A stretch of DNA of 64,000 bases from Candidatus Gottesmanbacteria bacterium (GTDB lineage: Bacteria > Patescibacteriota > Microgenomatia > UBA10105 > UBA927): NCBI GenBank assembly GCA_963714095.1, contig OY970230.1, positions 198,206 through 262,205 on the forward strand, read 5' to 3'. The position numbers were made by a program, and so were the translations under genes. Below are positions 1 to 64,000 of this stretch, one piece after another. How positions within the stretch are numbered: position 1 is the stretch's first letter; each line of letters starts with the position of its first letter. The notes beneath the pieces are model-generated. The model was not told where the DNA came from. It searched no databases and saw only the letters and a program-made list of their open reading frames with translations.

Positions 1-605
1 TGATCTATCTCGTCCGTCACGGGGAAACGGAATGGAACGTGAAAAGAGTAATGCAGGGAAAGACAGACATCCGCTTAAACGCTTTAGGACGGAAACAAGC
101 TAGAACTGTAGCAATCACCCTTAAAAATATTCACTTTGATGCATTTTATTCTTCGCCTCTTACCCGCACGATGGAAACAGCAAAAATAATTAACAAATTT
201 CACCATCTATCAATAATTACTGACAGTGATCTGCAGGAAAGAAACTTTGGTAGCCTTGAGGGTAAGTCCTACGAAGAAGTAAATAGGTTTCATCCGGGTC
301 TCATATTTAGTGAAATATGGAATTATCCGAACTTTAGGCCACCGGATGGTGAAAGCGCGTCGGACGTACTCAAACGGGCGAAGCGATTTTCAGTTAAAAT
401 CTTACGGATTCATAAGGGCCAACATGTTCTTGTTGTTTCACACGGAGACGTGCTTCGCTCTATTATCGGATCTTTTATGAACATCCACCCTAAATATTTT
501 TTAGATGTGTATGTAGGAAACACCGGTTTAACCGTACTGGAAACATCAGGCAAAGGTGAACCAACATTACATGTCATGAATTATAAAACTCCAATAAATC
601 ATTAG
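1..605 (+). CDS. histidine phosphatase family protein (phosphoglycerate mutase-like), 5' end cut by window edge
   Basis: The frame is open from nt 3. Nt 3-38 translate to IYLVRHGETEWN (RHG catalytic motif) and run directly into listed ORF 39..605, whose start is only a GTG. A second His motif, VVSHGDVLRS, lies near the C-terminus. Confidence 0.85.
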   Translation, partial: IYLVRHGETEWNVKRVMQGKTDIRLNALGRKQARTVAITLKNIHFDAFYSSPLTRTMETAKIINKFHHLSIITDSDLQERNFGSLEGKSYEEVNRFHPGLIFSEIWNYPNFRPPDGESASDVLKRAKRFSVKILRIHKGQHVLVVSHGDVLRSIIGSFMNIHPKYFLDVYVGNTGLTVLETSGKGEPTLHVMNYKTPINH

Positions 606-1075
606 AGCGTGTAATCTTTGGAGAACTGGCTTTTGGCGCCGGAGGTGTCGGTAAATTCCAGATTCAGCGTTACTTTTGAAACTCCGGGGTCGGGTGTGCA
701 GACATTCCTTGAGCAGGTGCCCAGATAGATTTCCTGGCTGATGGCGTCCTTTCCGGTCACGTCCATCGGCTTACTTCCGCTCGTTACGCCTTTCACAAGC
801 CCGTTACTGTCATAGGTAAGCTCATAGGCAATGCTGGCCATTTTGCTGCCCATTCCCTTCACACTGATGTCGACGGTGTTGGCAGCAGTCGCACTTTTGG
901 TAAAATCAACGCTGATGGACGCGTCAACCGAAGGAACCGGGGTAGTGGTAATATCCGTCGTCGTTTGAGTCGTCGCGGGCGGCGTACCGGAAAAAACCGC
1001 TTTATACACAACAAATCCCGTAACCAAAAGTAAAACTACTAAAACGCTGATAATAATTCTGATCTTTTTGCTCAT
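602..1075 (-). CDS. hypothetical membrane-anchored surface protein with Thr/Pro-rich linker
   Basis: N-terminal hydrophobic helix IIISVLVVLLLVTGFVVY, then linker TPPATTQTTTDITTTPVP, then a ~110-aa domain with a single Cys pair (CSRNVC). No family recognised. Confidence 0.55.
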   Translation of the reverse strand: MSKKIRIIISVLVVLLLVTGFVVYKAVFSGTPPATTQTTTDITTTPVPSVDASISVDFTKSATAANTVDISVKGMGSKMASIAYELTYDSNGLVKGVTSGSKPMDVTGKDAISQEIYLGTCSRNVCTPDPGVSKVTLNLEFTDTSGAKSQFSKDYTL

Positions 1076-1084
1076 ATTTCCAGC

Positions 1085-2371
1085 TTACCCGTTTCCCAAT
1101 TTTTCGTCAATATAGGCCGCGAGTTTACTGATATTGACGCGGTCCTGGCGAGTCGTGTCGCGGTCACGCACCGTTACCGTATCATCCTCCAGGGTTGTGT
1201 AGTCGACTGTAATGCACCATGGTGTGCCGGCTTCATCCTGCGCCAGATACCGCTTGCCGATGTTCCCGCGGTCATCCCACGCAGTCAGAAAGCGCGTTTT
1301 GATGCTGTCATAGACAGTTTTAGCCGTACGAACGAGCTCAGGTTTGTTGGCAACCAGCGGGAATACGGCGGCCTTTTTTGGAGCCAACCGCGGATCAAGT
1401 TTCAGGACAATCCGCTTTTCCTCCTGAACATACGCCTCCAGTAGGAAAAACAACGCAGCACGGTCAACGCCTCCGGATGTTTCGATAACCCACGGCGTAT
1501 ATTCTACGCCTGCGATATCATCTCTGTATTTCAGCTTATGATTCCCCAAATCAAAATCGCCGCGGTGATGGATTCCCTCAAATTCGCTCCATCCGAACGG
1601 CGCATTATATTCAATATCCGTTGCGCGCCGTGCATAGTGCGCCCGCTCATCGTCCCGGTGATCCCGAAACCGCAGATGTGAAACATCCATACCCAGTGAC
1701 GTATACCATTTGATACGCGCTTCTTTCCAGTACTCAAACCATTTATCCCCTTCCGTATCGTCGGGTTTGACAAAAAACTCCAACTCCATCTGTTCAAACT
1801 CCCGTGAGCGGAAGGTAAAATTCCCCGGGGTTATTTCATTCCTAAATGCTTTTCCGATTTGGGCAATACCAAAGGGAATTTTTATACGGGTTGAATCAAC
1901 GACATTTCTGAAATTTACGAAAACCCCCTGTGTGATTTCTCCGCGAAGATACACTTTCTCTTTTGGCTCAGTAACACCCAAGTAAACTTCCGTCAGAAGA
2001 TTAAACTGTTTTGGCTGCGTCCATTCTATTTTCTCTTTATGCTCCTTCTGGTGATCTGTAAGGAGCTCCTGTTTATCAGCACGGAACCGCTTATGGCAAA
2101 TTTTACATTCAACTAAGGGATCGGCAAACGCTTTCGTGTGGCCTGAAGCTTCCCAGACGACAGGGTTCATGATGATGGCGGCATCCATGCCCACGACGTC
2201 ATCGCGCAGCTGCACCATCGTGCGCCACCACTCGTTTTTGATATTCTTTTTCAGTTCCACACCTAAGGGGCCGTAATCCCAGAACCCGGTAATGCCTCCG
2301 TAAATCTCACTGCCCGGATAAATAAATCCGCGGCGTTTGGCAAGAGCTACAATGCTGTCCAGACTGGTCAT
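1085..2371 (-). CDS. glyQS: glycine--tRNA ligase (class II, alpha2 type)
   Basis: The N-terminus LAKRRGFIYPGSEIYGGITGFWDYGPLGVELKKNIKNEWW is the canonical GlyQS opening. Length (428 aa) and class II core motifs (FRNEITPGNFTFRSREFEQMELEFF) fit. Confidence 0.95.
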   Translation of the reverse strand: MTSLDSIVALAKRRGFIYPGSEIYGGITGFWDYGPLGVELKKNIKNEWWRTMVQLRDDVVGMDAAIIMNPVVWEASGHTKAFADPLVECKICHKRFRADKQELLTDHQKEHKEKIEWTQPKQFNLLTEVYLGVTEPKEKVYLRGEITQGVFVNFRNVVDSTRIKIPFGIAQIGKAFRNEITPGNFTFRSREFEQMELEFFVKPDDTEGDKWFEYWKEARIKWYTSLGMDVSHLRFRDHRDDERAHYARRATDIEYNAPFGWSEFEGIHHRGDFDLGNHKLKYRDDIAGVEYTPWVIETSGGVDRAALFFLLEAYVQEEKRIVLKLDPRLAPKKAAVFPLVANKPELVRTAKTVYDSIKTRFLTAWDDRGNIGKRYLAQDEAGTPWCITVDYTTLEDDTVTVRDRDTTRQDRVNISKLAAYIDEKLGNG

Positions 2372-2383
2372 AGTGAAATTGTA

Positions 2384-2944
2384 TCAAATGTTGAAGTGGG
2401 ACACCAGCCGCACGGTTTTAAGCCGCCGTTCCAACAACTGTTCAACATAGGAATCCAATGATCCTGTCGGGGGCCTGCGTCCCCGTTCCAAATATCCAAG
2501 CTCGCGAAGGAGGGCCGCGGCAAAACGCTCCCGAAGTACATCAATACGTTCACCTTTCACGGAGGAAAGAGCGGCAAGAGCATCGCAAAGAAGCAAAAAG
2601 ACATCTTCGTGCGCCTGCCCGGCTGGAAGTAATCCGTCAATAAGTTCGCACAGATAATAGGCGGCGCCGATGCGATGAAGATCCGACCGTACTCCTTGGT
2701 ATGAAGCAATCGGCGATACTTCCGTCAGGGTTTCCATCCCGCTTCCTATGTGGATCGTCGCAATAACGCGGTTAAATATCTCAATATGAGGTCCGCGTTT
2801 ACTGGATATTTTGCGTACCCCTTTTGCAAGCCACCGCATTTTGCCGGATTGTCTGGTAAATACCGTCAGAATTCTGTCTGCCTCGCCAACATTGTGTCGT
2901 TTGAGAATAACGCCTTCGACCGTATACACACGCGGAGGCGGCAT
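2384..2944 (-). CDS. recO: DNA repair protein RecO
   Basis: OB-fold N-terminus VEGVILKRHNVGEADRILTVFTRQSGKMRWLAKGVRK is typical of RecO. It is short (186 aa), as in reduced genomes. Confidence 0.8.
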   Translation of the reverse strand: MPPPRVYTVEGVILKRHNVGEADRILTVFTRQSGKMRWLAKGVRKISSKRGPHIEIFNRVIATIHIGSGMETLTEVSPIASYQGVRSDLHRIGAAYYLCELIDGLLPAGQAHEDVFLLLCDALAALSSVKGERIDVLRERFAAALLRELGYLERGRRPPTGSLDSYVEQLLERRLKTVRLVSHFNI

Positions 2945-2945
2945 G

Positions 2946-4940
2946 TTAGAAGGTAAATTCTGTATCAGACAGGAGGGTTGTATTCACTTTTTCGTTCCCG
3001 TTTAGCTTCAGTATAAAATTCTGATCAGATGAACCGGACTGGCGCTGGACTAGGAGGTGATATTTTCCGTCAGTTTCTTTGACCGGCGACGAATACGTGA
3101 GTGTCAGTTGCGCAACACCCAACGGGTTCACGGTAAGGAAACCCTGGAACATCGTCTTTCCCAAACTCGACGCGGTGGTCATGGGTGTCGCCTTCCCGTC
3201 TTGCGGTGACTGGGTCCCCTGACTTTGCTTGAGCTGGCTCCCCGCCGGCACATAGATGCGGATCCAATCCCGAAGCGGAGCATTCAGACACAATCCGCCG
3301 CTGGCCAAACCGCAATCGCTGCCCGGATACGGATTTTTGTAGTCAATCGTGAGATTGGTCGTCATCGTGCCATCACCGTTCACCGTTGTATCTTTTGTGA
3401 TCTTTTCCGAAACGAACATATTGGATTTGGCGCCGCCCATGTTCGCTTCGTTAATCGTAAGATAATCCCACCCCTGCCCTTCCTTATACTTCAATATTGC
3501 GGCACTTTCCGATGCTGTCATAATACGTCCGGCCATATTAAAATTCTCTGCGGCTTTTTGGATTGTGGGGTCAGTAAAATACGTCTGTATATGTTTATCC
3601 GTAATCTCTGTCAAGAGCATCTGGAAGAGGTTTCCCCAATATTTTGACGGGGAAACGCCGAGGGCCATTTGTAACATCTGGCGCATCAGCTCACCGATTT
3701 CGCCTTTCCGGTCAGTACGGACATAATTAACCGGCCTCGAAGAATAATCCTCAAGCTCGTAAATCGCCTCAGCACAATTGCAGCGGGGATCAATAGCCGC
3801 ACTAAATACTCTCCCGCTTGCGTTGATGGGGCCCAATATTTTGAGCGCATCTACGAGTACATGCGTATCCATGGTGATAATACCGTCTATGTTGTGTTCT
3901 GTCCCGGACGTATTATCGTACATTGACTGAAATTGCTGCATGGAAATTTTAAAATCCGGTGATAAATTCGAATCCCGGATATTTAAATTGTAAACACCCG
4001 GCAAATACGCAAGAATTTCCGGTGGTGCAGGATATTTTTTGGTAAGCGCTGCATCGAGAGAATAAATATCATCGGATTTCTCCAGAATTGCTTTTCCGCC
4101 GACGAACCGAAACTGCGCATATGATGTCATGAATCCACCTGTCGGCCGCAGCTCCTTGTCATTTTGGAAAATCACCAGGTACCGCTTTTCCGCAGGATAC
4201 CCCAGAATTTTCGGCAGATTAGTAAGGAGGGGCTGGGCGTTCACAAACAAGTTCGCGGCATTTTCTATAACCTCCTTGGCTCCGACCAGCTGAGGCCGTA
4301 TAGAAGTTTTGCCGATGTGATCCGGATAGCGGTTGGGGTCGATATAATCAATTTCTTTCCGTAACGTATCGATACTCGACGCCATGGTGTTGATTTTCGG
4401 AACCAAGGCGTTCATGGTTTTGACTGCAGTCTGGATCCGGTCGTCTGCCGTTCCCGAAACGAAATTACTTTTACCCTTGAGTCCTAAAAGATCAGCGTTC
4501 GGTTCCAAAGCAGCGACAGCCGCGTCCCCCGCATCAAGCCCCGCAAATCCGGCTTTTATGGCATGATCGCCGTCTGAGATATACGCGCCTAAAAACGGAA
4601 CATGTTCCAAAGGAAGTACTTTGTTATATTCGTCTCGAAGTGCAGTCAGGCTCGTCCTCGTTGCCGCGAGCCCTTCTTTGGTTTTGACAATGTCCTGTTT
4701 TTTAATCGCCGCGCCAGTCTCACGAGCGGCGGCAATGACGGCCGGTGCTTTGGAAATCACTCCGCGCAGCGGTAAAAGCATAATGCCGATAATGACAAAA
4801 ATAAGGACAAGGATTCCCAAAGGAATAGCGATAATTTTCCACGGAAATGATTTTTTTGTATGCATAGGTGGCGGTACTATCGGCATCACCCGCGGAGCAG
4901 GTGTCGTCGGTAAATTAATTTTTTTCAGTTCCTCGGGCAT
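2946..4940 (-). CDS. DUF4012 domain-containing membrane-anchored protein
   Basis: Single N-terminal TM (IIAIPLGILVLIFVIIGIMLL) and a large ectodomain. It carries the DUF4012-type signature FQNDKELRPTGGFMTSYAQFRF. Confidence 0.75.
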   Translation of the reverse strand: MPEELKKINLPTTPAPRVMPIVPPPMHTKKSFPWKIIAIPLGILVLIFVIIGIMLLPLRGVISKAPAVIAAARETGAAIKKQDIVKTKEGLAATRTSLTALRDEYNKVLPLEHVPFLGAYISDGDHAIKAGFAGLDAGDAAVAALEPNADLLGLKGKSNFVSGTADDRIQTAVKTMNALVPKINTMASSIDTLRKEIDYIDPNRYPDHIGKTSIRPQLVGAKEVIENAANLFVNAQPLLTNLPKILGYPAEKRYLVIFQNDKELRPTGGFMTSYAQFRFVGGKAILEKSDDIYSLDAALTKKYPAPPEILAYLPGVYNLNIRDSNLSPDFKISMQQFQSMYDNTSGTEHNIDGIITMDTHVLVDALKILGPINASGRVFSAAIDPRCNCAEAIYELEDYSSRPVNYVRTDRKGEIGELMRQMLQMALGVSPSKYWGNLFQMLLTEITDKHIQTYFTDPTIQKAAENFNMAGRIMTASESAAILKYKEGQGWDYLTINEANMGGAKSNMFVSEKITKDTTVNGDGTMTTNLTIDYKNPYPGSDCGLASGGLCLNAPLRDWIRIYVPAGSQLKQSQGTQSPQDGKATPMTTASSLGKTMFQGFLTVNPLGVAQLTLTYSSPVKETDGKYHLLVQRQSGSSDQNFILKLNGNEKVNTTLLSDTEFTF

Positions 4941-4995
4941 GTTCTTTATTGTCTCGTATTTGCCAGGTACTTGTCAATGGACCGCGGACGGAAGA

Positions 4996-5634
4996 CTAGA
5001 CTGCGCCTTTACCGGAGATCATTGCCCACGGACTCCTGAAAAGTATGGCGATATCCATGAGCAGTGACCGTTTTTTTACGTAATCCGCATCCATTTTAAT
5101 CCGTTTATCAAAATTCACCTCGCTTCTCCCCGACACCTGCCAATGCCCGGTAATGCCAGGTTTGGCAGACAGCACAATTTTCACTAAATTTTTGGTATGC
5201 GGGTATTTCCGCTGCTGTTCCACGAGTTCGTCCGGATAATACGGACGGGGTCCCACGAGACTCATGTCTCCGCGGATCACATTCACAAGCTGGGGAATTT
5301 CATCAAGAGAATGTTTCCTTATAAACCGTCCCACCCGAGTGACCCGGGGATCATCCAACAGTTTGTAACTATTCCGTTTATATTCGCTGTACAGTTTTGC
5401 CAACTTAGGATCACTCCGGAGCTGTTCATGGGCATTCACGACCATGGAGCGGAATTTAAAGAGTTTAAAGAGTTTCCCGTTTTTTCCGACCCGCTGGGGA
5501 GTATCGGCAAATACCGGACCTTCACTATCCAAAACAATTGCGACGGCTGTAATAAGGCTGATCGGCAGAAACAAAAGGAATATGAATATGCTTCCCACAA
5601 GATCAATGCATCGTTTAATAAACGTGTATATCAT
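4996..5634 (-). CDS. polyprenyl-phosphate sugar-phosphate transferase (small bacterial sugar transferase, WbaP/PglC-like)
   Basis: One N-terminal re-entrant hydrophobic helix. Motifs [21 protein letters not shown] and [14 protein letters not shown] are typical of the bacterial sugar transferase family. Confidence 0.9.
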
Positions 5635-5646
5635 ACGTTGAACCCC

Positions 5647-6729
5647 TCAGGTAAGATGCTCGTTTTGGGTACCCTTTAAACTTTCAACGAGTTTTTTAAT
5701 TTTCGGAACGGAGGATTTGTTGCAGACCAGAATCACATCGTTTGTTGCAACGATAAGGGCATCCTTCACGTCTATCGTCGTCACCAGCTGATCCGTGTAA
5801 TTATAGACCAATGAATCTTCCGTGTCCGTCAGGAGCACTTTTCCCTCCGTTACGTTTTTATCCGCAGCCTCCTCAAGCGCTTCTTTTAATGCTTCCCACG
5901 CCCCGATATCACTCCATCCGATATCCTCAGAAATAACATAGGCAGTAGACGGATTCAGATTTTCCAGAATCAGATTATCAAAACTGTTTTTTTCCAATGT
6001 AGGATAGACGCTGGCAAGCGTTTCCTCGAACCGATCTGTATGCCAGCTCTCGGAAATACGGGAAAGTCCCGCATATATATTCGGTGCAAACTGTTTATAT
6101 TGCGACCATAAAAATTGCGGCGTGGTGACAAAGTATCCTAGATTCCAAGCATGATGATCACTTTCAAAGTACCGTTTCGCTGTTTTTGCGTCAGGCCGGT
6201 ATTGACAGTCAACAAACGAATAAATTGGAATTTCGTTGGCGGTCATCATTCTTTTACCGTACTCAATCCACCCCAAATTTTCACTGGCAAACCGTGGTTT
6301 TTGCGCAACAAACACTATCCTGTTGGAATCTTTTTTTACAATTTCTCCTGCAGCAACAAGAATTTTCCGGAACAGTGCTTCCTTTTTTACCAAATGATCG
6401 CTCCACACAATGACCATAGGCTCCAGAGGAAAATCCCGGACAAGGAGTGACGTAATCAAACCAACCGCAGGCCCGACATCCCGCATCTCCGGCTCGCCTA
6501 TCACGTGATCAGGCGGCAATTCCCCTAATTGTTTTTGGACGATCGCAACATACGGCGCGCCCGTGGAAACATAGATGTCCTTCCATGAAAAGTCCGGCAG
6601 CAATCTGTTGGCTGCCAGCTGCAAGGTTGAGGAACTTCCTATAATTTTTTCAAACTGTTTCGGAGATTTTTTCCGGGAAAGCGGCCATAACCGCGTTCCC
6701 ACTCCTCCTGCAAAAATGACTGCTTTCAT
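5647..6729 (-). CDS. mannose-1-phosphate guanylyltransferase-like nucleotidyltransferase (no PMI domain)
   Basis: N-terminus MKAVIFAGGVGTRLWPLSRKKSPKQF is the ManC/NTP-transferase signature. Length 360 aa. Confidence 0.8.
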   Translation of the reverse strand: MKAVIFAGGVGTRLWPLSRKKSPKQFEKIIGSSSTLQLAANRLLPDFSWKDIYVSTGAPYVAIVQKQLGELPPDHVIGEPEMRDVGPAVGLITSLLVRDFPLEPMVIVWSDHLVKKEALFRKILVAAGEIVKKDSNRIVFVAQKPRFASENLGWIEYGKRMMTANEIPIYSFVDCQYRPDAKTAKRYFESDHHAWNLGYFVTTPQFLWSQYKQFAPNIYAGLSRISESWHTDRFEETLASVYPTLEKNSFDNLILENLNPSTAYVISEDIGWSDIGAWEALKEALEEAADKNVTEGKVLLTDTEDSLVYNYTDQLVTTIDVKDALIVATNDVILVCNKSSVPKIKKLVESLKGTQNEHLT

Positions 6730-7817
6730 TGTATTTTTGTGGCGAGTCTTTCAACCGTGACCCGCATTTCTTTTTTAAATCTTTCTATACCAAAACGTTC
6801 TGCGTTAGCTCTGCATGAACCGCTATCATACCACCCTTTGTTAAATATATGCAAAGCGCGGATCAACGATTCTTTTGTCTGTGCATCAAACAAAATTCCT
6901 GTTTTCCCTTCGATCACAGTTTCCGCCATGCCGCTCTGTCGATAACAGATAACCGGCTTACCGCACGATTGTGCTTCAAGAGCGATTAAACCAAAATCCT
7001 CATCGCCTGCGAACACAAAAGCACGGCACCTTTGATAATAGGCAACAAGATCTGCGTCTGTCAAATAACGCGTAATAAAAGTGATATTATTTTTTGCCCT
7101 CCTCTGCAACACCCGATTGCCCAATCCGCTCCCGATAATTATGAGCGGCCAGCCAAGCTCGTTAAACGCATCAATGACGAGATCTATGCGCTTGTATGGG
7201 ACAAAGCGGGATACCAAAAGAAAATAATTTTCCTTATTCTTTGCAATTCTAAATGTATTCGTATCTATCGGAGGATAAATCACCGTATCGACGTTGCGAT
7301 GATAATATTTCTTTATACGATCCGCGACGTGGCTCGAAATAGTAATGTAATAATCAGGCCGGGAAGAGGCAATTAAATCCCACCGCTTCAGGGTTGGTGT
7401 AAACATTTTCAACATACGTGCGGATACATAATCGGCCCGTTCCATATAGGTCGAATTTCCGCTCCATAAATACCGTGTCGGCGTAAGGCAATAGCAAATA
7501 TGGACGGTGCCCGGCTTGGTAATGATGTTTTTGGCTTCGGCAGACGTCACTGATAGAACCACATCGTACGCGTCAAAAGAAAATGACTCAAACGCCATAG
7601 GGGTAAGCCACGGAAACAGTTCGTGATGCCTTTTTGCAAACGGCACATGCTGCAGAAACGAAGTGTGAACGTCAAAAACGTCTGCCCATGACGCACGGCG
7701 CGGATCATAGACTGCGGTAAAAAGAGGCGCGTCCGGCCAAATCTCATGAAGAGCGAGTAAGACTCGTTCCGCCCCGCCCCATTTATTAACCCGGTCGTAC
7801 ACCAGTGCAATTTTCAT
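6726..7817 (-). CDS. glycosyltransferase family 4 (GT-B)
   Basis: C-terminal donor-binding region FAGDEDFGLIALEAQSCGKPVICY (E-x7-E type). 4-nt stop/start overlap with the downstream gene. Confidence 0.85.
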   Translation of the reverse strand: MKIALVYDRVNKWGGAERVLLALHEIWPDAPLFTAVYDPRRASWADVFDVHTSFLQHVPFAKRHHELFPWLTPMAFESFSFDAYDVVLSVTSAEAKNIITKPGTVHICYCLTPTRYLWSGNSTYMERADYVSARMLKMFTPTLKRWDLIASSRPDYYITISSHVADRIKKYYHRNVDTVIYPPIDTNTFRIAKNKENYFLLVSRFVPYKRIDLVIDAFNELGWPLIIIGSGLGNRVLQRRAKNNITFITRYLTDADLVAYYQRCRAFVFAGDEDFGLIALEAQSCGKPVICYRQSGMAETVIEGKTGILFDAQTKESLIRALHIFNKGWYDSGSCRANAERFGIERFKKEMRVTVERLATKIQ

Positions 7818-8271
7818 ATATTTTTAACGTATCACTCGCCATTTTGTGCCAGGAATATTTTTTCACAATACTTGAATCAACTGGTGGTCTTTTTTTTGCT
7901 GCACGGGTCAAAATTTTTGCAAGATCCTCTGCGCTGTGCGGATCAAAATAGATTGCACAGTTCCCGAGTATCTCATGAAACACAGGAATGTCGCTTACTA
8001 TCACGGGACAATTATTTGCAAGAGCTTCAAGGGCCGGAAGACCGAACCCTTCCATAAGCGAAGGAAACACGAGCGCCTGGGCATTTTTATATAACTCTGA
8101 AAGTTCTACGTCGGTTACGGTTTTGGGTTGTACCCCTAATCGTTTATAGAAAAAATCATCGTTCCCGACAAAAACAACCCGTACACCGGCCTTCAATGCA
8201 GCGCGCATAAGTAACTCCACATTCTTATGCGGGTATGCATTCCCCACGTATAAAAAATAGTTATCCTTCAT
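7786..8271 (-). CDS. glycosyltransferase family 4, C-terminal (donor-binding) domain only
   Basis: Starts at the usual C-domain opening YFLYVGNAYPHKNV and contains EGFGLPALEALANNCPVIVS. It has no N-terminal Rossmann domain of its own. Confidence 0.75.
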   Translation of the reverse strand: MKDNYFLYVGNAYPHKNVELLMRAALKAGVRVVFVGNDDFFYKRLGVQPKTVTDVELSELYKNAQALVFPSLMEGFGLPALEALANNCPVIVSDIPVFHEILGNCAIYFDPHSAEDLAKILTRAAKKRPPVDSSIVKKYSWHKMASDTLKIYENCTGVRPG

Positions 8272-8782
8272 AAATAACTTCTATCTGCTCGGACAACACA
8301 TCAAAATGATCAAGAATTTCTTTTTTCGTACTTTCCGAAACGGCAATTATTTTTTCGCTCCAGAAAATTGCTTTTAACAGAGAAATATAATATCCCAGGC
8401 GGCGGATTTTGTAGAAAACATACGACAGCGTCGTTGCTTTTCCTGTGTCAAAATGCAAAATCGTCAGGTCGTGGATGGTCACGATACATTTTCCGAAATA
8501 GAAAAGCGGGACATTAAAATAGGGAACATGCAAAAGATCGAGATGCTCACTGTTAAAAATCGCCGGCATGAACAGCTGTTCAGTGACACTATGCCATGGA
8601 ATGTCCGCTAACCGTTTCGTCCATCTGGCATTAGGCAATGCAAACGAATCAAACGCAGATTTCCGTAAAAAAACCACGTAGGAATTTTTATCATCAATCT
8701 TCCCCAATTCTGCAATAAGATTGCGGACATATCGTCCGACGCCGGTCTCGTTTACAAGACGTGCATCTATGCCTATCTTCAT
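8261..8782 (-). CDS. glycosyltransferase family 4, N-terminal (acceptor) domain only
   Basis: MKIGIDARLVNETGVGRYVRNL opening. Ends ...IEVIYEG-stop at the end of the N-domain. Its last codons overlap the ATG of 7786..8271 (reverse-strand sequence GTTATTTATGAAGGATAA). Confidence 0.75.
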   Translation of the reverse strand: MKIGIDARLVNETGVGRYVRNLIAELGKIDDKNSYVVFLRKSAFDSFALPNARWTKRLADIPWHSVTEQLFMPAIFNSEHLDLLHVPYFNVPLFYFGKCIVTIHDLTILHFDTGKATTLSYVFYKIRRLGYYISLLKAIFWSEKIIAVSESTKKEILDHFDVLSEQIEVIYEG

Positions 8783-9648
8783 ATAGAAAATTGTTTTAAG
8801 AAAAATAACCGCATCGAATAAAATAGATTAATGACGAGAGATACAACCGGTCCGTATTTTTTCGCATAATGTTTTTTGTAAAACAGCCAGTTATACTCAT
8901 GAAAATAAATCTCGGTTATAACCGCCCGCGAACGAAGAGCACTGCTTCTTCCGCTCTGCTTCTTCTTATGAAGGACTATCGCCTCCGGATTAAACCACAC
9001 TTCCCAACCCTTCTGTTTAAACCGGTACGCCCAATCGATATCCTCAGCATACATAAAATAATCTTCATCAAGGAGACCCACCTCATGTATTGCCTCACTC
9101 CTAGCAAAGAAAAATGCACCGCTCACGCAGTCCACCTGATGGGGAATCGTGATATTTTTGTACCCCATGTGATACTGCCCGAAGATGCGCGACTCTGGGA
9201 ATAATTTTTCAAGACCAATCATATACGTGAAAGCTGCCCACGGCGTCGGGAATCCCCTGTGGCACGCCGGATCCATCTTTCCGTTTGCCAATTCCAGCCG
9301 GCAGGTGGCAGCCCCCGCCTTCAGGTGCCCGTCCATAAACCGCAGCATCGCGCCGATGGAGCCCTCCCGGATCTCCGTATCTGAATTTAACAGTAAAATA
9401 TATTTTCCTTTGGCAATTTTTATCCCTTTGTTATTCGCTTTGGCAAACCCTAAATTCTTCGTGTTCAAAATGAGCCGTATGTCGGGAATCTTTTTGAATA
9501 GTTCCGTGCTTCCGTCGGACGACCCGTTATCTACCACGATAATTTCCAACACTACTCCTTCCGACCACTTCCGTATCGAGTCCAGACATGCCTTCGTCAT
9601 GTCTTTTGTGTTGTAATTGACAATAATAATGGAAAGCTCAGTGTTCAT
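8779..9648 (-). CDS. glycosyltransferase family 2
   Basis: LSIIIVNYNTKD...EIIVVDNGSSDGS...LLLNSDTE is the GT-A DxD architecture, WbbL/rhamnosyltransferase-like. Length 289 aa. Confidence 0.9.
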   Translation of the reverse strand: MNTELSIIIVNYNTKDMTKACLDSIRKWSEGVVLEIIVVDNGSSDGSTELFKKIPDIRLILNTKNLGFAKANNKGIKIAKGKYILLLNSDTEIREGSIGAMLRFMDGHLKAGAATCRLELANGKMDPACHRGFPTPWAAFTYMIGLEKLFPESRIFGQYHMGYKNITIPHQVDCVSGAFFFARSEAIHEVGLLDEDYFMYAEDIDWAYRFKQKGWEVWFNPEAIVLHKKKQSGRSSALRSRAVITEIYFHEYNWLFYKKHYAKKYGPVVSLVINLFYSMRLFFLKQFSI

Positions 9649-10786
9649 ACGCTTCTATCCAAACTCTGTCCTGTTGTTGGGCTATCCTGTCCCACGAATA
9701 TTCTTTTTCTATAAGCGCACGGGCGTTATGTACGATATCCGCACGCTTTTTTGCGTCACGAAGTTTTACTATCGATTCCAAAATTTCATCAGTAGTATCG
9801 GCAACCAAAAAATGTTTTTCTGCTTCTCCCTGCATCCCCGCGATTCCCAAAGAAGAAGCTACAACCGGCAGTCCTGCTGCCATCGCTTCCAATATTTTAT
9901 ATTTTGTCCCGCCCCCGATACGTATAGGAGCCAGCATAATGTCTGCACCGTTGAGTTCATCCTGAATACTGTCTACGCTGCCGGCATAATACGGACCGCG
10001 CGGAGCATATTTACCCACGATACGAAGCTGAGCGTCGGGGTACACTTTGCCAATCGCTGGCCAAATATCATGGATAATGTACTGGGCTGCGTCCCTGTTT
10101 TCCATCCACCGGAAATTCCCGACATATAAAAATTTTGGATTTTTGGACATTATTTTTTTCGGACGGAATGCAAACGCCTTCGTATCTACGCCGTTGGGCA
10201 CGACGGAAACATTGGGCTGCCCTATATACGACCGGTCACTTTCCGACACGGAAATTATCTTTGTTGCCTTTCTCCACACATGCCGTTCCCACAATTTCAT
10301 TTTTATGACATCGCGTAAAAGCAGCGGCCGCAGTACACCGATTTTAAATTTCCTCACATAGGATTCATACACGGTATGTTCAATGTTATGTTCGGCTACA
10401 ACTATAGGAATACGGTGCTCCGTCGGAATCGAGGGCCATACGTATCCCGGCTCGATATGGATACAATCATAGTTACCCATGGAAATCTCATCAGATAAAA
10501 GCGCAAGCATCTCACTGTTATGATAACTTTGCCATAATAACGGGTATGAACCGATCATGGATTTTAATAGATATTTCGGCTGCCACACGCGTCCGCGGTG
10601 TACCGTTGTGACACTTTTACAAAATGACAATTCCGGCAAGTATTTCTTTTCACTTTCTGACCGGATAAACGAATAAAGATGGATCTCGTGTATTCCCGCG
10701 AGGCGTTTCAGTAAATTATATATGCGGATCTGACCTCCGGAGTACAGCGGGTATGGCAATATTGCTGATACGAATAAAATCTTCAT
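9638..10786 (-). CDS. glycosyltransferase family 4 (GT-B)
   Basis: MKILFVSAILPYPLYSGGQIRIYNLLKRL opening and C-terminal GGGTKYKILEAMAAGLPVVAS. Confidence 0.9.
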   Translation of the reverse strand: MKILFVSAILPYPLYSGGQIRIYNLLKRLAGIHEIHLYSFIRSESEKKYLPELSFCKSVTTVHRGRVWQPKYLLKSMIGSYPLLWQSYHNSEMLALLSDEISMGNYDCIHIEPGYVWPSIPTEHRIPIVVAEHNIEHTVYESYVRKFKIGVLRPLLLRDVIKMKLWERHVWRKATKIISVSESDRSYIGQPNVSVVPNGVDTKAFAFRPKKIMSKNPKFLYVGNFRWMENRDAAQYIIHDIWPAIGKVYPDAQLRIVGKYAPRGPYYAGSVDSIQDELNGADIMLAPIRIGGGTKYKILEAMAAGLPVVASSLGIAGMQGEAEKHFLVADTTDEILESIVKLRDAKKRADIVHNARALIEKEYSWDRIAQQQDRVWIEAYEH

Positions 10787-10790
10787 GAAT

Positions 10791-12236
10791 TTACTTTGCC
10801 GCAGCAGGTGTCGCTTCTTTTGGCTTTGTTAAATCAATGATTGCAAATGTATCGTTCCGTACTAATACCGTGTACTTTGCGGCAAGGTCGCGGGTCTCAG
10901 TATCGGCATCGGTTGGTGACACGGTGACGTATGCAGTTGCTCCCATGGCGATTTTCTTATCGATATCAAACCCCTCGGGCCAACCCTGACGCTGGGTCTG
11001 ATACAAAAATGTCGTGTCTCCGTTATATGGCGCTATCACTTTGGCATCTTTCGGAAGTATAGCGTCGGCGGCTTTCCCCGCCGCAACAATTTCAGGATGA
11101 TTAATCCAATAATATGTCCGTATCGTAAACCATGAAAAACCGAGCGCCGCGGCTATACTTAGAATCGCGACGATAATCCCGGGAATTTTCATTCTGAACA
11201 GTGATACGAAGCCTTTCGCGGTATAAATCGCGACAACCGGAAGAATAAGAATTTGATAATAATCATGCTGGACGTTGCCTGTGGCAAAAATAATAAAATA
11301 CAGAAGAGTTCCGACGGCTAACCATCGGAAAATCCATCCTTCTTTTTTATCCGCAGATGACGCCAGGCCTAAACCGAACGGGATAAGCCCCCAGAATCCG
11401 AGGATAAGATCTCCCAAACGGGTCGCAAAAAGCCAGTGAAACCATGCGCCTTTGAAGCGGATACCGTTGCCGTTTAATAACCATGTACTTGCCGGAATGC
11501 CTTCCGGAAATTGAAGTATCCAGCGGCGCCATAATAAAAGTGGGATCACCGAAATAGTGCCGTACAGAAGGTATTTAAAAAATGTTTGTTTCGAAATACC
11601 AGATTGCCTAAAAATAATATACGGGATGGGAATAAGAAGAAATACCGCCATGGGTTTAGACAACAATGCCAATGCGCCTGCAATAGCGCTGACAATGACC
11701 CAGCGAAAATTTTTCCTCCGCCCGACCAGCCACAAACTCAACACGGACCAGAATACCATCTGCGGATCCGGCAGTATGGTTCTGCCGTAGTACATACTGT
11801 ACGGCAGTACAGCAAAAAGAAATGCAGCAAACAAACCGGTAACAGGGTCAATATATTGGGCTACCAATAGTCCTAAGACAACCGTTGTTCCGGCGGATGC
11901 CGCGATCGTCACGATTCGGAGCCACACTTCAATCGGAATCTTCGGAATACTCAATTTGCCCAATACCGCAATAACCTGATAGATCGGGAATTCCACCATC
12001 CGCCAGCCCTGCGGGTTATCTTTACCGGATTGAATGTTCGAGAGGTCATCATATCTCGGGTGTAGTGGGTCTATCCCGAACCGCAAAAAATTCCGGGCAA
12101 CAGCAGCGGTATCGGCCTGGCGCCAACTATGCCAGTCCGCGACCGGATACGTAATATGGTATAACCGCACACCACAAGCCGCCACGCCAATACAAAACAA
12201 AAGGGGAATAAAATATTTAGCGATAAATTTTCCCAT
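10791..12236 (-). CDS. GT-C fold glycosyltransferase, PMT_2/ArnT-like (family 39/83-like)
   Basis: About 12 hydrophobic segments. The first-loop motif DWHSWRQADTAAVARNFLRFG is as seen in PMT_2-type lipid-carrier-dependent transferases. C-terminal soluble tail. Confidence 0.7.
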   Translation of the reverse strand: MGKFIAKYFIPLLFCIGVAACGVRLYHITYPVADWHSWRQADTAAVARNFLRFGIDPLHPRYDDLSNIQSGKDNPQGWRMVEFPIYQVIAVLGKLSIPKIPIEVWLRIVTIAASAGTTVVLGLLVAQYIDPVTGLFAAFLFAVLPYSMYYGRTILPDPQMVFWSVLSLWLVGRRKNFRWVIVSAIAGALALLSKPMAVFLLIPIPYIIFRQSGISKQTFFKYLLYGTISVIPLLLWRRWILQFPEGIPASTWLLNGNGIRFKGAWFHWLFATRLGDLILGFWGLIPFGLGLASSADKKEGWIFRWLAVGTLLYFIIFATGNVQHDYYQILILPVVAIYTAKGFVSLFRMKIPGIIVAILSIAAALGFSWFTIRTYYWINHPEIVAAGKAADAILPKDAKVIAPYNGDTTFLYQTQRQGWPEGFDIDKKIAMGATAYVTVSPTDADTETRDLAAKYTVLVRNDTFAIIDLTKPKEATPAAAK

Positions 12237-12239
12237 ACA

Positions 12240-15233
12240 TTATTTTTCGACTTTCATAAGCTGTTTCAACTGATAGTTTTCGAAAATAAATCTCTCCGCT
12301 GCAAACCCTACTTGTACTGGCGTGCTATATGCGGCTTCAGGCGTTGAAACGTTTGTCGTCGTATACCCATATGCATTCAACCGGAAAATATGCCACAAAG
12401 GATCCGCTAACCCTGTCGGGAAAATCCACGCGCGCCCGTACCTGATTGGCGTATTGATAAATATGAAACTGGTATATTGCCGAAGCGGGAAAAATTGCTT
12501 ACTTAAAGCAAGAAGTGTATTCTGGGAAACGGAACTTGCTTTTTTCCAATCAGTACTCAAACGCCCGATTTCCGACACATTCCATACGATAAGTCCTGCG
12601 ATTGCGGCAACGACAACGAATTTCACGGCGGCCTGCCGTGAGCGTTTCCACCATACAGATATCCCCGTACCCAGTGCCACAATAAAAAATCCGCTCGCGG
12701 CAAACACGTACCGTTCACTCATGTTTCCCAACCCGATAAATGCCAAAAGTGCAACGAAGCCGCATAATGCCCAGAAAAACACTGCGCGGTACGCGGCAAC
12801 GCGGCGCCAAACTTTCCATACGCATGCGGCAACGCCACCGATAAGCAATAACCCAGTCCCCACGGCAATCATGCGATGAATCCGCAGATACTCCCGCAGT
12901 ATTCCCCAGGATTCAATGACGCGGGTTCCGAAAAAGGTTGAGACGACATAGCCGACGGTGTTTCCGATAACGTTAAACGGCAACGTCGAGAGTTTGTAGC
13001 CATAATCTCCTGATGGAGGCACAGCACCCGAAGCAGTCCTGACAATCCAATACAGCGGTATTGCTATCAAAGGTAAGAACGTTGTCCAGTGGCGTTTACC
13101 CAGTATTACCCACGCAACGAGACAGTAAATAAGAGGCGCGACGATCATCCCATCATATGAGAGCATAGCGGACACGAGTAAAAGGAGTGACGCACAATAT
13201 ACTACCCATTTACCCCATGTAGGGCGCCGTCCGTACATCACCAAAAGAACGATACTGCCGAACAAACTGGCTGCAGAAAGTAAACTGCTCTGCCCTGAAA
13301 TCCAAAAAACATTTTCGTTGTGTATGGCAAGTGAAGTAAAGAGCAAGGCAAAAACCAGCGCTACCCAACGTTTGACGTCCGTCAGAACCAGCAGAAGATA
13401 CACAAAATACGCGCTTACGGCCAAAAGCAGGTACGACAAGAAGTGATACCCTTCGGGCTTCAGCCAAAACACCGCATACAGGACAAAATACCAAAACTTC
13501 GGTATCGGACGATAAAAAAATCCCTGGGCATTCGTAAAGTACGAAAGCAAACCCGAGAACGGCGTACTGGCTGCCCACCGCAGCCAGGTAAAATCATCCG
13601 CGACGAAATAGTTAGAAATGGAAGAACCGAAAAGCACAATGGCTGCCAGAAATAAATACATGGCATATGCGATATCATGCGTTAATGCGCGCCACATCAG
13701 TCTCATATAATCCGTAAACCGAAATTCAACCGTCGTAAGGAGTGCAAGCGCGACTCCAAGGAGTAACCATAACGTAAAGGCCACCTTCGACGCTTCAAAC
13801 ACGTCAATAAGAATCCCGTTAAATATTAAACCCGTGAGACCTCCGAATACGCCGACAACAAACGCCTTCTGATATCCGACGAGCGTTTCTTTCCGCCTGA
13901 AAAATATAACATAGGCGGCAAGAAGTATCCCTAAAAACGCAACAGTTCCCAATATGCCGGTTTCACCCAGCATCCTGACATAATCGCCGTCGGATGCCAC
14001 TGATAGCGTCGAATAGCCGCTCCCCAACAGGATATTCCGTTTGAAAGCGGTCATTGCTAGAGGCCACTCCCCCTGCAGACGCGTCGTGATGGAAATGTCA
14101 TAAACGAGCGCCTTCTGGATGAGGAAGCTTCCGGAAACCGTAGCGATTTCTCCCGTTCCGCTTTCGAGACTCACGCTGGTGTAAGAAATCGTCTTTACCT
14201 GGCTCGAAGCCGAAGCAGGCGCCTGCGACGCAGGCAAACCGATATATTCACTTCCTGTCGGCAAATTTTCCACAGCCGGAGATGCAGACTGCTGAACAAC
14301 CGCAGTTGTCCCTTCGAGGGACGCAAGTGTCCCGACCGGTTTACCGGTAGACAAATCCACAATGACGTCATTATATCTGAATGTTTTATAAAACCGATCC
14401 GATGCACCATTAAAAAAATTCAGCAGGAAAAAACTGAAGAGTATAACCGGAATGATAAACCATTTCTTTTTATACCAAAAAAGCATCACGCTTATCGCGA
14501 CAAGATACACGAGAAACGACGTCCGTGATTGTGTGAGAAACAGCATGACGAGCGATCCGACGGACACCATGAAAAATATAATTTTCTGCCACAGTTTATT
14601 GGCCGCAAATACAAACGCGGTAAGAATCGGAACGGTGAAAACGACAAATGCAGCAAGATCATAATGTCCTCCAAAGGTTGAAGGGATGCGCGCCGTAGGC
14701 GGAAGACGAAGCGGTATTCCCTTTGCGAACTGCTCGTTCATCGTCAAAAATGCCGGCCAGCCGAAAAATTTTTCACCAAGTCCGTATACGATAATGCCTA
14801 CTGTTGTTCCCACAAGCGTCCAGATGACCGCCGTAACCAACGACTTCTTCCTGGCAACGACGTCAAATGCTATAAAAAACAGCATCATGTATTCTATCCG
14901 CCGGAGCCAATGCAGCAAAACAAGATGGGGGAAATACCCGACAAGCTTTGGACCGATAAAAATCATGGAAAAGACAGCCGAAATAAGGCCGACGCCCCAA
15001 AAAACAAGAATCGGCCATGTAAGCGGCGTTTTCGGAATATGACGCTGCTGTAGGCGCAGCAGAACATACACACCAACTGCAGCCGCAACAAAAAAATCTT
15101 CCAGGCGTATATAAACAAACGTCCGGATAACATTAATAAGCGGCAACTTCGGATAGAGCGGAATAAACGCCAAAAAAAACAATATCGTCAGTCCGCCGAT
15201 GTTACTGGTTAACCAATGCAAGGCCTTCTTCAT
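12240..15233 (-). CDS. fusion membrane protein: O-antigen ligase/polymerase (Wzy_C) domain plus second GT-C-like polytopic domain
   Basis: Residues ~1-515 carry Wzy_C-like features (FLTQSRTSFLVYLVAI ... LLGSGYSTL ... DYVRMLGETGILG) with a ~100-aa Ser/Ala/Thr-rich loop insertion. Residues ~520-997 form a second multi-TM block opening with YFVADDFTWLRWA. Confidence 0.65.
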   Translation of the reverse strand: MKKALHWLTSNIGGLTILFFLAFIPLYPKLPLINVIRTFVYIRLEDFFVAAAVGVYVLLRLQQRHIPKTPLTWPILVFWGVGLISAVFSMIFIGPKLVGYFPHLVLLHWLRRIEYMMLFFIAFDVVARKKSLVTAVIWTLVGTTVGIIVYGLGEKFFGWPAFLTMNEQFAKGIPLRLPPTARIPSTFGGHYDLAAFVVFTVPILTAFVFAANKLWQKIIFFMVSVGSLVMLFLTQSRTSFLVYLVAISVMLFWYKKKWFIIPVILFSFFLLNFFNGASDRFYKTFRYNDVIVDLSTGKPVGTLASLEGTTAVVQQSASPAVENLPTGSEYIGLPASQAPASASSQVKTISYTSVSLESGTGEIATVSGSFLIQKALVYDISITTRLQGEWPLAMTAFKRNILLGSGYSTLSVASDGDYVRMLGETGILGTVAFLGILLAAYVIFFRRKETLVGYQKAFVVGVFGGLTGLIFNGILIDVFEASKVAFTLWLLLGVALALLTTVEFRFTDYMRLMWRALTHDIAYAMYLFLAAIVLFGSSISNYFVADDFTWLRWAASTPFSGLLSYFTNAQGFFYRPIPKFWYFVLYAVFWLKPEGYHFLSYLLLAVSAYFVYLLLVLTDVKRWVALVFALLFTSLAIHNENVFWISGQSSLLSAASLFGSIVLLVMYGRRPTWGKWVVYCASLLLLVSAMLSYDGMIVAPLIYCLVAWVILGKRHWTTFLPLIAIPLYWIVRTASGAVPPSGDYGYKLSTLPFNVIGNTVGYVVSTFFGTRVIESWGILREYLRIHRMIAVGTGLLLIGGVAACVWKVWRRVAAYRAVFFWALCGFVALLAFIGLGNMSERYVFAASGFFIVALGTGISVWWKRSRQAAVKFVVVAAIAGLIVWNVSEIGRLSTDWKKASSVSQNTLLALSKQFFPLRQYTSFIFINTPIRYGRAWIFPTGLADPLWHIFRLNAYGYTTTNVSTPEAAYSTPVQVGFAAERFIFENYQLKQLMKVEK

Positions 15234-16071
15234 ATATTGTGACCAAATCCTGCTTTCCGAGGATTTTACCGATACTAATTGAAACGGTCGCCTTAACCGT
15301 CAACATAAATTTTAACACAGATACCTCCTGCGGTGTTTTGTGCTTCCGATAAAAATACAGAAGCCCGCGGAATATATTTGCCACTGGCGCCCGCTTATTG
15401 CCGCTGGAAGCGGCACCGGTATGAATAAAGCGCGCGTCAGGAGTAAAAAAGACGGAATATCCTTTTCGAGCCGCACGATAGAGAAATTCTATCTCATCCA
15501 TATACATAAATATCCCCTGATCGAATAACCCCACATCATAAAAAGAGTCCCTAGTGCCGAGTAAACATGCTCCTGACACCCAACCAACACGCCTCGTATG
15601 GTCCGGCGAATACCGGGTTATCGATATCTTATCTCCGCGGCAAAACAACATGAGAAATATATACCAAAGGGAAAACTCGGGCCCGCAGGACGGCTGAAGC
15701 GATCCATCCTCGTTGTAGAGTTTTCCTCCGACGAAAGATTTAGGATGTGCCAGAGCAAATTCATATAATTTTTCAAAAGCACCATTGAGCGCATCGATAT
15801 CGGAATTGAGCATAAGAACATAGGTCCCCTTCGCAATATGAAGACCCATGTTATTGGCGGTACCATAACCTACATTTTCCTTATTGAGTATTTTTATTAC
15901 CTGAGGAAATTGTGTATTCAACATCGCAACAGAACCGTCACGGGACGCATTATCGACAACAATGATTTCATATGTCAACTTGGAATGTTTAAGAGTCTCA
16001 ACGATTGACCGCAGACACCGCCCCGTCAAGTGTTTAGTGTTAAAACTGGGGATAATAATTGATAGATCCAT
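15202..16071 (-). CDS. glycosyltransferase family 2
   Basis: MDLSIIIPSFNTKH...EIIVVDNASRDGS...LMLNSDID. Same 289-aa length and subfamily as 8779..9648. Confidence 0.9.
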   Translation of the reverse strand: MDLSIIIPSFNTKHLTGRCLRSIVETLKHSKLTYEIIVVDNASRDGSVAMLNTQFPQVIKILNKENVGYGTANNMGLHIAKGTYVLMLNSDIDALNGAFEKLYEFALAHPKSFVGGKLYNEDGSLQPSCGPEFSLWYIFLMLFCRGDKISITRYSPDHTRRVGWVSGACLLGTRDSFYDVGLFDQGIFMYMDEIEFLYRAARKGYSVFFTPDARFIHTGAASSGNKRAPVANIFRGLLYFYRKHKTPQEVSVLKFMLTVKATVSISIGKILGKQDLVTIYEEGLALVNQ

Positions 16072-16074
16072 ACG

Positions 16075-16638
16075 TCACTGGAAGAGCCTCGAAAACTTCA
16101 GCGTATAGTGAAGATTTTTCGACCGGTCTCGGATATGGCTAGCCGGGACCCCCCCGACCACTTCGTAGTCTCCCACGTCTTTGGTGACGACTGCCCCGGA
16201 TGCTATGACTGCCCCGCGTCCTACATGGACACCGGGTAAAATCGTAACTCTCGTTCCTATGACTGCATAATCATCGATAACAACCGGCGCCGCGACTTCG
16301 ACAAAATCCGGGCTATCTATATCATGCTCCATGGTGTAAATGCGTACTTCACCGGCAATCGACACATTATTGCCTATTTTTAATGGGTGTCCATTCGATT
16401 TTAGATAGGTAACGAAATTTTTCATCCGGCCGTCTAAAAATGCATCATTACCTATCACGGTATTGTGCCCTATCGCGACACCCGCCGGCTGATTAAACTC
16501 CGCACGCCAGTGAATAGAAGAGTCCTTTCCGATTTTAATCCGGAAGAGTGTCCGGTAAAGAAATAAACGAATCGTATGACTCGGAATATAGCCGGTAAGC
16601 GTACAAAGATATACCCAAAAATCTATGAGTGCCCTCAT
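16075..16638 (-). CDS. hexapeptide-repeat (left-handed beta-helix) O-acetyltransferase
   Basis: Repeats IGHNTVIGNDAFL, IGNNVSIAGEVRI, IDDYAVIGTRVTILPGVHVGRGAVIASGAVV. I moved the start to the ATG at 16638, which forms an ATGA overlap with the stop of 16635..17768. The listed ORF extends to 16695. Confidence 0.85.
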   Translation of the reverse strand: MRALIDFWVYLCTLTGYIPSHTIRLFLYRTLFRIKIGKDSSIHWRAEFNQPAGVAIGHNTVIGNDAFLDGRMKNFVTYLKSNGHPLKIGNNVSIAGEVRIYTMEHDIDSPDFVEVAAPVVIDDYAVIGTRVTILPGVHVGRGAVIASGAVVTKDVGDYEVVGGVPASHIRDRSKNLHYTLKFSRLFQ

Positions 16639-17768
16639 ACTTTGCCTCCCACTTTTTCCAATACCTCCAGTGTCTGTTGTGCCGCTTTTTCCCATGTAAA
16701 TTTTTTCACCTGTGCAAGTCCCGCGTCCACACGCTGCCGCCCTTGTATCAGGTTTCTCTGCCGTACTGCCGTAAGAAGCCCGGCAGCGATACTTTCTGCA
16801 CTACCCGCGTCCACATAAATCCCTGCCCTGCCAGCTATCTCAGGAAGACTGGAAACGTTCGAAACGACTACTGGGCATTTATACGCCATCGCCTCCAGAA
16901 CCGGAAGCCCAAACCCTTCGTACAGGCTCGGGAGAGCAAAACAGAGCGCATGTTTGTAAAAAGACGGAAGTTCACCATCAGGCACAAAATCCAAAAATTT
17001 TACGCTCTGAATGACTCCGAATTTTTTCGGAGCGGCAAGGATATCCTCATACAGCCAACCCTTTTTCCCGATGATGACAAGCTGAAGATCGGAGAACTTC
17101 TGCTTATTGGTTCCGATAAACCGTGCAAACGCCTCGATGAGCTTCACATAATTTTTTCTTGGCTGAATCGTGCCTACAGATAGGATAAAATTCCTGCTCA
17201 TATCGTATTTTTTTGTCAACGTTTCAATTGGAACAGAGGAAGTCGTTTTTTTATCCATAGTGAAACCGGGATACATCACAAAAACCCTATCCCCGGATAC
17301 GTGATATTGCCTAATTATAGCATTTTTGCTGAACTCGCTTATCGTCAGTATCCTTGCCGCATGTGCGACTCCATACCCTGTCCATTGCTTCAGCTGATAC
17401 AGATCCTTCGGTTTAAACATTTCGGGATACAACAGGTACGACAAATCCATAATCGCCATCACCCTGGGAACGCGTACAAAACGGGGTATATAGTGCGTCG
17501 GAGAAAACATAACATCAAGTGCAGGCTCCTCTTTCCGAATCGCCAGAGGCAATCCCACCAACGTCCATAATTTCGACGGTCTGCATACGCGATACTGCCA
17601 GTACCTCGTTTCTTTCGGCATATCATTTTGCGCAGACCCGGGCAAAAACACAGTTACGTTGTGCCCAGCCATGAGCGGATAAAGATGCACAAGAATTTCG
17701 TACGCGTACCGGCCGATACCCACGCGGTTAACGACATTTGCTTCATACCCGTCGATTCCTATATTCAT
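16635..17768 (-). CDS. glycosyltransferase family 4 (GT-B), full length
   Basis: MNIGIDGYEANVVNRVGIGRYAYEIL opening. C-domain FILSVGTIQPRKN and EGFGLPVLEAMAYKCPVVVS. Confidence 0.9.
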   Translation of the reverse strand: MNIGIDGYEANVVNRVGIGRYAYEILVHLYPLMAGHNVTVFLPGSAQNDMPKETRYWQYRVCRPSKLWTLVGLPLAIRKEEPALDVMFSPTHYIPRFVRVPRVMAIMDLSYLLYPEMFKPKDLYQLKQWTGYGVAHAARILTISEFSKNAIIRQYHVSGDRVFVMYPGFTMDKKTTSSVPIETLTKKYDMSRNFILSVGTIQPRKNYVKLIEAFARFIGTNKQKFSDLQLVIIGKKGWLYEDILAAPKKFGVIQSVKFLDFVPDGELPSFYKHALCFALPSLYEGFGLPVLEAMAYKCPVVVSNVSSLPEIAGRAGIYVDAGSAESIAAGLLTAVRQRNLIQGRQRVDAGLAQVKKFTWEKAAQQTLEVLEKVGGKV

Positions 17769-18325
17769 AATGAAAACCCCGGATATATAACGTGGAGTTT
17801 GCTTTCAGGAATGTGCAACAGCTCCATAATGTCTTTTTTTGTCGATTCACTGTCACAAAAAATGGCTGCGCATTCTTTTTTCACCCACCTGAGCCTCCGT
17901 GCATGCGTAGCCACAATACCCATATCCATTTCCTTTAGAAAACGTATCGTCGAAAGATCATGAACGGTTGTCACACCTTTTGCATGGAATAGCGGCGGCT
18001 GCGTCCAATCGCTGCTCCAAAAAACATCCAACGGCCCGGTAAATGTTTCAACAGGCAGAACATGAAAACTGTTCCACATGATGTCCAAGAGTTTCGGCGG
18101 AAGAGGAATCCTCTTTAATTCTACATTTGGATTTATCTTCCTCATTTCCTGAAAAAACTCTTCAAATATATGTTTTTTCCGGAGTGATGCGCCGAATAAA
18201 ACATATGTATTTCCCTTATCAATTTTTAAAAGCGTTTTAACCATGCGCCGGACATAGGCTGCCACTCCGGTGCCCTCGTAGACTATCTGGCTGATATCTA
18301 TTCCGATACGCATATACCCTATCAT
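17765..18325 (-). CDS. glycosyltransferase family 4 N-terminal domain only (truncated paralogue of the downstream gene)
   Basis: MRIGIDISQIVYEGTGVAAYVRRMV opening. Ends ...LHVIYPGFSL-stop, aligning with ...VFVMYPGFTM in 16635..17768. 4-nt overlap with that gene. No C-domain ORF follows. Confidence 0.7.
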   Translation of the reverse strand: MIGYMRIGIDISQIVYEGTGVAAYVRRMVKTLLKIDKGNTYVLFGASLRKKHIFEEFFQEMRKINPNVELKRIPLPPKLLDIMWNSFHVLPVETFTGPLDVFWSSDWTQPPLFHAKGVTTVHDLSTIRFLKEMDMGIVATHARRLRWVKKECAAIFCDSESTKKDIMELLHIPESKLHVIYPGFSL

Positions 18326-18326
18326 C

Positions 18327-19940
18327 TCATTTTTCAGGTAAATAATACAAAAACTCCTGTGCTTTTGCCCGTTGCTGTTGTGTTAACCCTGATACTAAAG
18401 ACTTTTTTATATAGAGACATGTAGGTTTTCCTTCCGAATACCACTGTGCATAGAAAGGTAAAAATTGGGACGGAAAACGCGGATGAACCGGTGCGTCCGG
18501 AGTGCAAAAATCATACAGGATATCCGGCGGATCATGGGTAAACATATCGATCATGGCGTTATAATATTTATCTTTAAATCGGATCGGGTAGTAAAACGAA
18601 TATGAATAAGAAGAACTCCTGCCTGATGCGACATACAAAAACTCATCCGCTCCGTTGGTAAAAAGCGTTTGCTGAGGCACAGTTACTGCTTTAATAACTT
18701 CACTTATCTGCAAATAATTCCCGTAATTGGTGATAAACTCCGTCTGCTCGTCAACGTGCTGGTAGATGAAAGATCGCGGAGAAAATAACACGTAGGCAAC
18801 TAAGCACCCTATGATAATAAAAAATATGTATCGTTTACGGACTACCCAAAGCATTTCATAAAAAAGATACAACGACGAAAACAGGAAAATACCATACCAG
18901 TTTATTTCGTGAAACGCTTCAAAATATTGCAAACCCGGAATTGCAGGCCGGAGATTTGCCAAACCCAAAACAATAAAAAGGAATCCCAATACCCACATGT
19001 TTTTCTTTGTTTTCAGCCACAGAAAAACAGAAAAACCAAAAACGACAGTCAAACATATCAATTGAATACGAAAATCATTCCACCTTCCGGCAATAAGAAT
19101 ATAGAGGGGGTAAAAAAATGACTTAACGACGCCGGTACCGAAAAAATGACCCGCTTGCAGCTCGCTGGGTAATCCTGTCTGTAAATTCAGGGTAATAACA
19201 TTATAAACAAAATCACGGACAGGAAACAATATGAATAATCCCGCGGTTAAAATAAAAAATATAGCGAGGGCGATTTTACCGACATTTTTGAAAAACACAG
19301 GGCGGATAATAATGCCAAAAAGAAATATCGCTACCAACACGTACGGTTCTCGCATAAACACAACAAACCATAGACACAGGGCTGTTAAAACGATCTCCCA
19401 ATGGAACACAGGTTTCTTGCGGAGCGTATGCAATCCCAAACCGGTTAGGTACACGAGGGGATATACGATAAAACCTTCAGCCAGAAACCTATCACCAAAA
19501 ACATAAAATTTTGAAAATTCATATAAGAGTGTATATGCAAATCCGGTTATTCCGAACCTCCAACAGATAAAAACGTCAAAAACAAATCCAAACACTAATA
19601 AAAACTGCCGGTGTTGCAATAACAATGCATATATATTAACCGGATGCCCATAGTGCTGAATAACCAAACTAAGATATGCCATAAGCGGCATGTGGTTAAA
19701 GTAAATTTGTGAATACAGTTGCTTGCCCTTCCCAATAAAATATCCGCCAACATAGTTAAAACAGTCATCGAAACAACCAAACGCATTAATTTTCGGAATA
19801 TAGATCTTATAAAGAAAATAATACACAGGGATAAGAAGAATAAACCAGATCGTCAGGCGTACTAACGGATGTGATAAAACGGCGTTCCATGCAAAAGCAT
19901 TATTCTTTTTTTGCATAAGGATCAGGGGAATAACCATCAC
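18327..19940 (-). CDS. polytopic membrane protein, possible GT-C-like glycosyltransferase or polymerase
   Basis: More than 10 hydrophobic segments. The first loop has an acidic cluster, FGCFDDCFNYVGGYF. Soluble C-terminal ~130 aa. An alternative start at the ATG at 19916 would shorten the overlap with galE. Confidence 0.5.
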   Translation of the reverse strand: MMVIPLILMQKKNNAFAWNAVLSHPLVRLTIWFILLIPVYYFLYKIYIPKINAFGCFDDCFNYVGGYFIGKGKQLYSQIYFNHMPLMAYLSLVIQHYGHPVNIYALLLQHRQFLLVFGFVFDVFICWRFGITGFAYTLLYEFSKFYVFGDRFLAEGFIVYPLVYLTGLGLHTLRKKPVFHWEIVLTALCLWFVVFMREPYVLVAIFLFGIIIRPVFFKNVGKIALAIFFILTAGLFILFPVRDFVYNVITLNLQTGLPSELQAGHFFGTGVVKSFFYPLYILIAGRWNDFRIQLICLTVVFGFSVFLWLKTKKNMWVLGFLFIVLGLANLRPAIPGLQYFEAFHEINWYGIFLFSSLYLFYEMLWVVRKRYIFFIIIGCLVAYVLFSPRSFIYQHVDEQTEFITNYGNYLQISEVIKAVTVPQQTLFTNGADEFLYVASGRSSSYSYSFYYPIRFKDKYYNAMIDMFTHDPPDILYDFCTPDAPVHPRFPSQFLPFYAQWYSEGKPTCLYIKKSLVSGLTQQQRAKAQEFLYYLPEK

Positions 19941-20910
19941 GATGATTTTTATGCCATTTCCAGGCAGATGAAACGATAGTTTCTATATCTGAGTATTTTG
20001 GCCGCCAGCCGAATTCTTTCTTAAAATGTGTGGAGTCTGCAACGAGACTGTGCGGATCACCCGCCCGCCGCGGTGCCTCCCGCACGGCAAAATCTACCCC
20101 GGTCACCTTTTTAACCTCCGCGACAACTTCCTTATTTGTCATCCCATCCCCTGTTGCGAGGTTATATACGTCGGTTTTATGACCATGAGTTAATGCGTCC
20201 AGCGCCAATAAATGCGCCTCCGCAAGGTCCTCAATATGAATGTAGTCCCGCAGACACGACCCGTCGCGCGTCGGATAATCAGTTCCATACAGCAAAAATT
20301 CTTTCTGCTTTCCCATAGCCACACGGATCGCAACCGGAATAATATGTGTTTCAGGGAGATGATCTTCGCCGTTATCACCGCCCAGCGCTGCACCGCATGC
20401 ATTAAAATACCGGAGACTGATACTTCTTATATGATGCTGATAATCCGTCACGCGTAATAGCTCCTCGAAACACCATTTCGACAGCCCGTACGGGCTCGTG
20501 GGATTTTTTGCATGACTCTCCGGTATCGGAATAATTGTCGGATTTCCGTAGACGGCGGCAGTGGAAGAAAAAATAATTGTATCAACCCCATGCTCCTGCA
20601 TCACAGCGAGGAGTGTCATGGGCGCAATAATATTATTTTTCATGTATTTAATAGGATCCCGGACGGATTCTTCCACCATGAGGTATCCGGCAAAATGGAT
20701 GACTGCTTCAATCGAATATTTTGAAAAAATCGGCTCGAGCGTTGCTTTATCTTTAATATTACCCACGATAAGAGGCACCGTGGCCGGTAACGCCTGCCTG
20801 TGGCCGTATTCGAGGGAATCCACGACGATCGGGTGGTAGCCCCGCGCAACAAGCATCCGCACCATATTGCTTCCGATATAGCCGGCGCCTCCGGTAACAA
20901 GCACGTTCAT
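19900..20910 (-). CDS. galE: UDP-glucose 4-epimerase family (GalE)
   Basis: MNVLVTGGAGYIGSNMV, SSTAAVYG and PYGLSKWCFEELL (YxxxK) give a canonical GalE layout. Length 336 aa. Confidence 0.88.
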   Translation of the reverse strand: MNVLVTGGAGYIGSNMVRMLVARGYHPIVVDSLEYGHRQALPATVPLIVGNIKDKATLEPIFSKYSIEAVIHFAGYLMVEESVRDPIKYMKNNIIAPMTLLAVMQEHGVDTIIFSSTAAVYGNPTIIPIPESHAKNPTSPYGLSKWCFEELLRVTDYQHHIRSISLRYFNACGAALGGDNGEDHLPETHIIPVAIRVAMGKQKEFLLYGTDYPTRDGSCLRDYIHIEDLAEAHLLALDALTHGHKTDVYNLATGDGMTNKEVVAEVKKVTGVDFAVREAPRRAGDPHSLVADSTHFKKEFGWRPKYSDIETIVSSAWKWHKNHRDGYSPDPYAKKE

Positions 20911-20914
20911 TCCT

Positions 20915-21136
20915 CTATTTTACTTTATTGGGCCGCAGGAGGGAAATCAGAAGGAAAGAGAGCGTGAACGCAGCACCATACCAAGTCAGACGCTCGGCGG
21001 TAAAAAAAGTCCACGTAGCAAATAACGGAATCGCCAAAACCCAGCTTGCGAGGCCGGCAAACAGAAATAACCGGGGCTTTCTAATTAAAAGTAATACGAC
21101 AAATACCAGAAAAAATCCTATATCCTGCGGCTTCAT
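20915..21136 (-). CDS. small hydrophobic membrane protein (73 aa, 2-3 TM)
   Basis: Almost entirely hydrophobic (FFLVFVVLLLI, LFLFAGLASWVLAIPLFATWTFF, AAFTLSFLLISLL). Tightly packed between the UXS-like gene and galE with a 4-nt overlap. Confidence 0.5.
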   Translation of the reverse strand: MKPQDIGFFLVFVVLLLIRKPRLFLFAGLASWVLAIPLFATWTFFTAERLTWYGAAFTLSFLLISLLRPNKVK

Positions 21137-22077
21137 TGTTTGTAATATGCAATCGTTTTATGTAACCCATCTTCGACGGTCACCTTTGGCGTCCATTGTA
21201 AACGGGTTTTTATCTTTGTTATATCCGGCTTACGCTGGGTCGGATCATCCTCCGGCAATGCTTCAAAAGTAATGGGGGACGCCGATCCTGTCAGCACCTT
21301 AATTTTTTGAGCAAGATCTTTAACCGTGTACTCTTCCGGATTTCCCAGATTAAATACTTCACCTTTGAGGTTGTCGGCGAGCATAACCGCCAGAATTCCG
21401 GATACGAGATCCGAAACGTAACAAAATGACCGGGTCTGTGAACCGCTCCCAAATACCGTCAACGGTTTTTCTTCAAGGGCCTGGTTAATAAAATTTGAAA
21501 CCACACGACCATCATCTTTGCGCATCCTCGGGCCGTAGGTGTTGAATATGCGGATAATACGGGCATCAAGGCCGTATTTCCGAACATAAACCATTGTGAT
21601 TGCCTCTGCAAACCGCTTGGATTCATCGTAACATGCGCGGACTCCGTTAGGATTCACGTTCCCCCAATACAATTCTGTCTGCGGATGCTCCTTTGGATCC
21701 CCGTATACTTCCGATGTGGATGCCTCTAAATATCGTGATGTATGATCCCGCGCAAACTGCAACATATGAATGGTCCCAACTGAGTTGACCAACGCAATTT
21801 CCTCGGAGAGTTTTTTAAAATCCATCGGCGAAGCCGGAGACGCAAGGTTAAAGACGTAATCAATGTGTCCTAGAATATCGGGAGCTGACTCGATAATATC
21901 GTGGCGCAAAAACGAGAAATTTGAGTTTTGTTTCGCCGATTCAATATTTTTTTCAGATCCTGTCAGAAGATTATCTATGCACAATACTTTGTGCCCGAGT
22001 CCCAGTAACGCATCACAAAGGTGCGATCCGATAAATCCTGCCCCGCCGCTAACTACGCTGGTTTTTTGATCTGTCAT
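21133..22077 (-). CDS. UDP-glucuronate decarboxylase (UDP-xylose synthase / ArnA C-domain-like SDR)
   Basis: VVSGGAGFIGSHLCDALL...IDNLLTGSEKNI...STSEVYGDP...YDESKRFAEA matches the UXS family pattern. I chose the start at the ATG at 22077 (MTDQKTSVV); the listed ORF extends to 22116. Confidence 0.82.
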   Translation of the reverse strand: MTDQKTSVVSGGAGFIGSHLCDALLGLGHKVLCIDNLLTGSEKNIESAKQNSNFSFLRHDIIESAPDILGHIDYVFNLASPASPMDFKKLSEEIALVNSVGTIHMLQFARDHTSRYLEASTSEVYGDPKEHPQTELYWGNVNPNGVRACYDESKRFAEAITMVYVRKYGLDARIIRIFNTYGPRMRKDDGRVVSNFINQALEEKPLTVFGSGSQTRSFCYVSDLVSGILAVMLADNLKGEVFNLGNPEEYTVKDLAQKIKVLTGSASPITFEALPEDDPTQRKPDITKIKTRLQWTPKVTVEDGLHKTIAYYKQ

Positions 22078-22081
22078 GCAT

Positions 22082-22792
22082 CTATTGTAGCATACGGATA
22101 CGGATGGCTCCTGCAAGCGACCGCAGGAGTTCTTTCACGTTTGCATTGGAAGCTCCATGTGTTCTGTCCCGGAAACTTATGGGGACTTCCGTTATTCGAA
22201 AACTGTTCTGCTTCAGTTTATATGCTATTTCCGACAGTACGATAAACCCGGTTTCATGAAGGTGCACGCGCACCAAAAATTCCGCTGCTTTTCGGGAGTA
22301 TAATCGGAAACCGTTGGTATAATCCGTTAAGTGCAACCCAAGCCATATGCTTAACAAGGCGTTAATTACTCTGCTTTGAATAAGTCGACGCCACGGCCAT
22401 TTTACAATATGGCTCTGTTTAAGATACCGCGAACCGATAACCAAATCTGCCCCGCGGCGTACGGCTAAAAACCGTCCGAACTCTGCCGGTGAATGCGCTA
22501 GATCTGCATCCATCTCAAAACAATATTGTATTTCCTTATGTTTGAGGGCTTCAGCTAATCCCCGAATGACGGCACTCCCTCTGCCCATTTTGTGCTCGCG
22601 GGAAATAAGAACCACGTTGGGAAAATCCCTTTGAAGCATTCCTGACAGTTGTATTACTTCGTTGGCAGGAGAGTCATCAACAACCACGATCAGAGCATCC
22701 GGGAGGTATTTTTCTATATCTTTTAATAAAATACTTAAATTTTTTTGTTCGTTATACGCCGGAATAATGACTGAAATACCTTGATTATTCAT
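22082..22792 (-). CDS. polyprenyl-phosphate glycosyltransferase, GT2 (DPM1/ArnC-like)
   Basis: ISVIIPAYNEQKNL...VVVDDSP...GRGSAVIRG...FEMDADLAHSP has the DPM1-type MDADLSH-like motif. Length 236 aa, no TM tail. Confidence 0.8.
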   Translation of the reverse strand: MNNQGISVIIPAYNEQKNLSILLKDIEKYLPDALIVVVDDSPANEVIQLSGMLQRDFPNVVLISREHKMGRGSAVIRGLAEALKHKEIQYCFEMDADLAHSPAEFGRFLAVRRGADLVIGSRYLKQSHIVKWPWRRLIQSRVINALLSIWLGLHLTDYTNGFRLYSRKAAEFLVRVHLHETGFIVLSEIAYKLKQNSFRITEVPISFRDRTHGASNANVKELLRSLAGAIRIRMLQ

Positions 22793-22813
22793 ATAAGTAT
22801 TTAATATTCACGG

Positions 22814-25096
22814 CTAATTTTTTTCAAATATTGCTATTTGTGCGTTATCGAATATCTTTGTCAGGTGTAACGACGTAATTTCATAATCGGAAATATCAGA
22901 GCCCAGATATCTGGGGATAACAATAAGTTTACTGTCGTAATCTGATATCTTAAGAACGTTATCTTCCGGTCTCATAACCATTTCCCACTTTTTGCCGGTT
23001 ATCGTTTGTCCTATACGGTAGTCAGTATATACAATCGGTTTTACTGCTTTATATATCGGCAGTATCGAATTATCTACCTGCTCTACATACAACACGCTCT
23101 TTTTTTGATTTTTAATAATTTGCAGCGCATGTATTTCATACGTTGTAAGGGCATACTTGCTCCTTGAATAAACAACAGTTACTGCAAGAGACAACAGAAT
23201 GAGGGGAGGGATAATACTGCATAACACTAACATATTCCTCGTTTTGTACTTCCGGAATATAACGATAGCAATCGTAACCAGCACAATTGCAAGAACAGCG
23301 AGGGATGCAAATACAGCCCCGTATGTTGTTTTATCGAGAGGAAAATACGGAACATGCATATACAGAAATACCATCAGCGCATAATAGGCCCAATACAGAT
23401 ATTTCTTTACCTTTCCTGAAGGTCTAACGATGAATACATAATGAAGGACAAACAGGATAAAAAACGGCAGAACTTTACTGACGTACACGGTGGTTAAAAC
23501 GGGAAAAAGATGTAAAGAAAAAAGAATGATAAGTGGTATTGTCTCTTTTTTGTCAAAAAGAAAGGTTACATTTTGTACTAAAAACGGAAACGCAATAAGG
23601 AGCGGAAGGAGTAATAATAAAAACTCATTCACTGATGTCCGGATATTTTTTCTGATGCAACAGATGACGGCGAAATAGAGAATGTAGAGGACACAGAGAA
23701 TCTGAAATGGGCTCATTCCCGGTTTTTCCTGATCAAACGAGAAACTTTTTCCGCCGCGACTCTCAGGGTACACCTGTACTCCCGTCGGAGTAAAATATGC
23801 AACTTTATCGTTTCCTGCATACAGCTCTACATCGTTTCCTTTTTCCTTCGTCGTAAGCTGGTCGCTCGTTTTTCTGATGAAAATACCCTGATCGGGAAAG
23901 GTCATTGAATCAATAATTTCCTGCTCATTTATTCTTAAGGTTGGCTGACTGTTCGGAAGGATATCGAAATCCTCCGGAATCTTATCTGCGTAATTCCTTA
24001 GATCAACGAAAGAAACAACGCCGTTTATTTTCTGCACCGTCGCCCGGTAGTTTTCCGACATATACCAGAATGACTGATTGTTTGAGTCGTAATCCGTTGA
24101 GAGAAAATGGGTTCTGCCTGCAAATACTTTCTTCTGCGCCAAAAACCGCTGGGCGTACTCCTGTGCCGGCACTATATCTACTTTGCCGGATGCCTGTATT
24201 TCCCTGGCTTTGGTGAGCATCGTTTTATACGATTGCTGAAATGTTTCGAGTGTTTCTCCGTTCTCCAGTCCCATCACGAAATTGCCGAATGGTTTCTGCA
24301 AAAAAATCGAGGCAAGGTAGTCGACGTACTCCGGTGTATATCCTCTCGCCGAATAATCCTGCAGACTATACAAAGGATCTGCATACCCTTTAAGGGGATC
24401 CCGTATCGCCCACTGCAGAATTACCACCTTTGTGCTTTCGGCAAACGATGCTGCCGGTATTCCCTCATTCCCTTTTGAAGGAAGATACGGAATATCCCAC
24501 GGAGTCCCCCAAATGGAATACGTATCCAAATTAAATTGGTCTGCCGCCCTCAGAGCTGCGGTGATCCCGTATTTTTCCTGCATATAAGAAAGCGAGTCTC
24601 CGCCGATCCACCAGGCGCCGACTGTCTTGGGATAATATCCGAAAATTTCCTTAAATTTAAAAAAGGCCGCGTCTATCAACTTTCGTCTTTCGCTCTGATC
24701 ATAGGAGCTTAATAATAATCCGTCGGAAAAGTACCATTCCCCCTGTCCCCGAAACTGAACGTTGGATTTCTGGGCATAATTCCTGTCAATCTCAAACAGC
24801 AATCCGAATTCCTGGCCCTTCATTTCCTGTTTGGCAAATTCGGTCATGTCTTTATTCTCCAAAGCTCCATATTGAAACAGCCACGTCGCATAAACACCGA
24901 CCTCACTCGTAACCTGCCACTGAGCTTTCAGGCTGGCAAGCAAATCATCAGACGCGTGTCCGAGTCCGTTCCCCCGGACAAGATTGATGACGGTAATTGC
25001 GGGACGTGAGGCACTATCCTGAGCTTCGGAATGACACGGGAAGCAGAAAAAGAAAACAATGATTAAAAAAGTAAACAGAACAATTCTTTTTATCAC
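22814..25096 (-). CDS. large membrane protein: signal/anchor, ~440-aa ectodomain, ~8 TM block, C-terminal domain; function unknown
   Basis: N-terminus IVLFTFLIIVFFFCFPCHSEA. The ectodomain has YPKTVGAWWIGGDSLSYMQEKYGI (faintly polysaccharide-deacetylase/NodB-like, unverified). Hydrophobic cluster at about residues 465-640. Confidence 0.5.
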   Translation of the reverse strand: MIKRIVLFTFLIIVFFFCFPCHSEAQDSASRPAITVINLVRGNGLGHASDDLLASLKAQWQVTSEVGVYATWLFQYGALENKDMTEFAKQEMKGQEFGLLFEIDRNYAQKSNVQFRGQGEWYFSDGLLLSSYDQSERRKLIDAAFFKFKEIFGYYPKTVGAWWIGGDSLSYMQEKYGITAALRAADQFNLDTYSIWGTPWDIPYLPSKGNEGIPAASFAESTKVVILQWAIRDPLKGYADPLYSLQDYSARGYTPEYVDYLASIFLQKPFGNFVMGLENGETLETFQQSYKTMLTKAREIQASGKVDIVPAQEYAQRFLAQKKVFAGRTHFLSTDYDSNNQSFWYMSENYRATVQKINGVVSFVDLRNYADKIPEDFDILPNSQPTLRINEQEIIDSMTFPDQGIFIRKTSDQLTTKEKGNDVELYAGNDKVAYFTPTGVQVYPESRGGKSFSFDQEKPGMSPFQILCVLYILYFAVICCIRKNIRTSVNEFLLLLLPLLIAFPFLVQNVTFLFDKKETIPLIILFSLHLFPVLTTVYVSKVLPFFILFVLHYVFIVRPSGKVKKYLYWAYYALMVFLYMHVPYFPLDKTTYGAVFASLAVLAIVLVTIAIVIFRKYKTRNMLVLCSIIPPLILLSLAVTVVYSRSKYALTTYEIHALQIIKNQKKSVLYVEQVDNSILPIYKAVKPIVYTDYRIGQTITGKKWEMVMRPEDNVLKISDYDSKLIVIPRYLGSDISDYEITSLHLTKIFDNAQIAIFEKN

Positions 25097-25120
25097 AATG
25101 AATTATTTTAAAACATACCC

Positions 25121-26980
25121 TTATTTCGCATCTATACGAAGTATCAGGTATTTCGTGTCTTCATAGACTGTTTCGTATGTTGCGGTAAGCAATTTTTCGT
25201 CAACGGCATACGGAAAATCGTTTTTCTTCCATCTCGGAATAAGGATATATGAGATATTACTTGCTTTGGCAGCCGAGATATCACCCTGGTACACCCTAGA
25301 AACAACAGGCGACCGGTCTACCCAGCCGACATTCCCGTAAAAACCGAAATAATTGGTCCTCCCTGCTAAAACTACCGGGTCTATGATGTCCGAATATGAC
25401 ACAAAAATCGCGTCTCGTTGTGTGTTTTTTTTAATCCAGGAAATAACCGCGGCTGTATCCTTATCTACCAGCGGATACGCGAACTCATTCTTTACGACCA
25501 TAAGGTCGATAGCACCTGATACCGTAAGGGTAAATAAAAGAGCGAGTGCAAGCAGTCTAAATCCGACTCTTTTCCGCCGCAAAAGCCAAACAATTCCGCA
25601 TGCGGCACTGATATTGACACCGATGATGAGAACTGACAGAAATTTCTGGTCAAATCCATGCTTCCCGTACGCCGCATACAGGCATAGAGCAGCAAAAAAC
25701 AGAAAGAACGGAGCGATGACACCTCTTCGTTGTTTAGGAATTACGAAAAAACCCGCAACTGCAACGAACGGCAATATGCCGAGATTTTCCCACAAATACT
25801 GAAAAATGTTCCATTGCGGTAACCGGCCCGTTCCCTGTAATGATAACCCCAGTGACCATACGCTTTTCCATACGGAAACAAACGGCAAAACTGACATCAC
25901 AACCGTTCCTAGTGCGCACACGGAAAACGTAACCGACTCACGCCATCGTCTCCTCAAAAGCATAAGAAGAACAATGATTGCTCCGACAAGTGCACTGACA
26001 GGTATGTTCCAAAAAAACATACCGCCGGTTAATACACCCAATACGGCGCCGTTGAAATTCGTTAACCGTTTATCATCGGACAGCTTGAGGAGACACATAA
26101 TCAGGAAAAGCCCGAGCGCAATACTAAAAGCCAGATGCCGCTGATTCACATAATTATTGAGCGTCATAAAAACGGAAATAACGGATCCGTCATACGGTCC
26201 GGCAAACGGGTACGCGGGAAGTCTCCAGGTGGTATGAAAAAATGCAAAGTTAAAACCTTTTTGGGGTATGAAATACCAAAACGTCAGCGTACTGTGCGTA
26301 ATTGTCAACAATACCGCAACCCATCCGGCGAGTTTCGTTTGTTTCAGAAATACTTGCGGCAAAAAATAAACAATTATGAGAAGTGACGCAAATGAAACTA
26401 TGCTGGGAATATTCATAGCCCATACGATCGGAACACCGAAATATTCCCAGAGAGCGACGAAAAAATAGAAAAGGAAATGATAAAAAAATGGCAGTCCAGA
26501 CTGAAACGGAGACATAAACGGAATATTATTTCCCCATGAAAATGACCGCACGATCCCGAGTGAATGCCCGAAATCAAACACGTTATTACTTCCGACAAAT
26601 AATGTTCCGCCTGTTCCTGCACGAAACGTTTTCATCATCAGCCACGAACTGAAAAGAACTGAAAAAAGGACGATAAGTACGTCACCAAATGTCAGGACAG
26701 ACGTTGAATTCGATTTTTTTATTTTCACAAAACGGCTTAAGATGAATACTACTGCGATAAAGAGAACCGTGCTCCAAAGAATCGATTCTCCGGTTTGCCT
26801 CAGTAAACTTGCCAATATATAGGTTGTCGGTACTCCGATACCGATGCCGACTATCATGGAACCGACAAACGCAAGCAATACAGGCATTCCGGAAAACCAT
26901 TTTTTTACGACGATCGAACCCAAAAACGTTAATGAAATAATGTAGAGAGCAAGAATGAGCAAATGGATACCCTGTTGCAT
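25121..26980 (-). CDS. polytopic membrane protein, GT-C-like (unassigned family)
   Basis: About 14 hydrophobic segments followed by a ~130-aa soluble C-terminal domain (ArnT/PMT-like overall layout). No family motif confidently recognised. Confidence 0.5.
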   Translation of the reverse strand: MQQGIHLLILALYIISLTFLGSIVVKKWFSGMPVLLAFVGSMIVGIGIGVPTTYILASLLRQTGESILWSTVLFIAVVFILSRFVKIKKSNSTSVLTFGDVLIVLFSVLFSSWLMMKTFRAGTGGTLFVGSNNVFDFGHSLGIVRSFSWGNNIPFMSPFQSGLPFFYHFLFYFFVALWEYFGVPIVWAMNIPSIVSFASLLIIVYFLPQVFLKQTKLAGWVAVLLTITHSTLTFWYFIPQKGFNFAFFHTTWRLPAYPFAGPYDGSVISVFMTLNNYVNQRHLAFSIALGLFLIMCLLKLSDDKRLTNFNGAVLGVLTGGMFFWNIPVSALVGAIIVLLMLLRRRWRESVTFSVCALGTVVMSVLPFVSVWKSVWSLGLSLQGTGRLPQWNIFQYLWENLGILPFVAVAGFFVIPKQRRGVIAPFFLFFAALCLYAAYGKHGFDQKFLSVLIIGVNISAACGIVWLLRRKRVGFRLLALALLFTLTVSGAIDLMVVKNEFAYPLVDKDTAAVISWIKKNTQRDAIFVSYSDIIDPVVLAGRTNYFGFYGNVGWVDRSPVVSRVYQGDISAAKASNISYILIPRWKKNDFPYAVDEKLLTATYETVYEDTKYLILRIDAK

Positions 26981-26983
26981 ATG

Positions 26984-28672
26984 TTATTTCCGGCGTTTCA
27001 GTATAAGTATTACTGCTGAACTGACGAGCGTAATACTACTGATTCCGACACCTATATTTGCCAGTATTTGTTGTCTGGCGACGATCGGAGGAATTGTACT
27101 AATCATAGTAAACTGAGTATTTTTAAAAACCGCTACACCGGTAAAATCAGTGTCCTCAATAAGTGTCGTATTTTTAAGAGCATCTATTAGGAGGCTGCGT
27201 TCGTCGGGATTAAAACGGTAATCCGTAAGGAAAAACTGCTTCGTGAGATCAGTCGGCACGATCACATATCCGACTCCTGAATCTGCCAGACTCTTCATAA
27301 ATTCAGGCGTTTTAATCATGGCGATAACGGCAGATATTGAAGCGCCATTAAACAGTTCATTGGATGTCAGCAATGGGTGAACCTCTGACGTATATGCAAA
27401 CGGGTCGTTTTGAGGTATCCATAACGTGCGCGATGGTTTTGCATCCCCGACCAGTACATCTTTCAGGCGGACGTAATCGGCGGAAATTCGCGGTGGCAGG
27501 AAATTGCCCCGCATTTGGCCTAAAAAAACCGGCCGGATGGTAAAACACCAATACAACAGAAAGATGGTCCATATAAGTATTTCATTTATATGAATTTTTT
27601 CCGTGAGCCGCTGAAGTGTATACGGGATTAAAACGGAATATCCAAGAGCAGTAAAAACATATACTTTCGTGGGATCGCGGAACATGACAAATCCGGGTAT
27701 ATGGATAAACATCCACTGAAAAATTTCTCCGAACGGATCATTGACGCCTTTTGCAAGAAACACACCCAGAAGCGCGAGCACACCGAAAAAAAATATTTTT
27801 CTTGACCGATCCGCGGCTTTTTTTTCAACGAACAAAAACGCGCAAAATGCCAGGAGAGGCAAAATGAGAAATTCCGGCTGCAGGAAATAGACTTTTCCGA
27901 ATAAATTTTCCGGCCAATTCGGATGAAGAAGTGAAAGCGCATGGGAAAAATCCGCAGAGCTTAAAAATTTGAGCATGCCGGGACTCGTAAATTGATCTCC
28001 GAGTGATTGTATCCCACCTCCGCCAAACACCGTCGGCAAAATCCAAAAAGCGTGCGAACAAAGTCCGATGATGCCGGGGACAATAAACGTCGAAATAATT
28101 ATCGTGCCGATATATTTACTTCCGTACAGATACCAATGGAGAAAAAAATATAAACCTATAGCGATAACTGCAAGATATGCCAATCGTATATCGAGTACTA
28201 TTAACAACGCAAAATATAAACCGTTTCCAATAGACGTTCGTATATTCTGTTGTACGGGGGTATCAATACCCTCCGTAAACTTCAGAAACACCAAGGGCAG
28301 AAATGCAAATGCCCAGGCAACACCCAACTGACCTCCGCTGAAAAGAAGGAGAAAATATGTATTTGTGGTATAAATTACGGAACCCAACACGGCAAACAAG
28401 GGTCTATTAACACATCTTCTGACCAGCCGATATGATGAATACACTGCCAGAACAAAAGCGATGATCCAAAATAGTTTGTCTATGAAAAACCATGAAAATC
28501 CGAGCAGTGATAGTATTTTCAACACGAAACGGTACGGATATTCAAGCCACAAACGGGGCAACAGACTTTGCCCGAAACCTTTTGTCGTATCCCAAACGGG
28601 CGGCAACCATGAAAACTGCCGGATTTGTTCTTCAAACAAAAACGGCGCATCACCGGAAGCAAAAAATATCAT
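26984..28672 (-). CDS. polytopic membrane protein with C-terminal ectodomain and terminal TM anchor (AftD/YfhO-like layout)
   Basis: I moved the start to the ATG at 28672, which forms an ATGA overlap with the stop of 28669..31629. N-terminal loop SWLPPVWDTTKGFGQS. It ends in a hydrophobic anchor, GVGISSITLVSSAVILILKRRK. Confidence 0.5.
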   Translation of the reverse strand: MIFFASGDAPFLFEEQIRQFSWLPPVWDTTKGFGQSLLPRLWLEYPYRFVLKILSLLGFSWFFIDKLFWIIAFVLAVYSSYRLVRRCVNRPLFAVLGSVIYTTNTYFLLLFSGGQLGVAWAFAFLPLVFLKFTEGIDTPVQQNIRTSIGNGLYFALLIVLDIRLAYLAVIAIGLYFFLHWYLYGSKYIGTIIISTFIVPGIIGLCSHAFWILPTVFGGGGIQSLGDQFTSPGMLKFLSSADFSHALSLLHPNWPENLFGKVYFLQPEFLILPLLAFCAFLFVEKKAADRSRKIFFFGVLALLGVFLAKGVNDPFGEIFQWMFIHIPGFVMFRDPTKVYVFTALGYSVLIPYTLQRLTEKIHINEILIWTIFLLYWCFTIRPVFLGQMRGNFLPPRISADYVRLKDVLVGDAKPSRTLWIPQNDPFAYTSEVHPLLTSNELFNGASISAVIAMIKTPEFMKSLADSGVGYVIVPTDLTKQFFLTDYRFNPDERSLLIDALKNTTLIEDTDFTGVAVFKNTQFTMISTIPPIVARQQILANIGVGISSITLVSSAVILILKRRK

Positions 28673-31629
28673 ACGCGATGAATCCTTTGTTGATCTTTTC
28701 GCACTGTCAGAATAATAGCAACGCAAACGAAACCCGCAATGGTTATCACGGCCCCGATATAAAATATGCTCTGCGGTTGATAATAGATGGTTGCATCATA
28801 TGTTCCCTTTGTATCTATAATCCAACCGTTGGCAAAACCGTTTGTCAGGACATGCCGGCTTTCCTGTAAGGTCTCCCCGTTGATTTTTATCTTCCACCGC
28901 GCGTCGAAGCCGGCGTTGTAGAGTAACAAAAATGCTTTTTGGGCATTATTGATGTGCACTGTGACATTTGTAGGATTCTTTTGAATAAATGTAACAGCCG
29001 GCGAAGAGATGTTTATGGATTCATGATTCCGGTGGGCATAAACGGCGGGTTGCTGCCTGGGAACATTATCGGCCGCAGCAGTAAGTTCAACTGTGTGAAA
29101 GCCTGCGGTCAAATAGACATTTTTTGGATTGGTAACTAATGATCCGTCTAATTTGAGAGTCTGGGAGGAGACATCATAAACGAGCAGCTGGTAATTGGCA
29201 TCAGTATCCACGGTCAACCCATACCGGTATTCCTGTTGTCCGTCTCCCATCCAAACCAAAGGTTGTACGCGGACAATCATTGTCTGGAAATACGACTCAA
29301 ATTCCGGATCCTTCCCTAATTCTCTTTGCTGGGCCAGAAAATAAGCCAAAATACGGTTTGCATAGACCGTTTTATCGCGTCCGGAAAGATTGTCCATAAT
29401 CTTCACAGCATCGTTCATCGCCAATTCGTACCGCGCTTGTGCCGATTGTAACCGGGCAATATTATTTTCCGTGCGGAATTCCATATACTCTCCCAGTCTG
29501 GTCTGTGCGTGGGCAATAAGTACGTCGATCTTTGCAGAGCCGGTCTTCGCGTTATTATTTTCACGCTCTTCTTTCCATGTTATGTATGGATATGCCACGG
29601 AACCGGGGAGTATGCGCGGCCGGAGTATCGTGATTCCTGATACATATTTATTCCATTCTGCCGTTTTGCAAAAATAACATTCACCACCGTACACAATAGA
29701 TGTAGCCAGGGAAGTAGCCGGACCCGCTCCCGTTCCATCCCCGATTTCGACGACCGGCACCGCAGGTTCAACTCCTACGATATCCGAACCGCTCGCGGAT
29801 AAATCCCCCTGAAAATCTGTCACCGCACCTGCGGCTTGGACAATCGGAGGTGCGGATCCCGGCAAATCCCATAACTGCCACTCCCCTTTGTCAAACGTTT
29901 TCGTTAAACCGAAAGCGGTAGCAATAGGCACAAAATCAGGGGCAGGTTGAGGCTTGGAAAACTGAACATCGCGCCGGACCAAAATAGAACGGACTCGAAG
30001 TATGGATGCCAGATTGAAAAATGAACGCCTATCATGACTATCCAGTGCCTCATACATACGGTTCACCAGCTCGCCACCTGTACCGGTGGCGTCATTGGCA
30101 ATAATCGGAACGGTCGAGATTAATCTCGGAAGCACGTCGAGACTGTAAAACCCCCACCGATACGTATCAATCGGCTGATTAATAAACCCCGCGTCAAGCG
30201 GCGGATAGATGAGGATATTCCCTGAATACGGGTCTGCGCTATTCATAACTTTTGCCGTGTCTGTTACATAAGGCGGAACCGAGACGCGCGTGGTAAAATC
30301 TTTGGAGAATTGAAATATGTCCGATACAAAAAACGGATAGTGATACACGAATAAACCCGTAATGAAACCCGCGGCAATAAGAGCCTGCACCAGTCTTCCT
30401 TTTATGGATTGCAGAACGGAGTTCAGCATAAAACCGGAAAGAATAATCATCGGAATCCACACTAACGGCGCAAATTTATAAAAGCTTGAACGGAAAATTG
30501 CAAATCCCGGCACGTGACGCATCGCCCAAATAAATGCCACACCGAACGGGGGATGCGATCCAGCGGCCAGTACCAACCCTATGAGCAAAAGTATGTAGAG
30601 ACATACAAGGAACCAGATCTGACGGATATTTTTTCTTTTCCATAACAGGAATATTGAACCGACAAAAACGATAATTGCAGGAATAAAACTTGCAATAATC
30701 AAAAGATGGTTGGTAAGAAATTGATGCGCAAACGGATTATAGACATTGTCATACCAATCGGGGATTCCCTGTAAACGCAGAAGATTTATAATGCTCGCAT
30801 TTTTGCTGATCACACCTTCCCATGCAATGAGCCCCTCAATTCCCCCATAAGCTCCTACCGTCTGACTGTATGTTCCGAGATATAGACTGAGCTGCGGTAA
30901 AACCCAATAGGCATTGACAGTCAAAAACGAAACGGACATGCCGCACGCGATGAAACATAACCGCTTCAGCACCCCCCGTCCGTCTTTGCGGATTGCAATG
31001 ATAGAAAAAATAATAAATGAACATACCAGCCCGACAAGCGTTGCCCCATACAACGGCGGAGACCCTCCCCCGTTCAGAATAAAATAGAGAAGCCCGAAGG
31101 CAATTGCATGCCTGACAATATTCTTCTTACGGATAATTGTCCGGTACAGAAGAGCAACTGCTATAGGGAGCGCGGCAAACAGTGAAAATTCTGCCCGCTC
31201 CGCAATAAACCACCCCTGTAAAATATAAAAATTGTACATCGCAAATGCCGATGACCACAGACGTAAAAATCTGTATTGCTTCTGCGGAAATACGAGATAT
31301 ATACCTAGCCACATGCCGAAACCGATAAGAAAAAACCACAATACGAGAGCGATTCGTTGACCCCAAAGGATCGATCCTGTAAGTACTGAAAATAGCGTTT
31401 CCGGAAACTGCGTCACAAGAAATGCCTTGTATAACGCCCAATCTATCCCGAAGTTCACAATCGGATTCCACGAATAAAACAAATTTTTTAGATTTACCAC
31501 TGGCATCAGCCGGAATCCACTATCATGCCCGAGAAGCATCTGACTACCACTCAACCAATGAAGAGGTAAAAGAGATGTAATGAATATAAACAGGAGTTCA
31601 ATAAAATATGCACGTCGAATATATTTCAT
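28669..31629 (-). CDS. very large polytopic membrane protein with ~450-aa C-terminal ectodomain and terminal TM anchor (AftD/DUF3367-like layout)
   Basis: 986 aa. N-terminal loop LLGHDSGFRLMPVVNLKNLFYSWNPIVNFG, then more than 12 TM segments, then a beta-rich ectodomain ending ...HVLTNGFANGWIIDTKGTYDATIYYQP followed by IGAVITIAGFVCVAIIL. Confidence 0.5.
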   Translation of the reverse strand: MKYIRRAYFIELLFIFITSLLPLHWLSGSQMLLGHDSGFRLMPVVNLKNLFYSWNPIVNFGIDWALYKAFLVTQFPETLFSVLTGSILWGQRIALVLWFFLIGFGMWLGIYLVFPQKQYRFLRLWSSAFAMYNFYILQGWFIAERAEFSLFAALPIAVALLYRTIIRKKNIVRHAIAFGLLYFILNGGGSPPLYGATLVGLVCSFIIFSIIAIRKDGRGVLKRLCFIACGMSVSFLTVNAYWVLPQLSLYLGTYSQTVGAYGGIEGLIAWEGVISKNASIINLLRLQGIPDWYDNVYNPFAHQFLTNHLLIIASFIPAIIVFVGSIFLLWKRKNIRQIWFLVCLYILLLIGLVLAAGSHPPFGVAFIWAMRHVPGFAIFRSSFYKFAPLVWIPMIILSGFMLNSVLQSIKGRLVQALIAAGFITGLFVYHYPFFVSDIFQFSKDFTTRVSVPPYVTDTAKVMNSADPYSGNILIYPPLDAGFINQPIDTYRWGFYSLDVLPRLISTVPIIANDATGTGGELVNRMYEALDSHDRRSFFNLASILRVRSILVRRDVQFSKPQPAPDFVPIATAFGLTKTFDKGEWQLWDLPGSAPPIVQAAGAVTDFQGDLSASGSDIVGVEPAVPVVEIGDGTGAGPATSLATSIVYGGECYFCKTAEWNKYVSGITILRPRILPGSVAYPYITWKEERENNNAKTGSAKIDVLIAHAQTRLGEYMEFRTENNIARLQSAQARYELAMNDAVKIMDNLSGRDKTVYANRILAYFLAQQRELGKDPEFESYFQTMIVRVQPLVWMGDGQQEYRYGLTVDTDANYQLLVYDVSSQTLKLDGSLVTNPKNVYLTAGFHTVELTAAADNVPRQQPAVYAHRNHESINISSPAVTFIQKNPTNVTVHINNAQKAFLLLYNAGFDARWKIKINGETLQESRHVLTNGFANGWIIDTKGTYDATIYYQPQSIFYIGAVITIAGFVCVAIILTVRKDQQRIHRV

Positions 31630-33266
31630 ATCTTTTCTCGTTTCTTAAAAATTTCAATAGTTGATCCATCGATGGGAACGAAAACGTCACGAAAACGATC
31701 GTATCCCAACGATTCTATCACTGTGGCATTAACGCCCCCAGGTACTTTATCCAACACATAATCGGCCTGATGTAACTCCAACTTTTTGGGCAATACGGCA
31801 TCTTTCGGCACTTCTGTGTCCATAACCATTATATCTCGCTGCTCGTACGTCAGAATGGACAGGAACGCATTATCAAGCGGCTCAAAGGCAAACAGCTTAA
31901 CAACGTCTGGCTTTCCGGGCCCTTTCCAATCATTACGAATTGTTGACACCATCACATCCGCATTAACAAATTCTTTATTCGGCGGCCACACTATGGGCGT
32001 CAGATATATACGGCGCGGATGATGAATAAATTCCGGGAGAACAATATCCTTTAAACCCTGTTTCCCCATCGGACCAATTGCCCAAAACGCACCGAAATAA
32101 CTGCAAACGGCAACCACCACGAAACAAACCGTGAAAAATCTTCTGACCGCCGAATGTTGGATGCCCGCAAGGGGTAATACGGCCAAAAAAGCCATATAGG
32201 GATACAAAGGCACGATGAACCGGTCTTCCTTCCACACCGCCATACCAGTAAAAAACAGATACGGCACCGCGACACCCAGAAGGGGCACCCCATATCGTTT
32301 CCATTTCCATAGTGCAATAAGCACACCGACCGCAAACGGAATAAAAATCCAAACCGTATTCTGGGACATAATGTTGAAATAATACATGACGGATCTTGTT
32401 GATAACGTATTTGCCATATCGGGGCTGCGGTATTGTGCCACCCACTCTGCTCCGTACGTCTGGTTGTTCTTAACGTATACGTCAAAAAAAATGTGGGCGT
32501 TGGGAATGTAATATGCAAAAATCGGTACAACTACTCCGATAATCAAAAATAAGACAATGTTAACGATAATGTTCTTTCTGACTTTCTTTTCCCTCACAGC
32601 CTGCCCGACAGACATAATAAATACCGCCAGCGCCGGCCCCAACACAAATACCGGTCCAACCCAACGCGTCAGTGATGCCAGTGCCAGAAAAACTGCCGCA
32701 ACGAGAGTTTCTTTTGTTTTTACGAAACTATTTGTTTTGAGAAGAAATACGACCGACCATATACAGAACGTGCTCACCGCTGTTTCCGTATATGTAAAAT
32801 GTGAATAAAACAATACGTTTCCTAAACTTGCAAATACTATTGCGACAAGAAGTGATTTTTTTTGAGTAAAATACGTTCTGGCTATTACATACGTCCCGAT
32901 AATCGCCGCAAGGTAAAAAAGTCCGTTCAGAAGCAATGCCATCTTGTACGTATACGCTGTTCCGAAAATCAGTAATAATAGTGCTATAACAATACTGAAT
33001 ACCGGCTGCCGGTATCCGCTCGCCGCAAGAATACTCCCCCACGAAACTGACAATGGATGACGGAATTGATCATACAAATTCACTGCCAGAGAAAGATATT
33101 GATGTTCGTCCCATTGGGGATATTGATGAGATCTATAGATATAAAAAGCAAATGAAAGATAAACAAAAACAAGAAGACTTATACTTATCAGACTAAAAAG
33201 TTTATGGTGCGATTGAAGCTGACCCTTGTTGTTTTTTTGTAGCTCTCTTTCATAAAATAACCTCAT
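31626..33266 (-). CDS. GT-C fold glycosyltransferase, PMT_2/ArnT-like
   Basis: First-loop motif YPQWDEHQYLSLAVNLYDQF, more than 11 TM segments and a soluble C-terminal ~130 aa. I chose the start at the ATG at 33266 (MRLFYERELQ) because the listed start 33356 leaves only 25 nt to the divergent gene. Confidence 0.68.
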   Translation of the reverse strand: MRLFYERELQKNNKGQLQSHHKLFSLISISLLVFVYLSFAFYIYRSHQYPQWDEHQYLSLAVNLYDQFRHPLSVSWGSILAASGYRQPVFSIVIALLLLIFGTAYTYKMALLLNGLFYLAAIIGTYVIARTYFTQKKSLLVAIVFASLGNVLFYSHFTYTETAVSTFCIWSVVFLLKTNSFVKTKETLVAAVFLALASLTRWVGPVFVLGPALAVFIMSVGQAVREKKVRKNIIVNIVLFLIIGVVVPIFAYYIPNAHIFFDVYVKNNQTYGAEWVAQYRSPDMANTLSTRSVMYYFNIMSQNTVWIFIPFAVGVLIALWKWKRYGVPLLGVAVPYLFFTGMAVWKEDRFIVPLYPYMAFLAVLPLAGIQHSAVRRFFTVCFVVVAVCSYFGAFWAIGPMGKQGLKDIVLPEFIHHPRRIYLTPIVWPPNKEFVNADVMVSTIRNDWKGPGKPDVVKLFAFEPLDNAFLSILTYEQRDIMVMDTEVPKDAVLPKKLELHQADYVLDKVPGGVNATVIESLGYDRFRDVFVPIDGSTIEIFKKREKI

Positions 33267-33381
33267 ATTGTTTCGTTGGTTCGTATGCAATACTATGTAC
33301 CTATTATATCCTGACTTTACCGAAAATCTTGATAATAAATAATAACACAGTTGCAAAAATTTAACTAAACCGCAAAGCCTT
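33267..33381. promoter_or_regulatory. probable divergent promoter region
   Basis: First strand switch in the locus. It lies between the likely start of the minus-strand GT-C gene and the plus-strand acyltransferase gene. No consensus boxes confidently identified. Confidence 0.25.
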
Positions 33382-34593
33382 ATGAACCGACAACCCTCTC
33401 CCCATTATGCATTTTTAGACGGCCTCAAAGGAATTGCTATTGTCATGATTGTCGCGTTTCACCTACAATTTATATATTCAGGATTTTCCGATTATTTAAG
33501 CAAGCTCCTAGCGTTTAGCGGTGTATGGGTAAATATGTTTTTCGTAATTTCCGCGTTTACCCTCACGGCGAGCGTCTATAATCAGCGTTTATTTAATTTT
33601 TTCCGGTATTTCTATAAACGTTTTCTTCGGATAACACCAGCATATTACGTAATGCTTGTTATTGCGTTTATCGTTATGCCAACTATGGTCAGAACATTTC
33701 TGTGGGGAAATAATATCCAGAATCTATTTCAACACATTCTCTTCATTAACACAGCCCCGTTTAATCATACCAATCAAGTTTCAATTCTGGGAGTGGAATG
33801 GTATATACCGGTACAATTTTGGCTCTATCTTGTCATACCATTTATCGTAATCACCCTTAGGGGAAATGGTATTATATTTTCGGCGCTTTTATTGGTATCG
33901 TTGTTTCTTCATTCAGATAAAAACGCACTCTTCCATTATCAGAATTTTTTTGATTTCGCCTCAAGTATACAGAACTTTCTCTGGGTCTATGTATTTGCTA
34001 TCGGTGCTCAAATGGTGCGTATGAATAAAAAAATTCATCTGTCGTTCTCATCCATTATCACAGGACTGGGAATTCTGGCAGGCTCTGTTTATTTTATTCT
34101 CACTATCCAAACTAAAAGTGAACGGTTCTATATAACTGCATTGATCGTCATGTTATATCAGATCCTCTTGAAAACACGCATTATCCGCCGCGTATCAACA
34201 ACCCATTCCTCGTTGGTACCGATACTCGAACATATTGACGTTCTTATATTATTTATTTTGTTTTATAAATATATCCTGAATTGGTACTTTGTAAAAAACC
34301 CTCATGAATTTATGGCATTCTGGTCAATTGCGCTGGTTATTGCGTCATATGCCCGCCCATGGTTCCTCCAGAAGTTATTGGAAAATCGTGCTGTTGTACT
34401 GCTGGGGAAATATAGTTATGAGATCTATCTCACGCATTTTTTCGTTATTACGGCGGTAGGTTATATTATTCCAAAACAAGGGCCATACATCCGCACGCTC
34501 TACATTCTTCCCATCATCGCCATTCTCTCGTATCTTTTACGCCAATTTGTTTCCAAACCTGCGCTGGATTTATATCCACTCAAAAATCAATAA
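33382..34593 (+). CDS. acyltransferase family 3 membrane protein (OafA/WecH-like O-acyltransferase)
   Basis: FLDGLKGIAIVMIVAFHL opening (conserved His), about 10 TM segments, C-terminal LGKYSYEIYLTHFFV motif. Confidence 0.85.
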   Translation: MNRQPSPHYAFLDGLKGIAIVMIVAFHLQFIYSGFSDYLSKLLAFSGVWVNMFFVISAFTLTASVYNQRLFNFFRYFYKRFLRITPAYYVMLVIAFIVMPTMVRTFLWGNNIQNLFQHILFINTAPFNHTNQVSILGVEWYIPVQFWLYLVIPFIVITLRGNGIIFSALLLVSLFLHSDKNALFHYQNFFDFASSIQNFLWVYVFAIGAQMVRMNKKIHLSFSSIITGLGILAGSVYFILTIQTKSERFYITALIVMLYQILLKTRIIRRVSTTHSSLVPILEHIDVLILFILFYKYILNWYFVKNPHEFMAFWSIALVIASYARPWFLQKLLENRAVVLLGKYSYEIYLTHFFVITAVGYIIPKQGPYIRTLYILPIIAILSYLLRQFVSKPALDLYPLKNQ

Positions 34594-35612
34594 CTTATGT
34601 ATCGTTTCATTACCCTATGATAACCATAACGTACTTCAGAGTATCCGTACGCCATGAGCGTCATGAAACATGCAATAGGATGCAGGAACCATGCGCCTTC
34701 ATGAACCGCAATGTAGCCTCGGATACTCAACGAAAGCGGTTCAATAAATGTCAGTGAATAGATAATAAACAGTAATAAATTTTTCCGGTCTGTGGCAGAA
34801 TGAGGATCGTAGACCAAATAATGACGCTTGGATTTTAACGGATCATAATATCGCCCCTTATACTCAACACGGCGTTTAAGAAATGAGACAATACTCGATC
34901 CTGTATAATGAATTATCGAATTATTAACAGCAGCAAATTCGGTATATCCCTTCTCAACAAGCATCGCAAATGCGTCGGTATGGAGGAAGGTATCAGGATT
35001 CAGATTGACCTTCATTATCAGATCTCTCCGGAACATATGTCCGTTATCACCAAGAGTGGGTAACGTATCCTTTGTATAAGATAAAATTGTATACCCATGT
35101 GTTCGCTTTCGTTCAATTCCTTTATGATATTCCGATTCAAACCGCGGAAGCTTATCGGATTTATCAAGATAGTAAAGAAGAGGGTCATTAATACCGAATA
35201 ACGCACAATATTTTGTAAAGGCGGGCATTGATGCCTCGTACGTATTATATTTACTGAACGCGCAAACGACGTTCCTGTTTTGAACAAACGGTTGAACCAT
35301 CTGTTGTAACCAATTTTTGCTGGGGAGAATATTATCCGGTTCAAGAATCAAAATAAGTTCTCCCCTGGCAAGTTGAATCCCCAGAGATATCCGTACCTGT
35401 GCCTTTTCTAATAAATCTTTTCGTACAACGACGCGTGTATTATATTGTTTAATAAAATCAAGCGTCTCTTTGGGTGAACCGGCGTCCATAACGATATGTT
35501 CGATTTTTGAACAGGGATAATCCTGATTACGAATTGCTGTAAGCATCTTTCTCCATAGAAAAATTGGTGTATTATATGATCCAGTAATAATAGTTATAGA
35601 CGGATGAACCAT
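34587..35612 (-). CDS. glycosyltransferase family 2
   Basis: ITIITGSYNTPIFL...NQDYP...HIVMDAGS...LILEPDN gives a GT-A layout. The 3' end converges on and overlaps 33382..34593 by 7 nt. Confidence 0.8.
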   Translation of the reverse strand: MVHPSITIITGSYNTPIFLWRKMLTAIRNQDYPCSKIEHIVMDAGSPKETLDFIKQYNTRVVVRKDLLEKAQVRISLGIQLARGELILILEPDNILPSKNWLQQMVQPFVQNRNVVCAFSKYNTYEASMPAFTKYCALFGINDPLLYYLDKSDKLPRFESEYHKGIERKRTHGYTILSYTKDTLPTLGDNGHMFRRDLIMKVNLNPDTFLHTDAFAMLVEKGYTEFAAVNNSIIHYTGSSIVSFLKRRVEYKGRYYDPLKSKRHYLVYDPHSATDRKNLLLFIIYSLTFIEPLSLSIRGYIAVHEGAWFLHPIACFMTLMAYGYSEVRYGYHRVMKRYISY

Positions 35613-35768
35613 AATAAAATTATAAATTCTCTTTTTTATGATCCTCGTAGCGTTGAGAATAATATTTCGCTATTATCGAACATATTTTAAAAATGAATGT
35701 ACGATATCTAAATAATTTGGTTATTTACAATAATATTAACTTCATCTCTGATATTTGTAGGGAAAATA
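35613..35768. promoter_or_regulatory. AT-rich intergenic gap, possible internal promoter
   Basis: 156-nt non-coding, very AT-rich spacer in a locus where most genes abut or overlap. No motif confidently assigned. Confidence 0.2.
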
Positions 35769-36455
35769 TTATTTAATTCGTCGAATAAATTTAGCAGGAA
35801 TACCGGAAACAATTGTATAGCTTTGTACATCTTTTGTAACCACCGATCCGGCACCAATAATAGCACCTTTACCTATGGTTACCCCACACAAAATAGCCAC
35901 TCCCGTTCCAATCCACACATCTTCACCAATATGTACTCCGCCGGTACTACCTGTTTGAAACCGTTTAGGAATTTTTGTATTTTTATAACCATGGTCCAAT
36001 GTATACACTCGTACGTGATCCGAAATCATCGTATTATCTCCGATTTCAATAAGCCCCCCTAACCCATCAATAAAACTACCGATGGAAAGCGAAAAGTTTT
36101 TCCCAATTCGCACTCCGTCCGGTCCCGACCATATAGCGGCCCTGTCATAAATCATACTATTATCACCTATTGATATTTTTCCTGAAGCGAAAAGTGTTAC
36201 ATAATCCTTAATCCAGATGTTACGGCCAAGATGAATTTTTGAACCTCGAATAAATTTACACCCACGTCCGATCAGAATTAACCCATTGGAAGAAATTTGA
36301 ATTTTGGAAAATAAACCTCGTAAAATACACAAAAATAATCCTGAACCGGAGGAGAATATATGAGAAATCAAGTCATCAACTAAGGCATGAACCAATTCAT
36401 CGTTGTTCGATACATGATAATACTGCCGTAACAAACTTATTCTTCTTGATTTCAT
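35769..36455 (-). CDS. hexapeptide-repeat (left-handed beta-helix) acetyltransferase
   Basis: [57 protein letters not shown] repeats. Confidence 0.85.
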
Positions 36456-36577
36456 AGTTAAAATAGAATATTACGCAATCACCTTGATCACTTGAATATA
36501 AAATCACCTAATTTTAATTTCGTTTTATTCCAATATCTATCGTAATAGTTTTGCATATATGACAGCTATGATAAGAT
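36456..36577. promoter_or_regulatory. divergent promoter region with short direct repeats
   Basis: Lies between divergently transcribed 35769..36455 (-) and 36578..37765 (+). AATCACCT occurs at 36477-36484 and 36502-36509, with a variant GATCACTT at 36486-36493. Confidence 0.3.
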
Positions 36578-37765
36578 ATGTTGCATTATACAAATACCGA
36601 AGCAAGAATGAAACATCTCAAAAGTGTACTGTATATTAATTTCGCACCGTACGATAACGCGGGAAAAATTCTGGATTATCTGCTCACGCGATATGAATAT
36701 GTTTATCATTTTTCCTTCAATTTCCATTATCTGCATAATGCGGAAAATGATAGTTCTTTGGTTATTTACAAACACCGTGTCATTATATCGAGACAATCAA
36801 TATTTCAACTCTTACCCCACCCCGGACTTATCTTTCTTCTTTTGCCGATACGATCGATTATATTTCTTCTGGAAATAATCCGTTATAGCAAAACAATAAA
36901 TAAACGGTACGGTGAAATAGATGATTATTTTACTGTTAATGCTTATACGGCATGGTGCGGCCTAATCCTTAAAAGATTACATTTTGTAAAGAGAACGATA
37001 TTCTGGGTATGGGATTATTATCCGCCGCACGATAAAAGCAAAGTTGTTACCTTTATGCGGTGGCTCTATTGGCACTTCGATAAACGAGCAACCCATTCTG
37101 ATAGGCTTATTTTTCTTAATCACCGGCTTGAAAATCTCAGAAAAAAAAATGGGATTTTACCCGCCTCGAAGCGTTACCCTATTATCGGAATCGGAACCAA
37201 TCTCATACAGATGAAACGAAAAATATCCGATTCACTCTTATTTATAGGCGTATTGAAACATAGTCAGGGGTTGGAATTACTTATACGGAATAGCGATAAA
37301 CTTCACCGCGCATATCCAAAACTGGATGTGCATATTATTGGCACCGGCCCGGAAGAAAATTATCTTAAAAGTATTGCAACACAGAGCTCTGTACCGTTTT
37401 ATTTCCATGGAATTCAGGATGTGTTTTCAACGACAGCAAAAAATATTATCAAAAAAACTTCAATCGGAATAGCACCATATAAACCAGAGGCGGGAAACGT
37501 TTCTTATTACGGTGACCCGTCCAAAATAAAAAACTATATCGGATACGGATTGCCGGTCATCACAACAAATGTCTTTGAATTTGCCAAAGAGATTCGCAAT
37601 TCTCATGCGGGCATAGTCATACAATATGATATTAATGCTTTTATCCGAGCATTAAACACAATCTATAAAACGTACGGCGAATATGCCGAAAACGCACATA
37701 ATTTGGCTAAAAAATACGACTACAGAACTAACTATGCAGATATGTTTGAGGATAATGAAGGGTAA
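36578..37765 (+). CDS. GT-B glycosyltransferase (GT4-like) with hydrophobic insert in the N-domain
   Basis: C-domain LLFIGVLKHSQGLELL ... YGDPSKIKNYIGYGLPVITT. Hydrophobic stretch LIFLLLPIRSIIFLLEII. Paralogue of 38820..39983. An alternative start lies at the ATG at 36608. Confidence 0.7.
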   Translation: MLHYTNTEARMKHLKSVLYINFAPYDNAGKILDYLLTRYEYVYHFSFNFHYLHNAENDSSLVIYKHRVIISRQSIFQLLPHPGLIFLLLPIRSIIFLLEIIRYSKTINKRYGEIDDYFTVNAYTAWCGLILKRLHFVKRTIFWVWDYYPPHDKSKVVTFMRWLYWHFDKRATHSDRLIFLNHRLENLRKKNGILPASKRYPIIGIGTNLIQMKRKISDSLLFIGVLKHSQGLELLIRNSDKLHRAYPKLDVHIIGTGPEENYLKSIATQSSVPFYFHGIQDVFSTTAKNIIKKTSIGIAPYKPEAGNVSYYGDPSKIKNYIGYGLPVITTNVFEFAKEIRNSHAGIVIQYDINAFIRALNTIYKTYGEYAENAHNLAKKYDYRTNYADMFEDNEG

Positions 37766-37773
37766 TAGAAAAC

Positions 37774-38823
37774 TCAATGTTTTCCTGCATTAAAACACAT
37801 ATCTGACAGAATCTGATCAATAGTATATGTATAATTCCACTTGGGGTAATGTCGTTTAAATTTATTTACATCAGATATATACCAAATATGATCTCCTATC
37901 CGTGGTCTATCAACATATCGAACACGAATTTTTTTGTCAAGTAATTTTTCAACTTTCCGGATTGCTTCAAGAATAGAAATACTGGCATGTCTGGATCCGC
38001 CGATATTGTAAACCTCACCGCTCCTTGGTTTCTTATATACCTCATAAAATGCTCTTATCAGATCCATTGAATGGATATTGTCGCGAACCTGTTTCCCCTT
38101 ATAACCCAGAATAGTATATTCCGTGTCTTCTTTGATGCATTTTACAAGATATGCTAAAAACCCGTGAAGTTTAACTGCGGAATGCATTGGTCCTGTAAGG
38201 CATCCGCCCCTAAACACGGTTGTTTTCAAGCCAAAATATCTTCCGTACTCCTGAACCATAAGATCAGCAGAGGTCTTTGAAACTCCAAAAATACTGTGTG
38301 TTGTATGGTCCAGACTCATCGTTTCATCAATTCCGTTATATAAGTGATGGCTGCGAGGAAGTTCCCATCGTGTTTGTTTTTCAATAAACGGCAGCAGGTT
38401 CGGGCTGTCACCATAAACTTTATTGGTTGAGGTAAATATAAATACCGCTTTCGGACAATATTTTCTGTATTGCTCTAATAAGAGAAGTGTCCCATATGCA
38501 TTAACCGAAAAATCCGTTAATGGTTCTTTTGCTGCCCAATCGTGTGACGGCTGGGCCGCCGTATGTATAATTAAATCAAAGGTATGATGAGAAAATAGAT
38601 TCCGTATTTTTATTTCATCACGTATATCAATTGTATGATGGTGATAATTACTAAATAATTTTATTAATCGTTTTTTGCTCCACGTTGTGTCACCATCTTT
38701 ACCAAAAAAATACGATCGCAGGTTATTATCTATACCATGAACGTCAAAATCTTTTGCACAAAAAAAAGCTACCGCTTCGGATCCAATAAGGCCATTCGAT
38801 CCTGTTATGAGAACTTTTTTCAT
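37774..38823 (-). CDS. NAD-dependent sugar epimerase/dehydratase (extended SDR; possibly CDP-paratose/tyvelose 2-epimerase-like)
   Basis: [18 protein letters not shown] Rossmann motif, [24 protein letters not shown] (YxxxK-type). The subfamily guess rests only on length, overall pattern and the CDP-sugar context. Confidence 0.75.
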
Positions 38824-39983
38824 ACCTTCTGAAATGCTTGATCAAATAAATTATCCCAATTATAGGATTCCGCCATATGACGTGCAAGCAATCGGGCACG
38901 ACAGATTTTCTTTGAATCCTTCATAAGCGAAGTTAAGAGCGTAACCAACGCATTCTTTGTATATGGTATTACATACCCACAGCCTTTTTTAACAAGTTCT
39001 TTTGCAACGTATGGCACCTTTGTGGTGATAACGGGTATCCCTGCCAAAAGATATTGCTTTATTTTTGACTGATCAGCATAAAAGGAAAACGGATGATCAG
39101 AGGTATATAGTGCTAATCCAATGGCCGATTTTGAGAGTCGACTAATAATATATTTTTGGTCATCGGAAAATCCAAGGAAATGGACTCTCGACGTTACGCC
39201 ATACTCATGTGCAATTTTTTTTAGAGTACCTTCATAATACCCCGAACCGATAACAATCAGACAAACCTTTTTAAATCTGCCAGCAAGTTGAGGTAACGCT
39301 TCTATTGCCAGTTGTACACCCTGTTCTTTTGTTAAAAACCCAAGATATGCGATTTCAAATGGATTAAACACTGTTAAATGGCCCGCGGACCTTCGTGATA
39401 AGTGAACACCATGAGGAACCACTATTTGATGCGGAAACTTCACACCCCATCTTTGTTCCCTTGCTTTTATCATACGGGGTGTGAGATTCCATGTTGAAGT
39501 AGCATAACGAGCACATAACATCTCTAAATAATGATAAAAACGATTTACTATTTTATTCTTAAATCTAACAGGAACATAATCGATAACGTAATATATTGTT
39601 TTTTTTACAATACCTATTCGCATAAGAATAATTCCGCAAAATGCGTTAAGGTTACCGGCTCCTATAAAGTAATCGACACGCCCTTTTAAAACATAAACAG
39701 ACCAAAACAGTGTAACAAATGAATCTTTTAGATACGCAATAAATTCAGGAAGCCTCATTCGGATAAAATGACCGCGTTTTTGGAGAACACCGAATTCGTA
39801 TAACGAATACGAAGATTCTACTATTGGATTGTGTGCTGTTTGATATGGATGGCTAATGAAAAGCACTCTCAGGGCGTGCTTCTTTAATAAATAATCACGA
39901 ACTTCATGCGGTATACCATGAACAATATCATGGCAGACGACAACTGCGCTTTTTGAGGTAAAATCCATATTCATATCACTCAT
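38820..39983 (-). CDS. GT-B glycosyltransferase (GT4-like), paralogue of 36578..37765
   Basis: [35 protein letters not shown] aligns with DYFTVNAYTAWCGLILKRLHFVKRTIFWVWDYYP of the plus-strand gene. C-domain [20 protein letters not shown]. Confidence 0.7.
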
Positions 39984-40020
39984 ACCTCGTATAATATATT
40001 TCTACCATGGTAGTCTGAAG

Positions 40021-41694
40021 TTAATATTCCTTGCTCAATTGCTCACGAACAACACCACGAATATCGTTTGATATATCCCTCACAATATGTATGTCTCCGA
40101 AATAAGATAATGCGATGATTTGGTCGGTTTTTAATAAAGAATTATGTTTAAATAGATCTATTAACGCGTGAGTGTCCGTAAAATATCCGAAACCCATACC
40201 GTTAACTTCTCGATATCCTTGTTGATTTACCCCCCACAAAAAAGCATCTTTTTGAGACAGCAATGCAGGGGACACTTTACCGCTTTTGTAGTACATGCAC
40301 ATCAGCGTATACCCTATCCCCTGTTGAAACGGTAAATGTTGATTCGGAATCAGATAAAAATTCTCCACGTTACCGGATATATAAAATATCGGGTTTTTGG
40401 GAGGCATAGGTATAATAGTTAAAACCTGTTTAATAACGGATTGGCGTTCCTCTGCAACAACAATCTGGCCTCCGACATCTCGTCTGATGAATTGTATATT
40501 CTTATACAAATATCCAAGGCAAATCAACAAAATTAAAGAAACAACGCTTCGACGTATAAACGCAGACGTTGACTTTAGCTTGCTTAAGAAAATATCCGTA
40601 TAGATACCAAGTAATATTCCCCCTCCCGCCATGCTGAAGTAAAAATATCGGGAATCCAAATAACTTGACCCTCTTATAAGGACGGCATATGGTAAAAAGC
40701 TACAAAGAATCAAAAATGTTCCAGCAAAAATTACATTCCTCTTGTCTTTCAATATAACTGCTGTAATTGCGATACCTATTAATAAAATAATCGAGACGGA
40801 AAGAAATAGCGTATCTGTATAATGAGAAATTAAACCCAACGACGGGCTTATTTTGACAACTAACGGGTAAGGAATAAATACCTGTGAAAAAGAAATAACC
40901 GGATAAAAAATTACATTCTTACTAATTTGTACAACACCACCGGAAGACTGACCGACAAAGGCACCAACTTGCGTCGATGGCTGCATGAATTGGATAATAT
41001 TGACAAAAACGATAATAGAAAAAAATAGTATTAATGGCAAAAACAGTTTGATAATTTTTCGTAATTTCAATTTCCCGCGATTGAGCAACAGAAGCAGTAC
41101 AGGCAAAAAAATAACCAGACTGATACTAAGCTCTTTCAAATAATAGGACATAATCAGGCATAATTGAGCCCAGACAACATATATATTTTTATTTTTCCGT
41201 ATATACATGACGGTCAATAAGATAGAAAACAAACTTAAAAAAGATGATGCAAGCGTAGGTGGACTCGTGGCAAACCAACTTAAGGCCTGAATTCCGTTAT
41301 ACGATGCAACAAAAAACATCCCTGCTACCCATGCGGCAATAAGATTTCCAGTGAGCAGACTGACAATCCCAAATACAAGAATTCCGTTTGCAGCGTGCAT
41401 AATGATAGAAAATAGGGCAAACGGCCATACCTGGAACGGGAAAATACGAAAAAATATGTAAAGGATTGGCACCGTCAGCGGGCGCCCAGTTCCCAATAAA
41501 AGCTGAAACCACGTTTCCCCTTTTAAGTTTCCGCTTAGACCGTTCGATAGGAACAACCCTAATCCAGCCCACTCGTCCTGTTGATAAAACGTTTTGAATA
41601 ATCCGCTGTATGCGGTGATAGTCAATACAAGGGAACACAGAGAAAAAATAATAAAAGATGTCTTTGAAAAACTAGACTGCTTCTTCATAATCAT
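40021..41694 (-). CDS. polytopic membrane protein, GT-C-like
   Basis: More than 12 hydrophobic segments. The first loop is acidic (FYQQDEWAGLGLF). Soluble C-terminal ~150 aa. Confidence 0.55.
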   Translation of the reverse strand: MIMKKQSSFSKTSFIIFSLCSLVLTITAYSGLFKTFYQQDEWAGLGLFLSNGLSGNLKGETWFQLLLGTGRPLTVPILYIFFRIFPFQVWPFALFSIIMHAANGILVFGIVSLLTGNLIAAWVAGMFFVASYNGIQALSWFATSPPTLASSFLSLFSILLTVMYIRKNKNIYVVWAQLCLIMSYYLKELSISLVIFLPVLLLLLNRGKLKLRKIIKLFLPLILFFSIIVFVNIIQFMQPSTQVGAFVGQSSGGVVQISKNVIFYPVISFSQVFIPYPLVVKISPSLGLISHYTDTLFLSVSIILLIGIAITAVILKDKRNVIFAGTFLILCSFLPYAVLIRGSSYLDSRYFYFSMAGGGILLGIYTDIFLSKLKSTSAFIRRSVVSLILLICLGYLYKNIQFIRRDVGGQIVVAEERQSVIKQVLTIIPMPPKNPIFYISGNVENFYLIPNQHLPFQQGIGYTLMCMYYKSGKVSPALLSQKDAFLWGVNQQGYREVNGMGFGYFTDTHALIDLFKHNSLLKTDQIIALSYFGDIHIVRDISNDIRGVVREQLSKEY

Positions 41695-42709
41695 ATTTTC
41701 CCGAAAGAAAAGATGCGTAATAACGGTAATTCGGATACTTCATGATCATGGGAAATAGTTGTGAGTCTGCTTTTTTCCGTATAACCCGCTGAATATAGGC
41801 ACGTTGATGCATCGTTTTCCCAATTGAACGAATATTCCACCATATTGCCCGATGAATTGCCAACCATAATGAAAATTTACCTCTGAGGAGCATATACCAT
41901 GCCATACAAAGGGACAAAAACAGGTGAAACGGAACTATTTCAAAAATCGCGGGCGTACCAAGATTCTTGGTATAGGAATTAATCCTGTTTTTAAACGAAT
42001 GAAACTGAATAAATGCGTTATTCATGGAACTGCTCGTTGCGCCCATTTTGTGGTAAATAATGGATTTATATGCATACACAATTTTATACCCCGCAAGCCA
42101 CACACGGTGACACATATCAGTTTCCTCAAAATATGCAAAATAATCAGGATCGAATATATTTCCATTAATAGATATCAGGCTCAAAACAGATTTTTTAAAC
42201 ATCATACATGCGCCTTTGGCTGTATAGAGATAAATCTGTTTATCGTATTTCGGCTGGTCTTTTTTTCCGAAACCGTAATGATACAAAAAACCCGTCGGCG
42301 TCAGAAATGCGCCCACACTATCGTATGTATCGGGCCTATCCATAAGAAGAATTTTACTTTGAGCACACGCGATTTTTTTATCGGTTTCCAATATCTCAAC
42401 TAATTCCGTGAGAAACGTTTTCGTCACCCGCGTGTCGTTATTAAGAAACAAAACATATTTCCCTTTCGATTCCCTATACCCGATGTTATTGGCATCTGAG
42501 AAACCAAGATTCTTTTTGTTTATAAGAATTTTAGTTTTGGGGTACTGTTTTTTAACCCAATCCACCGAACCGTCTTTAGAAGCGTTATCAACGAAAATTA
42601 TTTCATAATTTTTATAGTCCTGTTTCGCAAGCGAACCAAAACATTCCGGCAACCACTGTATTCCGTTCCAATTTACTATAATAATAGATACTAACTGATT
42701 GATTTTCAT
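41672..42709 (-). CDS. glycosyltransferase family 2
   Basis: VSIIIVNWNG...EIIFVDNASKDGS...LFLNNDT, with a C-terminal hydrophobic segment. Confidence 0.9.
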   Translation of the reverse strand: MKINQLVSIIIVNWNGIQWLPECFGSLAKQDYKNYEIIFVDNASKDGSVDWVKKQYPKTKILINKKNLGFSDANNIGYRESKGKYVLFLNNDTRVTKTFLTELVEILETDKKIACAQSKILLMDRPDTYDSVGAFLTPTGFLYHYGFGKKDQPKYDKQIYLYTAKGACMMFKKSVLSLISINGNIFDPDYFAYFEETDMCHRVWLAGYKIVYAYKSIIYHKMGATSSSMNNAFIQFHSFKNRINSYTKNLGTPAIFEIVPFHLFLSLCMAWYMLLRGKFSLWLAIHRAIWWNIRSIGKTMHQRAYIQRVIRKKADSQLFPMIMKYPNYRYYASFLSGKYDYEEAV

Positions 42710-42771
42710 ATAAACGGACCTGTGTTCATTTATTTCTTATTGCAAATGCTAGAATTATATACGTATCAATA

Positions 42772-43587
42772 CTATCTTTTTGTAAATACGAACAATCCGC
42801 ATCCGTAATCCGAATTTGCTAAAATACGCTGAGCTATGTGCTCTCGAAAATTTCCTTGATCATCAACACCAGATAGTTCAACAAGTTGTAAATCTTTAAA
42901 ATAATCAAGTATTTGTTGGGGAGAATGGACCCTGTGGGCATTAAAACATAAACGTGGTTTTCCTACCGGAAGAGAAAAATAGAGTTTACCATGTTTAGAA
43001 AGCACACGAACGAGTTCTTTGCATGCTTTCTTTGTCCCATAAGGATCTAAACGATCACCATATCTGCCCAACCCAATATGTTCAGCAACGTGAAGGCAAG
43101 ATAAGGAATCAATTGAGTTGTCCCTAAACGGCAAATCAAGTATATTACCCTTCTGTGAATCAAGATTATGTAATTTTGCCTGGAGTGGACGTATATCAAT
43201 AAACGTTACTTTAGTGAAAGAAGATAAATGACCAACCAAAAAAATACTTGATCCTATATCATAGTGGTGTTTTACACGGGATTCATAAATTTTTTTACTT
43301 GCCCATGTATCCTGATAAAAATAGTGCTTATCAAAATCTGTTTTTGGTGTCCGGTCATAAATCATAGGATATGTATCAAGTAATGCAAGAGGCTCCGCCC
43401 CTTTCATGGCGGCGTATCGAATCATATCGTAAACGTACCGACCATATCGGGGTATCGAAATAAATAACCTTATTGGATCGATGATAGGATTAATGCTTCG
43501 ATATATAAAGTATTCAACATCAAGACGAACGTTATGGAATTTCTTCATAGGGAGGATTGTATAGTTTTTCCATTTCGTTGTATACAA
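42772..43587 (-). CDS. SAM-dependent methyltransferase-like protein
   Basis: LDLPFRDNSIDSLSCLHVAEHIGLGRYGD ... LVRVLSKHGKLYFSLPVG resembles class I methyltransferase motifs post-I to III. An N-terminal GxGxG was not clearly seen. Confidence 0.6.
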   Translation of the reverse strand: MYTTKWKNYTILPMKKFHNVRLDVEYFIYRSINPIIDPIRLFISIPRYGRYVYDMIRYAAMKGAEPLALLDTYPMIYDRTPKTDFDKHYFYQDTWASKKIYESRVKHHYDIGSSIFLVGHLSSFTKVTFIDIRPLQAKLHNLDSQKGNILDLPFRDNSIDSLSCLHVAEHIGLGRYGDRLDPYGTKKACKELVRVLSKHGKLYFSLPVGKPRLCFNAHRVHSPQQILDYFKDLQLVELSGVDDQGNFREHIAQRILANSDYGCGLFVFTKR

Positions 43588-43593
43588 ATCCCT

Positions 43594-44421
43594 TCATAAA
43601 GTTATCCTTCCAACTAAATAGCCAATCCCCAATACTCCCATTTCGCATGACTTCATAAACAACATACCTATTCCAACGAAAGGATTTGTAAATAATAGGC
43701 GAGGTTGAGAGAAAAATAAACCAAAACGGGAATGAATACTTCCCTGCCGCCGTCCATATTGTGCATTAGATTTCTTTTTCAGATATTGCGGCACTCGTTT
43801 ACCGTAATAATATTTCTTACTCAGAGTTTTAATAAGCGATAACCGTCCTTCATTATGGAAGATATATGAGGCAATTCGTCCGATAGAGTCTTTCCCGTAT
43901 CTTTCTTTTAGTCGCTGCGGCAAATCATAGTCTTCCGGTCCTGTAAGTTCTTCATCATAACCGCCGAGTTTAATAAATATATCCTTCCGGTAAAAACGTG
44001 CCGCTTCGATCCATTCAACACCTTCGTAAAAGGATCTCTCCAATGCCTTACAGTCTGACCAAAATCCGGCACCGACCGATCGCTCGGGAATAATAACGGC
44101 AGTGTATTTATTCGTTAGCACTGTTTTAACACACTCCAGAACAATATTGGGTGATAATATCATGTCGGCGTCTACGAAAAGAAGATAGTCTCCTTTTGCC
44201 TTTTTTGCACCAAAATTACGCTGGGCAGACCGTTCCGGCCCCCTATCATAGACCAAAGCATCCAGTTCTTCCGCTATATTTTTTGTCCCGTCTGAAGATG
44301 CATTATCTACAACTATCAATTCAATGAACTGATATGATTGTTTTTGTATACTGGAAAGGCATGCGCGAATATTAGCTTCCTCATTACGCGTTGTAACAAT
44401 GACAGATACGAGTGTTTTCAT
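43594..44421 (-). CDS. glycosyltransferase family 2
   Basis: I chose the start at the ATG at 44421 (MKTLVSVIVTTRNEEANI). Also VVDNASSDGT and LFVDADM. The listed ORF extends to 44670 but that extension has no GT2 homology and overlaps the divergent gene. Confidence 0.85.
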   Translation of the reverse strand: MKTLVSVIVTTRNEEANIRACLSSIQKQSYQFIELIVVDNASSDGTKNIAEELDALVYDRGPERSAQRNFGAKKAKGDYLLFVDADMILSPNIVLECVKTVLTNKYTAVIIPERSVGAGFWSDCKALERSFYEGVEWIEAARFYRKDIFIKLGGYDEELTGPEDYDLPQRLKERYGKDSIGRIASYIFHNEGRLSLIKTLSKKYYYGKRVPQYLKKKSNAQYGRRQGSIHSRFGLFFSQPRLLFTNPFVGIGMLFMKSCEMGVLGIGYLVGRITL

Positions 44422-44500
44422 AAGTACAATTTCCTTGATTGTATCAAAAGCCGGACATTTCTTCTTGTAAGACATATAGAAGCGTCCTATACTTATCCGC
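44422..44500. promoter_or_regulatory. probable divergent promoter region
   Basis: 79-nt spacer between divergent starts at 44421 (-) and 44501 (+). Confidence 0.25.
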
Positions 44501-45010
44501 ATGAATCGTTCAGGTATTACTTTTGTCTTATTATTCATTCTATTACTGTCCCTTTGCACAACCGTACATGCCACGTCATGCCAAACGATACCAATGGAGC
44601 AAAAAATGTATCTTAAAATTATGGATCTTCGTGATAGGGCAATGATCTTTTTTCTCATGGACCCGCTCAAGAAAATTTCATATAGGCAAAAACGGGCGGA
44701 TGAACTCTATCAACAGGCTTCCCAAACTACCAATCCCTCGCTCACATATGCGGAAGCACTTCGGGCGGAAGATTCAATAACGCAACTTGTGAGTGATATT
44801 CGGTCATTACCAAATACCGAAAAAGTTGATATCGTTAGTTTAGAACAGTCAATGCGGCAGCATCAGCAAATTATTTCTTCAATGAAAACTAATTGTGATT
44901 GGAGCCTGATTAACCAGTTTATTCAAAAAAACAGATTTATTGCAAGACAACTCTATTTTGAACGATTACCGACTGATAAAAACCAGCAGTTATTTAAGGA
45001 AATCCGATAA
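44501..45010 (+). CDS. small secreted/exported hypothetical protein
   Basis: Signal-peptide-like N-terminus MNRSGITFVLLFILLLSLCTTVHA, then a predicted helical, Gln/Glu-rich 145 aa. No family recognised. Confidence 0.5.
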   Translation: MNRSGITFVLLFILLLSLCTTVHATSCQTIPMEQKMYLKIMDLRDRAMIFFLMDPLKKISYRQKRADELYQQASQTTNPSLTYAEALRAEDSITQLVSDIRSLPNTEKVDIVSLEQSMRQHQQIISSMKTNCDWSLINQFIQKNRFIARQLYFERLPTDKNQQLFKEIR

Positions 45011-46979
45011 CACGAATAGAAATATCTTTCCATTGACATGTGCCGAGATTCTGTTGAAATATCCGGATACCCTGAAGTTCCTCTCCTGCAAATTGTTCTA
45101 CTGCGCGTGAATCGGGATAGACATTTAGTTCACCGGCAAAATCCGCCGGTTGTTCAGAAAAACGATACCACGTAGTGCCGTCCGAGGAACCAAAAATATA
45201 CGCACTTGCGATAGGGTACGCACATTCGGGCTTAACAAAGTTAAACTCAATTCTTTTCACCCTGTTTTGCTTTTCCATACGCAATTCCAACAGATCAGAC
45301 GCCTTTTCCGTCACCTCAAACTTCTCATTTCTTTCATGGGTCATATCTACGCCGTGCGCAAGATGCAACGGGTCGTTTTTCCATATATACAGAAGCGGAA
45401 CACCATCAATCTGAACCGTATAAACCGGAGTGAGCATATTACGCAGAAAACGCATCCGGAAAAAATCATTGACGTTCAAACCCGGATATGTCAATTCCAT
45501 TACATATTCTCCTTGTTGCGCATAGAGGTCGGAATTCGTACCCACGAGGACTAAATCGTTCCGAAAATAGACCGTTGGAACCGCCGAAAAAATTGCGGTA
45601 CCGAGAGCTATCTTTGATCCGAGTTCGGCATGAGCATTAATCCAAAGAGCTCCCTGTTTATATGCATTTCCATACGTATTATTTGCGCCATCCAAACCAT
45701 ATTTCATGGCGCCGGGTAATCCTCCGATGAGTGCGTTATAATACACGTTTTCGTTCGGATGTAATTGAACCATTGTATAGATAATCGGTATATATCCCGA
45801 AATCGCAATCAGAATAATGATCTGCCGTATCGCCCGCCTTTTTTGCAATCGCATAACATGTTCAACTGCTACTCCACAAAGGAGTGATAAGGGGATCATA
45901 TACTCCATAATTTGACGCAGGCTGCCGCCATATAAATACTCGAGGGGAATTGTTGCCCGACCTACTGTAACAAAAATCCAAAGTAACCAAAGAAAAACCG
46001 CGCTGCTTTTACCGAAAGCATATTTCCAGCCAATAACACTCCCCGTCAAAAAAAACAGAAGCGTCGGAATTGGCATCGACGTGCATAACACTACTATGGT
46101 ATTCCAGTCTGAACAATGCACGAACCAGGGAATCGTACCAAAATAATATCCGCAGCTATTTGCGGCATTGGATACTCCCAAATAATACTGAATTACCTGG
46201 AATGTCTTCTGAATCGGCGATGACCACAATGCCGGATACGATATGAAAAACATCCCATATGCAATAATCGGAATAACGATACAGGAGGTAATAACTATCC
46301 GCCGGAGCGGTTTTTTCTCCCACCACCTCAGGGATATAAACCACGGAATGAGAATAAATACAGAAAATACTATATTGAACTTGGTCCCGAGGGATAATCC
46401 GAAAAAAATTGCCGAAACGAAAACCGGCCAATATTTTTTGTATTCAACGGCGAACCATAGAAAAAATAGCGCACCTGTATAATATGAAGCAACCAACGGA
46501 TCCTTAATATTAAAATGCTGTTCGGCAAACAACAGCGGCAACGTGATTAAGGAACACACCGAAAAAAAAGACGCTACAGGACCAAAAACCAGATATGACC
46601 AGCATCCGACTAGGACGACCATGAAGAGAGTCATAAGCAAAACATACACTTCATAGCTTTCAATATCTCCGACTAATCCAAATTTACCCCACAGAATTCT
46701 GTTTGTTGCCGCCATCAAAATGTCAGAAAGCGGCGGGTGACCAATAGTCATTTTCGTCGTCCATGCCCAATCTAACGGACTATTCTGGTAATAACTTAAC
46801 CTTTTGGATTTGAGATCAGGCTTGTCAGTTTTACCAGTTTCAAAAAATCGTAAATAGATATTTCCCCGGACCAAATGCTGATACGTGTCCCAATTTACAC
46901 CGTAATCGTAGATGGTTTTAAACGATAATACGGAAAAAACCGCGATAAGGAAGAGTGTCGGAAATATTCGCCATTTCAT
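44994..46979 (-). CDS. GT-C-like polytopic glycosyltransferase with ~170-aa C-terminal soluble domain
   Basis: I chose the start at the ATG at 46979, which forms an ATGA overlap with the stop of 46976..47680. First loop YDYGVNWDTYQHLVRGN ... GHPPLSD (ArnT/PMT-like PPL element). More than 12 TM segments. Confidence 0.62.
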   Translation of the reverse strand: MKWRIFPTLFLIAVFSVLSFKTIYDYGVNWDTYQHLVRGNIYLRFFETGKTDKPDLKSKRLSYYQNSPLDWAWTTKMTIGHPPLSDILMAATNRILWGKFGLVGDIESYEVYVLLMTLFMVVLVGCWSYLVFGPVASFFSVCSLITLPLLFAEQHFNIKDPLVASYYTGALFFLWFAVEYKKYWPVFVSAIFFGLSLGTKFNIVFSVFILIPWFISLRWWEKKPLRRIVITSCIVIPIIAYGMFFISYPALWSSPIQKTFQVIQYYLGVSNAANSCGYYFGTIPWFVHCSDWNTIVVLCTSMPIPTLLFFLTGSVIGWKYAFGKSSAVFLWLLWIFVTVGRATIPLEYLYGGSLRQIMEYMIPLSLLCGVAVEHVMRLQKRRAIRQIIILIAISGYIPIIYTMVQLHPNENVYYNALIGGLPGAMKYGLDGANNTYGNAYKQGALWINAHAELGSKIALGTAIFSAVPTVYFRNDLVLVGTNSDLYAQQGEYVMELTYPGLNVNDFFRMRFLRNMLTPVYTVQIDGVPLLYIWKNDPLHLAHGVDMTHERNEKFEVTEKASDLLELRMEKQNRVKRIEFNFVKPECAYPIASAYIFGSSDGTTWYRFSEQPADFAGELNVYPDSRAVEQFAGEELQGIRIFQQNLGTCQWKDISIRVIGFP

Positions 46980-47680
46980 ATTTTTTGCATACAGCAATAA
47001 ATATTGGTAAACCCCCGTTCCTTTTGATATTCCTCGTCCAATTTTCGCTCAAAAAATCGGGCGAAAAATGGGGATCTGCGGAAAATCCATTTTGATATAT
47101 AAAGATTTAAAATCCAGGCTGTTTCCCACCATGCACCGGCACATTGGATTTTAACAATCTTCATGCCTGACCCCCGGACATACGCGATAATCGAACCTAC
47201 CGTATAATGCCTGTGGCCAGTTAACCAAAACGCCGGATCCAATAACGTGCTAATAATAAACCGGTGCGGCGTAGAAATATAACACGCACCACCCCGTTTC
47301 AGTACGCGGGAAATCTCCCGAAACATTATATATTCCGTTCCTTTTGGAATGTGCTCGAGAACTTCCCACGATACGACTGTATCAAACGAACGTTTTGGAA
47401 AAGGTATTACTGTGGCGCTGCCGACGATAAAATGAATTTTTTTGTCATAAATAGACCGCTTCGCCGTACGAAAATCTTCCTCAGTCAACTCAGTTCCCAC
47501 GATAGATCGGACGTTATTTTTTTTCGCAAATACCTCAAACCACCCATACCCGCAGCCGATATCGAGAACTTTTTTATATGTTATATCACCGATCCGTACA
47601 AAAGAAGCCGTAAAACGCAGACGTTCATGAAGCGGAGCATATGGCGATACCTTGGTGATATTTTTCATACAGGGCGACAA
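46976..47680 (-). CDS. class I SAM-dependent methyltransferase
   Basis: Motif I VLDIGCGYGWFE, followed by FDTVVSWEVLEHI and LKRGGACYIST. Confidence 0.85.
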   Translation of the reverse strand: MSPCMKNITKVSPYAPLHERLRFTASFVRIGDITYKKVLDIGCGYGWFEVFAKKNNVRSIVGTELTEEDFRTAKRSIYDKKIHFIVGSATVIPFPKRSFDTVVSWEVLEHIPKGTEYIMFREISRVLKRGGACYISTPHRFIISTLLDPAFWLTGHRHYTVGSIIAYVRGSGMKIVKIQCAGAWWETAWILNLYISKWIFRRSPFFARFFERKLDEEYQKERGFTNIYCCMQKI

Positions 47681-47720
47681 ATAACTCCTTGCTTATACCT
47701 ATGATTCGCACAAAATACCC

Positions 47721-49031
47721 TTATCGCAGGTTTTGTAATCGGAAAAATGATTCCAATGTTTTTTCTATATATCCGATCATTTGAACTGTAATACCGGGCC
47801 AGACTCCTATCCAAAATCCGTAATTCATAACCGTGTCTGAATTTTTCATAGATCCGGAAATACGTATATCTTTTCTACCGATATAGGCGGGGTGACGAAG
47901 AAGGTTTCCGGCAAACAGATTTCGGGTCCCGATGTTATGTTCCTCCAAATACTTGACCAATTCCAGCCGTGTAAATGGCGCAGTATCTTTGACAACCAGC
48001 ATAAATCCGAACCAGCAGGGGTCAGAGACCGGATCCCACTCGGGCAAAATAAAATATTTCTCATATTTTTTGAAAAAATCATATAGAAGGGTGAAATTTC
48101 TCTTACGCTTTTTTATAAATACGGGAAGTTTTTTTAACTGGGCAACGCCGATAGCCGCCTGAAAATCAGTCAGCTTGAGATTGTAACCGATTTGAGAATA
48201 AATATATTTATGATCGTATCCTTTCGGCAGTTCCCCAAGCTGCCAGCCAAAACGCCGTTTGCATGTATTGTCCTTCCCCGTATCGCACCAGCAATCCCTC
48301 CCCCAATCACGGAACTGACGCAGAGCCTTATGAATCAGAGGATTATTCGTCACAATCGCCCCGCCTTCGCCCATGGTAATCTGATGTGCCGGATAAAAAG
48401 AAAAGGTCCCGATATGGCCAAACGTGCTTAACTTTTTGCCCTGATATGTCGATCCGAGCCCGTCGCAGCAATCCTCAATAAACCATAGATTATACTTCAC
48501 TACGAGCCGCATAATGCCCTCTATGGGCAAAGGATTCCCGAGGGTATGTGCAAGCATGATAACCCTTGTTTTCTTCGTTATAGCCTGTTCTATAGCCTCA
48601 CACGTAGGATTTCTTGTCCCCAAATCAACATCTACGAATACCGGCACGCATTTATTCTGAATAATAGGATTAACGGTCGTCGGAAAGGCACACGCTGCGG
48701 CGATGATTTCATCTCCCGGCTTGAGTGCTTTTTTGCCGAATACGGAAGACGTGAGGGCGGTCAATGCCAGCAAGTTGGCGGAAGATCCGGAATTTACCAG
48801 TGTTACGTATCGTATGCCGAGATACGAAGCAAAATTCTTTTCAAACTTTTTGGCAAACTCCCCCTCCGTCCACCACCCGTCCAGCACTGCTTCCGCACCA
48901 CTGAGCAATTCCTGTTGGTCAAACACTTTCCCGGAAACCGGTACTGAAGACTTTCCGGGTTTAAATGGACGGGTGGAATATTTCTGACGTGCGTATGAAC
49001 GAATTAGCCCTGCAATATTTGCTGGCATCAT
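47721..49031 (-). CDS. rfbH: CDP-4-keto-6-deoxy-D-glucose 3-dehydrase (E1; RfbH/DdhC/AscC type, PMP and [2Fe-2S] dependent)
   Basis: DegT-family fold, but the Schiff-base Lys is replaced by His: FYPAHQITMGEGG, with H216 at nt 48384-48386 (checked; codon CAT). Cys189, Cys247, Cys249 and Cys257 give exactly C-X57-C-X1-C-X7-C. RfbH-type N-terminus PVSGKVFDQQELLSGAEAVLDGWWTEG. Confidence 0.9.
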   Translation of the reverse strand: MMPANIAGLIRSYARQKYSTRPFKPGKSSVPVSGKVFDQQELLSGAEAVLDGWWTEGEFAKKFEKNFASYLGIRYVTLVNSGSSANLLALTALTSSVFGKKALKPGDEIIAAACAFPTTVNPIIQNKCVPVFVDVDLGTRNPTCEAIEQAITKKTRVIMLAHTLGNPLPIEGIMRLVVKYNLWFIEDCCDGLGSTYQGKKLSTFGHIGTFSFYPAHQITMGEGGAIVTNNPLIHKALRQFRDWGRDCWCDTGKDNTCKRRFGWQLGELPKGYDHKYIYSQIGYNLKLTDFQAAIGVAQLKKLPVFIKKRKRNFTLLYDFFKKYEKYFILPEWDPVSDPCWFGFMLVVKDTAPFTRLELVKYLEEHNIGTRNLFAGNLLRHPAYIGRKDIRISGSMKNSDTVMNYGFWIGVWPGITVQMIGYIEKTLESFFRLQNLR

Positions 49032-49954
49032 ATATTTTTCTTCAAAATCGACTGAATTGTTTCTATAATTTGGTTGACAGTCAAACCGTTGGCCTCTCTC
49101 ATATATTCCTGCAAACCCATACCTTTCGTAAACCTATCGGGTACACCGATTCGCCTGAAAGGAATTGCATTACCGTGTTCCGCGAGTATTTCCGATACTG
49201 CGCTTCCTAATCCTCCGATTACACTGTGTTCCTCCAAAGTAAATATCGCTTTCGTGTATTTTGCGGAATCCAAAATCAATTGCTGATCTATGGGTTTTAT
49301 TGTATGCATACTGATCAACCGTCCCTGCATTCCCTGAATGGCAAGTTTCTCAACCACATCTATACCGCGTGCGACAAGCGTTGATGTTGCAATAAGACAA
49401 TAGTCCTTTCCTTTCCTCAGGATAATACCCTTACCAATTTTAAAATGCGGCGGCTTATCATACAAACGAGGTTCTCCGGCTTTCCCGATCCGCAGATAGA
49501 CGGGACCTTTGTGCATCAAGGCGGCCCGCGTCGCTAGCTCCGCCTCTATCGGATCTGCCGGGCAGACTATTGTCATGTTCGGGAGGGTTCGCATTATACC
49601 GATATCTTCCAGACTATGATGTGTATGTCCGTAGGGACCGTATGCGAATCCCGCCCCAACACCGACAATTTTAACATTCAAATTTTGATAGCAAATATCA
49701 TTCCTCACCTGTTCAAAATTCCGCATGGTAACAAACGGAATAATAGAATAGATAATAGGAATTTTTCCCTCAAGCGCCATACCCGCCGCGACCCCTGTCA
49801 TGTTCTGCTCGGCAATCCCCATATTAATATATTGCCGGGGCACCTCATGAATATACTTTTCAAAAACGGAATATCCCAAATCTCCTGTAAGCAGGATGAT
49901 CCGTCTATCTTGTTTTGCCAACTGAAGTATCGTTTTCGTAAATGCTATTCTCAT
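49028..49954 (-). CDS. transketolase, C-terminal (pyrimidine-binding/C-domain) subunit
   Basis: MGIAEQNMTGVAAGMALEGKIP and HHSLEDIGIMRTLPNMTIVCPADP are typical of split transketolase subunit B. ATGA overlap with the rfbH start. Confidence 0.9.
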   Translation of the reverse strand: MRIAFTKTILQLAKQDRRIILLTGDLGYSVFEKYIHEVPRQYINMGIAEQNMTGVAAGMALEGKIPIIYSIIPFVTMRNFEQVRNDICYQNLNVKIVGVGAGFAYGPYGHTHHSLEDIGIMRTLPNMTIVCPADPIEAELATRAALMHKGPVYLRIGKAGEPRLYDKPPHFKIGKGIILRKGKDYCLIATSTLVARGIDVVEKLAIQGMQGRLISMHTIKPIDQQLILDSAKYTKAIFTLEEHSVIGGLGSAVSEILAEHGNAIPFRRIGVPDRFTKGMGLQEYMREANGLTVNQIIETIQSILKKNI

Positions 49955-50796
49955 ACTGCTTCCAAATCCTTTAATGCTTTATCAAACTCCTTTTCCGTCG
50001 GAGCTTTATACTGGGACGAAACTGTGCCTATATACCTGGCTACACCCCCAAGACCTTTTATCGTATGAGCGATAATTACCGATGGCTTTCCGTTTCGGAA
50101 TGGAAGAGTTCTAAACGTTTGGATAACTTTCTTAATATTATGCCCGTCTACCTCCGCGACTTCCCAATCAAAACTTTGCCATTTTTCTTTCAACGGTTCC
50201 AGATCTAACACATCTTTGGTGAATCCGAAGCCCTGCAGCTTATTATAATCGACGATAGCAATAAGGTTATCCAGCTTATGATATCCGGCAAACAATATAG
50301 CTTCCCATGTAGAACCTTCATCACATTCACCGTCGGACAGTACAGCGAATACTCGATAAGCCTTTTTATCCTGTTTCCCTACCCACGCCATTCCTGCAGC
50401 CATGGGTAACCCGTGGCCCAGAGAACCGGACGAAATTTCAATACCCGCGATACCTCGTACCGAATGTCCCGGCAATAATCCGCCGTCATGCTCATAGCCT
50501 TTCAACAGTTTTTTATCAAAGAAGCCACGTTCTGCAAGTACGGCATACAGAGCTTTAGCGTCATGCGCTTTGCTGAATACCAGCCTGTCCCGACGTGGAT
50601 TCACCGGATCGCCGGGATATACCTTCATTATCCGAAAATACAACGCTACCAAAATTTCCACACACGATAGCGCGCCGCCCGTATGTGCACTCTGAGCCAG
50701 ATAGCTCATCGTCAGAATATCCCGACGGATATCTCTTGCAATAGTTTCTAACGTTTTTCTTTTACTACGGGTAATTGTTCTCATCTTCAGTATCAA
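49951..50796 (-). CDS. transketolase, N-terminal (ThDP-binding) subunit
   Basis: SAHTGGALSCVEIL, SKAHDAKALYAVLAERG, and the ThDP/Mg motif VLSDGECDEGSTWEAILFAGYHKLDNLIAIVDYN. Confidence 0.9.
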   Translation of the reverse strand: MILKMRTITRSKRKTLETIARDIRRDILTMSYLAQSAHTGGALSCVEILVALYFRIMKVYPGDPVNPRRDRLVFSKAHDAKALYAVLAERGFFDKKLLKGYEHDGGLLPGHSVRGIAGIEISSGSLGHGLPMAAGMAWVGKQDKKAYRVFAVLSDGECDEGSTWEAILFAGYHKLDNLIAIVDYNKLQGFGFTKDVLDLEPLKEKWQSFDWEVAEVDGHNIKKVIQTFRTLPFRNGKPSVIIAHTIKGLGGVARYIGTVSSQYKAPTEKEFDKALKDLEAV

Positions 50797-50921
50797 TATA
50801 ATAATTATTTATCGTTTTACGCATGATCAACCTCACTATACTTTTTTAAACCCTGCATTCGTTTCAGAAACATTTTCCTCTTCGTTCTATCAGGGGATGC
50901 ACGCTTCTCTGCTTTTCTTCG
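50797..50921. promoter_or_regulatory. intergenic gap inside the CDP-sugar cassette, possible internal promoter
   Basis: 125-nt spacer between the aminotransferase and the transketolase genes. On the transcribed strand it ends in an AT-rich stretch with TATTAT/TATATT-like boxes just upstream of 50796. No convincing -35 found. Confidence 0.2.
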
Positions 50922-52034
50922 TTACCGATATCGAATAAGTTTTGTGAGCTTCTCACAAATGAATGCAACGTCCGATTCTGTTATATCGGCGGCAGACGGC
51001 AGGTTGAATCCATATTTCTCTACTTTTGCGGCTTCAGGATTAGGGAATCGGCGCTCGTACATGGGAAATCCGCTCATCCGGGGAAACGCGACCCTTCCAT
51101 GAATATTCCATCGTTCCAATTTACTTACCAAATCCTTATTGGATATTTTTTTTGAAGTGAGTAAAGCGGAGGGATATGCGTAATTACTGCGGCATCCGGG
51201 CCTTTCTTTAATGAGTTTTAATTCATGTACATCTTTCAGCCGTGAGTAATACCAGCCGAATATTCTCCGTTTTTTTGCAACGAGTTCTTCTATGCGCTCG
51301 ACCTGAGCAAGCGCCAGGGCTGCTGTCACATTTGCCATTTGATATTCATATCCCAGTGAATCACACCAAAAATTGAATTTCCTATTCGTTCTGCCCATGT
51401 TACTGAAAAGAATAGCTTTATCAAGGTATGCCTTATTATTTGTAATAAACATCCCGCCTTCACCAGAAACGGCGATTTTTGCCCCATGAAATGAATAGGC
51501 GCCGACGTCACCGAACGTGCCCACTTTCTTTCCTTTATATAAGGAGCCGAGCGAAGGAGCCGCATCTTCAATAACTTTAAGTTTATACTTTCCGGCAATT
51601 CGCATTATTTCATCCATTTCCGCCGGATGCCCGAAGGTATGAACGAGCATAATACCTTTCGTCTTTTTTGTAATTGCGCGTTCTACGGCTTTGGGATCAA
51701 TACACCATGTATCAGGATCAATATCAACAAATACAGGAGTTGCACCCGTATATGCGATCACGTGAGCGGTTGCGGCCCAACTGGTATCCACACATATTAC
51801 CTCGTCACCTTTTTGAAAACCGCAGACCAAACATGCAAGATGGAGTGAATGTGTTGCACAAAAACCGGCTAAAGAATACTTCGCACCGGTATAGTCACAC
51901 ATACGTTTTTCTAGTTTCTTTATATGCTTGTCAAATGTTGAGTACCACCCTGTCTTAACAGCATCGACAACATAATCAACTTCTTTTTGAGTCATCGATG
52001 GACCTGCAAAACTAATCCTTTTATATTTTTTCAT
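50922..52034 (-). CDS. DegT/DnrJ/EryC1/StrS-family NDP-sugar aminotransferase (PLP-dependent)
   Basis: Retains the catalytic Lys: AYSFHGAKIAVSGEGGMFITN. Length 370 aa. Confidence 0.9.
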   Translation of the reverse strand: MKKYKRISFAGPSMTQKEVDYVVDAVKTGWYSTFDKHIKKLEKRMCDYTGAKYSLAGFCATHSLHLACLVCGFQKGDEVICVDTSWAATAHVIAYTGATPVFVDIDPDTWCIDPKAVERAITKKTKGIMLVHTFGHPAEMDEIMRIAGKYKLKVIEDAAPSLGSLYKGKKVGTFGDVGAYSFHGAKIAVSGEGGMFITNNKAYLDKAILFSNMGRTNRKFNFWCDSLGYEYQMANVTAALALAQVERIEELVAKKRRIFGWYYSRLKDVHELKLIKERPGCRSNYAYPSALLTSKKISNKDLVSKLERWNIHGRVAFPRMSGFPMYERRFPNPEAAKVEKYGFNLPSAADITESDVAFICEKLTKLIRYR

Positions 52035-52719
52035 ACGGTAATTTCATAACTACACTATATCGTTTTATTGTTCCTTTATAACCTTTGGGTGCATTTTGCC
52101 ATTCAATTCTATCAGATTTAACAATCCTGATCATGGGCGTCCGTTTCACTTCAGTAAAATCAAGCTTTCGGTAAAGGCGAATGGCTCTTATATTATCAGA
52201 CGTTGTAGACAGCATATACGTTTTAATTCCAAATTCAACCCTGCCCCAACATATCATATGACGTATCGCATCTTCTATAATTCCGGGGTATAAATTCACA
52301 CCACGCACAATATTATCTATTTCGCAGATACGTTTTTGAAAATTAAAACGATACAAGCCGATATGACCGATGTACCGGTTTTTTACTTTTATCATAAATA
52401 AAATCCTGTCGGGTTCATTCACAACTTTATCGCGCAACCATTTTTCGGTTCCTTCCAAGGTAACCGGGAATATTGCAGGAAACCATTGCTCATGCTTTTT
52501 TCTCCATAACGCGAGTAGTTTAATAATTTTTTTATCAGTTCTCTGGTTGTCCGTAACGAGAACTAAATAATAACGAATTTTTCTAAAAATTATTTTAATT
52601 TGTAATTTTTTTCCGTGTTTAAGCAATGAAATTTTGTCTTTCACCAAACTGCTGATATCTCGCTCCGTTAATTTCATAATCAACCTAATGCTCTGTCTTT
52701 TATTCTTTCGATATATCAA
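52021..52719 (-). CDS. GNAT-family N-acetyltransferase (PseH/WecD-like sugar N-acyltransferase candidate)
   Basis: IGHIGLYRFNFQKRICEIDNIVRG ... AIRLYRKLDFTEV has a GNAT-like core. Overlaps the aminotransferase start by 14 nt. Confidence 0.6.
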   Translation of the reverse strand: MIYRKNKRQSIRLIMKLTERDISSLVKDKISLLKHGKKLQIKIIFRKIRYYLVLVTDNQRTDKKIIKLLALWRKKHEQWFPAIFPVTLEGTEKWLRDKVVNEPDRILFMIKVKNRYIGHIGLYRFNFQKRICEIDNIVRGVNLYPGIIEDAIRHMICWGRVEFGIKTYMLSTTSDNIRAIRLYRKLDFTEVKRTPMIRIVKSDRIEWQNAPKGYKGTIKRYSVVMKLPYEKI

Positions 52720-52723
52720 CTAA

Positions 52724-53686
52724 TTATTTCAAGATAGAATTATACCAGCGGCGGATTAAAGGAAGTGTGTTTTTAATCGAATATGTAGGTCTCCATCCCA
52801 GATTGATAATCTTCCCTGCATTCAAATGCTGGTACGGAATTTCGTTCTTCGCCGAGTTTTCTATAACATACGGTATTTTTCTTTTTAGTATCCTTTCTGT
52901 TTGCCTGATGAGAGCTATCACTGAACACGAGTCGCTGGAGGATAAATTAAATGCCTCCCCATTAGTTTTATCTCTATGTTCAAGAAGGAACAAATAGCCG
53001 GATACTACATCTTCAACGTAAATATAGTCCCGGACATATGAACCGTCACTTCGAATAACCAATTTTTCTTTCGTGACAACTGCTTTCATTATTCCCGGAA
53101 TAATCCGTGAAAAATTCAGATCACCTTCTCCGTAAATATTTCCTGCCCGTGTAACGACGATAGGCAAATGGTATGTTTTTGCGTATGCGTGTGCGAGAAG
53201 ATCCGTTGCCGATTTAGAAACCTCATATGGATGGTCGCCTCTCAAAGGATCCGTCTCGATATAGGGTTTCCTGCTTTTTCCGTAGCTTTTATCAGACGAT
53301 GCAACAATGACTCCTTTCACATGAGTAAAAAGTCGTGCCGCATCGAGAATATAGGTGGTACCCATGATATTAGTTTCAATTGTTTCCACGGGATTTTCGT
53401 AGGCAGTAGGCACTATTGCCTGAGCGGCTAAGTGGAAAATATAGTCAATTTCATATTTTGACACGATATCAAAAACCCGATCTTTATCTTTAAGGTCACA
53501 TGAAACAAGAACGGTATTTTTTGATAACCGTTCGGTCATGAAATATGAACGGGGGTCTAATGATCGAAACGGCACAAATACCGTTGCATGCCTCCCTAGT
53601 AAGGCTTTCACAAGATGACTTCCAACAAACCCCGTTCCGCCTGTGACCAGAATGTTCTTTCCTGTTAATCTTTCCATATTTTCCAT
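52724..53686 (-). CDS. NDP-hexose 4,6-dehydratase, CDP-glucose 4,6-dehydratase (RfbG)-like
   Basis: ILVTGGTGFVGSHL, PYEVSKSATDLL (YxxxK), and TRAGNIYGEGDLNFSRIIPGIMKA resembling the RfbG RAGNVIGGGD...R.iP element. It sits next to rfbF. It is shorter (320 aa) than the classical RfbG. Confidence 0.65.
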   Translation of the reverse strand: MENMERLTGKNILVTGGTGFVGSHLVKALLGRHATVFVPFRSLDPRSYFMTERLSKNTVLVSCDLKDKDRVFDIVSKYEIDYIFHLAAQAIVPTAYENPVETIETNIMGTTYILDAARLFTHVKGVIVASSDKSYGKSRKPYIETDPLRGDHPYEVSKSATDLLAHAYAKTYHLPIVVTRAGNIYGEGDLNFSRIIPGIMKAVVTKEKLVIRSDGSYVRDYIYVEDVVSGYLFLLEHRDKTNGEAFNLSSSDSCSVIALIRQTERILKRKIPYVIENSAKNEIPYQHLNAGKIINLGWRPTYSIKNTLPLIRRWYNSILK

Positions 53687-54441
53687 TCAGGATTCCGTTT
53701 CCATAATGTATTAAGACGTTCCAAATCCGCATATGTATCCATCGATTGCCAAAAACCTTTATGGACAAAAAGAGATAGCTCCCGGTCTTTAACAAGCCTT
53801 TTTAGTGCCTCATGTTCATATTCAGCCGGCCGCAGATAATTAAAAAACTTTTTATCAAATACCATAAATCCGCCGTTTACCCAATCCTGTAAAACAGGTT
53901 TTTCGACAAACTCCGTTACCCTGTGTTTAACATTTTGCCGGACCATTCCGTATTTACTTTTCGGATACACGCCAGTTATGGTACCGATTGTTTTTTGTTT
54001 TCTGTGAAACTGAACTAATTGCCGGATATTGATATTAGACACACCGTCCCCGTACGTAACCATAAAATCTTTATCAGTTTTCGGGATATAATCTTTTACA
54101 CGTATTATTCTTTCACCCGGAAGTGTCCCCTCTCCCGTATCTACAAAGGTAATTTTGAAATTATCGGCGGCAGATGGGTTTTTATGAAAAATCGCTGAGC
54201 CGGATTTTGTGGATAACGTAAAATTTTGTGAAAAATATTTTTGATTTAAAAAATACTCCTTAATCATATCCCCCTTATACCCGAGGGCAATGATAAAATC
54301 ATTAAACCCGTAGTACGCATACATTTTCATGATATGCCACAGGATTGGTTTATTGCCGACCAACACCATGGGTTTTGGTTTAAACTCTGTTTCCTCCTTT
54401 AATCTGTATCCTATACCGCCACATAAAATAATCGTCTTCAT
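53665..54441 (-). CDS. rfbF: glucose-1-phosphate cytidylyltransferase
   Basis: MKTIILCGGIGYRLKEETEFKPKPMVLVGNKPILWHIMKMYAYYGFNDFIIALGYKG is the canonical RfbF N-terminus. Length 258 aa. Confidence 0.92.
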   Translation of the reverse strand: MKTIILCGGIGYRLKEETEFKPKPMVLVGNKPILWHIMKMYAYYGFNDFIIALGYKGDMIKEYFLNQKYFSQNFTLSTKSGSAIFHKNPSAADNFKITFVDTGEGTLPGERIIRVKDYIPKTDKDFMVTYGDGVSNINIRQLVQFHRKQKTIGTITGVYPKSKYGMVRQNVKHRVTEFVEKPVLQDWVNGGFMVFDKKFFNYLRPAEYEHEALKRLVKDRELSLFVHKGFWQSMDTYADLERLNTLWKRNPEWKIWKD

Positions 54442-54498
54442 ATTTAGTGGCCTATTATAACATTTATTGTCTTTTCGAAAAGTTTTACCGGGGCAGTT

Positions 54499-55608
54499 TT
54501 AGATGTGTATTGCTTTATTTAATAAATGGAGACTTTGTTTAACGGCATCTGTCCAACGCAGGTTGGCTACCCACTTTCTGGCGTTTATTTGATATTCTTT
54601 ATAGTGTAATTTGTCTCTATATAATTTCACCGCCTCCCGTGCCATTTCTCGGGGCGAGCAGCTTTCGATAACCATCCCTGTTTTTCCATGAATGACAACG
54701 TCCCTCAATCCGGGAACGTTATAAACAATTGCAGGTGTGCCTACGGACGCAGCCTCAAGAACAACAAGTCCCCACCCCTCTTTCACAGATGCGTGAAGAA
54801 GAAGGTGTGCCCGTGCCATACGGTTATATTTTTCTTTTTCAGAAACGTTTCCAAAAAAGATTACCCGTTCTTTTATACCGTATTCCGTTATCATTCTTTT
54901 CAATTCATCGATATACTCAGGCTCACCGCCTCCGATAATCCATAACACTGCATCCGTCTGTTCACGCACAATAAACGAAAACGCTTTAATAACCTCCTCG
55001 ATACCCTTCATACGGACGACACGGGATACAAACAGGTATGTAGGATGTATTTCTTTATTTTTCGAGGTTATATGAAACCGGCCGTGTACGGTAATCGGAC
55101 AGGGAATATTTACGCATTGTGATCGGGGAATACCGCGGGATACCAGTTCATCAATCGTCGACGGCGCATCCGTCCAAAAATAACAGTGACGATACAATCG
55201 GAAACACCATCGTTCCAGAAATTTTCCGATGACGTTTTTGGGAAACGAAAACATATAATCCCATATTTCTCCTGCTATCTCATGAATAAAAACGACGACC
55301 GGTTTCCCAGTGAAGAGCGTAGAAAAAAAAGGAAATCCGTGCACCTCGTCGACAATGATATCAAAAGCATTCCTGTGAGTAAGCAAGTAAAATGGGACGT
55401 ACAGATATATTGTGAGTGAGCCCGCCCGCCGGATAAAACGGACACTCTGAACCGTTTCTTCTTTTTTAGCACCGGAATATGCGGCAGTGAGCCATGTCAC
55501 ATCATTCCCCGCTGCCACCCACCCCTTTGCATGCTCAAAGGTCACTACTTCGGCCCCTCCGGATTTCGGATGACGAACATCACGCCAATTAAGTATTAAT
55601 ATGCGCAT
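54499..55608 (-). CDS. glycosyltransferase family 4 (GT-B)
   Basis: MRILILNWRDVRHPKSGGAEV opening. C-domain EGWGLVVLEAASVGTPAIV. Confidence 0.9.
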   Translation of the reverse strand: MRILILNWRDVRHPKSGGAEVVTFEHAKGWVAAGNDVTWLTAAYSGAKKEETVQSVRFIRRAGSLTIYLYVPFYLLTHRNAFDIIVDEVHGFPFFSTLFTGKPVVVFIHEIAGEIWDYMFSFPKNVIGKFLERWCFRLYRHCYFWTDAPSTIDELVSRGIPRSQCVNIPCPITVHGRFHITSKNKEIHPTYLFVSRVVRMKGIEEVIKAFSFIVREQTDAVLWIIGGGEPEYIDELKRMITEYGIKERVIFFGNVSEKEKYNRMARAHLLLHASVKEGWGLVVLEAASVGTPAIVYNVPGLRDVVIHGKTGMVIESCSPREMAREAVKLYRDKLHYKEYQINARKWVANLRWTDAVKQSLHLLNKAIHI

Positions 55609-55616
55609 AATTCTTC

Positions 55617-56807
55617 CTATTTATGTCCGGCAGTAAATACCTTTATGATTGTTTGGATTTCTCCAGTCGTCAGTTCCGGATTATTGCCAAAATATAATCC
55701 TTGTTCATGTATGAGCTTCACGTTGACGCATTCGCGGAAATTACCCTTCACGTATTTGGTAAAAAACGGTTGTTCTGTCATATCGCCGCCGACAACCGGC
55801 CTGATTTCAATCCTGTTACCGCAGGCCTTTACTAACGAATCCCGGATTGCGGTTGATTTGCATATAACGGGCACGGCAAAATTTGAAATTGTATCCATGT
55901 GATCATATCGTATAGGATAGTAATCCGGCGACTGATAAATTCTTCCGGCAATTTTTTTAAAATTATTCTGCCGTTTCTTAATTATTTCAGGGAGAAATTT
56001 AATTTGAATTTGTCCTAGATACCCGGTAATTTCCGTCGGACGGAAATTATACCCTAAATCATAGAACGTATACCGCCCATAAAACGACGGGTTTGCAAGA
56101 AATTTTCTCCGGGCCGTCTGTTCCGGAACTGACAGATTTCTATCCCAACCGTGAGCCCGCACCATGATGAGCATACTCGCGAGATCACTGTTATCTGTAC
56201 AAACCGCACCTCCTTCGACTGTTGACATGTGGTGTCCAACGTAAAACGAAAATGTACCTGCCTCTCCGAAATTACCGAGTTTTTTGGCATGATAAACAGA
56301 TCCCAGAGATTCACAGTTGTCTTCTACGAACAGCATGCCGCGTTTATTGCAGAGATCCATAACTTTATCAATATCGTCACATAATCCGAGAAGGTTTGTA
56401 AGGAGAAGTGCTTTTAGTTTATACCTAGCTAATGTGTTTAACAGGGTTCTACTGGATACATTCAGGGTGTCTAGTTCCACGTCAACTGGTACCGGCTTCA
56501 GACCCAACTGAATAAGCGGCATAACGTTGGTAGACCATGTGACGGCGGAAAATCCGACCATGTCTCCTTTGTGAATTTTACCTAGATTAAGAAGGGCCTG
56601 AATAAGCGCTAAATTTGCGGAACTGCCGCTGTTGAGCAATACACAGTATTTTTTCCCCTGCCAGAAAGCAAATTGTTTCTCAAATGCTTCGCACTCCTTA
56701 CCGAAACTTAACTGTTTGGCGACCAATAAAAATTGGATCAGCTTCCGTTTTGTTTCGTTTTCTTTATAAAATGTCGATTTTATAAGTGTAATCATGTTAA
56801 TGAACAA
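55617..56807 (-). CDS. ColD-like NDP-4-keto-6-deoxyhexose 3-dehydratase (DegT fold, His replaces catalytic Lys)
   Basis: GTFSFYVGHHMSTVEGGAVCTDN (H192 at the Lys position, nt 56232-56234), EDNCESLGSVY, VRAHGWDRNL, IEIRPVVGG and GLYFGNNP. These closely parallel the ColD sequence as I remember it. There is no Fe-S Cys motif. Confidence 0.78.
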   Translation of the reverse strand: MFINMITLIKSTFYKENETKRKLIQFLLVAKQLSFGKECEAFEKQFAFWQGKKYCVLLNSGSSANLALIQALLNLGKIHKGDMVGFSAVTWSTNVMPLIQLGLKPVPVDVELDTLNVSSRTLLNTLARYKLKALLLTNLLGLCDDIDKVMDLCNKRGMLFVEDNCESLGSVYHAKKLGNFGEAGTFSFYVGHHMSTVEGGAVCTDNSDLASMLIMVRAHGWDRNLSVPEQTARRKFLANPSFYGRYTFYDLGYNFRPTEITGYLGQIQIKFLPEIIKKRQNNFKKIAGRIYQSPDYYPIRYDHMDTISNFAVPVICKSTAIRDSLVKACGNRIEIRPVVGGDMTEQPFFTKYVKGNFRECVNVKLIHEQGLYFGNNPELTTGEIQTIIKVFTAGHK

Positions 56808-56823
56808 AATTGCGCGTCGTAAA

Positions 56824-57615
56824 TTACCCTATGTTTATGCGGAAATTCAATTCCGGATCAAACCGCCACTTTCGTTTGCTTGCATCATCATAATAATGAA
56901 GAATACGCAAACGATAAAATACTGCAAGAGTATCATTCAGCGTATTGTAAATGACCGGCAGAAATTTTCTCCAGGAAATGCTCGATTTTGCGGAAAATAA
57001 ATTAATTTCTATCGGCGCTTCATATATTTTTCTGTATCCTAAATAATATGCCACGGCAAGTATTTCAATATCGAAGGCAAATTGTTTTACGAGGAGTCTC
57101 GGAAGAACATCTTCTAGAAGCTTTCGCCTGTATATTTTCATCCCCACCTGCGTATCACGCACATTTAGTCCGAATAATATTCTCGTAATTTGTTGATATA
57201 CCCACGAAATAATTTTTCGTATATACGGATACTCTACTTTTGAATCCGGGTGGCGTTTACTTCCGATAATTGCATCCGCATGTTGAAACTCAAATTCTGC
57301 AAGCATGAGAGGAAGTGCTTCCGGCTTAAGATCTCCCCCCGCATCCATAAAACCGACAACATCTCCTTTTGCCTGAGAAAAACCGAATCGCACTGCATAT
57401 CCCTTTCCGTGATTGGTTTGATAACCTGTTATATGAACCCGAGAATCATGTATTGTTTTAATTTCTTCTGTGCTCTTATCCAATTTTCCGTCAATGACCG
57501 GAATAATCTCAAAATCTCTATGCATCTTTGATAATACGTTGATGATATCCGTGATATCACGTTTAATTGTTTTTTCCTGTTTATAGACCGGAATAATAAG
57601 ACTAAATTTTTTCAT
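56824..57615 (-). CDS. GT2 glycosyltransferase, polyprenyl-phosphate glucosyl/mannosyl-transferase-like
   Basis: FSLIIPVYKQEKTI...HGKGYAVRFGF...FMDAGGDLKPE has the DPM1/Alg5-like layout. Length 263 aa. Confidence 0.75.
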   Translation of the reverse strand: MKKFSLIIPVYKQEKTIKRDITDIINVLSKMHRDFEIIPVIDGKLDKSTEEIKTIHDSRVHITGYQTNHGKGYAVRFGFSQAKGDVVGFMDAGGDLKPEALPLMLAEFEFQHADAIIGSKRHPDSKVEYPYIRKIISWVYQQITRILFGLNVRDTQVGMKIYRRKLLEDVLPRLLVKQFAFDIEILAVAYYLGYRKIYEAPIEINLFSAKSSISWRKFLPVIYNTLNDTLAVFYRLRILHYYDDASKRKWRFDPELNFRINIG

Positions 57616-58858
57616 GGGATCCTAAAAGATAATATCCTCCGGCAATTATATCGTAAAGCATACATACGCTGATATTAATATAAATAACTCCGATTATACT
57701 CGAATGGAACATACTTATACCGATAATCTGCACGACCGCCGCTCCCATAGAAAATAACCAAATATGCAGTTTTCCAACGGCCAGACATGACATTGCGATG
57801 ATGTTGGCCACGGAAAACAGGCCCAGGAAAATCCCGAACAGCCCCAGCATTGCCCCTGCCCCGGCATATGCGTTTCCAAAAAGCATACCTACGATAAAGT
57901 TCGGGAACACAAAATAAAGAATGGTTATGGCAACCGATATTGCTCCAACTATTCCGACGGCAGAAAAAATAAGTTTTTTTGTTTTGGAGCCCGTGGCTAC
58001 CCGCTCAGAAGCAATCGGAAAAAGCACTATTGGAACAGCCGATGACGCGTAAAATATAATTTTTCCGAGAATCGCCAGCGCGGCATACAATCCTGCGTCA
58101 TGCGCACTGAAAAAATGTCTGACGAGTATGATATCCGTTGAGTAAAGTGATGTAATACCAAGCTGCATGAGAAGCGTTGGTACTGCAAAGGCAAACATAT
58201 CACGGCCTTTAAGTTTTGTTGGCCGCGCCTTTACCGACAACACGAATCGAAGCGGAATAAAATACAAAGCGTAAACAATAATACTCGCCAGTACCGCAGC
58301 CAACATCACTCCCGGGACTCCCCACGCGACCAAAGGAATACTCACCAAAAGTTTTACAAGGATGGCAAGAGCTCCCATAACGCCCACCCAAATAAATTTT
58401 TGATATCCGTTCAGCATGCCTGCTGTTGCAACTGTTACCAGTGAAACAACGAACAATGCATAGAGGAGCATAATCAATACTGAAGACGATAAATGAAGAA
58501 ATGATGTTATATACGGTCCTGTTATGAGAATAATCGGCACACCAACCACGGTGACTATCACAAATACTTTCGTTGCTTCAATGAAGAGCGATTTCGCCTG
58601 TCCGACTTCGCCATGTGCTTTAAAACCTGAAACAAATTTCACGATCACGGTTTGCGCAACCGTCAGCGGCACGGTAAATATATAGAGGAGCGATAAAAGA
58701 GAAGCTAATGCGCCATAGCCGGACGGACCAAGAAGTCTTCCCATTATCAGGTGATACAGGTACGAAAGCACATTGGCGCTCATGGTCCCGACAAAGACGA
58801 TAGCGCTGCTCCGTGCTAATTTATTTGAGGTAAACTTCTGTATAAATCCTTTATTCAT
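57602..58858 (-). CDS. MOP-superfamily oligosaccharide flippase (Wzx-like)
   Basis: 418 aa with about 12 TM segments. N-terminus KLARSSAIVFVGTMSANVLSYLYHLIMGRLLGPSGYG is typical of polysaccharide biosynthesis/Wzx proteins. Confidence 0.8.
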   Translation of the reverse strand: MNKGFIQKFTSNKLARSSAIVFVGTMSANVLSYLYHLIMGRLLGPSGYGALASLLSLLYIFTVPLTVAQTVIVKFVSGFKAHGEVGQAKSLFIEATKVFVIVTVVGVPIILITGPYITSFLHLSSSVLIMLLYALFVVSLVTVATAGMLNGYQKFIWVGVMGALAILVKLLVSIPLVAWGVPGVMLAAVLASIIVYALYFIPLRFVLSVKARPTKLKGRDMFAFAVPTLLMQLGITSLYSTDIILVRHFFSAHDAGLYAALAILGKIIFYASSAVPIVLFPIASERVATGSKTKKLIFSAVGIVGAISVAITILYFVFPNFIVGMLFGNAYAGAGAMLGLFGIFLGLFSVANIIAMSCLAVGKLHIWLFSMGAAVVQIIGISMFHSSIIGVIYINISVCMLYDIIAGGYYLLGSHEKI

Positions 58859-58872
58859 ACGTTATCGCGTAT

Positions 58873-60336
58873 CTAGCGCCATTCCTCTGTTTGCCTGTAT
58901 ATCTCACTGGAGTTGATACGTTGATACCCCGCCTTACTAAGCTCTGCACTTGAACTGCCGGACAAATCCAAAAAAGACGTGCCCCCTATACGAAATGATT
59001 GCCGATTTTCAACATTATTTGATGGTATCATATTCATTCCGATTTTAATTCCTGCCTCACCTGCCCGCCCTTCCGCCTCCAGGAACAGCTCTAGGGCTAA
59101 GGGTAAAGGATATTGAGCTTTATAATCATACAAAGCAATGTGTTTTCCTGGGTACCGTGAATATAACGATGTTTTCCAAATCTTAACTAATTGATCTACC
59201 ACATTAACTTTTCCTGTAATCTCTCTACAATCGGATGTAAAGCTCATTATAACAACGAATAGACAAACTAGAATTCCCAGGAATCGAGATTTCATAAATA
59301 TCTTATAAACTACCCAGGCGGAAAGGGTGAGGATAAATGGCTGAAGAAATACCGTATAGCTATCGAATAAAGGAACGTGTGAGTAGCGGAGCATACCTAA
59401 AATTCCGAAAAAAGAACAAATAATTACAATAAATTCAGCAACAATTTTTTTTCTGATGCATCCATATATAAATAACACCGAGACCAATATCATAAAGCCT
59501 GCTCCTATAAATTGATTGCCTCCGATTATTCTTCCCCATGTCGTTGGCCAATAAATTGTAAGGTATGTCAACCATCTTCTTCCTAAAGCTTCCAGTGGTA
59601 TGCGATACTGATCAAAACGGATGTAATAGATCATATTTCTCATATTAACGAACCCGTTCCGTATATCGAATAGTAATATCGGTAATGCACCAATAATACC
59701 GCCTGCGAGTAACAAAAGAACATTTGATACGTGAAATTTTTTCTCCGTGATTTGTGCGATTAAAACACAAATTCCGAGGATAAAAAGACCGCTACCCTGA
59801 AGATGAAAAGACGCACCCGTTGAAATCAAAAAACCTAATGCAAAGATATAACGGTTCTTACCTGATCGTAAAAAACGAACAACTGACCATAATGCGAATA
59901 TCGATATTATTGCCAAGGGAGATTCATTTGTCAGGCTGACTGATTGAGCGATTTGAGCGGTTGATACCGCGCTAAATAATCCCAATAAAATTCCAAACTT
60001 CGTATCAATTAACTCTGTACCAAACTGAATCATCAAGTAAACAAAAAAAACATATATCAAAGTCAAAACTATCCAGGGAGTTAAGACAGAAGCCGGATAT
60101 AACGCGGTTGCCGCCATAATAAACCAATACCACTGACCACCTGTTTGAAATGGTCCAGCTGACGAAAAAGGTCCGAGAAGCGGAATTTTATGTTCAGCGA
60201 GAGCCGCACGGGCAACAAGAGCGTCATGAGCTTGATCATACCCGAGCTCCCAACGATTACCATAATCGTAAAACCTCAAAATAAATGCCAAGAGAACAAT
60301 GCCTACTGTAACGATAATTATGCTATGTTTCTTCAT
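58873..60336 (-). CDS. GT-C fold glycosyltransferase, ArnT/PMT_2-like
   Basis: First loop LRFYDYGNRWELGYDQAHDALVARAAL, more than 11 TM segments and a soluble C-terminal ~110 aa. Sits beside the DPM1-like GT2 at 60353..61039. Confidence 0.7.
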   Translation of the reverse strand: MKKHSIIIVTVGIVLLAFILRFYDYGNRWELGYDQAHDALVARAALAEHKIPLLGPFSSAGPFQTGGQWYWFIMAATALYPASVLTPWIVLTLIYVFFVYLMIQFGTELIDTKFGILLGLFSAVSTAQIAQSVSLTNESPLAIISIFALWSVVRFLRSGKNRYIFALGFLISTGASFHLQGSGLFILGICVLIAQITEKKFHVSNVLLLLAGGIIGALPILLFDIRNGFVNMRNMIYYIRFDQYRIPLEALGRRWLTYLTIYWPTTWGRIIGGNQFIGAGFMILVSVLFIYGCIRKKIVAEFIVIICSFFGILGMLRYSHVPLFDSYTVFLQPFILTLSAWVVYKIFMKSRFLGILVCLFVVIMSFTSDCREITGKVNVVDQLVKIWKTSLYSRYPGKHIALYDYKAQYPLPLALELFLEAEGRAGEAGIKIGMNMIPSNNVENRQSFRIGGTSFLDLSGSSSAELSKAGYQRINSSEIYRQTEEWR

Positions 60337-60352
60337 GAAGACTACACAGTTA

Positions 60353-61039
60353 CTAATTTATAAACCGGTATTTAATGATCGTCCAGAAAGCAATAATGCC
60401 GTCACGCCATGTCAGTTTTTTCCCTTCATTAAACTTTCTTCCGTAATAGGAAATAGGGACTTCATATATTTGGTACCCGTTTTTAAGTACTTTGACTGTA
60501 AGTTCCGGTTCGACATCAAACCGCTTGGCACGAATCGTGATTCCGTTCAGCACCCCATGCCGGAATACTTTGTAACAGGTTTCCATATCCGTGATATCGG
60601 TATTGAATAATATGTTTGTTACAAATGTCACAAATTTATTCCCCTGCGCATAAATGAACATAGTTGAAAGATGTGGGCCCAAAAATCGCGAGCCGTACAC
60701 CACATCAACGTGCGGGTTGTCAAATGGAGATAAAAGCACGGGGTAATCGTTCGGACTATATTCCAAATCCGCATCCTGAACCAAGATCACGTCTCCCGTA
60801 GCTTTTTTAAATCCGATGCTTAAGGCGTTTCCCTTTCCTTCATTTTTTTCTTTGTAAATAACACGTACCTTCTTCTCCCAGGATTTCAAAACCGTTTTTG
60901 TGCGGTCTTTTGATCCGTCATCAACAACAATTATTTCCTTTGACCAGCCGGGTATGGCAACCTTTTCGATCCGCTGAAGGATTTCGTTAATCGTATGTTC
61001 TTCGTTATACACGGGTACGATAACGGAAAGTTTTTTCAC
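60353..61039 (-). CDS. polyprenyl-phosphate glycosyltransferase, GT2 (DPM1/ArnC-like)
   Basis: LSVIVPVYNEEHTI...IIVVDDGSKDRT...GKGNALSIGF...VQDADLEYSP. Length 228 aa. Confidence 0.82.
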   Translation of the reverse strand: MKKLSVIVPVYNEEHTINEILQRIEKVAIPGWSKEIIVVDDGSKDRTKTVLKSWEKKVRVIYKEKNEGKGNALSIGFKKATGDVILVQDADLEYSPNDYPVLLSPFDNPHVDVVYGSRFLGPHLSTMFIYAQGNKFVTFVTNILFNTDITDMETCYKVFRHGVLNGITIRAKRFDVEPELTVKVLKNGYQIYEVPISYYGRKFNEGKKLTWRDGIIAFWTIIKYRFIN

Positions 61040-62076
61040 ACCAATGCCCTTTCATACGCCGCGACAGTCTCCACTACGACTCTTTTCCAGGTAAACTGTT
61101 TTACCCATACCAATTGACGCATCGCCTGAGCTCGTCTGTCGACAGTAAGCATTTTCTTTATGCCCGCAAGGATCTCTTCCGGTTTTGGTGACACCTGTAA
61201 CGCCGGCCCTGCTATCTCTTTGAGGCTTGAGGTATTTGTGCAAACAACCGGGCAACCGCAGGCCATAGCTTCCAGTACCGGCAGACCGAATCCCTCATAG
61301 TAAGAGGGTTGTACATAGACCGAAGCCATGGAGTAAAAACCAGCAAGATCAGCCAGAGGCACGTTTCCCGGACAAATAACCACGTGTTCCAAATCATGCT
61401 CAAGAATAAACTGATTGATTTCCTGCGTTTCGGTGAGCGTCTCGCAAAATGCTCGGCCGACAAGAACTAATTTATATTCTAATAATTCACTGTGTTGACG
61501 AAGCGCTGCAAAAGCCTGCAATAGCCCGATCACATTTTTATTCCAATTGACGTCCCCGACAAAAAGAATATATTGTTTTGGTAAGGCATATTTCTTTCGT
61601 ATAGCAGCTACTAATTTTGAATCGGTAACCGGATGATACATCGCGTCACGAGCTAAATAAACAGTATCGACAATCTCTTTTTTAACGCCTACAATCCGTA
61701 CAATATCATTTTTTGAAGCGTTTGAGTCAGCAATAATTCGACTCGCGCCTCGAAGTGACAATTTCTGGACCTGCCATTTGATGTTGCCGCGGATGCCTGC
61801 CGGAAATTTGTACGGGAACACCAGAGGAATAAGGTCGTGAACCGTCACCAAAGTCGGCTCCGGTTTAACCAGAGGCAACGTCAGGAAAAACGGGTCAAAA
61901 TACGGATAATGCACGATATCTGCATCGTCCGGCACACGCTGATGACCTGTAAAATAAATATATGTGTGCTGTTTTCCGTATTTTTCCAACCCATCAATAA
62001 GATTCTTCGTATACACACCGATCCCCCGTGCGCGATGCGCGGATTCCAAAGGAGTTATGTCTATTGCTACCTTCAT
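61036..62076 (-). CDS. glycosyltransferase family 4 (GT-B)
   Basis: I chose the start at the ATG at 62076 (MKVAIDITPLESAHRARGIGVYTKNL), which forms an ATGA overlap with the upstream stop. C-domain EGFGLPVLEAMACGCPVVCT. The listed ORF extends to 62169. Confidence 0.9.
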   Translation of the reverse strand: MKVAIDITPLESAHRARGIGVYTKNLIDGLEKYGKQHTYIYFTGHQRVPDDADIVHYPYFDPFFLTLPLVKPEPTLVTVHDLIPLVFPYKFPAGIRGNIKWQVQKLSLRGASRIIADSNASKNDIVRIVGVKKEIVDTVYLARDAMYHPVTDSKLVAAIRKKYALPKQYILFVGDVNWNKNVIGLLQAFAALRQHSELLEYKLVLVGRAFCETLTETQEINQFILEHDLEHVVICPGNVPLADLAGFYSMASVYVQPSYYEGFGLPVLEAMACGCPVVCTNTSSLKEIAGPALQVSPKPEEILAGIKKMLTVDRRAQAMRQLVWVKQFTWKRVVVETVAAYERALV

Positions 62077-63641
62077 TGTAAAGAAGTATACCCTAAAATG
62101 ACCAGAACGGCCACGCTTATAACTGAAAGCGCATCCGCGACTTTTCGCACGGGCGTATCGGCAAACCACACGCGGATAGCGTGAGTTCCCTGCGGCACGG
62201 ATATATGTATGATGCCGTCACCTCTATAGTTGATGGGGACTTCTTTGCCGTCAACGGATGCTGTCCATCCGGGAAAATACAGCGTACTCACCGTTACAGT
62301 ACCGGCTTTGTCCATAAGGACGGTAAAATCCTTTTCCATGTACTCCCAACGAGTCTTCTGGGTCATCTGCCCGTTTTCAATTGCATACGGTGCTGCCGGC
62401 CGAGTAGTTTTCCATCCTGTCCAGATCGTCGAGAAACTGTTTCCCATAGACGAGGTTCCGTCGGTAAAATTCGGCCTTGCCAGGTAGTATGCCTCGTTTC
62501 GCGGTTCATAAAGAACCGGACGTGCGTAGGACGCGGCAAGCGCGACACTCAAAACAGCCAAGAATAACCCCCACCACGGACGTTTTAGTCTACTAGTCCA
62601 TACTGCCGCGCTGAAACCGGCAACCGGAATAACAAATGATAACAATCTCCAGGGGTATTGCACAAACGAGAGAGGCTTTATAAGCTCCCACAGAGGAGTA
62701 GAAATCGGCAACATAAAAACGATGCACAAACCGATGATACTCAAAAAATACGCAAATAATTTCGTGTAAGCGCTTTTTGGCTTACGCAACAAAACCCATA
62801 ATGCTCCTGCCATTGCCAACATCGGGGCTATTCCTATCTGTACGGACATGGCAGTACCAAAACTTCCGGTTCCTGAAAAACCTGTTCCCCAGGATGGAAT
62901 TAATAGTTCATACCAGTCAACAAAATATTGCCGGAAGTTCACGGTATTGAGACCCACAACATATTTGGATTCGATAAGTGCCGGCAGCCAGAAAAATGCG
63001 GAAAGTCCGATCCCACCAAGCATCCATAGGGCTCCTTTTTTATTCCGAATAAGAGCATACCCCAGTAAAAACGGCGTATAAAGCATCGCCATGATGTTGT
63101 GCGAAAGAATAAGGAGCCCATATACAATAGCGAACCAGAATAACTTTTTCTTTTCCAGCAGGTAAAAGCACAACAAAAGAAATGCAGTCGCCCAGACTTC
63201 ACCGATCGATCCGCGCACGTACATATCGACAAAAAGATACGGGACAAAGGCGGCAACGATTGATCCGACTGCGGACGGAAGGGCACCAAACAGGGTCAGT
63301 AGCCAGAGAAAAGCCGCCGCTGAGAGTGCTATATACCCCAAACCCATACTCATCTGAAATGCGTATACAGCATCATGAGTCAACATGCGCATAAATGAAC
63401 CGATATAGTCAGGCATGGGGTACTGATAATTAAAAATGGGTATCCCGTACCCGCTGTTCATATCCGGCGCCCATCGGGGAACTATGTATCCGGCTCCCAA
63501 CATCCGGGAAAATTCGACGATGCGGATAATATGATATTCACCGTCATGTGTCGGTATATACGCCTTACCAAACAGTGGACTGACCGCAAAAAAAATTGCC
63601 GCAATACATATGACGGCGGAGAGGACTACAGTTTTTTTCAT
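62073..63641 (-). CDS. polytopic membrane protein, PTPS-related-domain / GT-C-like, with C-terminal ectodomain and terminal TM anchor
   Basis: N-terminal loop HDGEYHIIRIVEFSRMLGAGYIVPRWAPDMNSGYGIPIFNYQYPMPDY resembles the membrane 6-pyruvoyl-tetrahydropterin-synthase-related family. The C-terminus has LYFPGWTASVDGKEV ... then the SVISVAVLVILG anchor. Confidence 0.65.
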   Translation of the reverse strand: MKKTVVLSAVICIAAIFFAVSPLFGKAYIPTHDGEYHIIRIVEFSRMLGAGYIVPRWAPDMNSGYGIPIFNYQYPMPDYIGSFMRMLTHDAVYAFQMSMGLGYIALSAAAFLWLLTLFGALPSAVGSIVAAFVPYLFVDMYVRGSIGEVWATAFLLLCFYLLEKKKLFWFAIVYGLLILSHNIMAMLYTPFLLGYALIRNKKGALWMLGGIGLSAFFWLPALIESKYVVGLNTVNFRQYFVDWYELLIPSWGTGFSGTGSFGTAMSVQIGIAPMLAMAGALWVLLRKPKSAYTKLFAYFLSIIGLCIVFMLPISTPLWELIKPLSFVQYPWRLLSFVIPVAGFSAAVWTSRLKRPWWGLFLAVLSVALAASYARPVLYEPRNEAYYLARPNFTDGTSSMGNSFSTIWTGWKTTRPAAPYAIENGQMTQKTRWEYMEKDFTVLMDKAGTVTVSTLYFPGWTASVDGKEVPINYRGDGIIHISVPQGTHAIRVWFADTPVRKVADALSVISVAVLVILGYTSLQ

Positions 63642-64000
63642 ACCTTTCGTTTCGCAAGATACCGGAATCCGAGATATCCCGCATAGAAGACTAAAGGAAT
63701 GACGGTTAATCCGGAACGAAGAGCGGGCCCGGGTCCTTCATAATACCCCATCCACATATACGGAAGATTCCGTAGTTCCAAGGCAAATGAGAGTACTATC
63801 GTAAATCCCCACAAATACCGATGTGACGCAAACGGCAATAATGCTGCGGTTGCAACGAGCCATACTGCATACCATGGATACAATTCTTCGCGGATCGGGG
63901 CAACGATAAAAAAGACCGCTGCCAGAAAAATATATGCATATACGAGCATCCGTTCAAAAGAGACATTCCGGAAAAACAGAAGTGGCGCCAATACAACCGT
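63638..64000 (-). CDS. membrane protein, 5' end beyond window edge (partial)
   Basis: The listed start at 63991 is a TTG, and the frame stays open to nt 64000 (upstream codons give T-V-V). The sequence is hydrophobic throughout. 4-nt overlap with the downstream gene. Confidence 0.5.
   Translation of the reverse strand, partial: TVVLAPLLFFRNVSFERMLVYAYIFLAAVFFIVAPIREELYPWYAVWLVATAALLPFASHRYLWGFTIVLSFALELRNLPYMWMGYYEGPGPALRSGLTVIPLVFYAGYLGFRYLAKRKV

Follow-up and report, generated by a model that had tools for sequence, protein, structure and literature searches.

Four consecutive genes at positions 19900 to 22792 of the window, the whole stretch of 64,000 nucleotides that was analyzed, lie where two portions of a cell-surface glycan island meet. 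On balance, a polyprenyl-phosphate glycosyltransferase (GT2) and the GT-C proteins near it appear to make up an extracytoplasmic arm, lying beside a block headed by a UDP-xylose synthase (UXS), a 73-residue membrane protein, and a GalE-type epimerase. The four genes probably contribute to decoration of the cell surface on the outer side of the membrane.

Gene arrangement

An earlier reading of the DNA letters by themselves (the sequence-only reading) had described four genes flanked by large membrane proteins. All four open reading frames are present on the minus strand with the classes and coordinates it gave, and large polytopic proteins lie on both sides of the module, of 537 aa downstream and of 760, 619, 580, 986, and 576 aa upstream.

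31626..33356, minus strand: M576, possible GT-C (weak PMT_2 match)
28669..31629, minus strand: M986, GT-C-like membrane domain plus large external domain (homology to M580)
26984..28672, minus strand: M580, AftD-like GT-C glycosyltransferase by predicted fold, 562 aa from the annotated start
25121..26980, minus strand: M619, probable GT-C with 13 hydrophobic segments (weak DPY19-like signal)
22814..25096, minus strand: M760, signal peptide, ~430-aa external domain, then ~6 hydrophobic segments
22082..22792, minus strand: GT2 of the DPM1/Ppm1/ArnC class, "subfamily B," 236 aa (Pfam, NCBIfam, and PDB matches)
21133..22077, minus strand: UDP-glucuronate decarboxylase/UDP-xylose synthase (UXS), 314 aa from ATG (human UXS1 match)
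20915..21136, minus strand: sTM73, conserved three-helix membrane protein of 73 aa (homologues and AF2 model)
19900..20910, minus strand: GalE-family UDP-hexose 4-epimerase, 336 aa (TIGR01179)
18327..19940, minus strand: M537, polytopic, ~8 hydrophobic segments
5647-6729, minus strand: ManC-like nucleotidyltransferase (Pfam; island context)
4996-5634, minus strand: phosphoglycosyltransferase, Bac_transf (Pfam; island context)

Read from the sequence, the GT2 stop lies 4 nt from the UXS start, the UXS stop and the sTM73 start overlap in ATGA, and the sTM73 stop lies 4 nt from the GalE start; the GalE stop is in turn overlapped by the start of M537. The island extends from ~5.0 kb to past the window end, and adjacency is weak evidence where the genes of a large island mostly concern glycans. 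The host is an uncultured ultra-small CPR bacterium, Gottesmanbacteria-like.

GT2 and the flanking membrane proteins

GT2 matches Pfam Glycos_transf_2 (7.7e-21), and its best partial matches in NCBIfam are AglJ, PpgS, and ArnC. Its closest solved relative is the dolichyl-phosphate mannose synthase of Pyrococcus furiosus (PfDPMS; 5mlz, 7.9e-24), followed by ArnC (3.6e-11). In PfDPMS, residues D89, D91, H94, R117, R131, S135, and R202 bind the metal and donor or the Dol-P phosphate (PMC5526996). All seven are kept in GT2 and in nearly all of 86 relatives. GT2 groups with the polyprenyl-phosphate transferases and not with GT2s that use soluble acceptors, which bears out its description as DPM1/ArnC-like; at the level of sequence, its membership in the polyprenyl-phosphate class, where it would form the donor arm, is well supported. 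No hydrophobic segment was found in GT2, which is thus transmembrane-less. Its relatives very often adjoin polytopic membrane proteins, and one is fused to a PMT-type GT-C (Pfam PMT, 5.3e-12). GT2 can be regarded as an accessory gene placed where the module meets the GT-C genes.

The closest solved group (PfDPMS, human DPM1 with DPM2/3, and mycobacterial Ppm1/Ppm2) shares with GT2 the DAD motif as well as the residues for the acceptor phosphate, and in DPM1 and Ppm1 the catalytic subunit likewise has no transmembrane segment. In contrast with this group, GT2 reads DADLAH rather than DADLQH, has Arg in place of the guanine-stacking L69 and Ile in place of K178, and belongs to a subfamily that usually adjoins amino- or deoxy-sugar genes. 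This subfamily B, which carries R at position 69 and I/V at position 178 in PfDPMS numbering, is distinct from the canonical L69 subfamily, which takes in Bacteroidota-type Ppm-like proteins. Its neighbors are enriched for DegT, SDR, and C-methyltransferase genes, with an SDR or DegT gene directly adjacent in 27 of 65 loci, versus 2 of 18 canonical L69 loci.

The presence of adjacent GT-C-like proteins, as claimed earlier, holds best for M580, which is predicted to be a GT-C with the arabinofuranosyltransferase AftD as its nearest fold. M986, M619, and M576 are tied to the GT-Cs only through profile or weak family matches. M986 aligns with the M580 family in hhalign at 97% probability (E 1.3e-10) and has a weak DUF5667 match; M619 aligns with that family at 88% probability, and among its 841 relatives Pfam Dpy19 was matched by 4 of 40 members (best, 1.2e-5). 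The PMT_2 match of M576 (2.2e-5, 25.2 bits) falls slightly under the cut-off of 26.1. M537, which occurs only in the window and in loci L082/L083, has no Pfam, PDB, or profile match, and in L082 M760 forms a single fusion protein with the homologue of M619. Typing of M537 and M760 assigned neither to a family, which counts against the two-part reading.

In the favored two-part reading, the first part would be a Gtr/Arn-type arm for extracytoplasmic glycosylation. GT2 would load one sugar from a nucleotide sugar onto polyprenyl phosphate at the cytoplasmic face, the lipid-linked sugar would be flipped across the membrane, and M580, M986, and probably M619 would transfer it onto a polymer or protein at the surface. 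No recognizable flippase of the GtrA, ArnE/F, or MATE kind was found near the module.

The conserved block headed by UXS, sTM73, and GalE

UXS aligns with human UXS1 (4gll) at 1.3e-99, with 158 of 311 residues identical (51%; phmmer). Matches to dTDP-glucose dehydratases and UDP-apiose/xylose synthases reach only ~1e-24 to 1e-27, and scores for ArnA and bifunctional 4-keto-pentose synthase models fall far under their cut-offs. The SDR thus groups with UXS and with neither dTDP-glucose dehydratase nor ArnA; judged by sequence, the product of 21133-22077 is a true UDP-xylose synthase. The GalE-family assignment also stands, with 398.8 bits for TIGR01179 against a cut-off of 262.3. Its best PDB matches (8wxk and 2c20) were both deposited as UDP-glucose 4-epimerase, the protein is of the canonical Gram-positive type, and it is kept in L088, a locus without UXS. 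A UDP-Xyl 4-epimerase role seems unnecessary to invoke.

These genes continue into a conserved downstream block (10791..18325, minus strand; Pfam):

17765-18325, minus strand: GT4 N-domain
16635-17768, minus strand: GT4
16075-16695, minus strand: hexapeptide acyltransferase
15202-16071, minus strand: GT2 of the conserved block
12240-15233, minus strand: protein of 997 aa, weak Wzy_C match below threshold
10791-12236, minus strand: PMT_2-type GT-C

Among nine related loci, sTM73, GalE, and the block from GT4 to PMT are present in all nine, with the same gene order of the block after GalE, whereas UXS is present in eight and a GT2 orthologue in five. UXS, sTM73, and GalE thus head a conserved block of soluble glycosyltransferases. 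The five loci with an orthologue are of Gottesmanbacteria type and place GT2 at most three genes from UXS, in three different arrangements. At the equivalent position, L087 and L090 carry a different small GT2 followed by a hexapeptide-type acetyltransferase, a DegT protein (best model ArnB, 389 bits, under the cut-off of 631), and UXS; L091 has UXS, sTM73, and GalE without any small GT2 nearby. The trio is kept both beside this GT2 and in loci that lack it, so UXS serves some other client, probably the block's Leloir glycosyltransferases. In this second part, UXS would make UDP-xylose and GalE would make UDP-galactose (or UDP-GalNAc), mainly for soluble Leloir transferases.

The small protein with two to three transmembrane segments noted earlier is real: the AF2 model has three helices (pLDDT 93), and at least 393 homologues exist, most also of 73 aa, with 58 to 81% identity in alignment A4. 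Residues P37, L38, F39, W42, F44, F45, T46, E48, R49, T51, and W52 are invariant, and conservation is highest from the end of helix 2 through a short loop to the start of helix 3. In Pfam and NCBIfam, sTM73 matched no family. Its proposed kinship with small flippase subunits did not hold, as it resembled neither ArnE/F nor GtrA and has three helices rather than four. We regard sTM73 as a membrane-sited conserved partner of the block, a candidate translocation subunit or GT-C accessory.

Human-type DPM1 requires small membrane subunits. sTM73 could play a part like that of DPM2/DPM3 or Ppm2, recruiting or stabilizing the transmembrane-less enzymes or a GT-C without being a flippase, and this is possible, if somewhat unlikely. 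The transmembrane-less GT2, the near invariance of the motif PLFxxWxFFTxERxTW, and the overlap of the gene with UXS (window, L082, L087, and L090) or, at its end, with the GT2 start (L089 and L092) agree with such a role. However, sequence similarity to DPM2 or DPM3 is absent, the protein is kept in L091, and the positive-inside rule predicts that the motif faces outward, leaving ~4 to 6 residues exposed to the cytoplasm by sequence reading.

Donor sugar and known systems

The idea that a neutral pentose is loaded onto polyprenyl phosphate is partly supported: the donor arm is well supported, and a pentose as its sugar is plausible, though less likely than not. Among single candidates, xylose or L-arabinose supplied through the neighboring UXS tentatively ranks first; galactose or GalNAc through GalE is unlikely, as, equally, is mannose or glucose, and some other sugar is less likely still. 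Some orthologues of GT2 with 50 to 60% identity lack UXS in the available flanks (10 kb each side in most). Those of L002, L005, L006, L008, and L084/85 have no UXS, sTM73 gene, or GalE nearby and are identical to GT2 at every donor and acceptor position examined, so the sugar of GT2 may not depend on UXS.

GT2 might instead be an ordinary synthase of polyprenyl-phosphate mannose (or glucose) that serves the GT-Cs of the island, with UXS and GalE feeding only cytoplasmic Leloir transferases and their adjacency incidental. We consider this rather unlikely. The best solved relative is GDP-mannose dependent, the ManC-like gene lies inside the island, and an MptA/B-family GT-C lies immediately outside the window, all of which also count against the two-part reading. 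Each set of genes occurs without the other, and homologues are named dolichol-phosphate mannosyltransferase or polyprenol monophosphomannose synthase in their sources, although these names are automatic annotations. Against this stand the position of GT2 outside the L69 subfamily and the DegT, SDR, and C-methyltransferase neighbors of subfamily B, which point to specialized sugars.

One linear pathway, in which UXS makes UDP-Xyl, GalE makes UDP-L-Ara, GT2 loads the neutral pentose, sTM73 flips it, and the GT-Cs transfer it, would suit the tight spacing of all four genes, their recurrence in three different orders, the classes of GT2, UXS, and M580, the tailoring enzymes beside subfamily-B GT2s, and a relative's cassette with amino and acetyl steps, but it is improbable, as all four assignments must hold together while GalE passes the canonical model and is kept without UXS, sTM73 is related to neither ArnE/F nor GtrA and is kept in loci without GT2, UXS occurs without GT2 and so has its main client elsewhere, and ugd is absent from the window. 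As reported earlier, UDP-glucose dehydrogenase is missing there: no Ugd signature was found in any frame, and no corresponding Pfam match among the window ORFs of at least 150 aa that were scanned.

The label of an Arn-like module is apt in part. As in the Arn pathway (ArnA, ArnB, ArnC, ArnD, ArnE/F, and ArnT), which supplies L-Ara4N for lipid A, a UDP-GlcA decarboxylase-type SDR, an ArnC-class GT2, and GT-Cs are clustered, and L087 and L090 hold a fuller Arn-like cassette, with DegT and an N-acyltransferase; the retention of the trio with or without GT2 weakens the earlier interpretation. The SDR is a reducing UXS without a formyltransferase domain, in contrast to the oxidative decarboxylase ArnA; GT2 lacks the two transmembrane helices of ArnC and is closer to DPMS; and the best-typed GT-C is AftD-like, not ArnT (GT83). 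Aminotransferase, deformylase, and ArnE/F are missing from the module. The claimed lack of an amino step applies to the four genes only, as the window elsewhere carries three DegT aminotransferases (47721-49031, 50922-52034, and 55617-56807); several acyltransferases also lie within it. Lipid A production is not known for this organism, a further difference from Arn.

The three-component Gtr systems of O-antigen glucosylation (GtrB, GtrA, and Gtr*) likewise pair a polyprenyl-phosphate GT2 with a GT-C, in a cassette that is variable and accessory to its glycan locus. Here, a GtrA-family protein is absent, GT2 is transmembrane-less, and several GT-Cs are present instead of one.

Three-component pentofuranose systems and mycobacterial DPA/AftD also use polyprenyl-phosphate pentose donors for GT-Cs outside the membrane, as the candidate pentose would here, and AftD is the nearest fold of M580. 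Their pentofuranose donors derive from PRPP (methylthioadenosine for MTX) by phosphoribosyltransferase-type enzymes, with MATE or SMR flipping (Kelly et al. 2024, PMC11127046), whereas the candidate route here would combine a UDP-pentopyranose with GT2. No such route to a lipid donor was described in the literature searched, and a pentopyranose lipid donor made by a GT2 would, if true, be new.

Composition of the module

The module consists of four genes running together on the minus strand with exactly the boundaries first proposed for them (19900 to 22792), and neighboring genes are spaced by 4 nt or overlap. Promoter and terminator scans gave results indistinguishable from shuffled sequence.

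Genes of the module, in window coordinates
22082-22792, minus strand: GT2, 236 aa, with Pfam Glycos_transf_2 over residues 7 to 171
21133-22077, minus strand: UXS, 314 aa, with no extra domain
20915-21136, minus strand: 73-aa protein, a real gene
19900-20910, minus strand: GalE, scoring 398.8 bits with TIGR01179 against a curated cut-off of 262.3

The short-chain dehydrogenase/reductase (SDR) encoded at 21133 to 22077 is a genuine UDP-xylose synthase. Its match to human UXS1 (336.6 bits, 1.3e-99, 158/311 residues identical, 51%) lies well above those to other extended SDRs, the next-best structure being 6zl6 (153 bits), whose sole annotation is that of an epimerase domain protein, with UDP-apiose/xylose synthase and dTDP-glucose dehydratase at 97 bits each. 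The motifs STSEVYG, YDExKR, and QTR, which from the human UXS1 structures we take to be those of the active site, are all kept in the alignment to UXS1. On this protein the ArnA model reaches 86.3 bits (cut-off 777) and that for the bifunctional 4-keto-pentose/xylose synthase 95 bits (cut-off 294), so that among UXS, ArnA, UDP-apiose/xylose synthase, and dTDP-glucose dehydratase the scores select UXS. ArnA combines an N-terminal formyltransferase domain with a decarboxylase that releases UDP-4-keto-pentose, whereas the window SDR has no formyltransferase domain.

The sequence-only reading described the module as Arn-like but lacking the amino and formyl steps. This stands for the region from 18.3 to 33.4 kb, where ArnB, the formyltransferase, and ArnD, which accompany ArnC and ArnT in the Arn system, are all missing. 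It does not extend to the whole window, where DegT aminotransferase genes are found at 47.7, 50.9, and 55.6 kb. None of the Pfam scans brought up a formyltransferase or a deformylase. In line with the earlier statement, ugd was not found in the window either: there was neither a Ugd signature nor a Ugd Pfam hit, and motif and Pfam scans of the window and the 4.8 kb past its end retrieved none.

The best PDB matches of GalE are 8wxk and 2c20, and its sequence cannot tell UDP-Xyl 4-epimerase activity apart from GalE promiscuity. The 73-aa protein belongs to a family of at least 393 homologues, mostly of 73 aa, which share 58 to 81% identity in alignment A4 of this family and a nearly invariant motif, PLFxxWxFFTxERxTW. 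Its AF2 model has three helices (residues 3 to 18, 21 to 40, and 44 to 67), and by the positive-inside rule the N terminus and the conserved loop are predicted to face outward. Pfam and NCBIfam place it in no family, the sole match up to an E value of 10 being Lycopene_cyc at 0.013. The suggestion that it is a small membrane flippase like ArnE/F or GtrA was not borne out, as it matches neither EamA/SMR nor GtrA and has three helices, not four; a role in translocation is neither supported nor excluded by these data. A full four-step model, with GalE as pentose epimerase and the 73-aa protein as flippase, is improbable.

Two otherwise differently arranged loci from relatives carry a pair of small open reading frames (ORFs) between UXS and the 73-aa gene (L003:11234-11903 and L092:8384-9055), and one of the pair in L092 encodes a DUF5674 protein. 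This junction may be marked by small genes that are perhaps mobile or of a toxin-antitoxin-like kind. Three AbiEii genes lie just upstream of the replacement cassette of L090, a locus described below.

The GT2 and its subfamily

The nearest solved relatives of the window GT2 are the dolichyl-phosphate mannose synthase of Pyrococcus furiosus (PfDPMS, 5mlz; 7.9e-24) and ArnC (3.6e-11), and its best partial matches in NCBIfam are AglJ, PpgS, and ArnC. Residues were compared in an alignment of the window GT2, 86 relatives from related loci, PfDPMS, and ArnC. In PfDPMS, residues D89, D91, H94, R117, R131, S135, and R202 make the metal/diphosphate, sugar, and Dol-P phosphate contacts, with R117, R131, and S135 binding the acceptor phosphate and Arg202 located in the A-loop (PMC5526996). 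Their equivalents are all conserved in the window GT2 and in nearly all of the 86 relatives. In its GT-A catalytic domain, the DXD motif D95-A-D97, for metal and diphosphate, aligns with D89-A-D91 of PfDPMS, although Ala takes the place of the metal-binding Gln of DADLQ. R122, R136, S140, and R210 align with R117, R131, S135, and R202, and alignment A1 shows no variation at these four positions. Enzymes of this class associate with the membrane by C-terminal transmembrane helices or through a membrane partner; no hydrophobic segment is present in the 236 aa of the window protein. In four genomes a GT2 of this family forms one protein with a PMT-type GT-C, and the family usually adjoins large polytopic proteins. 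The conserved PfDPMS residues, these fusions, and the polytopic neighbors together make the window GT2 a solid prediction as a polyprenyl-phosphate glycosyltransferase, in line with its first description as a DPM1/ArnC-like member of that class. Its predicted activity, as for the class, is to load one sugar unit from a nucleotide-sugar donor onto polyprenyl phosphate.

The fused proteins (L009:9974-12229, L011, L012, and L021) are 738 to 760 aa long, of which about 500 aa form the C-terminal membrane domain; in L009 this domain matches Pfam PMT at 5.3e-12. A protein of the L009 type would unite donor synthase and transferase in one polypeptide.

The GT2 family divides in two, with subfamily A having Leu at position 69 (PfDPMS numbering), the guanine-stacking position, and subfamily B, to which the window GT2 belongs, having R69/I178. 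An SDR or DegT gene is immediately adjacent in 27 of 65 subfamily B loci, compared with 2 of 18 for subfamily A, and examples in subfamily B include Gmd-DegT-SDR-GT2 operons and C-methyltransferase-GT2 pairs. Because of this difference in adjacency, subfamily B appears to carry specialized sugars made by enzymes of the same operon, which is the best argument for the original idea that a pentose from the neighboring UXS is loaded onto the lipid. Members from Pelagibacter and Peribacteria, with Gmd-DegT-SDR-GT2 operons, also fall in subfamily B.

The residues of the GT2 do not name its donor. The base-contacting Asp is conserved both in PfDPMS, a GDP-sugar enzyme, and in ArnC, a UDP-sugar enzyme, and the changes L69R and K178I mark the subfamily but identify neither nucleotide nor sugar. 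At every position examined, GT2 orthologues that have UXS nearby carry the same residue as those that do not. Outside the clade, proximity of UXS and GT2 was seen only in L070 (adjacent) and L058 (1 kb off), too sparse to count as a recurrent signal, and both of these GT2s belong to the other subfamily.

Related loci and flanking membrane proteins

The comparison set comprises nine distinct loci, all with the 73-aa gene. In all nine, GalE is followed by the series GT4-GT4-hexapeptide acyltransferase-GT2-protein of about 1,000 aa-PMT-like GT-C, and UXS lies upstream of the 73-aa gene in eight. Orthologues of the window GT2 occur in five of the nine, in three arrangements: GT2-UXS-73aa-GalE, GT2-M580-M619-UXS...73aa-GalE, and UXS-73aa-GT2-GalE, where M580 and M619 are polytopic membrane proteins named by their length. 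Three loci (L087, L088, and L090) have a replacement cassette consisting of a different small GT2, a hexapeptide acetyltransferase, and a DegT protein, and one (L091) has no small GT2 nearby. The cassette lies upstream of UXS in L090, directly, and in L087, with one further SDR gene between, whereas L088 has the cassette and GalE but no UXS. Levybacteria-type loci contain GT2 orthologues of 50 to 60% identity whose flanking sequence, in most cases 10 kb to either side, lacks UXS. From this pattern of presence and absence, and from the UXS-less GT2 orthologues, UXS-73aa-GalE belongs first to a conserved Leloir block, and the window GT2 is an exchangeable cassette where this block meets the GT-C genes. 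The best model for the L087 DegT protein is ArnB (389 bits against a cut-off of 631), and the L087/L090 cassette is, as far as gene content can predict, a fuller Arn-like set with an acetyl step in place of the formyl step.

The cassette spans L087:3492-8004 and L090:5529-9004, and its small GT2 is ArnC/PgfS/AglJ-like. In L084:1-9746, a GT2 orthologue (60% identity) lies downstream of a quite different sugar pathway (nucleotidyltransferase, PEPcase_2-family protein, TPP enzyme, transaldolase-family protein, DHQ-synthase-like protein, and HpcH/HpaI aldolase), the product of which may be a higher-carbon or phosphonate-bearing sugar. Homologues of the GT2, the 73-aa protein, and M580 bear names that include Gottesmanbacteria, Levybacteria, and Microgenomates, and the window belongs to a CPR/Patescibacteria genome. 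Several metagenome-assembled genome (MAG) records titled "uncultured Gammaproteobacteria" (L003, L004, L005, L007 to L010, and L012) contain loci with genes closest to those of Microgenomates or Gottesmanbacteria, and these labels look wrong.

Among the membrane proteins flanking the module, with M537 downstream and the others upstream, M580 has the GT-C membrane fold by structure prediction, and M986 has the same membrane domain. The M619 family aligns with the M580-type domain at 88% probability and gives weak Dpy19 matches. At the N terminus of the M580 family, G7-D8 and E15 are nearly invariant and are candidate acidic residues for the first extracytoplasmic loop. Pfam and NCBIfam returned nothing usable for the flanking proteins; PDB sequence searches with M537 and M760, a profile search with the M619 family, and hhalign comparison of M537 with the M580 and M619 families gave no match. 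Concrete targets for annotation, both well conserved, are the family of the 73-aa protein and the AftD-like GT-C family of M580 and its relatives, which has no Pfam entry.

In L082:6041-9991, homologues of M619 and M760 are fused in one protein of 1,316 aa, which links M760 functionally to the GT-C-like M619. The external domain of M760 is possibly a hydrolase or deacylase. Small membrane proteins of 111 to 128 aa, which resemble GtrA or ArnE/F in size and in having four hydrophobic segments, are encoded between M986 and M580 homologues in L089 (4773-5108), L092 (5100-5468), and L091 (4070-4456) and between two unassigned large proteins in L084 (17671-18015). They were set aside as GtrA candidates, since Pfam does not match them and the window encodes no homologue.

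Lipid-linked sugars and the glycan island

The module follows the same logic as Arn, Gtr, and the DPMS/Ppm-GT-C pairs, and there is good support for reading it as a donor arm that supplies GT-C enzymes with polyprenyl-phosphate-linked sugar, a reading that is probably correct. Among the candidates for the sugar on the lipid, a neutral pentose ranks first but is less likely than not. The polyprenyl-phosphate pentose donors described in the literature consulted are furanoses, with UndP-Ribf, UndP-Xylf, and DPA made from PRPP and decaprenyl-P-MTX from methylthioadenosine (PMC11127046). Full-text literature searches retrieved no xylopyranosyl or arabinopyranosyl lipid made by a GT2, and within the literature searched a GT2 route from UDP-pentose to a pentopyranose lipid is not described in bacteria. 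If the window GT2 truly uses UDP-xylose, such a pentopyranose would be a new class of lipid-linked donor beside Arn, Gtr, and DPA, and the cassette variation among relatives would offer a model, open to testing, of how CPR bacteria diversify their surfaces. A broader and more doubtful reading is that Gottesmanbacteria make a polyprenyl-phosphate pentopyranose (Xylp or L-Arap) through a GT2 devoid of transmembrane segments acting on UDP-pentose; that strains swap cassettes, carrying either a neutral pentose with the window GT2 or an N-acetyl-amino sugar with the different GT2, acetyltransferase, and DegT protein; that AftD-like GT-Cs install the glycan; and that the 73-aa protein is a new minimal translocation or accessory subunit. 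Were this so, the surface glycan would be diversified between strains.

CPR bacteria are tiny, uncultured, and attached to hosts, and to our knowledge their envelopes are chemically uncharacterized; a literature search on CPR envelope glycosylation returned nothing relevant. Most of the 64 kb of the window is given to glycan synthesis, in an island that begins at about 5.0 kb and continues past 64 kb. GT4 and GT2 genes are numerous in it, and it also encodes acyltransferases of the hexapeptide and GNAT types, three aminotransferases of the DegT family, a transketolase in split form, methyltransferases, and a Wzx-like protein (57602-58858), the sole flippase-like match in Pfam scans of ORFs of at least 150 aa. 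The same scans brought up none of the domains of the PRPP-based, GT136-type three-component pentofuranose system (polyprenyl phosphoribose synthase, MATE flippase, and GT136 GT-C). A PMT_2 match above the cut-off is found at 10791-12236, and other polytopic proteins give weak PMT_2, PTPS_related/YfhO, and sub-threshold Wzy_C matches. Evidence for GT-C is good for at least three window proteins (M580, M986, and the PMT_2 protein), with several more weak, and up to three small GT2s have DPMS/ArnC-like best matches. These GT-C proteins and small GT2s suggest that a large part of the surface is assembled or decorated on the outer side of the membrane, with lipid-linked monosaccharides as building blocks.

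Two further small GT2s without transmembrane segments (56824-57615 and 60353-61039) have DPMS or ArnC as best PDB matches, with the acceptor-phosphate residues less well conserved, and the first adjoins a DegT gene (55617-56807) and the Wzx-like gene. The stretch 46976-54441 probably specifies a pathway to an unusual sugar, with genes for a nucleotidyltransferase, a 4,6-dehydratase-like SDR, GNAT, two DegT proteins, a methyltransferase, and, between the two DegT genes, the split transketolase (49028-50796). A GT4 N-terminal domain encoded on its own (17765-18325) precedes a full GT4 gene (16635-17768), a pair kept in all related loci, and a second GT4 is apparently split into N-domain and C-domain ORFs (8261-8782 with 7786-8271). 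The lower end of the island (4996-6729) is marked by a small phosphoglycosyltransferase of the Bac_transf family and a nucleotidyltransferase resembling ManC, and below 4.9 kb lie DUF4012, RecO, a class II tRNA synthetase, and a histidine phosphatase. Just past position 64000, the island continues with another GT2 and with a GT-C of the MptA/B family (L093:3648-4790), a family that in Corynebacterineae uses polyprenyl-phosphate mannose.

Follow-up and report, generated by a model that had tools for sequence, protein, structure and literature searches.

Introduction

In Mycobacteriales, a conserved envelope locus encodes both the GT-C glycosyltransferase AftD and its short paralogue MmpA (PMC8698533; bioRxiv 10.64898/2026.07.31.741767). 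AftD has an ectodomain with three CBMs, a second transmembrane (TM) domain (TM12-16) and the ability to bind ACP (bioRxiv 10.1101/2019.12.22.885152). MmpA (Rv0226c/NCgl2761) is a short paralogue of the AftD TM core with an extracytoplasmic domain before a single last TM; the study describing it reported no homology outside corynebacteria and mycobacteria (PMC8698533).

The locus described here, from a Patescibacterium, encodes a comparable pair. AftD (PF11847; PDB 6W98/6WBY) is the closest structure to the protein that we call p986: in each, a GT-C core of the 11-TM type bearing a first-loop Asp is joined to a periplasmic alpha/beta domain and then to one or more beta-sandwich domains, and the chain goes back into the membrane after the ectodomain. 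However, p986 has one beta-sandwich and a DUF5667-like four-helix bundle in place of the three CBMs, and a single terminal TM in 986 residues where AftD, with about 1400, has TM12-16. The neighbouring p562 resembles MmpA: it is a short paralogue of the TM core, its gene shares a locus with that of the longer protein, and its extracytoplasmic domain comes ahead of the last TM. It lacks, however, the N-terminal TM/signal helix of MmpA, whose phenotype concerns trehalose mycolates, compounds not expected in this host. We know of no arabinogalactan in Patescibacteria, and donor and acceptor are therefore unlikely to be those of AftD.

The locus also appears to follow the logic of the systems GtrA/GtrB/GtrC, CsbB/GtcA/YfhO, ArnC/ArnEF/ArnT, PpgS/Rv3779 and PgfS/PgfM1, in which a small GT2 charges polyprenyl phosphate and a GT-C transfers the sugar outside the membrane. 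Whereas these systems have one GT-C partner per synthase, the operon has three to five polytopic partners.

Results

A row of GT-C genes with conserved partners

The initial annotation of the 64-kb stretch analysed here (the window) proposed that four consecutive large membrane proteins share one layout of TM core, ectodomain and terminal anchor. The row itself is real (Table 1). Its four minus-strand ORFs are joined by ATGA start/stop overlaps (p546/p986 and p986/p562) or separated by 3 nt (p562/p619), all four products are polytopic by hydropathy, and no gene for a soluble transferase lies between them. The common layout holds as far as the GT-C type, found in all four; a terminal anchor is present only in p986 and p562. 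The four proteins are three different GT-C families and one paralogue pair, not one repeated architecture. Beyond them, the row goes on with p760 and then a GT2 gene.

Table 1. Features of the operon and of p522 (positions in the window).
Feature	Position	Strand	Remarks
p546	31626..33266	-	546 aa from ATG; 576 aa from upstream TTG; maximal ORF reaches TTG at 33356
p546 D53-E54	33105..33110	-	acidic pair behind TM1; invariant 3/3
p986	28669..31629	-	986 aa; AftD-like GT-C
p986 Asp36	31522..31524	-	first-loop motif G-H-D-S-G-x-R; invariant in 38/38 sequences
p986 C-terminal anchor	28675..28779	-	residues 951-985; basic cytoplasmic tail
p562	26984..28672	-	562 aa from ATG; 580 from TTG; shortened p986 paralogue
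p562 D8	28649..28651	-	first-loop Asp; retained in 36/37 family members
p562 TM anchor	26993..27067	-	C-terminal
p619	25121..26980	-	619 aa; GT-C, family without Pfam model
p619 Asp136	26573..26575	-	conserved loop Asp; >= 90% in family
p760	22814..25096	-	760 aa; fifth membrane protein in the row
GT2	22082..22792	-	236 aa; polyprenyl-phosphate sugar synthase-like (DPM1/ArnC/PpgS/AglJ/PgfS type)
UXS-like SDR	21133..22077	-	314 aa; UDP-glucuronate decarboxylase (UXS/ArnA-C)-like; conserved triad partner
tm73	20915..21136	-	73 aa, two TM; always accompanies module
GalE-type UDP-sugar 4-epimerase	19900..20910	-	conserved triad partner
p522	62073..63641	-	PTPS_related/YfhO-type GT-C; 29 kb off, outside operon

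A GT-C core was recognized in p986 and p619 by structure searches, in p562 by homology to p986, and in p546 by a near-threshold PMT_2 match together with a WDE motif. No GT-C of the PDB was reached by the sequence profiles built for the p986, p619 and p546 families; the assignments therefore depend on predicted structures and on low-scoring Pfam/NCBIfam matches. Each protein has the conserved first-loop acidic residue that had been expected (D36 in p986, D8 in p562, D136 in p619, D53-E54 in p546), conserved acidic and basic loop residues are present in every family, and, by the positive-inside rule, both the conserved loops and the ectodomains face outward.

Comparison with other Microgenomates showed that the block 986-562-619-UXS-like-tm73-GalE-like is kept in 10 class-1 loci, from 10 species of different lineages, and a variant made of 986-like, 562-like, GT2 and tm73 genes was found in about 11 further loci. 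The 986-like/562-like pairing recurs in about 20 species. The presence of p546 and p760 varies between species.

The AftD-like protein p986

The AlphaFold2 model of p986 (pLDDT 89.7, pTM 0.85) comprises a TM core (residues 1-440), an alpha/beta ectodomain (about 445-650), the four-helix bundle (680-791), the beta-sandwich (800-950) and a terminal TM helix (951-985). In a Foldseek search of the PDB, AftD was the top match (6wby/6w98, E 1.7e-10, TMq 0.53), followed by STT3, PglB and AftA, and the TM core can be superposed on solved GT-C enzymes. The likeness to AftD and YfhO proposed earlier thus stands on the AftD side, for p986 and by paralogy for p562; YfhO resembles only the distant p522. 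At the sequence level, Pfam GT-C_AftD (PF11847) is matched weakly by 14 of the 38 p986-family members (best E 7.6e-11); p986 itself does not match PF11847 at E <= 0.1, and it has no HMMER-level match to the AftD chains, with which it shares about 10% identity. Asp36 is a candidate catalytic or donor-binding residue by analogy with AftD, in which K39/D41 are essential (bioRxiv 10.1101/2019.12.22.885152).

The C-terminal hydrophobic stretches quoted in the initial annotation for p986, p562 and p522 are present in the sequences. In p986, this stretch is modelled as a 35-residue helix (block pLDDT 82-97), and not as a buried beta-strand, with loop charges consistent with an out-to-in orientation; a terminal hydrophobic 19-mer with a K/R tail occurs in 37/38 family members. 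The beta-rich region described ahead of the last anchor is a beta-sandwich in p986, whereas the region ahead of the anchor in p562 has its counterpart in the p986 domain of mixed alpha/beta type.

p562, a paralogue without TM1

p562 and p986 form the sole detectably homologous pair among the four proteins (BLASTP E 1e-8). Their family profiles align over about 450 columns (hhalign probability 99.1%, E 7.6e-19; residues 8-478 on 36-557), and this homology includes the first-loop Asp, p562 Asp8 corresponding to p986 Asp36. The PGFxMFR motif is retained, and invariant loop residues of the family include P251-N252-x-P254 and PGFxMFRDP. A small ectodomain precedes the TM anchor, and all 37 family members end with the hydrophobic 19-mer and K/R tail.

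The N-terminus sets this family apart. In all 37 members it lies 6-12 residues before the Asp, or only a non-hydrophobic extension is found there; since the proteins start just ahead of the first-loop Asp (by about 7 residues), TM helix 1 of the GT-C fold is missing. In p986, p546 and p619, by contrast, a TM1 precedes the first loop (N-in topology). The ATG of p562 overlaps the TGA of p986, and 19 codons ahead of this ATG the reading frame is closed by a stop. Without TM1, the first loop would need translocation of the N-tail. Both paralogues match the NCBIfam model of MmpA (NF053599; p562: E 1.9e-9, 36.7 bits; p986: E 9e-6, 24.5 bits), with scores far below its curated cut-off of 210 bits.

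p562 may be non-catalytic. A bolder model is that its family represents functional GT-Cs without TM1, with a catalytic first loop that starts right at the N-terminus and is exported as an N-tail, and with a fold completed by their own anchor or by p986 in trans, and that p986 and p562 form an obligate heteromeric machine, an ancient counterpart of AftD/MmpA in a phylum distant from Actinobacteria. We regard this model as rather doubtful.

p619 and p546

p619 has about 16 TM helices, of which about three are extra N-terminal helices ahead of the canonical first loop, an LNxYVNQRH motif and a small C-terminal alpha/beta ectodomain similar to the globular one of AglB-S2, an archaeal OST. No Pfam family is matched by p619, its profile has no significant match to that of p986, it lacks a WWDYG motif, and none of the 36 family members has a terminal anchor. 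Structure searches nevertheless retrieved AftA, ALG12, STT3, PglB, DPY19, AftD and ArnT, with DPY19, STT3 and PglB as the best Foldseek matches. No sequence-level relationship links p619 to the GT-Cs with a C-terminal ectodomain, namely STT3/PglB/AglB, DPY19, AftA and ALG12.

p546 falls just under the gathering threshold of Pfam PMT_2 (PF13231; E 2e-5, 25.2-25.3 bits against 26.1), with an alignment covering positions 4-156 of the 160 in the model, and PMT_2 is matched by 3/3 family members (best E 8.5e-6). An invariant PQWDEH motif, with WDE at its centre (3/3 members), directly follows TM1, and PMT_2/ArnT-type GT-Cs likewise have an acidic D-E pair straight after TM1. The protein ends in a soluble domain of about 130 residues without known family, and has no terminal anchor. 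Its gene lies upstream of the 986 gene in some loci (L003/L007 and L005).

Downstream genes of the operon

p760 combines a signal peptide, a DUF3863-like ectodomain of about 440 residues, about seven TM helices and a C-terminal domain; its family profile matches PDB 3lm3 (DUF3863; E 3e-5). A natural fusion protein, P0351, joins a p619-like part (49% identity) to a p760-like part (70%), and through this fusion p760 is predicted to be functionally linked to p619. Ectodomains of the p760 type are also found joined to a flippase of the Wzx type and to a GT-C of the PMT_2 family.

The operon GT2 matches Pfam Glycos_transf_2 (E 8e-21). Its best NCBIfam matches are AglJ, PpgS, ArnC and PgfS, all far below the equivalog cut-offs, and it presumably makes the lipid-linked donor. 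Two more GT2s of this kind are encoded in the window. Among the NCBIfam matches of the 314-aa SDR are UDP-4-keto-pentose/UDP-xylose synthase and the C-terminal domain of ArnA, and the GalE-like protein scores well above the cut-off of TIGR01179 galE (398.8 bits against 262.3). The conservation of these two partners suggests a lipid-linked pentose donor, possibly a neutral one, as opposed to the Ara4N, Glc or GlcNAc of the three-component systems. For AftD, whose donor is decaprenyl-P-arabinofuranose (DPA) and whose acceptor is arabinan, no genes of the DPA pathway were noticed in the window. Unlike those systems, the operon has no recognisable flippase of the GtrA/GtcA/ArnEF type, and none of the Wzx type was identified in it either; only the two-TM tm73 is present. 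The latter adjoins UXS/GalE or GT2 genes in about 20 loci, and its only Pfam match is insignificant (Lycopene_cyc, E 0.013).

Discussion

We conclude that the row is probably an operon of polyprenyl-phosphate-sugar GT-Cs that builds or decorates a cell-surface glycopolymer at the outer face of the membrane. The extracytoplasmic assembly line envisaged at first is retained in its GT-C fold, donor logic and gene linkage, and loses its single repeated architecture. A DPM1/ArnC/PpgS-like GT2 is encoded in the same operon. Synteny of the 986-562-619 triad extends over about 10 species. As the window encodes at least nine GT-C-like proteins, co-location alone is weak evidence.

A plausible pathway would start with a UDP-sugar supplied by the UXS-like decarboxylase and the GalE-like epimerase, from which the GT2 would make the lipid-linked donor in the cytoplasm; the sugar could be a pentose, for example xylose or L-arabinose. 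Once flipped, the lipid-linked sugar would be used by the GT-Cs. The functional core would be the triad of p986 (AftD-like), p562 (MmpA-like, without TM1) and p619, with p546 and p760 as lineage-variable add-ons. p562 appears to be translationally coupled to p986 and probably acts with it as a complex. The order in which the GT-Cs act, and the acceptor, are at present a matter of inference.

Alternatively, the GT-Cs could be independent decorators that share only the lipid-linked donor, each attaching a side-branch or modification to a different acceptor produced elsewhere in this 64-kb glycan island, without any ordered assembly line. Known systems that pair a GT2 with a GT-C (Gtr, YfhO/CsbB, Arn and PpgS/Rv3779) are decorators. 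Besides the numerous GT-C-like proteins, the window encodes a flippase of the Wzx type, a 997-aa protein resembling Wzy_C, three DPM1-like GT2s and many cytoplasmic GT1/GT2/GT4 transferases. The gain and loss of p546 and p760 between species point in the same direction. However, the strict 986-562-619 order seen in 10 species, where the genes overlap or nearly touch, and the recurrent 986-like/562-like pairing argue for a co-functioning unit, and we hold independent decoration to be somewhat doubtful.

The operon could also glycosylate proteins (S-layer proteins, pilins or lipoproteins) instead of assembling a polysaccharide, with p619 in the role of an oligosaccharyl- or C/O-mannosyl-transferase and p546 in that of an O-glycosyltransferase of the PMT/ArnT type. 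The best structural matches of p619, its AglB-S2-like C-terminal domain, the PMT_2 match of p546 and the fact that AglJ, the best NCBIfam match of the GT2, belongs to S-layer N-glycosylation are all consistent with this reading, which we nevertheless consider unlikely.

To our knowledge, Patescibacteria have no mycolate or trehalose lipids, which speaks against a third possibility, namely that p562, perhaps with p986, is primarily a membrane scaffold or regulator that links the export of lipids or glycolipids to the assembly of the wall. The matches of both proteins to MmpA, itself an AftD-like core with an ectodomain ahead of the last TM and unproven catalysis (PMC8698533), the non-enzymatic partner role of AftD with TmaT and the loss of TM1, which could signal loss of catalysis, would fit such a role, but the MmpA scores lie far under the cut-off of the model and the near-universal first-loop Asp and many invariant loop residues of the p562 family suggest a maintained active site, making it quite unlikely.

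Patescibacteria are, as far as we know, uncultured organisms with minimal genomes, and their envelope chemistry is hardly known. This conserved and well-delimited module, in which an AftD-like GT-C and its MmpA-like paralogue stand together with a new GT-C family, a putative lipid-sugar synthase and putative pentose-nucleotide enzymes, offers a concrete starting point for work on their surface glycan. The locus indicates that AftD/MmpA-type pairs occur outside Mycobacteriales and may help to elucidate the role of MmpA, while p619 adds a GT-C family still without a Pfam model. If active, the paralogue without TM1 would relax the accepted minimal architecture of GT-C enzymes.

p522 and the late motif

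A late motif had been thought common to p986, p562 and p522. It is not statistically shared, and p562 has neither form. NGFANGW (p986 residues 930-936) and YFPGW (p522 residues 455-459) do not occupy the same place in the terminal beta-sandwich; where a YFPGW-type motif would stand, p986 reads FDARW and homologues read F-x-P-G-W. The C-terminal profile of p986 gave no score on p522, and neither the four operon proteins nor the C-terminal fragments of the p986 family matched PF09586 or PF10131. p522, which also ends in a beta-sandwich, the one carrying YFPGW, and an anchor, exceeds the cut-off of Pfam PTPS_related (30.3 bits against 26.4) and matches the C-terminal region of YfhO (E 9e-6) and the C-terminus of PgfM1 (E 4e-5).

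Gene row and fold assignments

Almost every gene of the window lies on the minus strand, and the stretch from 33.3 kb to 22.1 kb forms an unbroken row of five large membrane proteins, named here by their length in amino acids, and a GT2 glycosyltransferase (Table). The start and stop codons overlap as ATGA at the p546/p986 and p986/p562 junctions, while the remaining gaps measure 3 nt (p562/p619), 24 nt (p619/p760) and 21 nt (p760/GT2). All five large proteins are polytopic by hydropathy, and close homologues carry labels such as Microgenomates, Patescibacteria and Gottesmanbacteria. The initial annotation described four giant proteins of one common layout (N-terminal TM bundle, ectodomain, C-terminal anchor) and a late motif in the 562-, 986- and 522-aa proteins. 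The gene row and the terminal anchors are real, and the row extends further than described, to a fifth membrane protein (p760) and the GT2 that ends it. The common architecture and shared motif were overstated: BLASTP and hhalign connect p986 with p562 only, which rules out a single architecture for all four.

Phmmer searches with these four proteins against PDB sequences gave no match, and those with the profiles of the p986, p619 and p546 families yielded chance matches alone, none of them to a membrane glycosyltransferase of the GT-C fold; structure prediction was therefore needed for fold assignment. The p986 family comprises 264 detected members, mostly of 880–1160 aa and none with a functional name, with an invariant G-H-D-S-G-x-R directly after the first helix (TM1) and P-G-F-x-x-F-R further on. 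The AlphaFold2 model of p986, built with 38 sequences, is confident (pLDDT 89.7, pTM 0.85). In Foldseek against the PDB, mycobacterial AftD ranks first (6wby, E 1.7e-10, TMq 0.53), ahead of STT3, PglB and AftA. Pfam GT-C_AftD is matched by 14 of 38 homologues, although not by p986 itself. Loop charges are consistent with an N-in, ectodomain-out, C-in topology. Published AftD has 16 TM helices, including TM12-16, and three CBMs (bioRxiv 10.1101/2019.12.22.885152), whereas p986 has one sandwich, one helical bundle and one return helix; on the predicted structure, p986 is thus best described as a reduced relative of AftD. A YfhO-type C-terminal module common to p986 and p522, a separate membrane protein 29 kb from the operon, was ruled out: no YfhO match emerged when ten C-terminal fragments from the p986 family were scanned with Pfam, and the C-terminal profile scored -0.9 bits against p522, the resemblance being at motif level only.

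None of the 110 homologues of p619 carries a Pfam domain or a name. Searches of PDB sequences with p619 and with its family profile found no match, and the hhalign comparison with the p986 family was not significant. Its AlphaFold2 model, of very high confidence (pLDDT 91.5, pTM 0.92), is clearly that of a GT-C, and Foldseek retrieves DPY19 (1.6e-7), STT3, PglB, AftB, AftD and EmbA. About three additional helices precede its canonical first loop, which bears the conserved Asp136; further invariant loop residues include LNxYVNQRH, and there is no terminal anchor. p546 matches PMT_2 across almost the entire model, 0.8-0.9 bits below the Pfam threshold. All three available family members match PMT_2, and P-Q-W-D-E-H is invariant right behind TM1 in the family. 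It is probably a PMT_2/ArnT-type GT-C; of the four proteins, it has the least certain assignment.

A GT-C paralogue without its first helix

Profile–profile alignment equates residues 8-478 of p562 with 36-557 of p986 (probability 99.1%, E 7.6e-19), taking in Asp8/Asp36 and PGFxxFR and reaching into the first ectodomain. p562 ends with a hydrophobic anchor and a KRRK tail, and such an anchor is found in all 37 p562-family and 37 of 38 p986-family members. Both proteins weakly match the NCBIfam model of MmpA, a short AftD paralogue of Corynebacterineae with its ectodomain ahead of the last TM (PMC8698533; bioRxiv 10.64898/2026.07.31.741767).

Judged from the sequences, TM1 of the GT-C fold is missing from the p562 family, because all 37 aligned members start with M-x-(W/F)-(Y/F)-F-x-x-G-D, 6-12 residues ahead of the Asp, or with a short non-hydrophobic extension. 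A TM1 hidden behind an upstream start is ruled out, as the reading frame in the window adds 18 non-hydrophobic residues before an in-frame stop 19 codons upstream. A -1 frameshift fusion of p986 and p562 as the source of TM1 was rejected on topology, since the first loop would then be cytoplasmic. The basic loop RLVRRCVNR after the first hydrophobic segment of p562 has its counterpart in a cytoplasmic loop of p986; the N-terminal loop of about 60 residues should therefore lie outside the cell, which would require N-tail export. Among the longer (640-680 aa) 562-like paralogues of class-2 loci (see below), TM1 is kept in some, where it precedes (A/G)HDW or GGDW, and lost in others; its loss is thus a real evolutionary state and no gene-calling artefact. 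The contrast is seen between loci L016, L018, L030, L017, L021 and L029 and loci L020, L022, L024, L027 and L015.

The operon end

The ectodomain of p760 is related to DUF3863/PDB 3lm3 (E 3e-5) and occurs widely; in other genomes it is fused to a Wzx-type flippase, a PMT_2 GT-C or a p619 homologue (P0351, 1316 aa). The last fusion links p760 functionally to p619, and p760 may serve to modify or process glycans. The best matches of the 236-aa GT2 are AglJ, PpgS, ArnC, PgfS and Dol-P-hexose transferase, polyprenyl-phosphate sugar synthases, all under equivalog cut-offs. Beyond it lie a UXS/ArnA-C-like decarboxylase, a 73-aa two-TM protein (tm73) and a GalE-family epimerase. In related loci, tm73 either directly follows the GT2 or is flanked by the UXS-like and GalE-like genes. 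Its comparison with known families gave nothing recognisable (Lycopene_cyc at E 0.013 only), and no family support was found for a flippase; a role as flippase subunit or as partner of the GT2 is conceivable.

Conservation among Microgenomates loci

We mapped the families with local HMMs in 26 loci from species-representative genomes, all of Microgenomates lineages. Ten species (class 1) share the block 986-562-619-UXS-tm73-GalE. Most of these loci have a class-I methyltransferase directly before the gene for the 986-type protein, and p546 is sometimes found upstream too; the window has no methyltransferase at this position, its nearest similar gene lying at 46976..47680. About eleven species (class 2) have a 1100-1150-aa 986-like protein, a small PYFN protein, a 640-680-aa 562-like protein, a GT2 of about 310 aa and tm73, and lack p619. 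The PYFN protein (111-177 aa, 3-4 TM, conserved P-Y-F-N-(I/L)) always lies between the 986-like and 562-like genes; the window has no such gene. The 986/562 pair, a lipid-sugar synthase and tm73 thus make up the conserved unit, to which class 1 adds p619 and two nucleotide-pentose-type enzymes.

p760 and the divergent Acyl_transf_3 gene adjoining the operon are lineage-specific. The latter arrangement recalls the AftD-TmaT pairing of mycobacteria. We rejected the parallel with the tmaT locus, as the gene is present in none of the 26 related loci and thus is not part of the module; its product is probably a lineage-specific glycan O-acyltransferase.

Public MAG records with this Microgenomates-type locus are in many cases titled 'uncultured Gammaproteobacteria bacterium' (L005, L009, L011, L012, L014-L016, L018, L021, L028, L030), which looks like a placeholder or mislabel, judged by gene content and nearest relatives.

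Possible function of the row

An extracytoplasmic GT-C assembly line had been proposed for the row. Our data support this reading in part: they speak for extracytoplasmic GT-C enzymes supplied by an operon-encoded polyprenyl-P-sugar synthase. The same logic governs the Gtr, YfhO/CsbB, Arn and PpgS/Rv3779 systems, although here several GT-Cs accompany one synthase. We infer that the donor sugar may be a pentose and that the enzymes may work in sequence. A complex of p986 and p562 is suggested by their translational coupling, by their almost universal adjacency and by the AftD/MmpA precedent. That the GT-Cs are instead independent decorators is possible but doubtful. Protein glycosylation as their role appears unlikely. 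Still less probable is a scaffold or regulator role for p562, which lacks TM1 and retains the Asp and PGFxxFR. Most of these results are solid, unsurprising annotation of divergent GT-C enzymes. What makes the locus moderately interesting is chiefly the TM1-less GT-C paralogue, together with the Pfam-less p619 family and an AftD-like/MmpA-like pair that is conserved outside Actinobacteria. Our search of the searchable literature library found no papers connecting Patescibacteria with GT-C enzymes.

The wider glycan island

The entire window is one glycan island: besides numerous GT1/GT2/GT4 transferases, aminotransferases and SDR enzymes, it encodes four PMT_2-like proteins, three DPM1-like GT2s, a Wzx-type flippase and p522, which is of PTPS_related/YfhO type. 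Its 64 kb carry nine or more GT-C-like membrane proteins, among them PMT_2-like proteins at 10791, 44994, 58873 and 31626, p986, p562, p619 and p522. Two polytopic proteins of 537 and 557 aa, for which neither Pfam nor NCBIfam offers a match at E <= 1, may be further unclassified GT-C or polymerase-like proteins. Locus L004 contains a 1078-aa equivalent of the 997-aa Wzy_C-like protein.

Features of the window, of the p986 model and of related loci
Feature	Position	Strand	Remarks
p546	31626..33266	-	576 aa with upstream TTG start
p986	28669..31629	-
p562	26984..28672	-
p619	25121..26980	-
p760	22814..25096	-
236-aa GT2	22082..22792	-	small GT2; best matches AglJ, ArnC, PgfS, PpgS (polyprenyl-phosphate sugar synthases)
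Two further small GT2s	56824..57615, 60353..61039	-	same best matches
tm73, 73 aa	20915..21136	-	two TM; conserved in about 20 related loci
p522	62073..63641	-
Acyl_transf_3 membrane acyltransferase	33382..34593	+	divergent, adjoins operon
537-aa polytopic protein	18327..19940	-	~10 or more TM helices (hydropathy)
557-aa polytopic protein	40021..41694	-	~10 or more TM helices (hydropathy)
997-aa very hydrophobic protein	12240..15233	-	weak Wzy_C (O-antigen ligase/polymerase) match, E 4.5e-5
664-aa DUF4012 protein	2946..4940	-	DUF4012 E 3e-22, N-terminal TM segment; island edge
p986 model, TM core	to ~residue 440
p986 model, alpha/beta domain			after TM core, before four-helix bundle
p986 model, four-helix bundle	residues 680-791		weak DUF5667 match
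p986 model, beta-sandwich	residues 800-950
p986 model, terminal helix	residues 951-985		35 residues
PYFN protein, class-2 loci	L016 13246..13581; L018 13401..13745; L030 4653..4988		also in others
Class-I methyltransferase, ~220 aa	L002 9323..9985; L003 9329..9997		also L009, L010, L013, L012

Follow-up and report, generated by a model that had tools for sequence, protein, structure and literature searches.

A CDP-sugar cassette with a split transketolase in Candidatus Gottesmanbacteria: a candidate pathway to a branched, N-acylated amino sugar

Which sugar is made by a gene cassette that combines the enzymes for a CDP-activated dideoxyhexose with an aminotransferase, an N-acyltransferase and a split transketolase? 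Such a cassette is found on contig OY970230.1 of Candidatus Gottesmanbacteria bacterium (assembly GCA_963714095.1). The window that was analysed comprises 64,000 nt (positions 198,206-262,205 of the forward strand), and coordinates below refer to this window.

Gene order and CDP-sugar enzymes

The eight minus-strand ORFs described in an earlier note were all found at their positions (46976..54441). The note had also claimed that stops and starts mostly overlap, and this applies to four of the seven junctions (overlaps of 22, 14, 4 and 4 nt); at the other three, the genes are 4, 125 and 40 nt apart. The 22 nt overlap joins rfbF to the 4,6-dehydratase gene, and the gene for the C-terminal transketolase subunit overlaps each of its neighbours by 4 nt. 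The 125 nt gap (50797..50921) between the aminotransferase and the N-terminal transketolase subunit contains no terminator-like site on the coding (minus) strand, and promoter-like and terminator-like matches across the region are no more numerous than expected from shuffled sequence. As the genes on its two sides have different closest relatives among the loci surveyed below (L006 for the aminotransferase and the GNAT, L086 and L087 for the transketolase), this gap is probably the junction of two modules with different ancestry.

The family assignments made in the earlier note hold. The RfbF/DdhA-like glucose-1-phosphate cytidylyltransferase (53665..54441; Pfam NTP_transferase) matches TIGR02623 over its full length with 272.8 bits, just below the curated cut-off of 300.25, and its orthologs in related cassettes are 61-71% identical. 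For the adjacent SDR (52724..53686), the top NCBIfam model is that of CDP-glucose 4,6-dehydratase (TIGR02622, 189.5 bits, which is below the cut-off of 278), as compared to 169 bits for the dTDP-glucose dehydratase model. The top PDB match, 1rkx, is also a CDP-glucose 4,6-dehydratase, and in the alignment with it the S-D-K and YxxxK motifs of CDP-type dehydratases are kept. The protein is probably an RfbG/DdhB-like CDP-glucose 4,6-dehydratase, which would make CDP-4-keto-6-deoxyglucose.

The sequence leaves no doubt about the identity of E1 (RfbH/DdhC/AscC; 47721..49031), which reaches 650.5 bits with NF011936 (cut-off 423) and 521 bits, over its full length, with E1 from Yersinia (3bcx). It has His in place of Lys and has kept the four Fe-S cysteines (in EDCCD, DCWC and NTCK), a signature that is seen in all E1 orthologs of the related loci. 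As a CDP-6-deoxy-L-threo-D-glycero-4-hexulose 3-dehydrase, it would remove the C3 hydroxyl. These gene identities support a pathway that starts from CDP-glucose and runs via the E1 product CDP-4-keto-3,6-dideoxyglucose, as had been suggested. Pfam scans of the window, which covered the ORFs of at least 200 aa in 25-64 kb and ten ORFs in 1-25 kb, detected no E3 reductase, and tblastn with the Fre-like reductase of locus L011 gave no match anywhere in the window.

A non-canonical split transketolase

The transketolase consists of an N-terminal (ThDP/PP-domain) subunit (49951..50796; Pfam Transketolase_N, 112 bits) and a C-terminal subunit with Pyr and C domains (49028..49954; Pfam Transket_pyr and Transketolase_C). 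According to the residue numbering of E. coli TktA, the N subunit is unchanged at D155 and N185, which ligate Mg/ThDP, and at H26, H66 and H100 in the donor site, while H261 is replaced by Gln. The C subunit has kept E411 and H473 and carries the exchanges H461G, D469Y and R520K. In canonical transketolases, the phosphate of the substrate and the 2-hydroxyl of the acceptor are bound by H461, D469 and R520. The window enzyme belongs to a non-canonical clade (H461G, D469Y/L/A, R520K), while the canonical split transketolases of the same survey have kept H461 and R520. Its N subunit is 64-71% identical to those of L036, L086 and L087, where the gene order is identical.

It is very improbable that this enzyme is an ordinary pentose-phosphate transketolase which lies in a glycan locus by chance, so that only RfbF, the dehydratase, the GNAT, the aminotransferase and E1 make up the cassette. 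Split transketolases do exist as housekeeping enzymes, and the best solved match of the C subunit is one from Carboxydothermus (6yaj, 244 bits), but the phosphate- and 2-hydroxyl-binding residues are altered, the C subunit gene shares its 4 nt start/stop overlap with the E1 gene, and the order N subunit, C subunit, E1 recurs in gammaproteobacterial locus L036 (58-67% identity). In addition, a transketolase-centred survey yielded 15 clade members whose flanks extend for 3 kb or more on either side, and 13 of them lie within 3.5 kb of an SDR (9) or a DegT aminotransferase (6), as opposed to none of the 12 canonical split transketolases.

We propose instead, from residue pattern and gene context, that the split transketolase is a C-branching ligase acting on a CDP-4-ketosugar. 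Since it has kept H26, H66, H100 and H473, whereas positions 100 and 261 are both Phe in Dxs, a hydroxylated C2 donor would be favoured. According to a 2025 review (PMC12247030), no split transketolase has been shown to branch a ketosugar in vitro.

The aminotransferase and its partners in other genomes

The DegT-family PLP aminotransferase (50922..52034; Pfam DegT, 330 bits) has kept the catalytic Lys (SFHGAKIA), and its orthologs from different phyla are 57-73% identical. Its best NCBIfam models (LegC family, with 303 bits against a cut-off of 420, PseC, ArnB and others) are named for 4-amino sugars. Among the solved structures (7b0m, 237 bits; perosamine synthetase, 231 bits), the closest relatives that are named by function are perosamine synthetases. 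Perosamine synthetases, LegC-family and PseC enzymes aminate ring C4. The GNAT N-acyltransferase (52021..52719) is a weak match to Pfam Acetyltransf_3 (E=4e-9), has PseH as its only curated match (24 bits), and showed no close solved relative in the PDB comparison. Another gene caller places its start 14 codons later (L001), and the true start is likely near 52677. We propose that the GNAT N-acylates an amino sugar. The earlier view is supported in that the end product would carry an acylated amino group and would not be a dideoxyhexose that has been reduced or epimerised.

A survey that was centred on the aminotransferase, and is unbiased as to the ligase, yielded 36 loci with orthologs (at least 44% identity) and 44 loci with more distant homologs. 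A ThDP ligase occurs in 29 of the 36 loci (23 YerE-like enzymes and 7 split transketolases, with both types in L019) and in none of the 44. The GNAT is present in 27 ortholog loci and again in none of the 44, while RfbF and the dehydratase accompany 23 of the 36 orthologs. E1 is found together with an aminotransferase ortholog in 23 loci, and 21 of these code for a ThDP-dependent C-C ligase, either of YerE/acetolactate-synthase type or a split transketolase; none is encoded in L011 or in L023, the latter being truncated. The earlier note had treated the transketolase as an optional extra, but no partner accompanies this aminotransferase clade more constantly than a ThDP ligase.

The block that had been delimited in the window was thus found in other genomes with respect to RfbF, the dehydratase, the GNAT, the aminotransferase, the ThDP ligase and E1, though not the methyltransferase. 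It occurs in Patescibacteria, Micrarchaeota, Bacillota, Bacteroidota, Chloroflexota, Ignavibacteria and Gammaproteobacteria; in nearly all loci E3 is not encoded. The YerE-like partner matches 5ahk and 8rph, which we take to be PpYerE and JanthE, with 408 and 345 bits, the best other chain named acetolactate synthase reaching 330 bits. In eight loci, the YerE-like gene is preceded by a 4-hydroxy-2-oxovalerate aldolase gene, which is adjoined by an acetaldehyde dehydrogenase homolog, as is also the case in the erwiniose cluster (PMC9306805). Locus L022 is a compact operon with a single GT2 (RfbF-SDR-YerE-like-GNAT-aminotransferase-E1-GT2). In L093 (RfbF-SDR-SDR-N subunit-C subunit-E1-GT), the same cassette has a second SDR in place of GNAT and aminotransferase. 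The window cassette has one SDR only, and tblastn with four SDR queries detected no second SDR beside the compact Bacillota-type operons with ligase and aminotransferase.

Site of amination and the predicted sugar

In the best reading, to which we give about an even chance, the cassette specifies a yersiniose-type pathway to an acyl-branched CDP-3,6-dideoxyhexose in which the branch reductase has been replaced by an aminotransferase and an N-acyltransferase. As the ligase uses up the 4-ketone on which E1 depends, the branch ketone alone remains, and a single linear pathway which uses all enzymes must therefore place the amination on this new ketone. We propose that the aminotransferase acts on the keto group in the side branch at C4; the rival site is C4 of the ring. 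In yersiniose A synthesis, YerE acts on the E1 product, CDP-4-keto-3,6-dideoxyglucose (PMC9306805), and a branch ketone that is "transaminated (kibdelomycin)" is listed in a review (PMC12247030).

Other observations argue against the branched product. On the 15 kb contig of L011, which was read completely, RfbF, an SDR, E1 with an adjacent Fre-like reductase, the GNAT and the aminotransferase (59% identity) are encoded without a ThDP ligase, and the sole ketone available is ring C4. In L010, L012 and L013, GNAT and aminotransferase occur with radical-SAM enzymes and lack both E1 and ligase. The naming of aminotransferase relatives for 4-amino sugars and the missing E3 point in the same direction. 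In addition, the aminotransferase tree does not track the ligase type (the nearest relative is from L006, a YerE-plus-aldolase locus), which is easier to understand if the substrate of the aminotransferase does not depend on the ligase, and the presence of both types in L019 implies that the ligases are not strictly interchangeable. A live, though less likely, rival is that ring C4 is aminated, as the earlier note had favoured, and that the GNAT then yields a CDP-4-acylamido-3,4,6-trideoxyhexose, the transketolase making a parallel, unreduced 4-C-acyl sugar or having another role. L011 has exactly the gene set for this, plus the flavin reductase, and the nearest named relatives of both enzymes, including PseH for the GNAT, fit. 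In a sister clade of aminotransferase homologs, RfbF and a dehydratase are the only partners, which suggests that the ancestral enzyme aminated CDP-sugars at C4. A comparable dTDP route is that to forosamine, in which the C4 aminotransferase SpnR acts after the E1 homolog SpnQ. However, minimal loci with E1, aminotransferase and GNAT should then be common, but only one was found among 22 evaluable loci. Furthermore, the ligase product would be left without a reductase, compact operons with a single GT2, such as L022, would have to make two sugars, and the proximity of the clade transketolases to SDR or DegT genes would be unexplained. With a ligase in nearly all loci that combine E1 and aminotransferase, ring-C4 amination is no longer the leading reading.

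A single sugar might also be made in another order or by other chemistry, e.g. with the ligase acting first on CDP-4-keto-6-deoxyglucose and E1 on a branch ketimine, or with the ThDP enzyme and the aminotransferase building a non-sugar amino-ketone for later attachment. We regard this as rather improbable. It would suit L007 and L008, where an aminotransferase of 69-70% identity occurs in the order ALDH-aldolase-YerE-like-aminotransferase-class I aminotransferase-radical SAM and no sugar-nucleotide genes are found within 10 kb. The variable partners of aminotransferase and GNAT (radical SAM, class I aminotransferase) and the general lack of E3 would fit as well. However, a canonical substrate of E1 is favoured by its high similarity to the Yersinia enzyme and its unchanged cofactor ligands, most of the ortholog loci also encode RfbF and the dehydratase, and DegT enzymes are known to act on sugar-nucleotide or inosose ketones.

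Several further genes on the minus strand may be related to the cassette. The class I SAM methyltransferase (46976..47680; Pfam Methyltransf_11/25) has no ortholog in 14 related loci (E<=1e-15, at least 60% coverage); looser thresholds gave matches at 29-34% only, in L015, L086, L090 and L121, and the corresponding position in L036 is taken by an FkbM-type methyltransferase. By these comparisons, it is an accessory gene and not a conserved cassette member. The SDR at 37774..38823 has two CDP-tyvelose 2-epimerases as its best PDB matches (9rl0, 135 bits; 1orr, 123 bits). It is 73% and 67% identical to genes from L036 and L086, which both have the same cassette, and it possibly epimerises C2 of a CDP-sugar from this system. 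A GT2 glycosyltransferase (34587..35612; Pfam Glycos_transf_2) is 44% identical to the in-cassette GT2 of L036, which is flanked by the genes for the GNAT and the N subunit of the transketolase, and 50% identical to a GT2 directly after the GNAT in L089; it is a candidate transferase of the cassette sugar. A second His-type sugar 3-dehydratase is encoded at 55617..56807. It matches ColD (2gms) with 210 bits, its FYVGHHMST aligns with the catalytic His of ColD, and it has neither the CWC motif nor the Fe-S cysteines. A His-type dehydratase without Fe-S cysteines also adjoins the transketolase in L086, L087 and L090, where it replaces E1. The ColD-like enzyme may act in the same pathway or in a second dideoxy-sugar pathway.

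In the branched pathway, as we infer it in its substrates, step order, C2 donor and amination site, RfbF would provide CDP-glucose, the SDR would dehydrate it to CDP-4-keto-6-deoxyglucose, and E1 would strip the C3 hydroxyl to give CDP-4-keto-3,6-dideoxyglucose, with electrons from a housekeeping reductase, as no E3 is encoded in the cassette. The split transketolase would then join a ThDP-bound C2 unit, probably glycolaldehyde, to the C4 ketone, leaving a tertiary alcohol and an exocyclic ketone in a hydroxyacetyl branch. This branch ketone would be converted to an amine by the DegT aminotransferase and acylated by the GNAT, the 2-epimerase-like SDR and the methyltransferase may modify the sugar, and the GT2 would probably transfer it. 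While in Yersinia YerE ligates and YerF reduces the branch, here a split transketolase would be the ligase, and aminotransferase and GNAT would take the place of the reduction.

Gene content of the cassette and the proposed pathway

All eight minus-strand ORFs which the earlier note had described for positions 46976-54441 could be located there, and profile searches upheld their family assignments. The cytidylyltransferase RfbF (53665-54441) matches the glucose-1-phosphate cytidylyltransferase equivalog TIGR02623 over its full length with 272.8 bits, the curated cut-off being 300.25. The following SDR (52724-53686) is a candidate CDP-glucose 4,6-dehydratase with TIGR02622 as best model (189.5 bits; cut-off 278). 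Aligned to the Yersinia enzyme 1rkx, it keeps the Ser-Asp-Lys and Tyr-xxx-Lys motifs, its nucleotide specificity being unreadable from the sequence. The GNAT (52021-52719) gave a weak profile match and a close solved relative was not found. The DegT aminotransferase (50922-52034) matches Pfam PF01041 with 330 bits, and its PLP lysine, in the motif SFHGAKIA, aligns with that of solved DegT/DnrJ/EryC1 members, the best solved matches being 7b0m and perosamine synthetase. The split transketolase is encoded in two halves (49951-50796 and 49028-49954). E1 (47721-49031) reaches 650.5 bits to NF011936 (cut-off 423) and 521 bits to 3bcx; with the PLP lysine changed to His and the [2Fe-2S] cysteines conserved, its assignment is clear at the level of sequence. 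A class I methyltransferase (46976-47680) completes the set.

Stops and starts had been said to overlap for the most part, which is true of four junctions out of seven; there is a 4-nt overlap between the two transketolase subunits and another 4-nt overlap with E1. The 125-nt gap had been named as a possible split of the operon; a terminator-like site is absent from its coding strand. Promoter and terminator scans over 44.9-57 kb returned counts equal to the shuffled expectation, from which co-transcription is not decidable.

Every substrate assignment in the cassette is drawn from homology and gene context. On these grounds we see an even chance that the cassette encodes a yersiniose-type pathway leading to a CDP-3,6-dideoxy-4-C-(1-acylamino-2-hydroxyethyl)hexose. 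Yersiniose A of Yersinia pseudotuberculosis (DdhA-D/AscA-D, YerE, YerF) is likewise made from CDP-glucose by a 4,6-dehydratase, E1 and a ThDP-dependent ligase acting at C4 (PMC9306805, PMC12247030). YerE ligates pyruvate to the E1 product CDP-4-keto-3,6-dideoxyglucose, and YerF reduces the branch to give yersiniose A (PMC9306805). RfbF, the dehydratase and E1 of the window are homologs of enzymes of this pathway. In contrast, the ligase of the window is a split transketolase and not an acetolactate-synthase-like flavoprotein such as YerE, and it probably uses a hydroxylated C2 donor instead of pyruvate. A YerF-type reductase is lacking, the only SDR inside the cassette being the 4,6-dehydratase candidate, and the aminotransferase and the GNAT hold that slot. 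Nor was E3 (DdhD/AscD), which belongs to the yersiniose A set, found among the window ORFs scanned.

We propose that the split transketolase takes the role of YerE by acting as a ligase on CDP-4-keto-3,6-dideoxyglucose, while the aminotransferase together with the GNAT would take that of YerF. E1 needs the 4-ketone and the ligase uses it up, so that the aminotransferase would be left with the exocyclic ketone, provided that one sugar serves all enzymes. For the N-acetyl form of the CDP-sugar, an [M-H]- of 633.12 is predicted.

With the pathways to abequose, paratose, tyvelose and ascarylose the window shares RfbF, a candidate RfbG and E1, and it also codes for an SDR resembling the CDP-tyvelose 2-epimerase. 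Unlike these classical 3,6-dideoxyhexose pathways, the cassette has neither E3 nor a 4-reductase or 5-epimerase. The classical set is found in the neighbour locus L002, where an RmlC-like gene and an SDR lie beside E1.

The E3 domains Fer2, FAD_binding_6 and NAD_binding_1 were not found among the ORFs scanned (those of at least 200 aa at 25-64 kb and ten at 1-25 kb). E3 is missing generally across the related loci, and a flavin reductase occurs beside E1 only in locus L011, where a 238-aa Fre-like NAD(P)H-flavin reductase (5545-6261) directly follows E1; none of the other loci examined showed it, and as a tblastn query it gave zero matches across the whole window. E3 normally carries a [2Fe-2S] domain too, and the Fre-like reductase is possibly a minimal stand-in. 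The absence of E3 from these loci requires one to postulate a housekeeping electron donor, as for the E1 homolog SpnQ.

The earlier note had also considered a methylation step. At the threshold used, the methyltransferase has no ortholog in any of the 14 related loci compared, and in locus L036 an FkbM-type enzyme occupies its position. The gene is treated as accessory and outside the cassette proper. A public contig (L001), retrieved by exact look-up of the 435-aa form of E1 (the 436-aa form gave no match), shows the same cassette with an identical E1; this otherwise identical contig differs in the methyltransferase region. There, positions 6666-7184 are 96% identical to the window ORF at 46976-47680, the called product having 172 aa and the window ORF 234 aa, and the adjacent gene is also called differently.

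The split transketolase and its clade

A scan of metagenome contigs with the C-terminal transketolase subunit yielded 80 loci, and 75 pairs of N- and C-terminal subunits were aligned to E. coli TktA, which provides the residue numbers, and to Dxs. The canonical split group (24 in this survey) retains H461 and R520 throughout, with Asp, Ala or Gly at position 469. A second split group (40) has Gly461, Tyr, Leu or Ala at position 469 and usually Lys520; the cofactor residues (D155, N185, E411) and the donor-site histidines (H26, H66, H100, H473) are unchanged in this group. The window transketolase shows G461, Y469 and K520 together with H261Q; R358 and S385 are kept, and compared to E. coli TktA the ThDP/Mg residues D155 and N185 and the catalytic glutamate E411 are intact. 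In transketolases, H461, R520, R358 and S385 hold the substrate phosphate and D469 reads the 2-hydroxyl of the acceptor. With phosphate and 2-hydroxyl residues changed, enzymes of the second group should no longer use sugar-phosphate acceptors. Their donor site still seems suited to a C2 unit carrying a hydroxyl; in Dxs, whose donor is pyruvate, positions 100 and 261 are Phe.

The comparison of gene context was confined to loci extending 3 kb or more to either side. In 13 of 15 loci of the second group, a DegT aminotransferase (6 loci) or an SDR (9 loci) lies within 3.5 kb, two of these loci having both, and such a neighbour was found in none of the 12 loci of the canonical split group. Locus L093 has the gene order RfbF-SDR-SDR-TKN-TKC-E1-GT (TKN and TKC being the transketolase subunits), so that a second SDR stands where the window has the GNAT and the aminotransferase, and the same is seen in L102. 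A 333-aa gene following E1 in L093 was considered as E3 and is in fact a glycosyltransferase-like protein. The transketolase is encoded together with genes for CDP-4-keto-3,6-dideoxyglucose also in L036, L093, L099, L102, L118 and L130. The closest relatives of the window transketolase (68-71%) are found in L086 and L087, where the adjoining dehydratase is of the His type and lacks the Fe-S cysteines.

Distant DegT proteins (29-37%) are encoded directly upstream of split transketolases of the G461 type in L137 (8071-11662), which is a capsule-type polysaccharide locus without E1, and in L107, L115, L126, L134, L144 and L147. The pairing of aminotransferase and transketolase is thus broader than the CDP-3,6-dideoxyhexose context.

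For miharamycin and amipurimycin, split-gene transketolases have only been proposed, the two-subunit enzyme moving a hydroxyacetyl group to a keto sugar in this proposal, as in ours for the window; they are uncharacterised in vitro, and all 13 known candidates are from Streptomycetes (PMC12247030). In contrast to these, the clade of the window transketolase occurs in Patescibacteria, Micrarchaeota, Ignavibacteria, Gammaproteobacteria and many metagenomes, beside E1 and RfbF.

Recurrence of the cassette and the site of amination

A search for the same gene block in other genomes had been suggested, and the cassette does recur. A scan with the aminotransferase, using one genome per GTDB species, gave 80 loci, which were scored by tblastn with proteins of the window and of related loci. 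An aminotransferase at least 44% identical is present in 36 loci from Patescibacteria, Micrarchaeota, Bacillota, Bacteroidota, Chloroflexota, Ignavibacteria, Deltaproteobacteria and Gammaproteobacteria. These loci frequently contain a GNAT (27 of 36), RfbF (23 of 36) and a true E1 (23 of 36), and 29 code for a ThDP-dependent C-C ligase. Of the 44 loci whose aminotransferase homologs are more distant, not one showed a ligase, an E1 or the GNAT. Among the distant homologs, those of L038, L040, L048, L051, L053 and L061 (34-40%) are accompanied by RfbF and dehydratase only, with E1, ligase and GNAT all absent; these loci may encode a route to a CDP-4-amino-4,6-dideoxyhexose, and a CDP-linked amino sugar pathway of this kind would in turn be uncommon.

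In 7 of the loci a split transketolase is the ligase, in 23 a TPP_enzyme_N/M/C protein; L019 has both, which weakens the notion of a strict substitution of one family by the other. The latter, YerE-like protein (588-600 aa) is encoded close to the aminotransferase, and in compact operons between dehydratase and GNAT. It scores 408 bits to 5ahk and 345 bits to 8rph, which we take to be PpYerE and JanthE, compared to 330 bits to the best other chain named acetolactate synthase. Cultured Bacillota with full genome sequences, namely Caproiciproducens sp. R1 (CP194790) and Sinanaerobacter chloroacetimidivorans BAD-6, carry this version of the cassette, so that the sugar chemistry is directly testable. 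In L019, from Roizmanbacteria, two copies of E1 (64% and 60% to that of the window) share one 897-aa frame (4325-7000, minus strand), which looks like a tandem E1-E1 fusion.

In eight loci (L006, L007, L008, L016, L018, L019, L030, L037) a gene for 4-hydroxy-2-oxovalerate aldolase lies ahead of the YerE-like gene, and a homolog of acetaldehyde dehydrogenase adjoins it. This is the donor-making pair described for erwiniose, whose cluster ranks with those of caryophyllose and gastriose among the closest known systems (ErwE/ErwF/ErwI/ErwJ; MMAR_2332; MygE), and in erwiniose and caryophyllose longer branches are built in the same way as in yersiniose (PMC9306805). While clusters of the erwiniose type finish with an NAD(P)H reductase, the relatives of the window finish with the aminotransferase, usually together with a GNAT. 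The window itself contains neither an aldolase nor a YerE-like gene.

The earlier note had placed the amination at ring C4, giving a CDP-activated N-acyl-4-amino-3,4,6-trideoxyhexose, a product which we consider rather unlikely. Its closest precedent is dTDP-forosamine, where SpnQ works without a dedicated E3 and the DegT aminotransferase SpnR then acts at C4; the forosamine pathway differs in being dTDP-linked, in its 2-deoxygenated substrate, in the N,N-dimethylated amine and in having no ThDP ligase. Homology favours ring C4, the position aminated by perosamine synthetase and the other solved and curated relatives of the aminotransferase that are named by function. Genomic context favours the ligase product: among the loci with both E1 and the aminotransferase, 21 of 23 have a ligase. 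One of the two exceptions, L023, ends just upstream of its GNAT. The other, L011, is a fully read 15-kb contig with a cassette-like arrangement (RfbF, dehydratase, E1, Fre-like reductase, GNAT, class I aminotransferase, the aminotransferase homolog with 59% identity, GT2, GtrA-like, GT87) without any ligase, and thus speaks for amination at C4. So do L010, L012 and L013, in which the GNAT-aminotransferase pair (at about 7.5-12.6 kb in each) is flanked by radical SAM/SPASM enzymes and E1 and ligase are absent; in the tree their aminotransferases group tightly in a single subclade. NCBIfam identifies the 386-387-aa genes of L010 and L011, considered as alpha-oxoamine synthases, as ordinary class I aminotransferases, and the 350/318-aa pairs of L010 and L012, considered as pyruvate-dehydrogenase-type ligases, are in fact GT2s.

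Phylogeny also offers some support for amination at C4. In a neighbour-joining tree the aminotransferase clades are independent of ligase type, with an RfbF-only clade between two ligase-associated ones. The window itself is a mosaic: aminotransferase and GNAT are closest to those of L006, which has YerE and the aldolase, the transketolase to those of L086 and L087, and E1 to those of L003 and L089, with the 125-nt gap as the junction of mosaic parts. In L007 and L008, where sugar-nucleotide genes are lacking within 10 kb, the aminotransferase adjoins a YerE-like enzyme, which ties it to the ligase, yet leaves room for other chemistry. The order in L008 (6206-15720), also seen in L007, is acetaldehyde dehydrogenase, aldolase, YerE-like enzyme, aminotransferase (70%), class I aminotransferase, radical SAM protein and AIR-synthase-related protein.

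Amination of the branch ketone, as in the yersiniose-type pathway proposed here, has one precedent. Branch ketones can be reduced, methylated, oxidised 'or transaminated (kibdelomycin)', and kibdelomycin (KbDH-alpha/beta), with its ThDP-installed acetyl branch, is the sole such case listed (PMC12247030). It differs from the window in being an actinomycete secondary metabolite outside the CDP-3,6-dideoxyhexose pathway, with the branch at C3 and an alpha-keto acid dehydrogenase-type ThDP ligase, while the window cassette belongs to a cell-surface glycan locus.

Apparently connected genes and a possible surface-sugar family

From about 5.6 to 64 kb, the window consists mostly of minus-strand genes for glycan synthesis (GT2, GT4, GT-C, flippase, acyltransferases), and the closest E1 homologs are from the Microgenomates group and other Patescibacteria. 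The region also codes for several PMT_2/GT-C-like membrane proteins. Very large proteins with at best weak family matches are encoded, for example, at 28669-31629 (986 aa, weak match to DUF5667 only) and 25121-28726 (no family match).

Three genes, all on the minus strand and beyond the range of the earlier note, appear to be connected to the cassette. Two genes upstream of rfbF, a ColD-like sugar 3-dehydratase of the His type (55617-56807; 210 bits to 2gms) lacks the Fe-S cysteines. In the Nealsonbacteria loci L002 and L004, an SDR and then a methyltransferase come after its 65% ortholog. The enzyme could provide an E3-independent 3-deoxygenation or be part of a second dideoxy sugar. An SDR resembling CDP-tyvelose 2-epimerase (37774-38823; 135 bits to 9rl0), 9 kb downstream of the cassette, has homologs in L036 (73%) and L086 (67%), both of which carry the same cassette, and it may epimerise a CDP-sugar at C2. 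About 11 kb downstream, a GT2 glycosyltransferase (34587-35612) has orthologs inside the cassette in L036 and L089 (44-50% identity), and is likely the transferase for the sugar of the cassette. A mannose-1-phosphate guanylyltransferase-like gene (5647-6729) and two GDP-mannose-dehydratase-like SDRs (19900-20910, 21133-22116), also on the minus strand, suggest that the window encodes a GDP-sugar pathway as well, and this pathway could supply the ColD-like enzyme with its substrate.

ThDP-branched CDP-3,6-dideoxyhexoses are already known as a kind of pathway, and there is one known case, an antibiotic, of a branch ketone being transaminated. In the literature searched we found neither the combination of branching and branch transamination in surface-glycan loci across many phyla nor a non-canonical split-transketolase clade acting as ligase; the in-silico survey of branching ThDP enzymes by Krug et al. 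2024 may overlap with this result. Nothing relevant turned up on CDP-glucose together with transketolase, on CDP-4-amino sugars or on 4-amino-3,4,6-trideoxyhexoses, the last search possibly having been spoiled by its commas.

Somewhat tentatively, we suggest that 3,6-dideoxyhexoses with a 4-C-(1-acylamino-alkyl) branch form a widespread, as yet undescribed family of surface sugars, the window version of which would provide the first natural split transketolases that branch a nucleotide ketosugar. Such sugars would be made via E1, a ThDP ligase, branch transamination and N-acylation, the branch in the window being 4-C-(1-acylamino-2-hydroxyethyl). The branching transketolases would be recognisable by H461G, D469Y and R520K, and their range would take in CPR bacteria, DPANN archaea and several other phyla. 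Transketolase activity on ketosugars is unproven and is valued as a route to functionalised tertiary alcohols (PMC12247030). If our reading is correct, these enzymes would be the first non-actinomycete candidates for ketone-accepting transketolases, and a sequence signature together with a gene-context rule would allow more of them to be found. The pathway would have a ligase slot that is filled by unrelated ThDP families and a branch-ketone slot that is filled either by a reductase or by an aminotransferase with an acyltransferase. Branched amino sugars of a new class would thereby join the known surface glycans of bacteria and archaea, including those of Patescibacteria and Micrarchaeota, lineages whose envelopes are almost uncharacterised.
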